Shown here piece by piece: positions 1 to 64,000 of a DNA stretch of 64,000 nucleotides. Positions within the stretch are counted from its first letter, which is position 1, and every line of letters begins with the position of its first letter. A program made the translations under genes and the position numbers. The DNA comes from Trichosphaerium sp. ATCC 40318 (taxonomy: Eukaryota; Protista; Tubulinea), in contig JALMLS010000255.1 in assembly GCA_038496445.1 (NCBI GenBank), positions 372,001-436,000 of the forward strand, written 5' to 3'. The notes beneath the pieces are model-generated. The model was not told the DNA's origin. It did not search any database and saw nothing but the letters and a program-made list of their open reading frames with translations.

Positions 1-958
1 TATACGGTTATGTTTGACAGAGAACAGGGTTACCCCCAAGTATCATACCAAACGTATTACCCAACGTGTGTCGGCACTGAGTAGTGTATTCAATTGTTAT
101 CTAAAATGTTATTGTGCAAGTGTAGGGAAAGGAGCAATTCAGTACTTGGTTTCACTTGCTTGCTTGTAGCTTGTTGTGAAACTTATGCCTGTAATTTCAA
201 AAGAGTAACGGTTGGTATGCGGCCACTATATAAGAGCTTCAGTATTTTTCAGTAGAACTTCTTTCAATCACCTAGCGGTGGACTTTTAGAACTTAATCAC
301 TTCTGAAGTTTCGAGTTTCCCCGTGCCTACTGCAGAGGTGAGGGTGCTTGGTTGGGGAAGGAAAATGTTTAATACTGCTGTGAGTAAACATCCAATGCCA
401 AAACGACTCTTTGAATTTACCAGGTATAGTCAAGTATTGACTGCAACTTTCTCTATTTTAACAGTACAGTCCATCAAAGTAGATGGTGTCCTGATCACTT
501 AACCACACCAAACATTTGTTTTGGTGCTAGTCCAAGTGTCAAGCCTTAGTGAGCTCCATTCTTAAGAATGTCAATCCCACTGTAGATAAATAAAATAACA
601 GTTTTTTATCTTTAACCACTTTGTTCATTTACCTTCCTTTTTGTCGTCCTTAAAATAGCACTGTTGTTTTAGTTGTACATCCTCATCATACCAGGTAAGA
701 ATACTTGCCGGTTTTCTAACCATCCTTATACAAACACTGTTCCTTGTATTGGGTGCTTGCACACTCTTTAGTCTCCGTTTTTTCACCATCAACACACCTA
801 GTTTGTATATACAACATATCTCATATTCCATTTATCTTGCCTTCTGTGTTAGTGCATTCGAAACAATCTCCATTCACCCTTTGTACATACACTGTGCTAC
901 AAGTTGTCCGTTCACCCAATTTTACCTTAAAAACGTATTTAAAACAACACTATACTAG
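1..958 (-). repeat. Island module shared in inverted orientation with 28770-29510 and 58900-59766; includes a decayed MORN-variant fragment (625-900)
   Basis: Reverse complement of 1-160 matches 59600-59766 and reverse complement of 900-955 matches 28770-28830. ORF 625-831 (TWYDEDVQLKQQCYFKDDKKEGK) resembles the repeats of the intact gene at 49625-51247. Confidence 0.9.
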
Positions 959-993
959 CGATGTTCCAAACCAATAGAATACCGATTCTATTG
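955..993 (-). mobile_element. Helitron-like 3' terminus (hairpin, 13 nt spacer, CTAG followed by T)
   Basis: Perfect 9-bp stem CAATAGAAT-accg-ATTCTATTG at 972-993. On the minus strand it is followed by 13 nt and then CTAG|T at 958-954, where similarity to the island copy at 28770 ends. Confidence 0.4.
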
Positions 994-1519
994 CCAAAAC
1001 GTAAAAAGTTGCAAATAGTCGACTCTGATTCGGTTTTCAGAGAAGAGTGACTGTTTCAACTGAAAGTAGTTGGCTTTTTTTTTAATCACCAAGTGCTTTT
1101 TTCATCAAACTCATATGTTTTAAAATGCATAGTTCTATACATAGAGTGGTTGAAAGCCTTATATTGCAACAGTGTCCTACGCTCTAGTAGGACTAGTGTC
1201 GGTATTGGAAGGAAGCGGCTTAAACAATACGACGAATGGTTTAAGCCCTTTTTTCCTTGATGTTAACAACACTTCCACTTGGTTTTTCTTTGGTATACCC
1301 GCCCTCTCACACCTATACAAATGCGCCATCAAACAGTGGAATCATCGTCAATCAACACTAAGTCGTGGTTGGCCTAACCGACACTTTTGTGCTGTTTTGT
1401 ATCACCACAAAAGTGAGAAGAATTTTTTCAAGAATAAACCAAGAAATTTTTTACGAATTTGAAAGTTGTTCATTAAAAATGATCAGAGTAATAAAAATAG
1501 TCAAAAATGCAAGTTCAGG

Positions 1520-4500
1520 GTGAACATAAGCGATTTACACCAATTTCGCTAGCTTTTCTAGGCTTTCGCCTCTTTTTTTGTGTTTTGGACACCTAAAGCA
1601 CGTATACAATTGTTTTACGCGTATAAATCTCTCTTTAGAGTGTTTTGGGCCTTGGTTGGCAAAATTATCTGTTTTTAGCATTAAAAGCTTCTTGTCCTCA
1701 GTCCAGGTGTGGTAACGGCATATATGGTATGATTAATACGTTCTACAAGCGTTAGACATCACCAGAGCGTGTTCAAAGCAGATATTGAACAACGTTCCTG
1801 TTTAGGCAATACTACTTAAAAGTAAAACTCGGCATTTTTGAAAGTAATTTATTGTGCGCGCACACAGTAGTTATACACTTTCATACTTTTCACACTTGAT
1901 ATATGGCGTTAAAAAAAGCGTTTACGCCTAGGTCAAATGCGTAAATAGCTCTAGGAAGATTTTTGTAAGTAGTCCTAATTAGGAAGTATATTCTGAGCCT
2001 ACCTACTTTTAATGCTGTAGGTGTTATATCTAGTAGAATACAATTTGTTGCATACATTAGTATGGATGAAAACATGTGTGGTTCCTCAGACTCCAAATTC
2101 TGGTGAACAGTCGAGTTCAGAAGAAAATGGAATTTACAAATTACGCAAGCCTGATGGCTGCACAGACTTGAAACCCTTCTTAGCATGTGTATAGTAGCTT
2201 TAATATGAGTTAGAGTCGTTTAATAGGTTGTACACGCTTGCCCTAAATCGGTATTGGGGAACAATTGGCTGCAATATTAGCACAGCAAACCAACGTTTTA
2301 CACGTTTTCCGAGTGATAAACGTCGTTTAAAGGTACATTGAACATACGCGTTCTAGTACCATAAACTTTGTTTTAGCTCATAGCGCATAAATTTAATTGC
2401 AAGAACTATTATGGCTTTTACAGGCTTGAATCATCTGTTTATTCTCAATGAAGCTCGTTAGTGCTTTTTTAGTTTAGCCTTAAAAAAACACGTAAAAAAG
2501 TAAGTAGGTTATTTCACACTTGGAAGTTAACAATAGAGCCATTCGTTGTAGAATTATATTTACACATAATAAAGCATTGATGAGAGGTGTCAGCCACTTA
2601 CAAAAATAGAGCACTAGATGATTCTGAATCAAAAGCAAGATAATTAGTAACTTTTCAAATTCGGCCTTTTCGGACAGCAGTGTAAATGACAGTGAATGCT
2701 CTATTTACGCGCAAAAAGTGTACTACAATCATAGTTGAGGTTTTTTAAGTCCCAGTTAAACAAACATGTTTCCTGAGACTTCAAAAGCGATCAAATACCC
2801 TGTTTACGCGTAAACAGTTTAAAGTAAGCATCCTATCGATACTAGTGCCAATAGAGTTCAAGCGTTTATGCACCTTCACGTTCACGAAAAAGCTTACAAT
2901 TGACAGGAAGTACAATTTCTGAGCGTAAACTTCAAATCTATGGCGACAACTTTTGTTTTGTAGAGCGGCTACACAAAACGTCATTCTCTTCTGGTTTTCA
3001 GAAATTATGTCTTTGTACCCTTTTATACTTTGTTTACGTATCAGCTTCTATTTTGTTTAGCCAGTTACGTTTGAAAAGTATGTTTGTTGACGAACTTTGC
3101 ATTCGTTTAAAAAAAAACATCGTTGGTTAAGACTCTTTTAATCACTTGTGTGTACCAATGGTTTAAATCATCAAGACCTTTTTTTTGCTACTCAGCTTTC
3201 GGGCATCTAAAAGTTGGGAGAAAGAGGGAACCAAAAAACACAGCTACGCAACAACTTAAAACTGTTTAGCACGCTGAAAACAGTCCACAAAGCCAAAAAA
3301 GGGAAATCAGAATGCGTATTAAAAAAAACTATTTACTACGCAAACTCCGGACTCATAAAAACTCAAATGTGCCTCAATTGTACATTAAAGCCATTGCGAT
3401 GGATGCACGGTCTCATAGTGTTAAGTCACTTTCCATATTGATTTTAACGACTTACCATCATAAACCGTTTAATCTGCAAGTGATGGAACAACACGGGAGT
3501 GACATGTTGTCGACACTGCCAGACGAGTTGCTGTTATTCCTGCTTTCGTTTTTAGACATCATTGGGTCTCTTGCCTTTACGTGCAAGAGGCTAAGAGCCG
3601 TGGCCAGGTGCTACAGTACGACCAGAACGCACAGTTGCAAGGTTTGCTCACTAATTTAGACCGTTCCATCGCAATGATGACCGGTATTCTGGATTACCCA
3701 GTACTACACTGGGCTGTAGGTACGTGGCGCATACCCACAAATCGTTTTTGAAGCTCCTAACTTTTTGTAAAGACGTTTTACACATGGCAGAGGTTAGCCA
3801 AGATAACCTCCTATGCATGTTGGAGAACATGTTCTGTGCCACAACGGCACAACCCAAAGATTGCTGGTTTGTTTGGCAAAGCACTCGCTTCATTTCTCGG
3901 AAGCTCATTCATTTGCGGTGCTTTATCCCAGGTGAACATTTCCCAGGCACGACTCTTTGTTTTGTTTTGTTTTTTTTTTGATTTTCGAAAACCGATTTTT
4001 ACGATCGTTTTTTTTTTTTTTTTGTTTTTTTTTTTTTTGAGTAGTTGTATTCAAGGAATAATATTTTGCGTAGGCAATCGGTATTCAATCGCTACGTACA
4101 TCAAAATGTACAACGAAAGGTGTAAAATAGAGCGCGCCCGCGCGTTGTCACTCATGTATCTGGTTGAAAGACAAGGATTCCTTGTTTCATCAAGCGTAAT
4201 GAACATGTGCACTATTGGCCCAATAGTATTGTACAGGACGAATGTGGTCCTTGGAGACCTATATGAGGCGTTAGTCGAGCTTGATAACCACATGTTTGAG
4301 CAATCATACAATTGCTTTGAGGGTTTTTTTTTTAGAGTTGGTGAAACGTACACGTTGGGCGCTCTTGTACATGCTGATTACATCGTTGCAATCATGGACA
4401 TGAATTATTATCAAGAATATCTATGGGAAAACCGCCGATACCCATCTGAGATAGTTTCAAGACGTCAATTTGAGGAGACACTTTTGGTAAAATTTAAAAG

Positions 4501-4560
4501 ATACCGGCCAGGTCGAGAAAAAAAAGACTGAAAAATAAAAGATATTTAAGTTCTGTTTCT
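1520..4560 (+). repeat. ~3 kb near-identical direct repeat of 44915-47920, containing an F-box-like gene
   Basis: Line-by-line match, e.g. ORFs 1890-2186 and 45278-45574 differ at one residue; 3836-4531 and 47203-47895 are nearly identical. Confidence 0.97.
3482..4531 (+). pseudogene. F-box-like protein, copy A (2 introns; 1-nt frameshift near 3641)
   Basis: N-terminus MLSTLPDELLLFLLSFLD...LAFTCKRLRAVA fits an F-box pattern. Introns are at ~3720-3772 and ~3947-4073. It lacks one nucleotide relative to copy B (aaggtttgctc vs aaagatttgctc). Confidence 0.65.
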
Positions 4561-5074
4561 TTGCTTGTTTTTCAAATTCAAACAGCCACTTCTCTCTTAT
4601 TCTTGGTTGCTTTTATGTTGCCTCCGCACCCTCCACTAATTGCATCTTTTCATCTTGACTTTGTATATACGGTGTCTTAGAATATTCTTTAAAAAACCGT
4701 ACAACGTAAGCAGGTTTTGCCTGCGGATACTTTGATCGCAAGTATTTATTATGACGTCCTGCTAGGCAGGTGCTTCCTTTCCAAAGCGGTAAGTGATCAT
4801 CGGTACGGTGAGCACATAAGTTCGATTAGCCCTCGGCGCCTCGTGGTTATCCGCGTATGTTGATCGTCGTCTTTGCTGACGCAGACGACTGTATGATTGA
4901 AGCATATTCTCTGTAATCTCACCAAATTCGTAGCCTATCTAGCTAGGTTCCTAGGATGAGATCTAGGATGTATAAATATAATGACATTGAGAAGAGTATC
5001 TCTTATCTCGCGTTCAACGTTTAAGTGGTTTTTACGTGCTCCAAACGAAATATATCATGTTGTTTACCTTGTTG

Positions 5075-5243
5075 TCCACTTTGCTTTTTTTACGAGGATT
5101 TTTTTCTTTGGTTGTCTTCCTTGCTGATTTTCTCGCTGGTTTATGTCCTGTCTTACGTGCAGGCGCTTTCTTCTTTGAGCGTGTGGCGCTTTGTCGTTTT
5201 CTTTGCTTCATACTCTGACGGCTCTTCAAAGCTATGCTCCAGG
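5075..5243 (-). pseudogene. Captured, frameshifted fragment of the Lys-rich exon of the H1-VWA gene (42985-43165)
   Basis: Reverse complement aligns with 42985-43165 (gaagagccgtcagag...aaaccagcgagaaaatcagcaaggaagaca...cctcgtaaaaaaag) with small indels. Confidence 0.9.
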
Positions 5244-5496
5244 ATACTGTTATGGACTCTAATTCCAAGTGGTAATGAGCAGTACTTCTGAGAATGCTGA
5301 GTTGTCAGCGCTACCTTAGTCACGTGATCTATTCGGTAATCTAAAGAAAATCGAGCATGCTCAAAACTGCTTGGCGTTGACTTCATAACGTATGAATACA
5401 TCAAAGCAGTTTTTACACTGTTTGATGCCGTCGCAAGTAAAACAACATTTGGGTCCAAAACAGAGATAGCCAACACTGGGGGTAATGAATCCACGA

Positions 5497-5850
5497 GCGA
5501 ACTTGCTTTAAGACAGTGGCTTGTATATTATTAAGTCAGTTTCTCGAAACTTGGCAAGTATGAGAGCTGCTTTACTTCTTGCGCGTATGTGTACAAAATT
5601 ATGATACATACTATTAACTGTTCGTAGTTTTTGTTTCATGTGCGCCACCAGCTGTAAGCGCAGTCAAAAATGTTGTACTTATTGTATCTGTTGCGACCAC
5701 GTAGAAGAAATCTTAGGTTACAAAAAACAGAGTACCTTTTTCAGTCCAAAGTCCATGCTGTAAATATCAACAAACATATTTCTGCGGTAAACAGCAGTGC
5801 TAATACGTTTTTTTTCCATATTGAAATTAATCAACATACAATTTGGATCT
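5497..5850 (+). repeat. Island module found split in island B (26823-27019 direct, 28480-28637 inverted)
   Basis: cgaacttgctttaagacagtggcttgta...cgaccacgt matches 26824-27019. The continuation agaagaaatctta...tttggatctg matches the reverse complement of 28480-28625. Confidence 0.9.
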
Positions 5851-6994
5851 GCGTAGAAACTAACAGAACTTGCAAGATCTATCATACTAAACTCAAAAAC
5901 CAAAAGTCACACTAGTATTAAAAAAGTTGCAAACTTGAACGAAACAAACAATACAAGGTAAGCTCCGCCAGCTTTGTAATAGTAAACGTCAATAAACATA
6001 TCTAAGTCTTAATTGCCCTTCAACACCAAGAACATGTGACAAAGCACTTTGAGAACCCTGACAAGATGGTGCAACATTATGCAATTGGTATCACCTACAT
6101 ATAGAGTAATTCTCAATGCTAATAAACACAATGAGGTTCACAAATCTGAAAAAAATTGAGTTTTCTACGCAACTGAAAAAAAATGTGAAATACACAAAAA
6201 CGGTTTTCTGAACAACTCAATCAAAGGTACTCGGATAATGTATATTGCGTATTTTAAACTATGGATGGTTCTAATACGGTTTTACAAACCAAGCATCATA
6301 CCACTTTTTTTTTTTTTGGACTTAAAAACTGAATGGATTGTCGTTTCTATTGGGGAGCGGCTACTAAACAAACACAGCCCTGCGCACGAAACCTTGAAAC
6401 ATACTATGTTTAAATTCAATAAAAAGAAAAAAACAAAGTCAAGGCTGTAAGTGGTAGGACTGTGTGGCCATGGATACGTGATTCTTCGAATTTCAATGCA
6501 GGTGTTATTGTCACCAAGACTGAAAACGTTAATCCGTTTCAATGTTTCTCGAGGAAGAGTACAGCAACGAGGTAGTCTTAAAAGTGCCCTGGGCATCAAG
6601 ACGACAAAATGAAAGACCTCTCCTTCCTCTTGGCCAATCACTAAATCTTTCCAAAAGTGGACTGCGGGACTCCCAATCTGCGGTTCCAAATACCCACATC
6701 AAGCTTGCGTGGCCTGACACGCCTAGTGTGAACTCACTTTAGGTATAAACCCAGCGCAAGACAAAAATACACGTGCCGCGATCTCCCCCTTTTTGTTAAT
6801 TGTTGCCGAACCAAAACAACATACCAAGCAAATACACTTTTCTTATACAATTGATTGATTACAGAAAGAGCAAGCCTAAACAATTGAAGGTTCAAACCTC
6901 ACGTGAATAATTAAAAATAGGTGCATTTGTTATACAAGATTAACATTACAACAAACAGAGTATTTTTATTATGGCTTATGCCTTATTTTTAAAA

Positions 6995-7946
6995 CTATTT
7001 TGGCAACTTCTCCATCTTCCACAAGCCATCTATTAGGTCATGAGTATATTATGTGTACTATTTTTTATCATACCTCCCACATAGTGTAAATTTCCAACCC
7101 CATTACCACCTGTTGCAACCTTTCTGAAGTAGATGTGAGTAATTACAACACAAAAAAACGGGAAGAAAGAGTTGACATTCGTACATTTCTTCACAGGACA
7201 ATAGAGCATCACCAATAGCGATAGCATGCTGTTTTCCCTCTGCTGTTATGGACAAAGGAGCTCCTTTATCAAAAGGATAATCAAGCCTCCCACCGGCTGA
7301 GGTTAAACCAGGACAAAATATATCAGCTCCCTTTATTTCATCAAGTTAGCAACCAAGTAATTCACCAAAATAATTCTGGGTTTTTTCTCACTTGTAGTAC
7401 GAATCTAATAGCACCTTTATCTACACGTGCGTTCGTAAGGATGATTGGATCTAAGGTGATGTAAGATTGAAACAAAGGAAAGAGCGTTTAACACGCGAAA
7501 AAACGTGCATTTGTGTAAAAACTTCAAAGTAGGGTATAACTTCTTGTTTTCTGGTCTACATTGCGTGTAAATATCTAATCTTTTGGTTTTAGCGTACTTG
7601 AAGAAAATGATTTCATCGTTTACACAAATGAGTGTGATGTCATTTTGGCTAATAATAAACGCGTAAGAGATGGTTTAGAAAGAGTTCCGTTGTTCATGAA
7701 AAATAACTGTTCAAAAAATAACAAAAAGTGTCTATTACCATGTTGCGATCGTTACTGTGGCGTCAGAAGGAAATACTTTTGTCAAATGAGGTACTAAAGC
7801 AGCATGTTGGGTTTTTATTGCGTCAATGAGTTCATTTCCCTCGGTAGTGGACGCTGAATGCTTTTCTGTAATAAAACTCTTATCAAACCTACAAACGTTA
7901 ATAAAACAACTCAAATTACGTGTAAATACTTTTTGAAAAGAGCCAT
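6995..7946 (-). CDS. MCTS1: MCT-1/Tma20 PUA-domain translation re-initiation factor (multi-exon)
   Basis: Spliced translation MALFKKFD...[44 protein letters not shown]...HYVGDGLWKME is the MCTS1 signature. Confidence 0.9.
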
Positions 7947-8653
7947 AACGTTCTAGAACGAACTAACACTTGTTAAAAGCTAAAGGAAGACGATTTGACT
8001 CAATTTTGACTTTTAGTACTTTCTTTCTCATCTTAATGTATCATACTTACCATTGTGCCACACACGCGTAAGCAAGGATACATTAACCTTCTCAGTCAAA
8101 GTTACAAATTTTGTCGGGTTTTTTGATTGATTACTACCTCAATCATATTGTAAGGTACCGTCCAAAACGCTTAGAATGTAGGCAAGAGCTTTACCACTAC
8201 TAAAGGAGCAATAAATGTTGTACCACTTTTTTTTTATTTGGTTGTTGCAAGTGTTTAAATATCGTCTCTTGCTGTTGTAGAATCCAAGGGATAACATCAG
8301 TGTCGGCGGTAGTCGTCTGGAGGGCCTTGGATTTGCGTGCATAAACTAGTCTGGCGGGAAGGCGCGAGCGCAGGAATCCATTTGTTTACCACCTTTCGAT
8401 GAACGTCCACCCTTGCTGGTTAGCATACGGCAGTATCACCACCTTGTCCTTCGCGGTGATGCTGCTAGCTTTGGGAGCAGTTGCATTGTATATGGCCACA
8501 TACTCATCCCCTAATATTTTTGCATTGTCAATCGTTGATTGATCAAAAATCAAGATTGATCAAAAGCAACCAAGTCTTTTATATTCTTGACGAAATAAAA
8601 GAAAATGAAGTGAAAAAATGTCAATGCTTTTTTGTAAATATGATTTTATTACA

Positions 8654-11600
8654 TTACATCAAGGATTCAAAGTGGTCAACCCAGACTCTACAAGTCTTTT
8701 CATCACGTGCACCTGTTACAAAAAAAATGAGTTAATCAAGGTACGTACAAAACAAAGAACATACCTATCGTCCATGTACCGTCATCCATCGTCAAAATAA
8801 ACTTATTTGATTTTTGAGCGACTTGGACGTCTTTGATTGATGTCAGTTCGATTGTATCCAAGTATCCAAAATGTGGCCTTCCAGATGTCCTTGCTGCACT
8901 GAATTCTTCGACGTATACAAAGACATCATTAAACAAGAAACCATAAGGTCTTTTTTTTCCTGAAATGCGTTCCCATTTTTTTCTTTCTTTTTTGACGTCT
9001 TTGTTCACTTTGATCTTAACAACATTCAAGGCACCTTCGTTAACAAGGTGCCGTGTTGGCTTGATTAGGTTTTCTTCATGTTGGATAGATTCAGCTATTT
9101 CTAGAAGCTGTTTCGTCCGTTCTGTTTGGTTCATGTCAATGCCATGATTTAGTTTATCAAGCAACCCTTCAATCACTGTTATCGCTTCTGACAGAGAAGC
9201 AAATTCGTTTTCTGTATTCTTTGTATATTTCCTCATATTTTTAAGGAGCAATACATACTAAAAAAGAAAAAAAAGAGTAAGACCAAACCAAAAAAAACAG
9301 ATAAAACAAAAAAAAAAAAATAGAACATCCAAGTCTTCATTGCCAGGGCATCCACTTTTGAAAAAAAACGATTTTTCCAGAAAGAGGTAATAAGAGGAAC
9401 AAGGAGTTCACATATTTTGAGGGTAGTCGAGGTGTTTCAAAAAAAATAAAACTAAAAAAAGAGAATCTATCCCGTACCCTTGGTACACGCTGAAGTGGCA
9501 TGACGAGAAGACTCTCGATTTTAAGCATTGTAGTCTTCATCTGTTCATCCTCAAATCTATCTATGATAGACTTGAAACTTTGATACTTCTTCTTCAAATA
9601 ATGCATAGACATGCACGCTGAATTATAGTTCATAATATAAGGAAAGTAATCCTCAAAGAACTTTGTTTCTTTCATAAAAACATCACTTATTTGTGATTGA
9701 GTATTCCAGTGCATAACACGCTGTTGTACTATGGTATAAAACTTTGTATGGTGCTTAACAAGAAGCTGCAAGTTTCCAAATACACCATAAGTCTCTTCTT
9801 CTGTAAGTATCTTTGCGTCAGTACAAGCATTCATTACATCCTACAGAAAAAAAAAAGCGTCAATAAAATCAATCAACAATTGGCATTGATCAAATTCAAC
9901 TGAAGCATGGCATGACGTACATTCTGAAGTATACATAGACTATTTAAGTACGACTTTTCAGTAGTCAATAGCTCATTAGCAATATGAAGTCTCATTTGTC
10001 CCATCGCTTTATCAACAGCAGAGATACGTAAAGTACCAAATCCAGATTTACTCTTTCCCAAACCAGGAGAGCTCTCAGCTCTAGAGCAACAGTTATATTT
10101 CATCAAACAAATCAAAGCAACACGGTTAAATAAAAAACATCCACGTACAAACGTTGTCTCCTCCTCTGCGAAGGTATAGTACCATCCTCAGATCTCACCT
10201 TAACTAGACGAAGTGTCACGTGCGTATGAGCACGTGTATGTCTCCTAACGATACTATCAGACGTTGTAGGTCTATCAGTGTTTAAACCACGATGAACAGG
10301 TTGATTATTCTCAGCTACTGACTGTATATCAGTCATTGAACGAGAACCAATAGCCAAGTTCAGTTTAGGCACAGAACTGTTATTAGTATCCTTTATAATC
10401 TTCCCAACTGTAGCTTCTTTAGCACCATCCAAATCCACCTTGCTTTGTATTTTTTTAACACTGTCTGACTTAACTTCTTGTTGTTCAGATCCATTTGAGC
10501 GATGACTGTCTTGAGCTACTACAGCAGCTTCTTTCTTTATGTTCTTTGCAGTTAGCTTCACTTTATTCTTGTGCTCAATAGATTGTTTCTTTGCTTCTTT
10601 ACTTATTCCTCTAGATACCTTTGAAGCTAGTTTTCTTTGTATCTTAAAATCAGGAGAAGATAATGTCTTTTTAAACTTTGATTTAGCCAAACTTCCTTGA
10701 GTCTTCAAACGTTGTCGAAGAGAAACATTCTCTGCTTTAACACGTCCTTCTGAATCTACTGTACCAGTAGATACAATGGAGTCTGAATCAAGCTCTGTAT
10801 CGGTCTATGATGTTGTAAGTAGTCTGTAGCTTTGGATAATATACCTTTCTTGTTTTGGTACTATCTGTTTCTGTAAGGTTGGATTTGGAAGACGATCTGC
10901 TGTTTGATTTTCTTAGTTCACTGTGAACAGCATCCTTAAAACTCTTTCTTGAGCGCGGTTTTATAGGTGAAGCATCTATACGTTTAGTACTAGCAGCTTC
11001 AACAGACTTTGAACGCTTATGTTTACCTGTAAAACAAAAATCAGACAAACCTTGAAAAGAAAAAGCAAAAAAGAAAGTATTCATTCATACCGCGTCTTCC
11101 TGACTTGCGCCCTGAGCCATCTCTTGGTGAATTCTCTGGGGATAATGTAACAGAAGTAGCAGATGATTCTCTACTCTTTGAAGAAACAACAGAATCCTCA
11201 GAAGGTTTCTTTTCAATAAAAGCTTTTTTCCTCTTGCTTTCTCTTCGTTTAATCTTTCCTTTCTCAGATGTCACACCACCACTCTTACGCCTTTCTCGTT
11301 TCTTCTTTCTCTTGGCTGAAGGAGATTCATCACCTCCTTTCGCATGATCTTCCTTCTTCTTATTCTTTTCCTTATGGTGATGACTCTTCGATTTCTTTTG
11401 CTTCTTTGTGATCTTTATTGATCCTGATTCAGCGCTGGAACGTCTAGTACGTTTCGGTGGCTTTGCTTCGCTCTTAGACGCTATGGAAGATTGTTTGGCT
11501 CCCCATGATACTCTCTTTGACCGCTAGGAAATTTTAAGCGCGTGGTAAAGACTCATTATTGTAAGAGACGCACATCCTTTGGAGCTTTAGTGACTTCATG

Positions 11601-14600
11601 TTCATCTTCTGATTTGTTATCTACTTCTAAGCGTACTTCTCTTGTATCGGATCTATCACGTCCTCGTACAGGCTCGTTTATAGACTAAGTTTAAGCAAAC
11701 GTTAAGATATTACCTAAGAAATACGTGGGCTTACGATAGTATCTTCATCACTAGTGTCCTTTGGCACATTAACTTGTACAGGCTTTTTAAGCTCTGTTGT
11801 TTCGGGCTCTTCTTCAGGTTCGCGTGGTGTCGTTGAAGGCTGTTCCAATTCGACTCTTTGTTCCTTAGGGTCAGCTTCAGGCTCAGTTTCAGGCTCAGTT
11901 TCAGGCTCAGTTTCAGGCTCAGTTTCAGGCTCAGTTTCAGGCTCAGTTTCAGGCTCAGCTTCAGGCTCAGCTTCAGGCTCAGTTTCAGGCTCAGTTTCAG
12001 TCTCAGCTTCAGGCTCTGCTTCAATTTCAATTTCAGGTTGTGGCTTTGATTTGCGTTCCTGTTCTGCGGTATTTTCTATTTCCTCAACCTCTATTTCTGG
12101 TGCTGGCTTATTTTCTTCTGGTGTCGGATCATCAATTTCAAGAGTTTTAGGAGATTTAGGGGTTTTAGGAGTCTTAGGAGATTTAGGCGACTTGGGCTTC
12201 TTATCAGGAGGTGCTTCTTCAATTTGTACATCAACATTCAGCCTTTTTACTGGTAAAGTGTCTATAGTAGCAGGTGTTGGTTCCTTCGCTTGTTTAGCAA
12301 CGTTTACGAGTTGGTCTGGTTCGGATTTCAAAGCTGGAATAGGATCCGCTGCATGTTCTACAACAGGTTCACTCTTTGCAACAGTAGCTCTTTCGATCTC
12401 TGGGGTGTCAGGTACTGATATTACTTCCTTTGGTACAATAATGTCTGGTTTTGGTTGAGGTTCATTTCTGTCAATCACTCCAATGCTTGGGGCAAGATTC
12501 ATTGAAGATGAAGATAGGTATGTGCCAAGAGTATTGTGGTCAATATCTTCAAGTACATAACCTTGTAAAGCTTCAGGAACCTCGTCACCTTCAAAGATAA
12601 CAATCTCTCCATCACGAAGTTCTCCGTTCTCATCATCTTCTTCAGCATCTTTGAGGAGCTGTAAGAACATGTAATCCAAATCGTACTTGTCCCTGTACAA
12701 AAACAACAGTAAGAAAAAAAACATACAAAAACAAAAGGTTGGATGAAAAATAATATGTACCTCATGTACTGAAGCAAGTCTTGAAGTACTCGCGTATTAC
12801 CAGTCACAATATCATGAGGAGTAATTTTAACAATATCTTCAAATGCCTGCTCAGCTAGAAAACGCAATAGAGTCGTTGCATTCTGCATAGAGTGCCATAG
12901 CGTAGTAGGTGTTAAATTGTATCTTCCAACATAACCTTTTGTTACTACCTAAACAAACATAGTGAGTAAATAAACTAAACCCTCCTGTTCCCTGTAAGGG
13001 CACAGTAGTATGAGTATATGATCTATTATGTATACCTCTAGAAGAGAAAGAAGCTTCACACCAGTACGTAAATCACTACCAAGGTTCTTAATACGAAGTG
13101 TTTTATTTCCTGTTTCTAATGTAATATTCGCCCAATCTATCAAATCTTGTTGTTCTGGAGTTAACTCTACCTGTGGGTATCCATAAAAGTTAGTAATTTT
13201 AACTTTGTTTTGTAAGAATAATTTCGTAAACGTACATCTTCTTCAACAGAAATGGAAGCAGTTGCGTTGTATTCACCACTAACAAGAGACTGAACAAATA
13301 GATTTTTTCTCATTTTGTCATCTCTTATTTCAGGACCTTCCCATCCTTCTTGCTTCTTCATGTGACCTGCAAGAACAAAGAAATGATTTAGAACCATATT
13401 CTGGTTTTGTTTCTCGAATAAATCATTGGTTTCAAAAAGAGCGTGAGGCTCCAATCCAAGTTGTTCACAGCCATGAATATAATTTTGGATATTTTCCTAA
13501 ACAGAGGAGCGCGTTAACAACCAAATAAACGCAAAAACAATGCAAAACCAGCGATTTCGAAAAAAAGAAAAAAAAACTGACAGCCAACCTAATGGCGCAC
13601 TATTACGCTTCGACATTAAATGCCGCGTAGCATAACGCATTGGCATTAGTTTGAAGCTATGAAACCCATTTCAAGGGTTGAATTCGATAAAAGTCATAAA
13701 AAAAGACGTACTCTTTGACGAAAGACCATTTTACCCTTGTTAATACTACGTACACTACCAGGACGTAGTATGTTTATCAACTCGCATAGAGCAACTCCCG
13801 ATTTTAAAGAGTCCAGTAAAGGCTCATTAGGGAACTCTTTCTTTATAACAGCTTCAATCCAGTCCTTTGCGTTTTTTTCTTTTACAGGATCGAAAGAAAA
13901 TAATTTCTTTGTTTTAATATCATCAGTAAGCGTAGCAATACGCTCATTCTGTATATGCTCTAAACGAAGAATTAAAGACAAGCAAAAAAAAGCCGTCAAC
14001 GAAAAAAAAAACGTTTAAACGCTTAGAAAGCAATAAACGCACGCTGAACATTGCCGTGTCGTCCCCACAGCCCGTCAGGGTTATCGTGTAAGTTGTAAGT
14101 TGGGCTTTTCGGCGCAGAGAAGTAGTCTCTTGATGGTGATAGCGTCTCCTTGGGCGCCAACTGATCCTTTAGCTTATCGCCGAATTTCGATTGAAGTTTT
14201 TCGAGATAGGCTAGATGAGTAAAAACCTTTAATTAAACGAGTCAGCACGCAATAGTGAAGTGTGTATTTAACGTACGCGCATCATATCGCGTTCTTCAAA
14301 CAAATCAAGAATTTGGAACAAGTTTTCTTCTTTCATGCCTATACGTCTGCATACGTTCAAGTATGTGGTGATGGTCTCCTAAAATATAGCGATCAAAAAC
14401 CTGTTTCACGTTTACATTTCGTTTACCATCTGCTTGAACGGTAGAGTAGATTTTCTCACTTTCGGTATGCTTTTAGGCACAAGCAGGTTCATTAATCTAA
14501 AGTAGCGTTAGAATCAAAACCGTTCATTCGGAAGTAACGCCGGCCCATCCAGAGATACGTACATGCTTAACATAGTACCATCTTTGAGCATTGGAAACAG

Positions 14601-14738
14601 CGGATTGTTAACGTCGAGTATTGCTTCTTTATGGTCCTCTAGGATGTCCGCCAACCATTTGCGCGTTTTTAGCTCGAGTTCAACATCGTATTTGTTTTCC
14701 CTCCGTGTTATAGTCATAGAACGCTGTATAGTAGCCAT
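8654..14738 (-). CDS. Rho guanine nucleotide exchange factor with three N-terminal calponin-homology domains, a long acidic/basic linker, and DH and PH domains (multi-exon)
   Basis: CH motifs [24 protein letters not shown] and [15 protein letters not shown] motifs [16 protein letters not shown] and [13 protein letters not shown] region RHLVNEG...[11 protein letters not shown]. Confidence 0.88.
11874..12022 (-). repeat. 12-bp coding tandem repeat (PETE/PEAE)n inside the RhoGEF linker
   Basis: About 11-12 copies of ttcaggctcag(t/c). Confidence 0.95.
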
Positions 14739-15147
14739 TGTGCCACGACAGCTTGTTTTTGTGTACTTGGGTTTAAAATCTCTATTTAGTAATGGTCACT
14801 ATTATACTGAGTAACAGGCTGTACAAGTAGCCATATTATTGCCAAACTTGTAGCTTTGTACAATTTAATATTTAAAAACTACATGCGTTGACAATTTTGG
14901 ATGCAAAGTCTCAAAACATTGCCTTCTGCATAACGTAACTTCAACTCCGAGAGCAGCACTTGCAGTGCCTACTGAATGAACAACAGTGCACGTCAATATT
15001 GAGGAGCGATGACGCTTACAAAATGAAAGGCAGTCGTAACAAAATTGTGCGAGTTTGCCTCGTCTGATAGCTCAAAATAGTGCCAAATTTCGGCTTGTTA
15101 TACGTGTCCACTTGCGAAACGACGTATACAGCTATGCATAACTGAGA

Positions 15148-17473
15148 ATGTTACAAACAGATAGAGAAACTAGTGGTTTAGGCGATATAGACGCTGACAT
15201 AGCTGCTATACTCGCAGACGATGAAATTGAGCTAGAAGAGCTACCAGATGTGCGTATTTGATGCGTACAGTACTCTAGAGCTTAACGTAAATTCTAGGAC
15301 GAAGACATTGCTCCTACCGACGTTGAAACTGGTGGGATAAACTCAGTTAGCGTACCGCACCACAAGGTGATGGTTCAAACACAATTTGGCCGTTTAGATT
15401 ATTTAGACTTGTTTAAACCCAAGACGCCATCTTAATGCAAGTTTAGGGGTTCTGGAAGACTCTGTTCGTGTTCATGGGTCCTGCTTTTTTTGTTAGCGTT
15501 GGGTACTTAGACCCAGGTAACTGGGCAACAGACCTAGAAGGAGGCTCAAAGTACGCAACGTCACAACCTTTTTCAGCTCATTCAAATGTAGATTTGGTTA
15601 CAAGCTGTTATGGGTCCTACTAGTGTCTAATTTGATGGCTCTACTATTACAAGCACTCTGCGCACGTCTGGGAATGGTCACAAGTGCGTTTATAACCACC
15701 ACAATGACCACACGGAGTTCTAATGAATCTTTTTTAATATTATTTTATTACAATTTTCCCGGGCTTATTCTGAAATTTTTAGAGCGTGATCTCGCTCAGG
15801 CATGCAGTGACCAGTACCCTAAACCTATTGTATACATCCTATGGATTTTATGTGAGATTGCCATCATCGCCACAGATATTGCAGATGTTCTGGGGACAGC
15901 TATTGGTGAGTGATTGTTACCCAAAAACGTCATGAGACGATGTAACAGTTCACGTAGGTTTGAAAATTCTATTTAAAATACCTCACGTGATTGGTGTGCT
16001 GTTGACAGCACTGGACACCTTTCTATTCCTACTATTACAGAAATATGGTATACGTAAAGTAAGCTTCAGCCTATAAAGACTAAAGTTGTTGTATGCTAAA
16101 TGTTGAGCAATAGTTAGAAGCTTTTATTATGGGATTGCTATTTATCATCGTTGGATGTCTTGTTGTGGAGCTATTTGTTTCTAAACCCAGCATCCTGGGT
16201 ATTGTCGAAGGCATGTTTGTCCCTAGACTTAGCAATGATAGCGTCTATATTGCGATTGGCATCATTGGTGTACGCTTCTTTGTATACAAACAATGACTTG
16301 CTAACAAACTTATATCTAGGCTACTGTCATGCCACATAACCTATACTTGCATTCATCTGTAGTACAATCACGAAAGATTAATGTGTCAGATAAACAACGC
16401 ATTAAAAGAGCTAACACAATGAATGTTGTTGATCTAATTGTAGCGCTATCAATTGCTTTTTTTTGCAACGCAAGTATTATGATTGGTACCGTGCTTGTGA
16501 TACCTCACGTGATACATAAATAAGTGTTTGTTATTAGTTGCAGCAAGCGCGTTTTATCCAACCACTGGAACATTAGACTTGGAAGAAGCACCACAAAGAT
16601 TGAAAGGTTTAAGGTACTCATTTGAGGGTTTTTCTTTCTTTCTCACCTCGCTAGTAAATTTGGTCCTTATGCGTTTGCAATTGCCCTATTTTTCTCAGGA
16701 CAATCTTCTACAATTACAGGAGTAATGGCAGGACAGATTATAATGCAGGTAAGGCCCATCTATGTTATATGATGCAACTTCTTAAAAACTTTTTAAGGGG
16801 TTTATTAATATGAAGATTACGCCTTGGGTTAGAAACTTGATAACACGATCTATGGCTATTGTTCCCTCTGTCATAATTATCCTTATACTCAAGGATTCCG
16901 GTGTTTACTCGCTCTTGATACTTTCACAAGTACGAAGAAAGCCATCACAAACCTACAACAACTTGGGTGCTAATTTTTCACTTTAGGTTATTTTGTCTGT
17001 GCAATTACCTTTCGCTGCTGTCCCTTTGATAAAGTTCACAAGCTCCAGCAAATTAATGGGAGAATTCGCTAATCCATTATGGGTATACATTCTAAAGCCA
17101 CTTGCTCCATTAACATTGTTTAGATAAAAATCATTAGTTGGTTTTTTACAATCATACTTTGTGGGTTGAACTTATGGTCAGTTGGTATTGAATTATTCAA
17201 GATCATGGGAGGCAGCAAGGTTCAGATTTAACTCACGCGCAAAGAGTTTATTGTTTGTTTTAGGTTGGCCTGGTTTTAGGTGGCATTGCTGTTGTACCAC
17301 TAGTCCTATTTCTAGGACTTTTAGGTTGGTTGATTGTTCATGAACCAACATCCAGAGGTGTATTACAACAAGACGACAACTTTGAATTGGTTGAACTTGA
17401 CAGTGACGAAAAAAGTGCGCTCGATATTGAACTAATTGACGAAAACGGAAATGACAGCGACATAAGCTTATGA
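15148..17473 (+). CDS. NRAMP/SLC11 divalent metal (Mn/Fe) transporter (multi-exon)
   Basis: Motifs [46 protein letters not shown] and [20 protein letters not shown]. Confidence 0.95.
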
Positions 17474-17683
17474 AAACTGTAAATACAAGAACGAAAAAAG
17501 ATAAAATGTACAATTTTTTTGAAAATCAAGTCTCGTAGTCCACTTTTCAAAAGGCCAAATCAGTTTTTATTATTGTCATGAGTGGTTTCTTTTTACACAA
17601 AAAAACAGATCAGATTTCTTGCGTGTCAAGGGCCTATTTTGAATGAAAATACCCACTTCTTTTTTTTTTTGATAGTTTTAGTC

Positions 17684-18591
17684 TTAGTTTCTTCCTCTCT
17701 TTAGAACACCATTACGGTAGTTAAGAGAAATGTACAAGTACATTGAACCAGGAACGAAACTAGCAGCGAGTGTCAACAAACCGAAAATACCCCACTCACG
17801 CTAGTAACCAAGTAAGAATAAACCCGAATACAATGTACAAAATAACGATTTAAAAAAAGAACCCGATTATTTTTTCGGTCTGTTGCACTTACGAGATGAG
17901 CTTGTGTTCTTCTTGCTGCCTCACTGTATGCCCATACGCGCATAGGTCCAAGGGATGATGAGTAAGAGATTTGCTTTTCACCACGAGGGACGCGAGCGTA
18001 GGTTACCTGAAAAGAAAATTAGTTTTTTGATAAAAATCCGGCGTGTGGTTAAATATTACCTTTGCTGATTCTGTGATATAGACACCAGGATAAGTTGCCA
18101 TGACAGCGTACGTATGAGTCAAGTTTTGACCACTGTAGAAAATAAGGATTATTTTTGTTGGTTGGTTGATTGCGTGTGTAGTTTGCGTACGGTTTGAGTG
18201 TATCCCAAGTTAATTGCTCTTGAAGACCGACCATGCTTTTAAAGTTCTTTGGCCAGTTTGTATCGTCAATGGTGATGTCGTAGATGGCGCTATAAGCATG
18301 GCATTAGCTACTGAGCGACAAATACACTAATTAGCTTTGCATATTTTGCTGCCAAAGTTTTCTTTTGTTTTCTCGCGATTCGCTAACGCGTAAGTACCTT
18401 TTACCAACGTTAAAAATTTTGAGGCAAACTGTGAGGTTCTGTTCGGCGACAGGGATCATTGTAAGCAATGTTTTCGCTACAACAATATCTTGAGAGTGCG
18501 CAATTGTCACAAAGAGTGCCACTAGTGCGAGCAATAAAAGTTTCTACATTTGTAAGCGTTTAAACCGCTGAGAAGTCTTTGTACTTACCAT
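17684..18591 (-). CDS. SSR2: Translocon-associated protein beta (TRAP-beta); the first coding exon is ATG alone
   Basis: Signal peptide, then IVVAKTLL...NLTVCLKIFNVGKSAIYDITIDD...WDTLKPGQNLTHTYAV...AKVTY, and a C-terminal TM segment (HLREWGIFGLL). Confidence 0.85.
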
Positions 18592-18786
18592 GTTTACGAG
18601 TGTTCTTCAAGTTACTAAGGCCGCCACGTAATCGCAAAGAATTACTTTTACCGACCTTCACGACTTAATTTTGACCGACGTTTTTTTCGTTCGGTCGCTC
18701 CTTTTTGGCTGTGAATTAACACGCTTGGAAAAGATCGTGGGCATAAGCTGCCTCGTTGCATGTAAACAGTACAGACGTATACACAC

Positions 18787-21777
18787 ATGGCAAAGTCATC
18801 AATAAGCGTGGAAGAGTTTTCCCGTCTAAATGAACAGTTCGTTAACACTAGAAGTGAGCTGTATAACAAACAGGATGAAATTGCAAAGATTCAAAAGAGC
18901 ACGTCAAAGTATATACCCAAACAACGCTAATAGTGTCTAGAAAATGCACAGTTGAACAAGCAGCTCCAAAGCAGGTCTCAAACAATTAAACGGTTGAATG
19001 GTACGTTCTTTCCCTTCAAGGACTTTGAATACCGTCCTATACACGTTGTAATTTGGCACGTTGAAGTTAAACTTTTACTAAAACGTCGCCAGAAATTGTT
19101 GCTAGATCAGGCGACACACGCGCTCTAGTAGACGAAAATCGCGCTTTGAAGAAATCTTTACAGAATATGTCCGAAGAACAAGCTACAAAGGCACGAAACT
19201 TCTGTTTTATTTTCTCTTTGATCAATTCTGATCATAATATAATAGATGGAAGCGCTGAATAGCAGTTTTAACCAAATTGTTCTTGAAAACGAAGAAATGT
19301 CAAACAAACTTAAAGCAGCCAAGGAATCAGCAAAAACTACGGCTACAGCTACATCCTCGGAAGACAAAGAAGAATTAGAGAGATTACGAGAAGAAGTACG
19401 ACACCTCACAGCTGTAGCAGCAAGCCAACCAGGAGACATTCTATTTGTAAACACCAAAAAAGACGACAAACCAAAAGACGCCGAAGAGTCCGAAAAAGCA
19501 TTAAAAGAACAGCGTGAAGCGTTAGAGAAAGAAAGCAAGGCCTTAGAGGATGCGCGGTAGGCATCATTTTAACGTTTTACAACTTGTTTTTTATTTTTAT
19601 TTGAAAAGTCAAATATTCGCTGCTCGGACAACAAGTCTCTCAGCCAATGGAAAAAACCTGTTTGTGGTTGTACATATTTCTGTAAGTTTCTTATCAATAC
19701 CAGTGCAGAAATCAAAAAGCTAAAACAAGAGTTACAGCAAAGCGAAACCGATAATACAACGGTATGTGTTTAATATTGAAATATATATCTTTTACTAGTA
19801 AAAACTAACTACCTTGACTATCAGGTTATCCAAAGTTTGACACAAAAGAGTGTGGAGATAGATAGATTAAAGGACAAACTAAAAGTAGCAGAAAAGAACG
19901 ATACTAGTCTTTTACAGGTATGGGTTTTTTTTTAACGCCAAACAATGTAAAAGTGTTAAAATCTCAAAAAATACAGGAAAAGCTTGACAAAGCTATTGAG
20001 GACAAACAAGACTTGCGAAAGCGTTATCAAGAACTTTTTAACAAAGCCAAGACTATAAAACAACGTAACGTTGACTTGAGAGAGAAGTTAAAGGCTCTTG
20101 ATGCCAATGTATCCACAACAAATGAAGAAACTGAGTTGAGGGTACATATTTTTTTTTGTATATGTTTATGACTTAGTTGACACCCTTTTTGTAGAAATCT
20201 CAAATGAGCCAGCTCCAAGAATCCTTCGCTACTATTACTGGTGATCTAAAAGCATCTGATTTAGCAAAGAGAGAGCTGGAAGAAACTGTAAAGACCCAAA
20301 AAGAACAAATAGCAAAGTTGACAGCTGAAAACCAGGAATTAGAGTCTAAACACAAGGTACCCAAGGATCCTTTTAAACAAAAAAGAAACTAACAAAATTC
20401 TATTAGAAACTTGATACAGTTGTTGTGGGAAAAGCTCAGGACATTGACGAACTCAACAAAAACTTGGCAAACGTTGAAGGTAAAAACAAAAGAAAAATAT
20501 TCCATTGTGAGTCTGATCGTTTAAACCACAGACAGTCATAAGCGCTTGAAAGAGGAAAATGAAGCGCATGTCGAAAACATTAAGGCTGTTAAAGAAGAAC
20601 ATGAACAGACTAAAAAGGCCCTTGAAGAACTTCATTCGCAACATAAAGAAAAGGGCGAAGCACATGAGCAATTAAGTGTTGTTGTAGCAGACTTGAAGGC
20701 AGAACTTGCGACTACCCAGGAAAAGCTTGCTAGCAGCGAAGAAAAGAAAACAGTCTTTGAAGAAAAGATCGTTGGTCTCGAGAATGAAAAAGCAGAACTC
20801 ACACGTGCTAGTGATGAACAGGTGTGTTTTGAATGCATTTTTTCTCATTTTTTTCTTACTATTTTACTAGTTCACGCAATTCTCAGAAACAATTGCAAAG
20901 CAAACAGAAGAGTTAATATCACTTAGAGAGAAAGTTGAGTCGCTACAGAGAAAGATTCAAGATAGTAGGGTCCAATTCAAAGCTACACAAAAAAATAACG
21001 AAAGACTGGTACGTTTTCTTTGTTGCTTTTCTGACTTTGATATTAGATCAAGGAGCTCAAGAGAAAAGTTGAAGCGCATAAGAATGCACCTCCAACACCT
21101 GCACCTGCTGCAGTTGCAGCCAAGACACACAACGGAAATAATAAGGTAGGCTTTTGGTTGATAAGTTCCTGCGGAGCTCACTTGTTGTTTAGCGGTCACC
21201 TGATGCTCCACCAGTGGCTCGAGTTCGTACTACAAAGAGTAATGATGCTATGGAAGAGCTTGGAGAAGTGTTACATACATTACAAGAGGAGAACATACGC
21301 CTTAAAGAGCAAGTGCGTGTGGCGATAAGGTTTGCAATTTTTCGTTATTCATCTGTTGTAGGTCCAACTTATTGGTCACAGTGAACGTAAACTGAGATTG
21401 AAGCTAGATAAACAATCAAAATTGATTAAACAACAAGCTATGATGCTACCTTCAGGTAGATTAACAGCAGAGATGGAAAGCAATAAGCTGACAAAACGAA
21501 AAGACTCTTTGATCAATATCTTTGGTGGTAGTGCTTTAGATTCTCAAGTAGCACAAAAAAGCTCAGATATTATGCAAGAGACTCTACTAAAGAATATGCA
21601 ACTCAAAGTACGCAAAGAATGATGCTTGTTTTTTTTGGTTTTTTTGAAGATTTCTACGGCCGTAGTCGTTTATTCTTCGTTTAGGAGGACATTGAGACTC
21701 TTGGTGATGAAGTAGAGTTGTTAACAGAGCAGAATGAGCAACTAAAGAAAAAATTAAGGGATGTTCAAGGCGGTTAG
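18787..21777 (+). CDS. Long coiled-coil protein, GRIPAP1/GRASP-1-like (multi-exon)
   Basis: N-terminus SVEEFSRLNEQFVNTRSELY and C-terminus MQETLLKNMQLKEDIETLGDEVELL resemble the conserved ends of GRIPAP1; the middle is heptad-rich. Confidence 0.6.
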
Positions 21778-21994
21778 GAAGAGAGAACATTTAATTTTTG
21801 GTTCTTCTTTGCGCAATTGTAAATAAATTGATAGCGTGCTTGTGTTGTTGTTTGGGTAGAGTGTATTTATTGATTGTGACGGATCCTATCAGACGTTCCG
21901 TCAAGTATGTCAATCCTGGAAACCGTGTCGCCTCAGTGGCGCATTGTGTTTCGTGGAAGTGTTTGGGCGGCAAATCTTGAAAAAGCCAAAGAAC

Positions 21995-22345
21995 ATGCTG
22001 AATCTCGTAGTGGTGTACACGGATGATATTGATAAAGAACGAGAGCTGTTTTCAGCTGTAGGATTGGAATTTGTCAAAGAAAAGCACGGCAAAGGACCTG
22101 AGCACTTTGCAGCTTCGAAAGAAGGTGTAGTGTTCGAAATCTACCCAACGAGCAAGAACAGACCCGTTACAAATGCAAGATTGGGTTTTGTTGTTGATAA
22201 CCTCGCTAACACCATCCAGACGCTATCAAAACACGACTGCACGCTAGTAACGCAAGGAAATTCAAAATGGGGCAAACGTGCTGTTTTTAAGAATGCCTCT
22301 TGTAAAATCACTTTTGAGCTGCTAGAAAAGCCTCAAACAGTGTAA
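21995..22345 (+). CDS. Intronless glyoxalase/VOC (bleomycin-resistance-like) family protein
   Basis: MLNLVVVYTDDID...FSAVGLEFVKEKHGKGPEHFAA...VFEIYP...RLGFVVDNL...SKWGKRAV is the pattern of small bacterial VOC proteins. Confidence 0.8.
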   Translation: MLNLVVVYTDDIDKERELFSAVGLEFVKEKHGKGPEHFAASKEGVVFEIYPTSKNRPVTNARLGFVVDNLANTIQTLSKHDCTLVTQGNSKWGKRAVFKNASCKITFELLEKPQTV

Positions 22346-22620
22346 TAAAACGCTGTCGACGGGTAAAAAATAACGTGGGCTGGTTTAGCTTAACTCCAGC
22401 GTCAAAAGAGCCCTATGTAGTTCCAACAAGAGAATAAACTTCGATAGAATGTCAGACTAGCGGTTGATTTACTTGATGGCGGGTTTGTGGCGCACGTTTT
22501 TCGACTTTGACAGTCAAGCACTTGTAACGGCTACAGGATTTGCACGGCCAAAATCAGCCGTTCACGTTTTTTTTTCCCGCTGTAACAGTCATAATCTTAA
22601 CCATCAACACACAACACAAC

Positions 22621-23095
22621 ATGTCCGGCAGACGTAAATCCAAGACAACAATCCGCAAGAAGTCAACAAAACTTACTTCTCCTTTGAAGACTAGAAGATC
22701 AAAGCGTTCTAAAAGAACACTAAATATCAAGACTCGCGGTTCTTGGGTACTAAACGTTATTTTCATCGCTTGAAAACTTGGCGGTTAACGTCTTTTCTTG
22801 GAAATCCTAACTTTTTGTGTTTTTTAGTCCAGACAACTCGCAGAGATAGCCAAGGACGCTGCGGATAACTACGAAGGTGCTCACGTTTCCCGCGCCACTC
22901 AAAACAAAGTTAGAGGGCACTTTGCTGATGGAAACCTTACTGAACGCGATGGTACGCCTACAATACCTGAATTTTTACCGTTACATTAAATTTTGTTCCT
23001 TTTTAGACTTTGGATTCGTTTACGGTGATTGGGGAAGTCGTAAGAACTTAGCCATTCTCAGAGGTGATGACGAAGACGTGAGCTTCGAGGAATAA
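22621..23095 (+). CDS. Small protein with an Arg/Lys-rich N-terminus and acidic C-terminus (3 exons), function unknown
   Basis: GT-AG introns ~22747-22827 and ~22952-23007 give an open product MSGRRKSKTTIRKKS...SRQLAEIAKDAADNYEG...DFGFVYGDWGSRKNLAILRGDDEDVSFEE. Confidence 0.65.
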
Positions 23096-24349
23096 AGCCT
23101 CAAGCGTCTAGTCAAGCCCGCCCTTCCTCAGTGGAAGATTTTTGCGTGTTTTGTTTGTATTTTAACACAGAAAGTGTAAACCATTGTATTAATAAAGACA
23201 CGTGATAGTGAAACTGTCTACATTCTCGCTTTCTTTTGACAAAAAACGTTTGACTGGCATTGTTTGCTATGCGTCTTGGCTGCGTTGAGGTTTTGATTTT
23301 GAGAAGCTTTTACCTTGGTTAAGTCCTCTTGTGTGCTGTTAATTCCAAGTTACAGTACGCAGCAGTTCATGCTTGTTGTTTTGCTTACTCAAAGTACGTC
23401 GTGGATGCTTCTTGCTGTTGAAATGCCTTTCGATAAGTAAACGAGAACTTTTTTAGGACAAAGAGGAACCAACTCAAGCGAAACAGGTAGATTTTCTTAT
23501 TTTCTTCCATTCCGCGGTCAGGTGAGCACCTTGTAAAACTTTTGTATAAAGTTCTTATTTTTACATAGCCAATTATGGTCTCGCAATGAGTTTGTGTGCA
23601 AGAGTGGATTGCGAGGATTGTTGGGCTGTTTAAAAATTTTACTATCCATTAGAATAACCGTTGCGCCAGCTAGGCAACTAATACGCGATTGTTTGGGAGG
23701 AAAGACAACGTCTTAGTGGCTATCAATGGCGCACCGATGTCGTGTTTATTTGTACATAAAACACTACAGTGCACTTGGTGCGAATTACCATTAGAGATGT
23801 TAAAAAAACGACTTATAAAACGGGGTTTGCAAACAATAAAAAATAGGTTCAAGTCGAAGTCGTTTTTGAGTCGACAATCAAAGTAATTTCTTACAACTGA
23901 AAGCGCATGTCCACCTCCCAAGCGAGAACACTCAAGGCGTACACATGTGTTTACAGCTGGTAATGTATAAGACATGGAGAGAAGAGTGCAATACAGCTAT
24001 TCTAACTTCATTTTTAACCACTTGCCAGGACATTAAATACACTTGTCCTGTCATTGGGCAACATCCAAGGAATGGGTAGTTCAAGTTCCTTTGGTAGCGG
24101 TGGGTCTTACCAAAGATAATTCCAAACAAAATGGTTTTTTCGGTTTAGCCGTTTGCCTACCTAAAAGTCATTACAGTCGAAACCGTTTTCGTAACATCAC
24201 TTATGTACTGAACCGTAGTTACTAAAATACTACGTTAGATAATTGTTCTTGGCGTATTATTTGCTACCGCATTTATAATTGCTATTATTCGGCTTGCTTA
24301 CTACATTGTAAAGAAGAAATCAAAACATTACATTCTGTAAAGATATGAA

Positions 24350-24690
24350 TTGTAAAAATACTGAGTTTTATTGCCTAAACAGGAAGTTATTTAATTTCTG
24401 CTTTGAACACGCTCTGGTGATGTCTAAAGCTGATAAAACATTATAATTATGCCATGTATGCCGTTACCACACCTGGACTGAGGACAAGAAGCTTTTAATG
24501 CTAAAAACAGATAATTTTGCCAACCAAGGCCCAAAACACTCTAAAGAGAGATTTATACGCGCAAAACAATTGTATACGTGCTTTAGGTGTCCAAAACACA
24601 AAAAAAGAGGCGAAAGCCTAGAAAAGCTAGCGAAATTGGTGTAAATCGCTTATGTTCACCCTGAACTTGCATTTTTGACTATTTTTATTG
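24350..24690 (-). repeat. Inverted copy of island module 1490-1840
   Basis: 24402-24690 is the near-exact reverse complement of 1490-1778. Confidence 0.93.
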
Positions 24691-25441
24691 TGCTGACCAT
24701 AGCCATTTTTGGGTTTTTGTTTGAAAGGCTTACAGGTGACAGGAAGTATAGTTTCCGCGTAAACTTCTGCTTTACAAAAAGTCAGAATTCTCTTCTGATT
24801 TTCAGAAATTATGGCTTTGTACCCTTTATTTTACTTTGTTACGAGTCAGCTTCTATTTTTGTTTGGCTAGTTATAGCCGACTTCAACAACTTGAACGGGT
24901 AACTAGCTATAACCGTTAACACCAACCGACCAGCTGTTTGTCGAAAAAGAAAGGAACAACAAAGTTCCCTTAGCTACGGTCCTTTATTTGACCACTACAA
25001 AGCGTATTTGCTGAATGTAGGGCTATAAAATGACGGTTTTTGGTTTATATGTACAGTAGCGAAAACGCCTAAAACGTTTAATCAACAGCCTTTTTAAAGC
25101 ATGACAAGCCAGTTTCTTGTGTGTAGACAAAAAAGACAAGAGTGAAACTTTCTGCGCAGCTTTGTTTTCGGGTCGTCTAAATATTGGAGAAAGAAGGAAA
25201 CAACACATCTACTCAACTACTTAAAACCATTTAAAACGCCGAAAACAGTCCAAACCAAAAAAGGGAAATCATTAATAAAACTATTTACACCAACTCCGGC
25301 TCACAAAAACTAACCATCAAATAACTCACATGCGCTTCAATTGTACGTTAAAACAGGTGTGGTGAATATATATGGTTTCATAGTTAAGTCACATTCTACG
25401 TTATGAGTTTAAGACTTACCATCATAAACTGCTCTACAACA

Positions 25442-26451
25442 ATGATGCAACACGCAAATAATGCGTTTTTGGACTTGCCAATGCAGGTGCTGTTTTCATT
25501 AGTAGCACTTTTGGAGGTACTTGAGGGGTTTGCCTTATCATGTAAAAAGTTCAAAATGGTGGTTGAGCGCTATAGTACGACCACAACAAACAGTTGCAAA
25601 GATTTGCTCACTAATTTAGAGTCTTTTTCCCGCAATATCAGCATGGACGTGATTGGTTTAGCAGCAATGGCATGGAGCGCAGGTACGCAATTCATACTCA
25701 CACATCAGCTTTTGAAGTTCCTAACTTTTGTAAAGACGCAATCTCGGTGGCAGCCGTGCCGAGGAATAGGTTGTTATACATGGTAGAGAACATGCTGTTT
25801 TCCACCACTACAAAACTTAGTGATTATTGGTTCGTTTGGCTAAACACTCGATGGAGTACGCATAAGGTTCTTTTACGATGCTTTATCCCAAGCGAACGTT
25901 TTACAGGCACGAATCTTTTTGTTTTTTTTAGATTTTCGAATTCTTGTTTTTTTTTTTTTTGAGTAGTTGTGTTCAAACAATCTGAATATTATTTTGCGTA
26001 GGCGGTTTGCTTGAAACTTGTGTATACAAAGCTATGTACAAAGAAGATTGTTTTATAGAGCACGCTCGCTTTTTATCGCTCATGCCGCTCGTTGAAAGCC
26101 ATGGATTCCTTGTTTCATGCTTAGGGAACATGCTTACTATTGGTTCGCTAGTACTCTACAAGATAAATGTAGCCGGCGAGGACCTCTACAACGCCTTGGT
26201 TGAGCTTGACAATCATGTATATGAGCAATCTACTGAGCAATACAAGTACTTTGAGCCTTTTTTTTTTTTATGATGGTAAAACGTTTACGTTGGGAGTTCG
26301 TGTCCTTGCGGATTACCTCCGTGACATCATGATGCTGGATGACTATGAAGCATATGTTTGGGAGAATCGTTACTACCCAAAGGAAATAATTTCAAGAAAA
26401 CAGTTCGAGGCGCAGAAGAGCGCGAAGGCAAACTATAATTATACGATATAG
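25442..26451 (+). CDS. F-box-like protein, copy B (diverged paralogue; 2 introns; apparent frameshift in a T12 run near 26270)
   Basis: AFLDLPMQVLFSLVALLE...FALSCKKFKMVV; same intron positions and C-terminal LVELDNH...WENRYYPKEIISRKQFE as copies A and C. Confidence 0.7.
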
Positions 26452-27718
26452 AGTAGCCCAAGAAAGAAAAGACTACTGTCTGATGTAAACCATACTTGTT
26501 CTATTTGTTAGTTTTTTTTCTTTTTATGCTGTAGCGTCGGTTGTTCAAGGCGTCGCTTCTTGAGAGGTTTGGCTGAGTTAATAGTCATCGTCCGCCGTTT
26601 TCGTTTTTTTGCCTCCGAGAGTCGTTTCCTATTACACATAACAACATTCAAGTGAAAAAACTTTTGGACTAATTGTTTTCTTGCTATTTATGGCGTTTCG
26701 CCTTAAAGATACGTGAGGGAGCGTCAGAGATTATTAATAACCAGTAGAATTGTTTCAGTGCTTATTTGGGCAAAACGTCATCCAAAACAGACACAGTAAC
26801 AATAAGGTATGAAACCAGGTCAACGAACTTGCTTTAAGACAGTGGCTTGTAAATTATTAAGTAAGGTTGCAAACCTGGCAAGATGAGCCGCTTTACTTCT
26901 TTGCGTGTGTAGAAATTATGATACATACGATTAACTGTTCGTAGTTTTTGTTTCATGTGCGCTACCCGCTGTAAACGCAGTCAAAAATGTTGTACTTATT
27001 GTATCTGGTACGACCACGTGATTGAAGCACTTTATAACTGTCTGTTTCTAAATGACATACACCCAGAAGTTAATAAGGCCTGTAGCTAATTGAATGTATA
27101 CCTACCCTTGAGAAACTAGTAGATGAAAGTTTGGTGTACGTAAAATGACCAGAAAGTTCTTTAATTCCATTTCTTCCCTTACTTTCGAAGAGTTGTATAA
27201 CATAATTATGAACAGTTATCTTGGAGTCAATATGAGCCATGAGTATTTAACAGTCACCACAACTACACGTCGTAACAGACTCTACAGCTGATATTAACTG
27301 TTTGTGTAGTTGTGGAAAACAACACGGTACCAACATATCATTTTGTCAAGTAAACTCAGGAGAAACAAGTAAAAAAAAGTACACTCATTTGATTTTTTAG
27401 CCGTATTTTTAACGATTCTACTGCGCAATGTCAAACTTGGAGTATGCGATGAAAAAGGTTGCCATTACTAGTGCAATCATCAATGCTAATAATTAATAAA
27501 AGGGCGACCATTCTTTATTAGTATTGGTCAATTATTGACATGGTACTACATTTAGTTTATTGTCAAGGTACATACAATACTTTAGCTGGGCTATGGACTA
27601 CTATAAGAATGTAAAACCTCAGTACCCACATAAAGAAATGCCGTTGCTAGCTTTCAAGGAGGAGGTAGACGGTTAAGAGTCTTGAGTACGTTCAATACAC
27701 AAAGCAATGCTTACTTGA

Positions 27719-28159
27719 ATGGAACAACTACACGCTATCACGTTCCGTCCATCTAATTGTACTTCCATACCTGATTGGTTTATGGAAGACCTGGAAGAGG
27801 GTATTACCCTGCTATCTCTTAGGGATCATCACAGGAGTAATGGTGCACAACAACGAATACACAAAATTCTAACTTTTTTCCAAAAGTTAGCCCTGAACAG
27901 AGCTGGCATTGCCAATGATACTGTTGTCTTCACTGCAAATCATGGATACCAGCCATGTTATGTACTGATATTTAAAGAGTTGTTTAGAGGTTGCAGCATG
28001 CTGAATGGACAAGCATACGAACTTCGACAACCTGATACATACCAAATTCTGTTGCAAAAAAAAAAACCACAACTCAGAATTTCAAGACCTTTACAAGTAC
28101 GAGTGCATAGTTTAATAGAATATCCGTTACAATACACGCACAATCATCTGGTTGGGTAA
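27719..28159 (+). pseudogene. Residual ORF of a decayed unknown gene inside the inverted segment of island B
   Basis: 146-aa ORF flanked by stop-interrupted coding-like sequence. Upstream gctttcaaggaggag (27650) recurs at 61715. Confidence 0.3.
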
Positions 28160-28859
28160 GTAGAACCAGAAAAGGGTACGACTACTCGAAAACGCTTTTT
28201 TTCTTTGGGATCAAGATGTGCTTCCTTAATAAACTTTCTAAAGATGAAGTCTCTTCTTGTAACTACACTTTTGATTTCCTTTACATAAAGAACCATGGTA
28301 TATAAACTCAGTAGGATCTATTGCCAGTACTATATTGCTCCAGAAAAGATAACATTGGAAATATGGCTCGTACACTAATGGCGCATCAGCTGTTTTAATG
28401 GGTTTTTATTGTAACTCCAAAAATAACACCTCCCAAGTCCAATAAGTCTTCCAATAATTGGGCATCTTCACCTTGGTCAGATCCAAATAGTAGGTTGATT
28501 AATTTCAATGTGTTTAATAAACATATTAGCACTGCTGTTTATAAACAGGAATATTTTATTCATATTTACAGCGTGGACTTTGGAACGAAAAAAGTACCAC
28601 GTTTTTGTAACATAAGATTTCTTCTACATGGTCGTACTTACCTTATGTTTCTCTGGATCCTTGGTCAAAGAAGCACTAATAAAATAAAAACAGAATTCTT
28701 TCAGGTAGACCTATGGACAACATGCTTTTCAGATGATTTATCTGCCAGGAGGTTTGACAAAATAACCTAAGTATAGTGTTGTTTTTTAATACGTTTTTAA
28801 GGTAAAAATTGGGTGTATGGACAACTTGTAGCAGTGTATGTACAAAGAGTGAATGGAGA

Positions 28860-30910
28860 ATGTTTTGATGGTGAAAAAATGGAGACTTCAAAGAGTGGTA
28901 TAATAACACCCAATACAAGCAACAGTATTCTTACCTGGTATGATGAGGATGTACAACTAAAACGACATTGCTATTTTAAGGACGACAAATAAGGAAGGTA
29001 AATGAACAATACAAAGATGGTGAAAAATGTACAAAGATGGTGAAAAAAATGTTATTTCGTTACTTTTATTTATCTACACAAATGGGATTGACATTCTTAA
29101 GAATGGAGATCACTGGAATTGGCACCAAAACAAATGTTTGGTGTGGTTAAGTGATCAGGACACCATCTACTTTGATGGACTGTACTGTTTAAAATAGAGA
29201 AAGTTGCAGTCAATACTTTGACATACCCATGACATTCAAAAGAGTCGTATTGGCTTTGAGGATGTTTACTCACAACAATAATTTAACATTTTCCTTCATT
29301 CAACCGAGCAACCCCCCTCTCCAGAGGCACGGGAAACTCGAAACTTTAGAAGTGATTAAGTTCTAAAGTCCAGCCGCAGTGATTGAAAGAATTCCTACTG
29401 AAAAATACTGAAGCTCTTATATAGTGGCCTGCCTACCAACCCGTTACTCTTTGAAATTACAGGCATGATTTCACAAGCAAGTGAAACCAAGTACTGAATT
29501 GCCCCTTTCCCTAGCATAAGTTAGTTGACAATAAACTTATAATCACGACTTTGAATACCTCAACTAGAATCTGTCTTGCCAAAATCTTGGTACCAACCTA
29601 ACATACCCCCATCCCAAGTTTGCTCCACCTGTGTATTGAACCAGAAATCAAATACCATATCTACTCTCCTATAAAACGTTGTCAGTCATACATTTATGTG
29701 ATTTTGTTGCCCACTGAGGGCTCCAATTACATACCTTTATAATGCCATCCTTCTCTCCCTAATTGATGTACTTGGCTTGGGTGCCTTTCCATCAATTAGT
29801 TCTTGACACATAGGTGTCTATCCCCCACAAGTACTTGGACATGTGCCTTTCCTTGTTGGGTAAAACTTGTTGAGGTGCTGGATGACATGGCACCTCTTAG
29901 GGTACCTGCCAAAGTTATGATGAACTCTCATGACTCGATTAGCATTTCTACACTTCAAATGAGTGTTATAATGATAGAAGAGGACATATGTTCATGCATA
30001 CATAGATAGTTGTCGCCCACTGTGGGCTTCAACTTCATGACTGGAGGTCTCGATTAACATTTCTACGCCTCAAAATGTGCGTTATAATGATAGAAGAGAA
30101 CCCATTCTCAGAGTGGACACAGCATTAAAGCTGTAGTACCACTTACTCAATAACCAATGAGTAGTGTCATTGATGGATGTACTAAGAGACAAGCTAAACT
30201 CGGCCTTTTCTATCCTTCACAAAGTGTTCTGTAGTTACAGATACACAGTTGTATCACCTCAGACAGGAGGTGCTCGAGCCAGTCGATTACCACTGCCTAT
30301 GCCATGTTTTTTACGCATTTTACATAGGTGGCTTATGTGGTAGAAGACCCAACTACAAGGGGTAAAGAGAAGCAACTTCTAGGGGCACACACTACACAAA
30401 ATTATTTGTGTTTGGTATTTTTTTTCTTTTTTTTTTTTTGGTGCCTTGAAGTCTTTCTTCTTTTATGCTATATTAGGCTACACGGTTGTAAGACTGAACC
30501 CATTGAATGAAAATATTGAGTTTTCACAGCACTCGCAAATACTGTTATAACTCTCATAGCTCTCTGTGTACGTGTTGTGTTGAGGTTGTGGGTTTGAACA
30601 AGCGCCAAAACAGCATTGTTGGTTCTTTGTTCCTGCTTTGTGCAGCTTTTTCGTTGTTGAAAGTCGGAGCCCTGATAAATGCCATTGGGTCCTATAACGC
30701 TCTCATACTTGCTTTCACTCTATTTAATTGCGTCCAGCGTATTGTACATAAATAGAAACAAAAAAACCAACCGTTTTTTTCTCGAACTGCCTTTATTTAT
30801 CTCTGTATGGTGTTTACAACTAGGTACACATACTTTTATAAGCGCTATTCGCCATTCTCACAGTTCCTGTCCACGACGAATTTCCACTGACTTCAACCTT
30901 CAAATAAAAA
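28860..30910 (+). repeat. Island module repeated directly at 58965-59642 plus 60177-61535
   Basis: Near-identical text, e.g. 29160-29510 vs 59290-59640 and 30010-30520 vs 60642-61160. Confidence 0.95.
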
Positions 30911-31266
30911 ACAGGCTGAAAAGTAGTAAATAAAACATCGTGACGGTTTTCAACGCACTAAAATACCTAATATAAGGTTTAAGGAATTTTGGAAATGTGC
31001 ATTATCCATATTTGAGTATTTTAATTAGATATTTCAGTGAAATTCAAGCGGAAAAAGTAGTTGTCGTTTAGTTGCACGTTTTGCGAGTCAGGGTAATCTT
31101 TTCAGTAATTTAAATGTAAACCCAGAATGCGGCTAGGTTCTACTGTCGTAAGTAAGGAGCTTCCGCGACAAAGGAGTAAATCCGATTTGCTTTTTACAAA
31201 AACGAGTAACAGGTTATTACTGCAAGAACAAGTGTGCCACTTTGTTGTATTTGTTACAATTATATT

Positions 31267-33985
31267 TTAGAGTGTTTTGGTTTCAAATCTCAGAATGTTG
31301 TTCTCTTTGGTTTGATTAACTTTTTAGTCTTCAATTTGCGTATCATACTTGACATATCCAATGCATCGTTCTAGGAAAAGGAAAGTTAATCATTACTGAC
31401 TAAAAACAAAACTAGTTGCCGTACCCTGAAGTCATCTTTGTTTTGTTTTTTCATTAGTTTTTGAACACGTGTTAGTTGTTCATTGCCTTCTCTGGCCTTT
31501 ATATTTGCTTCCCTAATCTTAACCTTTACGCTGTGGTCACGCTTCTTTTGAAGTGGATGCGTTGCATCCGCAGCGAATGCAGGTGTAGTAAGCTTTGGTC
31601 CAAAACGTTCATCTGTCATGTCAATACTTAGTTTGTCATGTAATGGCTTTTCTGCAGCCTTTTGTAGCGCTTCTTCAATGCGATCTTGTGTAGTCTTTGG
31701 TGCCCGCCTTTGTTTCTTTTTCTCTGGTTCTTCAAAAGCTTCCTCAAAACCTAAAGAAAAGGCGTCAATGAAAGTATGGAGAAAAAAGTCTATCGAAAAA
31801 CCAAAAACAGTGAGCCCAACTGAAAGCGGCTTGAGCTCTCAAACAACTTTTTGAACCATCTCAATGCCCCTTAAATTTAGAGACTTGGATGTGGTGGACT
31901 GAAGCAAGTACACAACACACTCGGGATATATAGATGATGTGTAAAATCGTTGATTACTTACCTTTAAATGGATCATCAGGATCATATTCTTGCAAACCAA
32001 TACCGAGTTGTCTTCGTTTTTCTTCTTTTAATTGTACACGTCTTTCTTTTCTCTTACGTTTGCGTCTCTCATCCCATGTATTCTCTACTTCTTCAGTCTC
32101 TCCAAGCTTATCATCAACAAGCTTTCTGATTTTTCTTGACTTATTTATATCGAAAAATTTAACATTTAAGTGTTCACGTGGCTCCTCTTCATCATCGTCG
32201 CTATCAACTACATCCTCGTCCAACCCGCTCATTAATAGCTTATATTTGGCGCGTGTTTCTTCCTGACACCTGAAATAATCAGCTCACAGGACGACTAATT
32301 TATTCTGAAAAGAAAGAAGATAAAAGCTGTTGTTATTGTAGGAACGTACTGTTCATCATCAGAATCTGAACCAATAAACTTCTCCAACTCATCGTCAGCA
32401 TATTTATCAAAATTTTCAGCACGAAGCTGATCTCTTATATCATCATCTTCCCAGTCAAATTCAATGTCAGCCTTACCATGCAAATCACTCTAGAGTGTAG
32501 ATTAGTACCAATAAACAAAAACTTCTGGTTCTGAAAATCGCACCTCGGCAATCGCAGGTACAACATAATTTACAGGAACTGAGTCAGATGTATCTCTTAT
32601 AATCCTTCCTTCAAAATCTACGTCATCAGGTACAACACGAATATCAAAGCTAAGCAAGAAAAGTTAGTTTCTGTATCACGTAAAAAGGATTTATAAAAAA
32701 AAAGGACATAAAAGTCATTGATGAAGCTTCTAGCCGTACTAATTCCTTGATGTAGCAATCTCACATCCATCTGCAGCATTAAGTATAGCGTTTGCTGTGA
32801 CATCATCTGTACATTCAACAACAGCAAAAAAGTACTTTAATCTATCCAAATGGTAACTTAAAAGTTTTTGTTTATCCAACTCGTTCTGTGATAACACGTC
32901 TGGCATTTTTTCTTGTTCTTCTTTTAGCTTTTTAATACCAAAATCAGAAGGATACACTGTGACTGATAGAATACGACCAGAAGGAGGACAAAAAGGTTGT
33001 AACATAGAGTTCAAATCCACTGCACGAAACTTGTTCCAATCGATATTATTTATCGCCAGACGCTTCGCAGATATTGTATCATACTCAGCATCATACTATA
33101 GGTTCAGTTAATACAATTTAAGTTGATTCAAATCGAATAGAATACAGGAAAGTGAGTTTCCGCAAAAATAAAGTGGTTGTAAAAAAAATATGAAACAAAG
33201 GTAACCGTACAGAAAATCGCTTTATGAGGTCTTCTGTGAGCTCTACGGAGTCTGAGTCAGATGAATCAGAATCAGAGTCATCATAGTAATTGTTTCTGGC
33301 GTTATACGCTTGTCTATTATCGGATACAGCATTACTCTCGCCCATTACTTCTTCTTCATCTGATGACCATTCAGCATCATCTTTTTTTGGTTTATCGTCT
33401 CCTTTGAGCTTATAAACACGCTCTATAAAATGACGCTCTTTGCTCTTGGTAGCTTTGCGTCCAAACTTATCTATACTAGAGCCGCCATGAAAACTCTTGT
33501 CGAGAACCTTCCCGAAGCGCTCATCAAGTTCGATTTTCTCATCCGCATCATCAAAATCTTGGAATAATGCCGAATCATGTATTTTATCAAACCGAGTGTC
33601 TCTTTGTTGTGGTTTGTTATTTCTACCACGACCACCACGACCTCTACCACGCGCTCTACCACGCCCCCTGCCGCGACCACGGGCTCCTCTGCCTCTGCTT
33701 CCGCCTTTGCCGCCTCTTCCACGATTTCCTCTACCACGGTTGCCGCCTCTACCCCCACGGCCTCTACCTCTTCCTTTTCTGCCGGCTGGGCTAATATGGT
33801 ATTAATTTGTAAGAATGAACCACGAAAAAAGATTAAAAAATTAATAGATACGTTACGACGCATTTCTAGACCAAAATTAAGCGTATAGTAGATGTTTTAG
33901 CTGTAAATAAAAAGAGTAGGAATTCAAGGCGAATAACAGACACTTACCTGCCGCTTTTGCCTTTTGAGGCCACTTTACGGTCCAT
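31267..33985 (-). CDS. ESF1: Pre-rRNA processing protein ESF1 with an N-terminal RG-rich tract (multi-exon)
   Basis: DERFGKV...IDKFGRK, KRLAINNIDWNKFRAVDL...GRILSVTVYPSDFG, RLKYFFAVVEC, FDIRVVPDD and NUC153-like IDMTDERFG...FAADATHP. Confidence 0.92.
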
Positions 33986-34055
33986 TACGCTGCTTTTCAA
34001 CAATAAATGCGAAGCTTAATGCACAATTAAGTACAGTGCAAACTAATAGACGCGA

Positions 34056-36266
34056 ATGGCACACGTTGGTGTAATAATTACATCTACATTAATACACGTA
34101 AGCGTGGTAGATAACAACAATAAAGTTAAGGGTACGTTGACACATTTCCAACTCATTGAAGTTGTAGACTATCATCGAAATTACGGTTAGTATAACTGGC
34201 CATTTGTAAATTTTTACACTAGGAAGAAGTGGTCAAACTGAACAAAAGGCGTCTGACGACGTAAAAAAGGACGGAGAGGCTCCAAAGGGAGAAGTAAATG
34301 AGCCTAATACACCAACAGTTTCAGAGGAATCTTCAGACGATGCAGAACCAGAAAAGGAGGTCTCTACGCTTGAGAAAACAATAAACACAGCTTTAGAGAA
34401 CGCAAAAACTACAAGCAACAATGGTACTACGAAAAAGCTGTAAAATCTGTTTTCGTAACTGGTTTTATAGTTGCAAGTGTTTTATATTGCGTATTGGACG
34501 ATGCACAAGACACAAGAGACATAAAAGACGAATTAGAAAATATTTTTAACGAAAAAGATGTAAATGACACTCATATCTACAGTGTATCCAAAAACACTTT
34601 ACTACTATCTCAAGAGCATGGAAAGACACCGTAAGTTTATACCACATACATTGGTTCAATAATTTAAAAGCTACTAAAGCGTGTGTGGCATATTTTGTGA
34701 ATGGGGAGAATTTGATGTTGGATTCGAAGCAACAAAGAACTACAAAGTTGTACACACAAGTCCTATATGTAGTTTTCCTATGTCACATGGAGCGCATCCT
34801 ACTATGATAGCTATGTGTATTATACAAAAGTTAAGGGCGCTGATAGTAGAGGTACAAAAAAGTTCATGAAAAATTAACAATTTTCAACAAAACTTGAGTC
34901 ACTAATCGATAGTCTAGAGTACACCTGATGAAGAGAATATACTTCTTTCATGTATAAAGAAACACTATAAGTCAGATAAAGAATTATCTATTGAAAAATG
35001 GGTTAAAGACAGGTTCTCAAATGACGAATCTTGGTGGAAAAAAGAAGCAAGGCAGCTTGTTGCTTTGACATTCGCTGCGTACACGCAGAAGGACAAAGAT
35101 GCAAAGACTATTATTGAGGTAGCCTCAGTTACAATTTAAACTAAAAATTGAACCATATTTTTGTTGGTCATCATCGTATACGAAGCGACTTCTAACAAGA
35201 AAAAAATAGGATTCAGCATTAGAACTTGCAACATCGATTTTGAAACTTGCTAAACGTTCAGATTTTTCAGAGGAAAACAAACTTGTTGTACTTTTATCAC
35301 CTAGTCAAGCTTCTGTTTTGGTGAAACTAGTTACAACACATCTTACAAGCCTTGGTTGGGAAGGTGGTGTACGTGTTATTTCTCCAAAGAAAGATGCTTT
35401 AAAGGATCCTCGCGTTGCGGATGTTGTTGCTATTCATTCTAAAATAATGCATCGCATGGTTGTCGCACCTCAAATAGACGGTATATTCTAACATTATTTT
35501 CGTCACTAATTCAAACTTAGAGGCTATGACTTTGAAAGCGAAAGGAAATGAAGCCTTTTCAAGCAAAGCTTTTGAGCAGGCAATAGATTTTTATACAGAG
35601 TACATTTTTTGATACATTTAGAGTTTATAGCTAGTATACTAATGTCAGTTGTTTAAAAGGGCTATCGATGCATGTCCTGAGCTTGTAAAAGAGAGAGCTG
35701 TATTGCTATCTAATCGGGCGGCATGTCATATGTCGCTTGGCGACCATGAAAAGGTTCAAAAGAAGCATTGTATTTATTGTGAATTAATGGCAGTCGTAGG
35801 TTATAGAGGATTGCGATAAGGCTGTGGAGATTGATAGTGAATATATAAAGCCTCTAGTTCGGAGAGCTAGAGCTCACAATGCGTTGGAATATATAGAGGA
35901 AGCTTTTAAAGGTAAAAGACATCGTTGCACGAACGTAAGGTAAATTTTGTAGATTATCAAAAAATATTGGAACTGGCTCCTGGAAATGTTGAAGCTAAAA
36001 GAGTACTACCAAATCTAAAGCAAAGGGTTGACCAGAAAAGAAAAGAAGATGCTGAGAAAATGATGGGTACTTGTTGTAATGTAAAGTGTAGTAATAACTC
36101 TTTTAAAAGGTCAGCTAAAAGATATCGGAAACAAAATTTTGGGTTCTTTTGGTTTAAGGTTAGAGTTGATTATTCCCAAATTTAATACTTATGGTTTAAT
36201 TCTAGTTTGGATAACTTTGTAGCTAAACAAGATGATAAAGGAGGATACTCCATAAGCATGAAATAA
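34056..36266 (+). CDS. TPR protein, TTC1-like C-terminal half with a long unique N-terminal region (multi-exon)
   Basis: LKAKGNEAF...AVLLSNRAACHM...YIKPLVRRA TPRs, and the TTC1-type tail [38 protein letters not shown]. Confidence 0.8.
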
Positions 36267-36560
36267 AGATGTCGTACATGTACTAAGCCTTTCGTCATGT
36301 GGTAGAAAACAAAGGCTTTCCTTAGTTGTACAAAAGTACTTATCTTTTGGACGCGCGAAAGTAGCCGGAAAGGCTTTATCTTTTAGGTGTCATTTAACAT
36401 TGCAAAAGTGTTGACGTTTCTTTTAACAGTACATGTACCTTTTTAATCAGTACAAATATGCTCCAGAGATTGTCGGCCGTCCCACAAACATGAAGTTAAA
36501 CCTGTTTTACTGCCACTTTTCGCGTGTACTTCATTTGACTATGCGCCTTAACTTAGCACT

Positions 36561-39500
36561 ATGCTACTGTTGAGGACACAATACTGTACAACAAGCACAA
36601 AGCGTTTATCAAATACAGTCTTGTCGCTCAAATCAAGACAAATGGCAACAACACAGTCCTACCCAAACTCGCTCCGATTTAATCTTGCTCCACACAAGAT
36701 TAAAAGGCTTGCAGATGACCTAATAGAAGAATCAACAAAAGTGAATAGATATAATTGTATACCAGCCTAATACTCTTACATAGCGCTTGGATACAATAGC
36801 CAAGGTAGATGATCCTTCTTTTGATACTTTAGAGGCAATTGCAGAAGAAACGGCCAACTTTGGTTCGAAGTACAGTCTATGCTACTTTCCTAGCCACACA
36901 GACCCAGATAAGAGGTACTCACAAAAAAAAAGTTACAACGCCAAACATCCTTCTCATAATTGTTTAGTATACGCGATGCAAGTACAGAGGCGTTAAAAAA
37001 ACTAAATAAGTACGAAATTGAAAAAGAAATGCGTGAGGACATCTACAAAGTACGTTTGACGCCCATTCACAGCTGTAAAAACGTTAAATAACGCGTAACG
37101 TTACGTTTTAAATAACAAAATGCTGTTGACAAAAAGTTCTTTGCTTTAGGTCGTTTCTGCGTATGCCAAGAAGGGTGAAAACCTTGAAGGAGAAAAGAAA
37201 CGCCTTTGTGATAAAATGATGGAGCATTTTGAAAGAAATGGGTTGGGATTAAACAAAGTAACGTTCTGTTTTATGACATCTTTTTTTTTATTTTGTAGCC
37301 CACGTGGTTATTGAAAAAAGACAAATTGCACGTTTTGTGTTATTGCTTGGTCTTGCTCTAATTATATTTTAGGAAGATCAAGAAAAGCTTAAGGCTATCA
37401 AAAAGAGTACGTACAAATGTGTTGTAATCAAGCGAAAGTTTAACCTTTTTTAGAAATGTCTGATTTGGGAACGCAGTTCAATAAAAACTTGTCTGAGTAC
37501 AAGGAAACGATTCCGTTCACTAAGGACGAATTGGAAGGTTTATCAGATGATTACTTGGAGAGCTTAAAACGCGATGGGGATAAGTACCTTGTCGGCACTG
37601 CCTACACAGAGTTGTTTCCTATTTATAGAACTGTATGTGCATACTTTAATTCAGTCTTAGTAGTTGACATAAATTCCTAGGCCAAGAAAGAGGAAACCAG
37701 AAAGAAAATGGAGACAATGCGTAGCTCTCAATGTCAAAAAGAGAATATTCCAATATTACAGGAACTAGTTAAACTTCGTGAACGTACTCAACAAAACCAG
37801 ACCAAAAACTATTTTGATTTATTGTACTTTAGAGGAAGCACAATTACTTGGCTTCAAGAGCCACGCCGAATATGTATTGAAAGTGCGTATGGCGCAGACT
37901 CCAGGTACCGTTGACTTCGCCTTGTTTGTTATTCTGATTTTCTGATAGAGGCTGTTTTTACTTTCATTAACGATTTGAAAGACAAACTGGAAGAAAGTGC
38001 TAAGGAAGAGTTAGAGGTACACCGTTTTTTCTTTGTTGTTCACTTATGTTACTAGGAATTGAAAGCACTCAAGAAAAAGGAAAAAGAGGAACGTGGAGAA
38101 GAGTATGATGGTATACATTTTACATATTTTTGTATATTGAATTTGTATTAGGCTCGTTCAACCTCTGGGACTGGTACTACTATATCCGAATGAACAAGGA
38201 ATTGAAGTATAAGCTGGATAATGAAACAGTTAAACAGTATTTCCCAGTGGAGCACGTCACTGAGCAAATGTTGGGGGTTTACCAAGAAGTCCTATGTTTG
38301 AGGTAACAAGAAGTTGCTTGAAGATTTTTTATCTTAGTTTTGTTTCAGGTTTGAACCAACTCCAAATGCTCATGTATGGCATCCAGATGTAGAGCAATAC
38401 GACGTATATGATAAAGATACAAACACAAAGATTGGTCAATTCTACATTGACCTATTCCCAAGGTATAAACCAACTGCAACTGCTATGCGCATACTAATAC
38501 AAAAAAAGGGAGGGTAAATATTCTCATGCCGCAAAGTTTACACTCTTGAAGAGATCCAAGCGAGAAGGAAATATTCAAATACCTGTATGCGCAATGGTAT
38601 GTTAAGGCGATGCGTTAGCTCCAAGAAAGTTTGTTTTACTTATATTTGTAGGTGTGCAACTTTACAAAACCAACAAAGGAGAAGCCTTCTCTTCTAACAT
38701 TTGATGAAGTCGAAACATACTTTCATGGTACACAATGCCTACTGTTTTTACGATTTACTCCTCTATAGAATTTGGCCACGCTATGCATGAGTTGTGCACC
38801 ACAGCTAACTACTGGATTTTTGCTGGTACACGTGTACAGACTGATTTTGTGGAAGCGCCTAGTCAAATGGCTGGTAATACTTTTGTGTACTTTTTTTTTG
38901 ATTGTACTGACAAACTGCATTGTAGAAAACTGGTGTTTTGAACATGAAGCTCTTATACGTATTAGTAAGCACTATAAGACTGGAGAAAGCATGCCTGAGG
39001 ATATGCGGTACGTCGAAAAAGACCAAGAATCAACACTCAAACAAAATATCTAGAGCATCTATTATTAAATCGAGACAAGCCAACGCTGCTTTGTTGAACA
39101 GAAGACAGTTATTCTTTTGTTTCTTTGATATGATGTTACACACAAAACCAGCTAGTGAGGTGCGTACAAGAGGGAGCTGCCATTTTAAGCTTACTATTTT
39201 TTTATCGATAGGTGGATGTTGCTGCACTTTGGGGTAAGCTTGTTGAAGAAGTACAGCTTGTACCTGTAACTCCTGGGACTTGTGGAGCTGCTACTTTTGG
39301 ACACATGGCAGGTGGCTACTCTTCTGGATATTATGGATACTTGTGGGCTGAAGGTAAACGTCAAAACAATTTCTATCCGAGAATAGGAACTAAAAAACAA
39401 AATACCACTAACTATTTTTACCTGTAGTTTATGCTGCTGATATGTTCACTGCTTTTAAGAAAACTAATGTGTTTGACTCTGTTACTGGTAAGGCTTACAG

Positions 39501-39747
39501 AGACAAAGTTCTAGCAAAGGTGTGTATTGTTTTATTATTGTCGGTCAGATTTTGTTGATGGTATTTTGTTTAATTTATTCTTCCTTCTAGGGATCAACTG
39601 TTGATGCTATGGATTTGTTATTAGACTTTTTGGGTAGAAAGCCAAACAGTGAAGCATTCTTAAAGCAACTAGGTACGTGTAGTCGAGTCTGATATAAAAA
39701 ACAATACATTGAAACTTATTTTATTCAAAAAAGGTGTTACTGCGTGA
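36561..39747 (+). CDS. M3A metallopeptidase (thimet oligopeptidase/neurolysin/Prd1-like), multi-exon
   Basis: FYIDLFPREGKYSHAA, FHEFGHAMHELC (HEXXH), DFVEAPSQMAENW and [26 protein letters not shown]. Confidence 0.96.
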
Positions 39748-39899
39748 AGAGGCAAATGTGCCTTACTTGTCCCTTTAAAGAACTTTTTAAAGCAAAGATG
39801 TGATGATGAGGTAGCTGGTGCTAAAAAAAGTGACAGCAAGTCATGTGGCTGACATAAATGGACACTATGATGAATCTACATTACGGAATAAATCCTGAA

Positions 39900-41180
39900 T
39901 CCATATACTTTAACGATTGTACATACTTATAGCATCCCATTGAACATGACCTATGCAAGGACTACAGCTATTGTTGTCGTCGCCTGCTTTCAATAGGTTA
40001 GTGAAGGGCGCGTCTGTGATCTATATTTTCAGATAAGTACACATGGTGAACTTATATAGGTTTTGCCATTTTGATGCCATTGCTTGTAGGATCTGTCTTT
40101 CTTCACATCACTGCTCATGTACTATTAACTTCCACTATACACAGTGTCTGAACAACACCACTTTCTTAAAAAATCAATTTTCTTGCCATCACGACATTGA
40201 CGTATATACACTGTTGAGTTAAACACTCTATCGCCTTTCCATTTAGAGTATGTTACAACGCACTAGTTGACCATTGTGATACCATTTCATTACCACCAAC
40301 CTCACACCATCCACATAATAGAAGCAAAGCTCATTTCCCATTCTTTACAGTCACCATTCACTTTCAGAAAGTGATATGCTGTACAGCAATACTCCTTCCT
40401 TTTGTCCTTGTATACAGCAGTTTCTGGATTTTACTACTATCACTTCACGTGTAGAACTTTGTATTTTAAGTGTGTGAGAGTAGTTTGGATTAGAAACAAG
40501 CGTCTGGTGACAATGAACCCACAACGTTATATATCATAACCGAACTGGTTCAAGATTGCCAAAACGGTTCAGTCGAGAGCGTATTTATTAACATAGCGGA
40601 CTTACCTTTATTCTATGACAACAGTGATGTTAAGAGCTATGATTACTTTTTCATAAAATTTATGGTTGGCAAGAATAACAATGGTAGCAGGTGATTCACA
40701 TCTACGGTGGAGCATTAAATACATGCTGTTGTTTACCTTCACCCAGCGTAATTGTGTCCATTTACCATGTTGTTTTTCTCCTTCTAATTTGCCAAAAATA
40801 GTACTTTTGTGATTGGCCATTCTCATACCAACCTTTGTGCTCTCCATTTCACCTTTTGCAACATACAGGTGGACATTTCATCTTTGATTCCTTTACTTGA
40901 AACAAAGAAACAAACATAAGCTTTCTTCAGTCAACTGATCTAGCACTTATTAGCCATACACTTACGTCAAAAACACCAACTGTGACTCCAATATAAAGCC
41001 ACATTAGCTGATAAACTACTGCATCAAAGACGTTCACTTTAGCCGAGTGTGCAAAGTAATGCTTTTCTTTTTTTTCTTTACCTCCTTTATCCGTGCAATT
41101 CTCACTTTGATACATCTCGTCTCTACTTGATTTAATCCAAGGTTCTCTTCTTTGTCCTGAATAACTTTTCAACATCAAAA
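39900..41180 (-). pseudogene. Heavily decayed MORN-variant repeat gene
   Basis: Stop- and frameshift-ridden fragments such as KLEGEKQHGKWTQ and DGKKIDFLRKWC resemble the repeats at 49625-51247; no introns seen. Confidence 0.45.
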
Positions 41181-42132
41181 ATATGCGTTATCTCGTGGTC
41201 GAAAATACAGAAAAAAATAGGAATTGTAACATTTATCGCAAACGCGGTCAAGTTCAGTTCTGATTTTTTGCATAATACACCAACATGTCAATGTGCGTAT
41301 TTTCTATTTTTTCAAACAAACTGCGAGGTAAAAGTTGTTCGTTTTGACGTAAAAAATCGACAAAAAAGCCAAAATTTCTGGCATACTACATCGATTTCAA
41401 TGCTGATTCTTTGCACATTGATGTAACTCGTACGGGAGCACGTAAACCTACTTTTTAAAGTACATACAGCGAATGAGGAAAGACAAATGTTTCAATTTCT
41501 GGCTTACCAAATTGACTTTGATGCGCCTTGTCGTGAAAATAAAACTTGAATAGAAAAAATTAGTGGTATTTCAGAAATTGTAAGCAAAACCATTCCAATG
41601 AAACAAACTACAAGCTCTATTTGAAGGCTCATCTTCGTCTGCAACACTAATTTAAGGCGATGGATATTAAGCACAACAGATCGTTTGCTTCTGGGTATGT
41701 TATACAGAAAGTTGGGCGAAAAGTCAAAAAACAAATCTTACAACGCACAGGAACCGGATAAAGAAAGAAATAGGAACAATTCAACGCGGATTGTGATGGA
41801 CCTGTAGCAGAACGCACAGGGATGGCAAGAGTAATGGAGAATGAATTTTGCTTTTGTCTTTGAGATCTGTGACCGACAAGTGCTAGTTTGTTGTACCCGA
41901 TAATGATAAGGTTGTTCAAGGCAGAACAAACATGTATAAAAGGCTATTGCACGAAGCTTAGATTGATAATAAAGGTCTGAATTCAGAGACAACAATATAA
42001 GGCGCATGTTGCGTATATGGCACTGCAATTGGACAGTTCAATACGATTGTCACGTGAGGTTATCTTAAAAACCAGATTTCTTCGAATTCTACAGAATACT
42101 CTTGACTGCCTCACAAACTCGCAATAAACAAC

Positions 42133-44786
42133 ATGAGTGCACCTAGACGCAAACAACCGAACAGAAACAAACGGAAAATCCAACGGGAAGAAACAATCTC
42201 AGTAATACTCACCAAGTCTTCTCGTAAGCCTATTGTACTCGTTCCTGGGTCAACCAAGGCAAAACCGTACCGCGCAATGGTGCTTGAAGCACTTGCAGAG
42301 TTAACTTACAGAAACAAGGTAAAACGCACTCAAATCGCCTAAACTAACCAAACATAGCCTGTAAGCCGACAAGCCATCTCCAAATTTGTATATCAAAACT
42401 ATAAAGTGAGCGACGCTTACAAACGATACGTTAATAGTTGCTTGACGCGGTAAGCATTACATTTTCAATCAATGAAGATTGTTCTGCTCCAAGTAATACA
42501 AACAGGCCTTATTAACGTTATACTGTAGCCTTGTATCTGAAGGTGTGCTGAAGCAAGTTAAATACTCATACAGAATTGCTCAACCTAAAAAAAAGGCAAT
42601 CAAAAAGAAAAAAACGTACGCAAACTTACTGCTATTTTAGCCGTTAACCGTCAACATAACGGCTCAAGAAATTAAACTAAAATTACGCCAACAATGACTT
42701 TACGCTTGAGCGAGTACTTATTTAATATCTAGTGTAAGAAAGACAGCGAAACGAACGACTACGCGAAAAGCCACAAAAAAGACTGGAAGAAAAGTACGTT
42801 TGGTTTTTTTTTAACGAGAGCAAGGTTAGCTTTAAAATAAGAACTTTTACCGTGATTGTTCACCTTTATGTTTTTCTTTGGTACTTCACTCTTTAGCCGT
42901 CCATTTCCTCTAGAAGGTAACTAATCTTGCCATATAGCGCAAGCGGGACGAAGAAGAATCAGAAGATAGTGACATTGAAGAAGATTCCTTGGAGGATAGC
43001 TCTGAAGAGCCGTCAGAGGCGTATGAACCAAAGAAAACGACAAAGCGCGCCACGCGCTCCAAGAAGAAAGCGCCTGTGCGCAAGACAGCACGTAAACCAG
43101 CGAGAAAATCAGCAAGGAAGACAGCACCAAAGAAAAAAACTCCTCGTAAAAAAAGAAAAGTGACAATAACAAGAGAAGGCACAGAGGTACGTCGATTTGT
43201 ATCATACGTTTTTGTTTAATGCTTCTCAGGTCTTAGAAAACGAGAAAAAGCGTATAACTAGACTTACACGTGTTCCTTCAACGTCACTTGAAACAACAAA
43301 ACAAAGAGCTAAAAATGTTGACACCAAGCTTCAGGCACGTGTTCAATTGAACGTAGGTTGAAATCTAACGTACTTTCTCAGATTATTTTTGCGTTTGACA
43401 CGACTGGAAGTATGTACGATGTTCTTGAGACAGTCAAGACAAAGATTGGAGAAATTGCAAAGTCTCTTTTGGATGACATTGGCAGCATTGAGTTTGGTTT
43501 GATCGCATTTGCTGGTACGTACCAGACCTTTGTCTTTTTCAACTATTTTTACTAACCGATTGCGTTAGACTACGATCAATTAAAACCTGAGCCTTATTTG
43601 ATAAAACACTTGGACTTCTCTGATGATGTTGATGCTATTACCGCTTGGGTTCATGGCGTTGAAGGAACTTATGGTGCTGATTGGCCGGAAGCCTATGAGG
43701 TGAGTCACCTTTAATACCTAGTTCAGTACATAAACGTCTTACTGCTTGGTTAAGGTCGCATTGAAGAAAGTGCACGACTTTGGGTGGAAGGATAAATACA
43801 GTAAAGCCATGATAGTATTTGGCGACGCCATTCCTCACAATCTCGATGATTACAAGTATGGTTACTTTCTTGTTAATATCTAGAAACACCAATCCTTACG
43901 TACTATTTCAGAACTCTTGATTATTTGAAAGATGTTGAGAATATTGATTGGGAAGAAGAACTTGAAAAAATTGCAGAATCACAGATTAAAATATATGCAG
44001 TGCAAGTGCGTACCTGATCTATCAAAGACCAAATAGACCAAATAATTTTACTCACGATTCATTTAAGTGTAACTCTACAAATGAACAGACAACACAATTT
44101 TTTACAAAACTAGCAGAAGAGACAGGAGGCGAGAGATCTGAGGTAATTTTGGTTTCCTTTTTTTTCGTAAGTTTCTCTGACTTGATTCTCACAACAGCTC
44201 AACGATGATACTGTAGTCGATACAATCAAAGGTTTATGTTATCGTGAAGCAACTGAAGTACAATATCAACACCACGCTGTTGAGATTGAGAAGCGCATGC
44301 GTCTTGTAGAGCGCCAAGATTCCGCACAATTCATGCTTCCAGTTGAACTTAATCGAGAAACAATTGATGTACGTTTACCACAGCTACTCGACGCCTTCTT
44401 ACTCACCTTGTAAGCTCACTGATGATGAAATATTAACAATACATAATGTAATACATGAACCTGGAACTGACTATGTCACTCTTGGAGATACAAAGCATGC
44501 TATACGCTACGGTCAAGGTAAGTTTGGTTTGTGGGGTTTTTCCGATCCCTAATTCTGTTATTAAGCTGGCTGTCGGTTTGTGCACTATGGAGGGCTGTGT
44601 TTTATAGAACAAAATAAAGACAAGGATAGCAAATTTGCTCGCATGGCTATCAAAGGCAAATCAATCACTTGGATTTGCAGGCATGTTTTTGTTTTTCCTC
44701 AACCTTTTTTGTTCATGAAATTAATGTACTGGTTTAGAAAAGGCAAATGGGGATTAATTATTGACAAAAATATTGTACGCAAATGA
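42133..44786 (+). CDS. Linker-histone H1 (H15) domain + Lys-rich tail + VWA domain + small C-terminal domain fusion protein (multi-exon)
   Basis: PYRAMVLEALAELTYRNKPVSRQAISKFVYQNYKVSDAYKRYVNSCLTRLVSEGVLKQVKYSYRI (H15-like) splices in frame to KKTTKRATRSKKKAPVRKTARK and then IIFAFDTTGSM...GLIAFADY...GADWPEAYEVAL...IVFGDAIPH (VWA, DxTGS MIDAS). Confidence 0.82.
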
Positions 44787-44914
44787 TTAAGGTAAAACAA
44801 TACGTCCTTAAATAAATTCAATTTTCCTCATGTCATGTACCTTCATGTGTTATTTGCCTTTTTTCAGATTTGTGTCAAACGTACGTTGGTTAAGCATGTA
44901 CCAATGTACAGTTA

Positions 44915-47900
44915 ATGAACAACTGGGATAAGCGTGTTACCAATTTCTTCTCACCGCTTTTTTTGTTTTCTTGTTTTGGACGCCTAAAGCACGTATACAA
45001 TTGTTTTGCGCGTATAATTCTCTCTTTAGAGTGTTTTGGGCCTTGGTTGGCAAAATTATCTGTTTTTAGCATTAAAAGCTTCTTGTCCTCAGTCCAGGTG
45101 TGGTAACGGCATATATGGTATGATTAGTACGTTCTACAAGCGTTAGACATCACCAGAGCGTGTTCAAAGCAGATATTGAACAACGTTCCTGTTTAGGCAA
45201 TACTACTTAAAAGTAAAACTCGGCATTTTGAAAGTAATTTATTGTGCGCACACAGTAGTTATACACTTTCATACTTTTCACACTTGATATATGGCGTTAA
45301 AAAAAGCGTTTACGCCTAGGTCAAATGCGTAAATAGCTCTAGGAAGATTTTTGTAAGTAGTCCTAATTAGGAAGTATATTCTGAGCCTACCTACTTTTAA
45401 TGCTGTAGGTGTTATATCTAGTAGAATACAATTTGTTGCATACATTAGTATGGATGAAAACATGTGTAGTTCTTCAGACTCCAAATTCTGGTGAACAGTC
45501 GAGTTCAGAAGAAAATGGAATTTACAAATTACGCAAGCCTGATGGCTGCACAGACTTGAAACCCTTCTTAGCATGTGTATAGTAGCTTTAATATGAGTTA
45601 GAGTCGTTTAATAGGTTGTACACGCTTGCCCTAAATCGGTATTGGGGAACAATTGGCTGCAATATTAGCACAGCAAACCAACGTTTTACACGTTTTCCGA
45701 GTGATAATCGTCGTTTAAAGGTACATTGAACATACGCGTTCTAGTACCATAAACTTTGTTTTAGCTCATAGCGCATAAATTTAATTGCAAGAACTATTAT
45801 GGCTTTACAGGCTTGAATCATCTGTTTATTCTCAATGAAGCTCGTTAGTGCTTTTTTAGTTTAGCCTTAAAAAAACACGTAAAAAAGTAAGTAGGTTATT
45901 TCACACTTGGAAGTTAACAATAGAGCCATTCGTTGTAGAACTATATTTACACATAATAAAGCATTGGTGAGAGGTGTCAGCCACTTACAAAAATAGAGCA
46001 CTAGATGATTCTGAATCAAAAGCAAGATAATTAGTAACTTTTCAAATTCGGCCTTTTCGGACAGCAGTGTAAATGACAGTGAATGCTCTATTTACGCGCA
46101 AAAAGTGTACTACAATCATAGTTGAGGTTTTTTAAGTCCCAGTTAAACAAACATGTTTCCTGAGACTTCAAAAGCGATCAAATACCCTGTTTACGCGTAA
46201 ACAGTTTAAAGTAAGCATCCTATCGATACTAATGCCAAAAAAGTTCAAGCGCTTATGCACTTTCATACAATTGACAGGAAGTACAATTTCTGAGCGTAAA
46301 ATTCAGATCTATGGCAACAACTTTTGTTTTGTAGAGTGGCTACGCAAAACGTCATTCTCTTCTGGTTTTCAGAAATTATGTCTTTGTACCCTTTTATACT
46401 TTGTTTACGTATCAGCTTCTATTTTGTTTAGCCAGTTACTTTTGAAAAGTATGCTTCGGCGAACTTTGCATTTGTGAAAAAACCATCGTTGGTTAAGAGT
46501 CTTTTAATCACTTGTGTGTACCATGGTTTAAATCATCAAGATCTTTTTGCTGTGCAGCTTTGTTTCGGGCATCTAAAAGTTGGGAGAAAGAGGGAACCAA
46601 AAAGCACAGCTACGCAACAACTTAAAACTGTTTAGCACGCTGAAAACAGTCCACAAAGCCAAAAAAGGGAAATCAGAATGCGTATTAAAAAAAACTATTT
46701 ACTACGCAAACTCCGGACTCATAAAAAACTCAAATGTGCTTCAATTGTACATTAAAGCCATTGCGATGAATGCACGGTCTCATAGTGTTAAGTCACTTTC
46801 CATATTGATTTTAACGACTTACCATCATAAACCGTTTAATCTGCAAGTGATGGAACAACACGGGAGTGACATGTTTTCGACACTGCCAGACGAGTTGCTG
46901 TTCTTCCTGCTTTCGTTTTTAGACATCATTGGGTCTCTTGCCTTTACGTGCAAGAGGCTAAGAGCCGTGGCCAGGTGCTACAGTACGACCAGAACGAACA
47001 GTTGCAAGGTTTGCTCACTAATTTAGACCGTTCCATCACTATGAGAAGCGGTGTCCTTAATTACCCAGTACTACACTGGGCTGTAAGTACGTGACACATA
47101 CCCACAAATCGTTTTTGAAGCTCCTAACTTTTTGTAAAGACGTTTTACACATGGCAGAGGTTAGCCAAGATAACCTCCTATGCATGTTGGAGAACATGTT
47201 CTGTGCCACAACGGCACAACCCAAAGATTGCTGGTTTGTTTGGCAAAGCACTCGCTTCATTTCTCGGAAGCTCATTCATTTGCGGTGCTTTATCCCAGGT
47301 GAACATTTCCCAGGCACGACTCTTTGTTTGTTTTGTTTTTTTTTTTGATTTTCGAAAACCGATTTTTACGATCGTTTTTTTTTTTTTTTGTTTTTTTTTT
47401 TTGAGTAGTTGTATTCAAGGAATAATATTTTGCGTAGGCAATCGGTATTCAATCGCTACGTACATTAAAATGTACAACGAAAGGTGTAAAATAGAGCGCG
47501 CCCGCGCGTTGTCACTCATGTATCTGGTTGAAAGACAAGGATTCCTTGTTACATCAAGCGTAATGAACATGTGCACTATTGGCCCAATAGTATTGTACAG
47601 GACGAATGTGGTCCTTGGAGACCTATATGAGGCGTTAGTAGAGCTCGATAACCACATGTTTGAGCAATCATACAATTGCTTTGAGGGTTTTTTTTTTAGA
47701 GTTGGTGAAACGTACACGTTGGGCGCTCTTGTACATGCTGATTACATCGTTGCAATCATGGACATGAATTATTATCAAGAATATCTATGGGAAAACCGCC
47801 GATACCCATCTGAGATAGTTTCAAGACGTGAATTTGAGGAGACACTTTTGGCAAAATTTAAAAGATACCGGCCAGGTCGAGAAAAAAAAGACTGAAAAAT

Positions 47901-47920
47901 AAAAGATTTAAGTTCTGTTT
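44915..47920 (+). repeat. ~3 kb near-identical direct repeat of 1520-4560
   Basis: Direct sequence comparison; begins ~130 bp after the H1-VWA stop codon. Confidence 0.97.
46850..47895 (+). pseudogene. F-box-like protein, copy C (same frameshift as copy A)
   Basis: MFSTLPDELLFFLLSFLD; same exon layout and the same aaggtttgctc 1-nt deletion as copy A. Confidence 0.65.
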
Positions 47921-48848
47921 CGTTGGTTTTTTTCTTTGAGTAGTTTCCTATTACACATAGCAAATGCTCTCTAGTCTCATTGAATTTAAGGGCTTTAGAA
48001 TTTGTTGCCTGTTCTTGTCAACAACTTTTCAACCTTGATTACTTCTACAAATTGTGTTGTTCGCTATTTAATGGTTACAGACCAAACAGCTACATGAGAC
48101 AGCCACAAGTGTTCACATTCAGGCTCAACTTTCTATCTCCTCACGGAGCATTAGTCAACCCCAGGAGTCCACATTGCCCTTCACCAATTAGCCTTAGCGC
48201 TTACAGTATGATATTAACCACATGTATAAGCTGCCATAATTTGTGAGAAATGGGGCATTCAAGTCCAACAAATTTGTAGTGAATACGCTATTTACGCAAG
48301 TATTGAAAAGCATGCAAAGTTGTGGACGAGATTTTTAAGCTCTAGATAAAGCAAATGTGTTTCATGTAACTTCAAAAGTGAAGATACGCAATATTGTCGA
48401 TCTAGTCATCAACGTTTGGTATGAGGTCTTTATCTCAAATTGCTCCCATCATTTCTTTTTGGTTGCTATATCTCAAACACTACTATCCGTCACTATGCAT
48501 GTCAAACACTTCCGGCTATCACAGCACATCCGAAATTGTTGTTCCGCTATTAGCTAATTATTGCACTAACTAAGTTCTTCTTCTCTTGCTTCTGCCACTA
48601 CTCATACAACATCCATACACTCATCAACGCTTGTTGCGACAGGTATCATGTATCCATGGGCATCTTCAGGGAATTTTGTGTTAAAAGAGATCTTCAAGAG
48701 TTGCAACAAGGCGAATGCCGCGAACAATTGAATTACATAGATGAAAAGTTGAGCTTTGGTACAATAAGATAGTTTTAATGTTACTTGATAATATGCTTGG
48801 CTGTTTACAAAGTTATTTCATTATCACCAAATAAGTTTAACCCAGTCA

Positions 48849-49420
48849 TTACATGAAGTCATCTGTGACTTGTACGTCAATAACCTCTCCATCAACATAC
48901 CTACAAATTATATATGTACGCCCATTTTCATGCCACTGTATTGATTTTCCGTTGGCACACCACCGGTGTACTGTAACTGACACTTCATTTTACCATTTTG
49001 ATACCATTGCTGGTAGTCTCCTTGCTTCTTTCCATCAATGCACATGTATTTTTCTTCAATATCTCCACTAGCATACCATTTCTCAAAAAATCCTCTCATT
49101 TTCCCATTCTTATACCCACAACGTATCTTGAGCTTTCCGTCATTATACCACTGTCTAAACCTTCCATTCAGCTCACCTTTGATGTACATACACTCTGTTT
49201 TAAGCTGTCCGTTATAGTGCCACTCCTCAAACAAACCATTGATGGTACAGTTAATGTAGAAACATCTCTTTCGGAGCCTACCATCTTCATGCCACTCCAT
49301 AGCCTTTCCCTTGAGTGTATTATACTTCACCTCTATTTGTCCGTTTGCGTGCCATCTCATTATGGCTGTACACGTGTTTTCTCCGTTACAGACGTTTGGG
49401 TAAGACTTGGTATGACTCAT
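48849..49420 (-). pseudogene. Intronless MORN-variant (YwqK-like) repeat protein with one frameshift near 48955
   Basis: ~24-aa repeats G-x4-W[HY]xNG-x7-Y. After a frameshift the repeat resumes (QWHENGRTYIICRYVDG) to TAA at 48849. This could be a sequencing error. Confidence 0.75.
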
Positions 49421-49624
49421 AAATCAACTACAAACGCCTACAACGTGTACAAGAACATGGCGAGCGGCAATCACCCACATCCCACCCAAAAATTTCCTTT
49501 TCAATTTGTTTTAAAAACCTGTAAAACTTTCTTTTATTTTCCAAGTGTTTCTTGTATAATAGATAACAAATGCTTGGCGCTGCGCTAGAGCCACAAGACA
49601 TTTTGTCTTCCTCCCAAACATCGT

Positions 49625-51247
49625 CTAAGTTGAGTCCCTTTGGTTAGTTGATAGAAGAGTAGTAGTTAGTATCAGAACTCTAACATCACCATATTTAAAC
49701 CCGTTCTTGTAAACACACAGTTCTTTCATTTGTCTGTTTGCATGCCATTCTTTACACTCTCCATTCTTCTTTCCGTTGGTCATTTTATAGTGTACTTTTA
49801 GGTCACCATAGTTATCCCATGTTTTATAGTCACCTTCTTTCTTATCATCTTTGTAGAAGCATCTCTCTATAACAGTTCCAAACTTAGAGTGGCAAACCTT
49901 CTCGCCATTCTTCTTGCCATCATCGTACATACACGTTTCCTCGATTGTTCCGTCCTCATACCACTTAGTAAACACTCCATTTGGTTTACCATCGACCCAT
50001 GTGCTCTTTTCTTTAACTGTTCCGTCGTTGTACCACTGCGTAACCTCACCATTCTTTTCACCGTTTGTGTACAGAATACTTTCTTCAATTTGTCCATTAT
50101 CGTACCACGTGCGATACTCACCTTCTAGTTTGCAACCAAAACTTGTATAGCTATATTGTAGCAGTCCATTCTCATACCATGTATTACGCAGTCCATGTAT
50201 AACACCGTTCTTGTACGTACTTTTTTCTTTGATTTGGCCGTTCTCATACCACTCATTGTACTCGCCATTTCTGTCACAATCGTTATAGTTACAATCTATT
50301 TGCAGACTTCCATCCGCATACCACTTTGTAAACACTCCATTTGGTTTGCCATCGACCCACGTGCTCTTTTCTTTAACTACTCCATCCTTGTACCACTTTG
50401 TACATGCACCATCCTTTTTGCCTTCCTTGTAAAAGCACCGTTTTATGAGTTGACCGCCTCCGTCATACCAGCTAATGTATCTACCGTTTTTCTTACCATC
50501 CTTGTAAAAAGAATGTTCCTTGTTTAGGCCGTTTTTAAACCGCTCTCTGTACTCTCCATTTTTTTCTCCATTAACGAAACTACAATCAAGTTTGCAATGT
50601 CCATTGGCATACCACTTTTGAGACTTTCCATTTTGTTTACCATCAGCCCACACACTGTATTCTTCAGGTTTTCCATTCTCAAACCATTTCTTACGCTCTC
50701 CATATAATATTCCGTTGATGCGCGTGTAGTCAACTTGAGGTTGTCCATCACTATACCACTTCTTACATATTCCGTTTATCTTGCCTTCTTTGTAAACAGA
50801 TTGCTCTTTGGTTAGTCCGTTCTCATACCACTCAAAGCATTCTCCATTCTTTTTATTATCCTTGTAAATAAGATGTGCGGCAAGTTGTCCATTCTCATGC
50901 CACTTTTTGTATTCACCATTCTTCTTGTTTTTTATAAAATAACAGTGTACATTCAGCTGTCCGTTCTCATGCCATTGTTTAAAAACGCCGTTCTTCTCTC
51001 CATCAATCAATGGATATTTAGAATGTACGTTGCCGCTGTTGTACCAAAACGTCCACATTCCGTTCTTATCAAGATAGTTATTGTAGTGTGTGCTGATTGC
51101 AGCTCGTTTAGATAGCGTATGAAACTTCTTAAAAGTTTCCTCATTGAATGAACATAAGTAGCGTTGGATATCTCTTGGCAGGTCTAATAACGCAGTAGGA
51201 GGCGCATTGACAATATTTTGGTACTTCCCAGGCTTGTTTGTACTCAT
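49625..51247 (-). CDS. Intronless protein with an N-terminal F-box-like segment and about 19 MORN-variant (YwqK-like) repeats, 540 aa
   Basis: LLDLPRDIQRYLCSF...FHTLSKR, then tandem KNGEYKKWHENGQL-type repeats; KEKSTWVDGKPNGVFTKWY occurs twice, 360 nt apart. Confidence 0.88.
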   Translation of the reverse strand: MSTNKPGKYQNIVNAPPTALLDLPRDIQRYLCSFNEETFKKFHTLSKRAAISTHYNNYLDKNGMWTFWYNSGNVHSKYPLIDGEKNGVFKQWHENGQLNVHCYFIKNKKNGEYKKWHENGQLAAHLIYKDNKKNGECFEWYENGLTKEQSVYKEGKINGICKKWYSDGQPQVDYTRINGILYGERKKWFENGKPEEYSVWADGKQNGKSQKWYANGHCKLDCSFVNGEKNGEYRERFKNGLNKEHSFYKDGKKNGRYISWYDGGGQLIKRCFYKEGKKDGACTKWYKDGVVKEKSTWVDGKPNGVFTKWYADGSLQIDCNYNDCDRNGEYNEWYENGQIKEKSTYKNGVIHGLRNTWYENGLLQYSYTSFGCKLEGEYRTWYDNGQIEESILYTNGEKNGEVTQWYNDGTVKEKSTWVDGKPNGVFTKWYEDGTIEETCMYDDGKKNGEKVCHSKFGTVIERCFYKDDKKEGDYKTWDNYGDLKVHYKMTNGKKNGECKEWHANRQMKELCVYKNGFKYGDVRVLILTTTLLSTNQRDST

Positions 51248-53014
51248 TAGGTAATATAGTTCTAAAAGTCGTCAAAAAAGATTACAAAAAAAAAAACATT
51301 CAATGAACAGAAAGTAGACGAAATGGTTTTGATTGATAGTGATGGTTTTCGAATTGTATTTAAGGTTGCTGTTATTGTTTCTGGTACTCATATGTCGTTG
51401 GTTGTGTACACTTGAAGTACAGAAACCTTTTAGCGAGCTCTTTCAGAGCAATACACTAAAAACACTTGACGTACGTTGTTTTGTAACAACTACAGTAAAA
51501 AGTCGATCTACGTCAAGTATCGCCAGTTGTTGCACGAGTAGTTTATTTTCTGGAAATTAAAAATCACTCACCCAATCGTTTAAGTAAGTGGTTACTCGCT
51601 TAAACAAAACAGTATTTATTCGCCTTTTGCTTGGTTTGGAGAAAAATAAAGCAGCGCAAGCGACTAAGATGATGTATAATGCCTACATGACACTCATGTA
51701 CTGCAAGTATAAGGCGAGATGTACTACGGAAGCGAAAATCAGAAGAACGGGCAGGAAGGTTGGCAAAGGCAAAGCCACGAAAGTGTCGAGCACTCGACCG
51801 AGACAGTCACGTGAAGAATAGACAAAACGTTATAAATCGATGATAAGATAGATCAAGGAATGCAACCGTGGTGACGGAGGGAAGGAGATAAACTATGTAA
51901 GGTTGGAACAGGTTTTTACGCCAGGGTTGGCTTTTCGTGTGATTGGGAGGTTTTCTGTAACCTTTTCCTCCATTTTTACTTTTTACTTTTACACCTATGG
52001 TCCTAGTGGCCGTGTCGGGGGTTTGGCGACTTTTTAAGCTACCTTATCTGCGCCCTGCAAGTCAACGCCAGACAATAAACAATAAACAAACATATTTATT
52101 CGCCTAGAATCAGGGAAGTGTACGGATATTAAGGGTAGCCACTTACAACAATACCAAATCAGCGTACGGTTACCTCTCCAGCGAAAGTTTGATTGGATAA
52201 AAATGTTTGGGAGTTTCTCCAGAACTTGTACGCTTCTCCAACTTATTGATTGTCTTTTTATCCACATAGCCTGTAAGTACGTAAGTCTAACATCACATGG
52301 CTGGAAGTGTACCTTTAATGGATGGTTTTCAAAGAGTACGAGTGACTAGTGTAGTGGTACATAGTACATTGCCGAACTGTTTTTGGGTTGTATCTGAACA
52401 AACACATTTAGAACATACATTCAGGGCAGATAGGCCACGCTGTGTATAAGCGATACAATGGATTATAGAATAGTAATTGGACAATGCAGGTAATTGTTTA
52501 CAAATCGGAATGGTGACATTGCCTACCTACCAGCCCTGATCGCATAGTTGGACATACCAGCATACACATTGAGCATAGGTTGAGAAAGTGCTATTGGGTG
52601 CAGGATCACAGAAAACCGTGGCAGTATCCAGCAAAAAAGTGCGGAAAAATAGGAGAAAGGTAAGAGAAATGAGAAGTGTAACGGAGAAAACACGTGTACA
52701 GCCATAAAAAGTCATTGTTTTCATCACTTCATTTCAACCTTCACGAGATAGAACATTGTAACGTGCAACAGCATACGTTACTATTCTCTGATTACATTTA
52801 ATCACGAGATTAATGATATCTCAATATGAACATTATGTATTCTCTGATTAATGTAGCAACCTTTAATAAACACGCTATCCTAAAACTAACGCCACATCTC
52901 TCCTACACGTATCCTCATCCTTCGTGTGCCCTGTAACGTTTCGATCATTAATGAGATTGTATTGACTAAACACAAAATCAGCGGTAGTAAAACTAAAAAT
53001 AACATTTTTACAGA

Positions 53015-54064
53015 ATGACTACAAGACACCTAGAAGAGACAATGCATATTCCAATGGAACTATTATTGCACCACGTAATCCCTCAAACTGTTAATAAGCT
53101 AGACGATGTTCTTTCGTTTATTTTAGTATCAAGAGCTATCCACAAAGCATTTTGCTCTGTAAAATCAGTACTGGAACCATTTTTAAAAATCGTTAATGTA
53201 GAAAGAGTACAATACCTTCTACTACACCAACCAGATCTCTCAAGAGCTCTAGAAGCCACGTACGAACCATGGCCTATGCTTTTATTACAACACAGCACAG
53301 ATTTATCGCTATTGAAGGCAATCAAACCATTCTTCGTGTCAACGGACGACCACCCAGACTTTCCACATGTATCCAAGGTTTCCACTGAAGGCACAAACAA
53401 AATGACGAGGAAAGCCTTTTTTTACATTGGGCGCAAAGATTTTTTGGTACAGTCGGGAAACTGGAGTATGAAGGTTGCTCCTAACCTTAGTATAATCGGT
53501 TATACAAAGGAAGAGAGAATAACTCCAATAGACTCACCTGCCAGTATTGATATCGAAGGGCCAAAAATAGAAAGTAAAGAGTACCATGAAAGGGTTTTAT
53601 TTATGAGCGGACTTATTGCTCACGGATTTATCCAAACGTTTCGTCGTATGAGAGATGACCACCCTAAACACAGCAAGTTTAGTTTGCGGAGAAGAGGGAT
53701 AACGTGTGATCTAGACGGCTTGAAGGAGCCTGCTAAGCTGCTGCCTTTAAAATTGAATTACAACGGAGATGAAAAGTTTGAGTTTTCGGGTATGTTCAGT
53801 ACGTTCAATGATATCGGTTTAGTCGGAGTTAGATTCAGAAGCTTTATGGTCGTAAAAGCTTCTAATTTTCATAGCGGTACTATCAATATTGGCGAGAAGA
53901 GCTACACAGTGATTAAAGTTTCAAAGGACGAAAATTCGTTTGTGTTTAAAACTGAGAATTTTATATTTACTGCTAGCTTATTCACAAGAGGTATAGTTCA
54001 AATGGCTAACGAAGAACAACCATCAGCTAACGAAGAACAACCATCACGATGCAAAATTGTTTAG
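53015..54064 (+). CDS. Intronless 349-aa protein with an F-box-like N-terminus and a C-terminal CaaX motif (CKIV)
   Basis: Long uninterrupted ORF; HIPMELLLHHVIPQ...DVLSFILVSRAIHK; ends SRCKIV*. Confidence 0.7.
   Translation: MTTRHLEETMHIPMELLLHHVIPQTVNKLDDVLSFILVSRAIHKAFCSVKSVLEPFLKIVNVERVQYLLLHQPDLSRALEATYEPWPMLLLQHSTDLSLLKAIKPFFVSTDDHPDFPHVSKVSTEGTNKMTRKAFFYIGRKDFLVQSGNWSMKVAPNLSIIGYTKEERITPIDSPASIDIEGPKIESKEYHERVLFMSGLIAHGFIQTFRRMRDDHPKHSKFSLRRRGITCDLDGLKEPAKLLPLKLNYNGDEKFEFSGMFSTFNDIGLVGVRFRSFMVVKASNFHSGTINIGEKSYTVIKVSKDENSFVFKTENFIFTASLFTRGIVQMANEEQPSANEEQPSRCKIV
54004..54045 (+). repeat. 21-bp perfect tandem duplication (ANEEQPS x2) just before the CaaX box
   Basis: gctaacgaagaacaaccatca occurs twice in tandem. 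Confidence 0.95.
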
Positions 54065-54311
54065 TATGTTTAAACGGACAGAAATGACCACACAAACCAT
54101 TCTTGCCTCGCTTGCATTATTGTTCCCCAACACTATTAGTTGGTCAATTAGTCATTAACAAGAATAAATTAGAAGTATTAGTATTGTCATGGATGCCCCT
54201 TTTCACATATGAGTGATATATTTTACCCACAGTAGTTTTTGTGGTTTTAAAAGTTGTCAAGAAGGTTGAAAAAATCAATCAAGTATTTTGTACATTTTTT
54301 TATTTCGTTTT

Positions 54312-55915
54312 TTACTGTTTCTTGACAACAAACTTGACCAAACTATAACACGCTGCGCCGATTACTGTAATTATAGTACCCAAAGTATTAAGTAATGTAA
54401 CTTTGGTACCAAACAATACAATGGATATGGCTATTGTTGTTAAATGCTTGATATTTCCAGCAATTGTGATGACAACTGCCGATGTCGTTTGTGACGCCAT
54501 AAAATTACTTAAAACAAAAGGTTAGCTGAGATTATGGTACAAGACTGTGTATGCAATATTTTAGTTCTTCTAGAAATTTGGCGAAGAAAACATAAGGTCA
54601 AACAAACCCAGAGAAGGGAAGGATAAATTTTGTAAAAAAACTTCAAAAAGTTGGTTCGTTTTCTTTTGGTTTAAAGTTGTTTACATAACACGTGCCTGTA
54701 ATTAAGTAGGAATGCTAAAAATCCATTCAAAGCCAGTATACCATACTCTAACATTGATGCTTCTGGAGCCCAGTCTTTCAACAAACGCTGGAATAATGTA
54801 AATAAAAAAAATAGTTTTTCCAAAATCAAGAATCGACTATAAAACGCACGCTATGTTCACCAAGTAAGAAAGCAGCAATAGTCATATTAATAAAAGCCCA
54901 ACCCTAAACCAACAGTCAATATTTTGAAACAACAAGCCAAAACAAAGCATGAAGACGCGAAATACAATTTTCCAACAAAAAAAAAAAATAGCAATGGCGG
55001 ACGTACTGATAGTCGGTTCAGAATATCCATAGGGTGAAATGAGAATTGTTTAATAAATTTCTGAGTCAATACAGATTTGCAAGAGGATAAGCAACAAACA
55101 ATCAATGTCAAAGTAAACCCAAGCTAATTGAATGTAAGAGAAGAGAAAAAAGAAAGTGTCAAAAAAAGTTGCTTACCGGATTGAACTCTGTGGAATGTTC
55201 GCCCATTGTAGCCATAGCTACACCAATAACAACTAAACCTATAGTGCTTATATGATATTTATTATATTTAGTGCCCAAGAAGAAATACGAAAGCATCATT
55301 GTAATGCCTAATTGGCACTGTCAGTTCAAACATGCCAAAAAAGGATTTCAAATTTTTTGTTTTTGAAGTTGTACTGTAAACTGTTTTGCGTACCAGGTAT
55401 TATTGATCTAACAACTTGATTTAAGCTTACTGTCAAATAATGAATTGATGTGTTACCAACAGCGATGTTTAAAGTAAAAATGAGTGAAAACAGGAATATA
55501 GTCCCCTGTTCGCGCAATGATAGTGTTTTACGTTGAAATGGTAGTATGCTTGTAAAAATCCACGTCGACGCCATGTGTATTGAAGACAATGTAACGGGGA
55601 ATGGAAAGCGCCAGTCACGAAAGAATTTCTGAGGTGTAACGTGTCAGTAAACGTAAACATTTGGTTTTTGAAAGTTTTTTGGTTTAAACACGTATTGGAG
55701 TGTATTAGCATTACAACAACGCGTAATTAAACGTATTTATGCATACCTTATTCATTAATGTAAGAGATATGTTTATACCAAACCAAACGATTAGCCATAT
55801 CCTTGGAAAGAACTTTGCTTTGGGTTCTACGCGATATTACGTCTTTTACGCTTGTTTTGTTATTAGTACCCTTTTCTCCTTTTTCGCCGTTTTTTGATGT
55901 TTTACCCGCTTCCAT
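54312..55915 (-). CDS. Triose-phosphate/nucleotide-sugar transporter family (SLC35E-like), multi-exon
   Basis: WFGINISLTLMNK, FPLHCL/LSSIHM region, LNIAVGNTSIHYLTVSLNQVVRSIIP and NGFLAFLLNYSNFMASQTTSAVVITIAGNIK. Confidence 0.9.
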
Positions 55916-57209
55916 GGACTCGAGAGCTAGAGTACAATCACTTTTTGATTAAAATAATAAAAAGAAACGAGGTACACTGGTTTGTATCGTTACGGTTTCT
56001 CATTGCAGCGAATCTCAGAATTGAGGTTGTTAACTCCAATCACTTCAAAAAACGACAGAAAGATTTTTTGTAGGTTCGCTTCATGTCATAGATTGTCAAG
56101 CAAAGCCCGCCCAAACCCCGTGTTTAACCACAAGTTGTTCCATGAACATTGTATGACGTGTGTCATAATCAGAAAGAGTCATTCAATGCCTGTTATTGTA
56201 CGGCTTGGGTACGTTTATAACTTTAGAAAATTCAGTTACAGAATCTAACCGAAATCGCAAGTGAAGAATATAAATGGCGTCTAAAAGCATCAATAAGAGA
56301 GTATCATGTAAATGCAAACGTGTTAAGAAGTACTTGAGGCACAAAGAGAGACATAAAACTCAAAATTGGCGTGAAGGCTATGAACTCGTATGCTATGGCT
56401 CGCAGCGTTGTCTAAACGCTTCAAGAATACCATTAACGGCATACACTTCTTACATCTGTAATGGTCCTAATTACCGTCCTAAATCATCTGTATATAAAAG
56501 ACACAGCCAGTGGTATCAAGGGCCGTTACTTAAGCGCTCTAATACATAGTACGAAAACCCAACAATCAAAAACTAACCTTTTTTTTATAGCATTTTTTAC
56601 ATGACGCAGCAATCGGATCAGCGGTCACGACGTCTTACGCCAAGACAAAAAAGCAAACAGATTAAAAAAGAAAAAATATTCAAATCAGATGACAGGCACG
56701 TGTGGTATTGCCAAAAACATCCAAAAAACGTGATTTTTTGTCATTTTTCTGCCAAAAGGGATGAACTTAGAACTTGATTTTCTTTTTCAAAAACTTCTTT
56801 AAATCATTATTCTCTAACTTCATTATAATAAGAGGTGGACAACATTGGAGATATACGTGTGTACGATGGAAGACTTTTCCGTTCAACCCTCGCAATCCTG
56901 GTAAGTGACACTGTTTGGGTTTTTTTAGTTTCTGTTTATAGCCTTTGGTCACGTTCTAACGTGAATGTAGATACATGGTTAGCATGATTGTAAAGTAACG
57001 GGAAAACTACCAAAAAGTTCCGTGTAATAAATAAGTACAAATTAATAACTTCCAAGATACCGTATTTCCTGCTTATATTATTACTTTTCACTGTTTGTAG
57101 TGAGAGTAAATCGTAAGGTGCGTTCCTTCTTTATGTTAAACATAGCAAAACTATTTTTCCGGTAGCGTCATAGTTAAGCCAAGTTGAATTTTTCATAAGT
57201 TCTACTAAG

Positions 57210-58348
57210 ATGGAAGACTCCCAACGAAAGGTAAGAGTATATACTCAATAAACTAGCTCATATTATACTACAAGAAGAAAGTGAGCTGCAAACGTAAAAC
57301 TTGGACATTTTTAGCAGAGCACCAAGTAATTTTGTCTTTGATTACAGTAACTATTGTTGTTTTTTCGTTTGCTGGCGTATTTGCTGCAGTAGAAGGTTCG
57401 TACCACTACAAAACAGCTCTTTTAAGATTATAGGCAGAGAAGAAAGGGAAGACGCTGGTACAGGAACTTTTCGGGCCAATGTAACATGGACTTACGGAAC
57501 ATCGCTTTACTTTTGTGCTATTACATTAACAACAATCGGATACGGCGATTTAAGCCCCCAAACAGGTATACCAAAAAACCCGAGACACGTGACAATTTAT
57601 ATTTTTAATTAATTCTTTTTAGTCCCAGGAAAGATTATATTACTCATTTTTGGTCCGTTGGGACTTGCTGCAACTGCATGGGCTCTTAGTAGTATATGTG
57701 ATGCTATTCTCACTTTTTCAGCTTGGAAGACAAGTGCTAAGAAAGGGTTCTGGGCTAAAGTAATGAAAAGCAAGACGTATTGTGCCTTGGTATGTTTAAA
57801 ATAGATTAGGAAAGTTTACTCACGGATATCTCTTAGGTCATGTACGTTGTGTTACTTCTTGTTGGGGCTGTTTTATTTGGCTATGTCGAAAAAGACGATG
57901 ATGGTAACAGATGGGGATTCTTCAATGGCTTGTATTTTACGTTTATAACCTTGACAACAATAGGTACACCAAGTTTTGTTGAGTTGATTTCCTAAATGAA
58001 ATTTAAGGTTATGGAGATTTCTCTCCATCTTCGACAGTTGGAAGAGTTTGTGTTATCTTCTTTGCTTTCTTTGGATTAGGTATAATAGCTTTCCTTCTTG
58101 GAGAGTGGGGACAAGCGCTTAGTAATAAGATAAACAAAAAAGCACACAAGCGGGCGAAGAAAAGGTAAAAACACATGCAATACTTCGCTCTTAATTTTTT
58201 TTACAGTGTTCCAATGACAGCACTTGCAGATGATATACTAGAGTTTGTAAAAAGTAAATCTAAGGAAGATGAAGATATTATGGAGGCTTTGGAACAAGCG
58301 CTTAAAAAAATACAAGGAGATATTGTGAGTACAGTACAGGAAGTTTGA
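57210..58348 (+). CDS. Two-pore-domain potassium channel (K2P), multi-exon; start codon uncertain
   Basis: Two pore loops (LYFCAITLTTIGYGDLSP and LYFTFITLTTIGYGDFSP) and four TM segments. Confidence 0.92.
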
Positions 58349-58849
58349 TACGAACATATTTTTGTCGAAACAAACAACATGTCAAATGTACATTTTTTCA
58401 ATTTTAACAATCTATTCTACAACATGCTTTCTTTGTCTTAACAGCAATATTATGTAAAAGATATGAAACCTAAATACACATCCCTTTGAGTGCCCTTGAA
58501 CGATTATAGAGTCCACTTTAAGCTAGTTTAGTTTCAATTTCTATCCGTTTTAATCAGTTACAACTTTGTAAAGAACCGTCATTACTATTCGCTCTCCAGG
58601 CGAATCTACTCAAACTTAGACCAAATGAGTAAGTTCTGTTTAAGATTCTATGATCAAAGTTGAAAGGTTGATCCCATGTCGCTGTGCGCTCTGATAGTAA
58701 GTGATTTCTGAAAATTTTAACCGAAAATTTGCAACTCAAGAATAAACCGTTAACATGATCAAATTTGTATGTATTTTATTATAACATATGATCATTTTGC
58801 AACTCATGGTGACTGTTAACAGATATCGTCATTGTGTAAATGCACGTTT

Positions 58850-61760
58850 TGATCGGTGAAAAGAAGTTTAATGACAAAAGTGGGATAATCAAAGAGCTGT
58901 GTACTTACACAGAAGCAAGATAAAAGTAATATGAGAGATGTGGTAAATCCCAAACTAGAGTATTGATGGTGACAAAATGGAGACTACAAAGAGTGGTGTA
59001 ATAACACCCAATACAAGCAACAGAACAGTGTTTGTGTAAGGATGGTAAAAAAACCAGCAAGTATTCTTACCTGGTATGATGAGGATGTACAACTAAAACG
59101 ACAGTGCTATTTTTTAAGGATGACAAAAAGGAAGGTAAATGAACAATACAAAGGTGGTGTAAAAAATGTTATTTCTTTACTTTTATTTATCTACGCAAAT
59201 GGGATTGACATTCTTAAGAATGGAGATCACTGAGGCTTGACACCTGGAATTGGCACCAAAACAAATGTTTGGTGTGGTTAAGTGATCAAGACACCATCTA
59301 CTTTGATGGACTGTACTGTTTAAAATAGAGAAAGTTGCAGTCAATACTTTGACATACCCATGACATTCAAAAGAGTCGTATTGGCTTTGAGGATGTTTAC
59401 TCACAACAATATTTAACATTTTCCTTCATTCAACCGAGCAACCCCCCTCTCCAGAGGCACGGGAAACTCGAAACTTTAGAAGTGATTAAGTTCTAAAGTC
59501 CAGCCGCAGTGATTGAAAGAATTCCTACTGAAAAATACTGAAGCTCTTATATAGTGGCCTGCCTACCAACCCGTTACTCTTTGAAATTACAGGCATGATT
59601 TCACAAGCAAGTGAAACCAAGTACTGAATTGCCCCTTTCCCCTACACTTGCACAATAACATTTTAGATAACAATTGAATACACTACTCAGTGCCAACACA
59701 CTTTGGGTAATACGTTCGGTATGATACTTGGGAGTAACCCTGTTCTCTGTCAAACGTAACCGTATATATATGGTGCCCCAACTTTCATTGTGGTTGGATG
59801 TGAGTATATTCAGTGCCATCCCTCCAAGGTACTTAAGAGTATTGTTCCCTTTAGAGGTAAAATGAGAGAATAAACACATACAGCACAATAACATTTTAGA
59901 TAACAATTGAATACACTACTCAGTGCCGACACACTGTGGGTAATACGTTCGGTATGATACTTGGGGGTAACCCTGTTCTCTGTCAAACGTAACCGTATAT
60001 ATATGGTGCCCCAACTTTCGTTGTGGTCGGATGTGTAGTATATTCAGTGCCATCCCTCCAGGTACTTAAGAGTATTGTTCCCTTTGGAGGTAAAATGTAT
60101 TGAATGTGTTTATTCTCTGCAACATACAAGGACTGAGCCCTTGTACATTGCTGTGCATGTCAATTCCTAAGGTGTAAGTTAGTTTCCGATAAACTTATAA
60201 TCACGACTTTGAATACCTCAACTAGAATCTGTCTTGCCAAAACCTTGGTACCAACCTAAACATACCCCCTTATCCCAAGTTTGCTCCACCACACCATATC
60301 TACTTTCCTATAAAACATTGGTCAGTCATACATTTATGTGATTTTGTTGCCCACTGAGGGCTTCAATTACATACCTTTATAATGCCACCCTTCTCTCCCT
60401 AATTGATGTACTTGGCTTGGGTACCTTTCCATCAATTAATTCTTGAGACACATCGATGTCTATCCCCCACAAGTACTTGGACATGTGCCTTTCCTTGTTG
60501 GGTAAAACTTGTTGAGCTGCTGGATGACATGGCACCTCTTAGGGTACCTGCCAAAGTTATGAACCTGTGACTCGATTAGCATTTCTACACTTCAAATGAG
60601 TGTTATAATGATAGAAGAGGATAGATGGTCACACATAGATAGTTGTCGCCCACTGTGGGCTTCAACTTCATGACTGGAGGTCTCGATTAACATTTCTACG
60701 CCTCAAAATGTGCGTTATAATGATAGAAGAGAACCCATTCTCAGAGTGGACACAGCATTAAAGCTGCAGTACCACTCACTCAACAACCAATGAGTAGTGT
60801 CATTGATGGATGTACTAAGAGACAAGCTAAACTTGCCCTTTTCTATCCTTCACAAAGTGTTCTGTAGTTACAGAGACACTATTGTATCACCTCAGACAGG
60901 AGGTGCTTTGAGCCAGTCGATTACCACTGCCTATGCCATGTTTTTTACGCATTTTACATAGGTGGCTTATGTGGTAGAAGACCCAACTACAAGGGGTAAA
61001 GAGAAGCAACTTCTAGGGGCACACACTACACAAAATAATTTGTGTTTGGTATTTTTTTCTTTTTTTTTTTTTGTGCCTTGAAGTCTTTCTTCTTTTATGC
61101 TATATTAGGCTACACGGTTGTAAGACTGAACCTATTGAATGAAAATATCGAGTTTTCACGGCACCTATAATACCATTGCAACTCTCGCAGCTCTCTTCTT
61201 ACACGTTGTGCGTTGAGGTTGTGGTGTTGAACAAAACACTCAAAACAGTATTATTAGTTCGTTGTTCCTGTGCTTTGTGCGCCTCTTCGTTGTTGAAAGT
61301 CCAAATAAATACCAATGGTCTAAAACGCGCTCATACTTACATTCATTGTATTTAATGGCGTCCAGCGTATTGTACATAAATAGAAACAAAAAACCAACCG
61401 TTTTTTTCTCGAACTGCCTTTATTTATCTCTGTATGGCGTTTACAACTATTTGTGCATGGTTTTGGAAGCGCCATTCGCCATTATCACTGTTCCTGTGCA
61501 AGAAGAAGTTCAATTGACCACCCTCAATTTCAAAAAAAAACCAGATTACATCTCGTTTCTTGTTCTTGATAATGGCAAGTTTGGCTTTGTTTGGAGAATA
61601 CGAAGTGTGCTTCAAATAAGCTTTCTAAACGACATCTCTGGCTACCGCTGGTACCTTCTAGTTCCTTTCGAACACTTTATCCACATATAAGTATCTACCA
61701 CATCGCATTCTATTGCTTTCAAGGAGGAGAGCAATGGAAATAAGTAAGCACAGATTGTCC
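58850..61760 (+). repeat. Island D: decayed MORN fragment plus modules shared with islands A (inverted) and B (direct)
   Basis: Matches 1-860 (reverse complement) and 28860-30910; ORF 59042-59233 mirrors ORF 625-831. Confidence 0.9.
59651..60098 (+). repeat. ~233-bp tandem duplication within island D
   Basis: cacaataacattttagataacaattgaatacac starts at both 59651 and 59884; both units run to gaggtaaaatg. Confidence 0.95.
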
Positions 61761-61972
61761 AATAGAAAAACAAAAAAGCATGTGGAATATGAAAGTTCTA
61801 GAAAAAAAAGGCTCAGCATTATTCGACTAAGTCTCCTGATCTTTTTGGCGAAAACATGCTGTAATAGCGCTTACCACTATCGTAAACCTTTAGATTATTG
61901 AATGTTGTTACAGCGGTTCAGTGAGTGGGGAATGGTATTCCGTTTAAATATGGTCAAAGGCAACTTTTTAGT

Positions 61973-63771
61973 TTATTTTGTTAAACTCAACAATGTAGCG
62001 TTTGCAGCTTGACGTGGGCAAGTAAGATCAAGTGGTACAAAGGCATCTAGAAGCTTTAATCCGAACATTTTAAGTGCTTTGCCGACTGAGATTGTCGTGT
62101 TCGAAGGAGCAACCTATATGGTGTAAATTTCTAAATCTCTAGATTATTAAAATAATCATACCAACTCTGCAACCCCACCAAAGTCACAAGCGTTGTCACC
62201 TTGGGTGGCCTTGTTTTTCTAAAATTAATTAAGATCTAGGATTTAATAAATCTCGTTGCTTACTTGATAGTAGGCATTGAAAGCCCAGTTGCAATGATCC
62301 ACTATGACAAAGTAAATTTTGAAGAAACTTTAGAAAAAATATAAATCACTAACCAACGGTATCAGGATAGTAGAACTCGCCGCCAGGATTGATTGCGGAG
62401 CAATTTAGATTCTTAGGGTTGCAAACCCATCCCAATGCGCTCTAAGAAGAACTTAAGTCTGATTTAGAGTACAAGTATGGCTTACAACAAGACTCGCTGA
62501 AGAGGCATCTGGTTTAACATGGCAAACATATGACTTCTCACACACTTGCTTTGGGGCAATACACCTTGGGTCTGGTGGGACTGTTGTACTATGTTGTTGT
62601 TTATAAACATAAGCCGCTAGTTCTAAGCGTACGTGAAACCATCAAAAGCCTTAAAACAGCATGAGAATTAACACAAAGTGAAAATAAAATAAAAAAAAGG
62701 GACGCACCCAATTTGTCAAAACGTTTTGTTCCAAATCAAGCACAGAGATCTGACAAGGCCATTCTTCTGCTAATAAACCCAATTAGTATTCGTTAATAAA
62801 TGTTACAACGTACCACTTGCTCGGGTCCATATATCAGCGTTAATGATACGGCCATCAACAGTAACCTGAAAAAAGAAAATGTTTGAAGAAGAACAATAAA
62901 TAACGGCTCTGGGTGCGCTACTATCATTCTAAAAGGGCCCTACTCAACGCGTACCCTTGCTGACAAGAAATGGTTACATAATACACCATTAACCTACTCG
63001 TGGAGTTAAAAAAAACCGTCGCTTTAAAACACGTGTACATAATCTTGTCCAACATGTACTGCATTGTCTACAATCACTTGTGGGTACTCGACAGGAGGTG
63101 GGAAATCGTCTAAAAACACTATGAGCAATGACGTGCATTGTAAGAAAAAGATCTTCTTGTGCCTACCTGTGAGTTGCCATGTTGCGCAGTTTCCTTTTGA
63201 TTAAACTGTTAGACAAGTCAAACAAGAAGAGATTTATATACCGTTTGCGTCGTCAATGGAGAAGTGTGTTTTTGTTTCTTGGTAGTCACAGTAGTCACCA
63301 GGCCTCTTCGTATTTGGGTCCTTTAAATCTTGTTGGTTATACCTAGAACCAAGCTTTAACCAAAAACATGTGTTTGGAAAAGTCACACGAGAAAGGAATA
63401 AAAAAACGTTGATGAATGTTAGCTACGCCTACGTGTTAACGTAGGTATTGCGCAGTCCATTTCTGATAGAACAAACCAAAAATTGTTCTAACGACTAGGA
63501 ACTGACCTGCATGAATAGGTAGGGTAATAGTTGATGAGCTGACCGTAGTTGGAGATAATATCGTTACCATTCTTCACAGTGGAAACAGACTTTTTGAAAT
63601 AAAGTTAGGGAAAATGTCACGTGATAGATAACACTACGTAGTGCTTCGTACCCAGGTATGCCATGTTGGCGGAAATCCTTTACCTAGTTTTGGTGCCTGT
63701 GTTGGTTGCGTTGTTTGCGTTACAGCAATAGTGATAGTACATAAAAGGGCTAAGACGAAAGGCACGCTCAT
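61973..63771 (-). CDS. Secreted protein with a C-terminal X8 (CBM43) domain and a Cys-containing N-terminal domain (possibly ependymin-like); missed by the ORF track because its exons are short
   Basis: Signal peptide MSVPFVLALLCTITIA; X8 pattern CHVKPDAS...SALGWVC...NCSAINPGGEFYYPDTVVDHCNWAFNAYYQ...ACDFGGVAEL. Confidence 0.82.
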
Positions 63772-64000
63772 TGTTATGTACGACTAGAAATAGTTTTTAA
63801 GAACTTGACTTAATAGGCTACTTTAAAAACATGCAAGTTTTCTTTATGTTATTGTTCAACTACTTCAAGAGACATTGCTCTCTGATATAGTAGTACATAG
63901 TATACTTACATTGTTACCTTTGTAACCACGTACTCTCTTGAAAATGGTTGATGGTGTACCCCTAAAAAAGAGCATTCAAATCCTTTAAAATCTGCACACC

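Follow-up and report, generated by a model that had tools for sequence, protein, structure and literature searches.

A predicted linker histone-VWA protein with a candidate new C-terminal domain

Linker histones are usually seen as stand-alone architectural proteins. A locus at positions 42133-44786 (+ strand) of the window, which is the whole 64,000-nt stretch of DNA analysed here, raises the question of whether a complete H1, with both its globular domain and its tail, can act as the address tag within a larger docking protein. According to our analysis, this locus is probably a single gene for one protein of ~589 aa (the H1-VWA protein), in which a linker-histone module is joined to a VWA domain and a C-terminal domain, and which would serve in chromatin-tethered, metal-dependent docking. 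The function is predicted from sequence, and the finding changes no major question; it brings into view a large family of intracellular VWA proteins that has gone unstudied.

The gene was rebuilt from the DNA independently of the model in an earlier note on this locus, which had claimed in-frame splicing of all parts. The rebuilt gene model consists of 15 exons, all on the + strand, with a coding sequence of 1770 nt for 589 aa; it starts with the ATG at 42133, the first ATG of the open frame, and ends with a TGA at 44784-44786. The splice phases are consistent across all 15 exons, as had been claimed, and the 590-codon frame and the 28 splice sites are intact. The 14 introns are 29-144 nt long (13 GT-AG, one GC-AG), and a CTNAC-like branch point is located 8-15 nt upstream of the AG in nearly all of them. 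A candidate TATA box (TATAAA, 41935-41940, + strand) lies ~200 nt 5' of the ATG and is the only TATAAA in 41700-42140 by pattern count, and a candidate poly(A) signal (AATAAA, 44811-44816, + strand) lies 25 nt 3' of the stop codon. The exons are short, and the list of open reading frames misses the architecture, as the earlier note had pointed out. From the N to the C terminus, the product comprises a putative winged helix of the H1 type, a tail rich in Lys, Arg, and Thr that includes an acidic block, a MIDAS-bearing VWA domain, and an 88-aa C-terminal domain; the predicted match of four parts (H15, tail, VWA, and C-terminal segment) in one frame is far beyond chance. A separate VWA gene was rejected, as no start codon is available for such a gene. 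A human origin was rejected on account of the 29-144 nt introns, their branch points of the fungal or amoebal type, and a GC content of ~38%.

The linker-histone module begins in exon 1 (42133-42318), which carries the start codon, a basic N-terminal arm (aa 1-44), and H15 helix 1; helices 2 and 3 are encoded in exon 2 (42358-42449), and exon 3 (42529-42615), whose splice phases fit, encodes a short H15 wing (GVLKQVK...YRIA) and the first residues of the basic tail. Pfam scans and database searches of the product were made exon by exon. The H15-like winged-helix segment that had been noticed earlier (aa 45-112) was recovered in this way as two pieces matching Pfam Linker_histone: the tail of exon 1 (42244-42318) matches profile positions 2-19 with 12.7 bits (E 0.15; the only family listed), and exon 2 matches positions 21-51 of 74 with 21.2 bits (E 3.4e-4). 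These pieces follow each other collinearly, and the sum of their bits exceeds the gathering score of 22.4, a whole-domain cut-off below which each piece alone remains. Exon 3 alone gave no match at the Pfam reporting threshold, and a phmmer search of the three H15 exon pieces against PDB found nothing; we take the exon 3 wing to resemble the GH1/GH5 wing.

The Lys/Arg/Thr-rich tail continues through exon 4 (42733-42793), for which other acceptors run into stops on direct reading, and exon 5 (42938-43186), which encodes an acidic Ser/Asp/Glu block followed by a second basic stretch rich in K/R/T/A/P. By composition count, the basic tail (aa 113-225) contains 26.5% Lys and 13.3% Arg, with a net charge of +27 and one TPRK; it is interrupted at aa 145-167 by the acidic block, which is CK2-site-like, in agreement with the earlier description of an H1-type tail. 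Like linker histones H1/H5 (Pfam Linker_histone, PF00538), the module is tripartite, with a basic arm, a putative winged helix, and then a Lys-rich tail; the Pfam matches span helices 1-3, and the composition of the tail agrees. Unlike these histones, the H1-VWA protein adds 360 residues with two globular domains, its tail has an acidic block, its wing is short, and its gene is interrupted by introns and followed by a candidate poly(A) signal. H15 is a mobile domain, present in SHPRH, KAT6A/KAT6B, HP1BP3, and the plant SMH and GH1-HMGA proteins, where, as here, the winged helix would be the chromatin/DNA address in a larger protein. However, the H1-VWA protein is predicted to carry a whole H1, tail included, and we know of no combination of H15 with VWA among these proteins.

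The second half of the product is led by exon 6 (43230-43352), a less certain exon that encodes the linker preceding VWA strand 1 and lies within a 63-codon open frame. It is placed between introns of 43 and 29 nt (intron 6 has 29 nt), and the frame is kept if it is skipped; a helix-containing linker of similar length occurs at this position in other family members and in L086, a transcript described below. The VWA domain (aa 264-484) is encoded by exons 7-12 and is unbroken over six exon junctions by phmmer. Exon 7 (43382-43514) encodes VWA strand 1 and the MIDAS residues D272-x-T274-x-S276 (43397-43411), exon 8 (43569-43699) the MIDAS Thr344 (43667-43669) together with Asp348 in TYGADWPEAYE, and exon 9 (43755-43855) the MIDAS Asp378 (43824-43826) in FGDAIPH. 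The domain continues with exon 10 (43912-44005; WEEELEKI...IYAVQ), where IYAVQ and the following C are conserved over the exon junction in L086, exon 11 (44068-44142; FF..LAEETGG), and exon 12 (44198-44368), which holds the final VWA helix with the family signature GLCYRE and a helical linker.

A VWA domain with the motifs DTTGS, GADWPEA, and GDAIPH had been proposed at this place, and all three were found at conserved columns of a VWA family. The spliced model matched 121 of 129 family proteins in phmmer (E 1e-42 to 1e-36), exon 7 alone matched Pfam VWA_4 (E 4e-4), and an exhaustive phmmer search with exon 7 also retrieved members of this family. The MIDAS is complete, with five of five positions (D272, T274, S276, T344, and D378) at conserved columns. 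As in the VWA_4-like family, there are a FDTTGSMY MIDAS loop, T..D.PEAYE, GD..PH, an (I/V)Y(A/G)VQ strand, TGG, and the CYRE helix. The H1-VWA protein differs in that the near-invariant HGDYCD motif after strand 2 reads FADYDQ, keeping only D-Y (HGDYRD in L086), that the family GGGD reads YGAD, and that an unrelated domain of 88 aa stands in place of the short Trp/Tyr hairpin (W..D..Y..W) of the family. With HGDYCD lost and GGGD lost in part, the domain is regarded as a divergent family member that may bind its ligand or metal differently. Its branch in a FastTree phylogeny is very long, at 1.8 substitutions per site where the median is 0.15. An AlphaFold model of one family member (pLDDT 87.9) was grouped by Foldseek with integrin beta-I, the TFIIH p34 VWA (4wfq), and the CMG2 VWA.

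Exon 13 (44415-44517) encodes the first part of the C-terminal domain, exon 14 (44566-44680) its core (GCRFV...FIEQNK...ITWIC), and exon 15 (44738-44786) its end with the stop codon; all three were aligned to L086, to which exon 14 is 62% identical. L086 is a metatranscriptome contig of another organism, intron-free and poly(A)-ended, which encodes in one frame an SPKK-type basic tail, a VWA domain 40.6% identical to that of the H1-VWA protein, and the same C-terminal domain; it is cut at its 5' end, beyond which any H15 region would lie, and the H15-VWA link is seen only in the gene at 42133-44786. Over the 88 aa of the C-terminal segment, the two proteins are 47.7% identical (tblastn E 8e-25), which upholds the earlier mention of a small terminal domain, and L086 is the sister of the H1-VWA protein in the FastTree phylogeny (support 0.90). 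L086 confirms the predicted 3' splice junctions, including the GC-AG junction after exon 14, whose GC donor ends that exon (ITWICKKGNWGLVID). Two alternative 3' ends, one using a GT donor at 44685 and the other retaining intron 14, were rejected, as L086 supports the GC-AG junction. The tail-VWA-C-terminal arrangement is conserved in this second organism, and it is common to the two proteins at only 40-48% identity; it is therefore old and under selection. Exon fragments were misplaced by MAFFT on the family scaffold, and those alignments were left out of the searches.

The C-terminal domain is unrelated to the tails of the VWA family by phmmer and hhalign (hhalign probability 1.6%). Its exon pieces matched no Pfam family, nor did the matching region of L086, and sequence searches of L086 against PHROGs and PDB gave nothing for this domain. 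It was likewise absent from a metagenome scan, from a word search with a 73-aa ORF, and from contigs of viral and prokaryotic genomes scanned for its motifs, and tblastn against plasmids and phages gave chance-level matches only. The earlier note had proposed a structural and family comparison of this domain; Pfam assigned no family, Foldseek against PDB found nothing, and there is no convincing fold match, the sole marginal one being a phage protein. The domain is a candidate new fold family of the alpha/beta type.

The VWA family itself is intracellular and VWA_4-like (Pfam PF25106/PF00092 matches), occurs in bacteria, phages, giant viruses, Amoebozoa, and many invertebrates, and consists of uncharacterised members. 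A variable "address" module N-terminal to the VWA is a property that the H1-VWA protein shares with it: ubiquitin, Ras-like GTPase, BRCT+WWE, PARP, WGR, and CCCH modules are found at this position, as well as SWIM+RING in giant viruses. Because the N-terminal module of the family varies, the H1 module can be seen as a fresh variant of a recurring pattern; a linker-histone address distinguishes the protein from the family, none being found among the 120 matches listed or the 164 loci retrieved. In a clade neighbouring the H1-VWA protein, two proteins (P0009 and P0011) have BRCT+WWE+VWA, and a third (P0102) has, besides an acidic block, a VWA and an SPKK-rich basic tail C-terminal to it; this neighbouring clade points to a putative nuclear setting.

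No other H15-VWA protein was seen, no relative with the full architecture was found among ~15 billion predicted proteins searched with short exon queries, and no description of an H15-VWA protein was found in the literature. The novelty suggested by the earlier note stands to this extent, but H1 is one more swapped module in the VWA family and the fusion is not an isolated oddity. The predicted protein is a new domain combination within a VWA family that freely swaps targeting modules, not a new type of system. The swapped modules (ubiquitin, RING, PARP, WWE, BRCT, WGR, Ras-like GTPase, and H1) suggest one common ligand or activity that is sent to different cellular places.

Other known VWA proteins offer partial parallels. 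Dictyostelium VwkA (VWA + alpha-kinase; PMC2827801), whose VWA the earlier note had likened in subtype to the one here, also has an intracellular VWA N-terminal to another module, but the H1-VWA protein carries no alpha-kinase domain according to Pfam on its C-terminal exons and on L086, and no Alpha_kinase domain occurs among the 120 VWA family matches listed. A mollusc gene has also been labelled VwkA (PMC9283884). In PARP4/vPARP (BRCT-PARP-VIT-VWA; PMC2964712) and the nuclear VWA subunits TFIIH p34/p44, Ku, and Rpn10, the VWA likewise acts as a docking module of assemblies that are nuclear or linked to ADP-ribose; the TFIIH p34 VWA ranks with the top fold matches to the family model, and family members with BRCT+WWE or PARP exist. 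However, there is no sequence-level relationship to these proteins (a PDB profile search gave nothing), and the flanking domains differ.

The weakest part of the gene model, exon 6 with its tiny flanking introns, leaves room for two products in place of one. A stand-alone H1 could be made from exons 1-5 with intron 5 retained, where read-through meets an in-frame stop (TAA, 43217-43219) after 10 codons, or two adjacent genes could have been wrongly joined, as VWA-only members with their own start exist elsewhere in the family (P0005 and L001, the latter an ordinary member). Both are unlikely: Met occurs ahead of the MIDAS motif only at residues 1 and 49, the next one, Met277, lies inside the MIDAS loop, and no in-frame ATG between the H1 part and the VWA could start a separate VWA protein. 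No poly(A) signal AATAAA separates the two halves either, the only other intragenic one being in coding exon 14, and in the relative represented by L086 basic tail and VWA are on a single mRNA. An H1-only isoform may exist beside the H1-VWA fusion. Still less probable is a young chimera that arose from local duplication and exon shuffling and is decaying or without maintained function. The neighbourhood is rich in recent duplications, with a 3-kb repeat of 96.5% identity starting 165 nt 3' of the stop and an inverted, frame-broken 173-nt copy of exon 5 at 5069-5241; no close orthologue was found with the short exon queries, and the VWA sits on its long branch with family motifs lost. However, 590 codons and 28 splice sites have stayed intact despite ~1.8 substitutions per site on that branch, none of the five MIDAS positions has been lost, nor has the CYRE helix, and L086 has the same tail-VWA-C-terminal arrangement at its low identity.

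A role in host-virus conflict would have the H1-like module coat DNA, possibly incoming viral DNA, with the VWA and C-terminal domain recruiting ubiquitin/ADP-ribose machinery or acting as a decoy for viral RING-VWA proteins. Viral contigs often carry members of the VWA family (IMG/VR contains 158 relatives, and SWIM+RING+VWA forms occur in giant-virus MAGs), its partner modules ubiquitin, RING, PARP, WWE, and WGR are typical of signalling and conflict systems, the fast evolution of this VWA fits an arms race, and the C-terminal domain has its one marginal fold match in a phage protein. These points are all circumstantial, however; neither the H1 part nor the C-terminal domain was met on any viral or prokaryotic locus searched, and the bacterial loci of the family have no conserved operon, including no conserved defence operon. 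We give this role little weight. With similarly little confidence, the H1-VWA protein and L086 might be taken to mark out a small eukaryotic lineage that uses an entire linker histone to deliver a VWA and a new alpha/beta domain, the BRCT+WWE/SPKK/H1 clade being the chromatin branch of a module family found otherwise in giant viruses (RING-VWA) and jumbo phages; such proteins would mark or guard DNA in a host-virus or DNA-damage context and recruit ubiquitin/ADP-ribose machinery via the MIDAS.

Under the preferred reading of one chromatin-tethered H1-VWA protein, the linker-histone module (basic arm, H15, and Lys/Arg-rich tail) would bring the protein to linker DNA or close to the dyad of the nucleosome, like H1. 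The VWA MIDAS would hold Mg2+ or Mn2+, with coordination completed by an Asp or Glu of a partner, and this metal-bridged contact would recruit or retain the partner on chromatin; the 88-aa C-terminal domain may give partner specificity or regulation. We infer DNA/nucleosome binding, metal binding, partner identity, and a nuclear role only from the sequence.

Elsewhere in the window, no tRNA or Rfam matches were found in the 64,000 nt, and a MORN_2 ORF is present that has only bacterial relatives, at no more than 39% identity.

The earlier note had read 42133-44786 as a linker histone H1 fused to a VWA domain and an unknown C-terminal domain, and this architecture is real. The window is eukaryotic (GC content of ~38%), and the gene region contains no long ORFs; short open segments are linked by GT...AG boundaries, with introns of 29-144 nt and CTNAC-type branch points near the 3' splice site, features that rule out human DNA. 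An independent model on the + strand, assembled from DNA alone, consists of 15 exons with 1770 nt of coding sequence (589 aa). It starts at 42133, where the frame has its first ATG, and stops with TGA at 44784-44786; both limits agree with those claimed before. TATAAA is located upstream (41935, +) and AATAAA 25 nt 3' of the stop codon on the same strand, while pattern counts placed the sole other poly(A) signal within the gene inside coding exon 14.

There is good evidence that the N-terminal third contains the H15 winged helix of a linker histone, because two neighbouring exons match neighbouring stretches of a single profile. Scored exon by exon rather than as spliced protein, the final 25 residues of exon 1 match only Pfam Linker_histone (profile positions 2-19, 12.7 bits), and exon 2 matches positions 21-51 (21.2 bits, E 3.4e-4); these separately scored pieces add up to more than the Pfam cut-off of 22.4 bits, which neither reaches alone. 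Exon 3, which has no Pfam match of its own, supplies a short wing (GVLKQVK..YRIA). The following 113 residues contain 26.5% Lys, carry a net charge of +27, and are broken by a Ser/Asp/Glu block, in agreement with the H15-like segment and acidically interrupted H1-type tail proposed earlier. Together with the basic N-terminal arm, the H15 domain and the Lys-rich tail would thus make up the full tripartite H1 layout, not H15 alone.

With the 44 aa of exon 7 as query, exhaustive phmmer searching returned ten proteins only, which defined a family with motifs FDTTGSMY, GDYCD, GGGDxPEAYE, IGDxxPH, VYGVQ, TGG, and CYRE. A word search from one such protein gave 343 members, distributed in bacteria, Amoebozoa (Physarum, Pelomyxa, dictyostelids, Planoprotostelium), and many invertebrates. 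The spliced model was aligned with 121 proteins of this family over aa 264-484 (E 1e-42 to 1e-36), and since the alignment crosses every exon junction from 7 to 12 without a break, these splice sites are validated. All five MIDAS positions (D272, T274, S276, T344, D378) are retained, as expected of the MIDAS-bearing VWA domain claimed from the sequence; the near-invariant HGDYCD of the family reads FADYDQ in the window protein, and GGGD reads YGAD. No solved structure is related to the VWA domain at the sequence level. The AlphaFold model of one family member is confident (pLDDT 87.9), and Foldseek matched it with integrin beta-I domains and the VWA domains of TFIIH p34 and CMG2.

The strongest support for the one-gene reading is L086, a metatranscriptome contig (1256 nt, 51% GC) found among 80 loci in a second metagenome scan seeded with the conserved octamer FDTTGSMY as one pattern. 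It is open from the first base, intron-free, and ends with poly(A) just past the stop codon, and therefore derives from the mRNA of another eukaryote. The 5' end of L086 is missing and coverage begins at the basic tail, not the H15 region; from there a single frame runs from an SPKK-type basic tail through a linker and a VWA domain (40.6% identical to that of the window protein) into the C-terminal domain (88 aa aligned with 47.7% identity, tblastn E 8e-25), so that the tail-VWA-C-terminal arrangement is conserved. L086 also confirms three exon junctions, 12/13, 13/14, and 14/15, the last of them of the unusual GC-AG type, and exon 6 is plausible because the L086 linker is of similar length. 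In the tree, L086 groups with the window protein (support 0.90), and the next clade contains BRCT+WWE+VWA proteins and P0102, neighbours that make this branch of the family look nuclear. In P0102 (435 aa, ENA), the usual VWA and hairpin are extended at the C-terminus by a basic tail rich in SPKK and by a block of poly-Asp/Glu; this is a second, independent joining of a histone-tail-like segment to the same VWA clade.

The C-terminal domain, for which L086 served as stand-in in searches and modelling, shows no relationship to the tail found in ordinary members of the VWA family and has no match in Pfam, PHROGs, or PDB sequences, which bears out its description as unknown. AlphaFold predicted one helix followed by four strands, then another helix and three strands (best pLDDT 82.8, five models from 53 to 83) from an alignment of two organisms only. 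Foldseek gave no match in PDB (best E 0.31) and one marginal match in BFVD (E 8e-3, TM 0.53), to an uncharacterised protein of a phage, and no relatives emerged when viral and prokaryotic genomes were scanned for its motifs.

The family is modular. According to Pfam, its VWA is preceded most commonly by a ubiquitin-like domain, and elsewhere by a Ras-like GTPase, BRCT+WWE, a PARP catalytic domain, or a zinc finger of the CCCH type; some bacteria have the VWA N-terminal to a WGR domain. Viral contigs commonly carry the family: the 158 relatives in IMG/VR are mostly ORFs of 350-390 aa on contigs of 100-530 kb, and two copies from giant-virus MAGs (L022:3398-5137, L026:3431-5116) encode 562-580 aa with a SWIM+RING+VWA architecture. 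A Linker_histone partner was absent from the 120 matches listed and the 164 fetched loci, as judged from short exon queries and the best 120 matches, and literature searches turned up no description of an H15-VWA combination, consistent with the earlier note, which knew of no described H1-VWA fusion. What is new is H1 as an address module (an exchangeable partner beside VWA) and a new C-terminal domain, inside an existing, uncharacterised VWA family. Among other members, a metagenome ORF of 1076 aa (L097:8-3235) has a large N-terminal region before the VWA motif at residue 746, and a bacterial-type member (L002, JGI 3300041075 contig, 7866 nt shown) lies among 16 co-directional small ORFs without Pfam matches, a run suggestive of phage or prophage DNA.

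The H1 module would dock the fusion protein to linker DNA, its MIDAS site would bind a divalent cation along with a carboxylate group from a partner, and the C-terminal domain may contribute specificity or control. By analogy with the sister proteins, their ubiquitin, RING, PARP, WWE, and BRCT modules offer only a lead to ubiquitin or ADP-ribose signalling.

Three other explanations are less well supported. The first is that the locus holds two genes, or makes an isoform with H1 alone besides the fusion. No poly(A) signal was found between the two halves, and the exon chain has Met at residues 1 and 49 and then at 277 inside the MIDAS loop, so a separate VWA protein would lack a start codon. 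The 3-kb repeat beside the gene and the inverted exon 5 copy elsewhere in the window would suit a decaying chimera arisen from local duplications, against which the intact 590-codon frame speaks. The VWA domain of the window protein is on a very long branch, which is compatible with the relaxed constraint of such a chimera or with fast adaptive change, as in the third explanation, a role in virus-host conflict.

The window is rich in segmental duplication. A 3-kb duplication (1566-4571 and 44951-47933, 96.5% identity), whose latter copy begins 165 nt past the stop codon of the gene, has a third, diverged copy at 25149-26410 (~67% identical); the copies contain ORFs of F-box-like type (46580-47023 matches Pfam F-box-like with E 1.6e-4), plus one ORF of 230 aa that matches no family. 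Next to the other 3-kb copy, exon 5, which encodes the basic tail, recurs as an inverted copy (5069-5241, -, 173 nt, 88% identical, frame broken); the remaining exons of the gene are absent there, and the copy looks like a relic of local rearrangement. Dispersed and inverted repeats with 82-89% identity link 1-856 with 59766-58900, 28862-30914 with 58960-61544, and 123-705 with 29513-28924. Two intronless ORFs with MORN_2 (YwqK-like) repeats (48908-49420 and 49625-51247, -) have bacterial best relatives, Chlamydiae included (<=39% identity), are candidates for horizontal transfer, and may point to a host of amoeba-like type. A long ORF at 11717-12796 (-), without family assignment, combines SPK(T/S)PK repeats with an acidic repeat, (PETE/PEAE)n, that is perfect, and an intronless glyoxalase/VOC-like ORF at 21944-22342 (+) weakly matches Pfam Glyoxalase_4 (E 3.5e-3).
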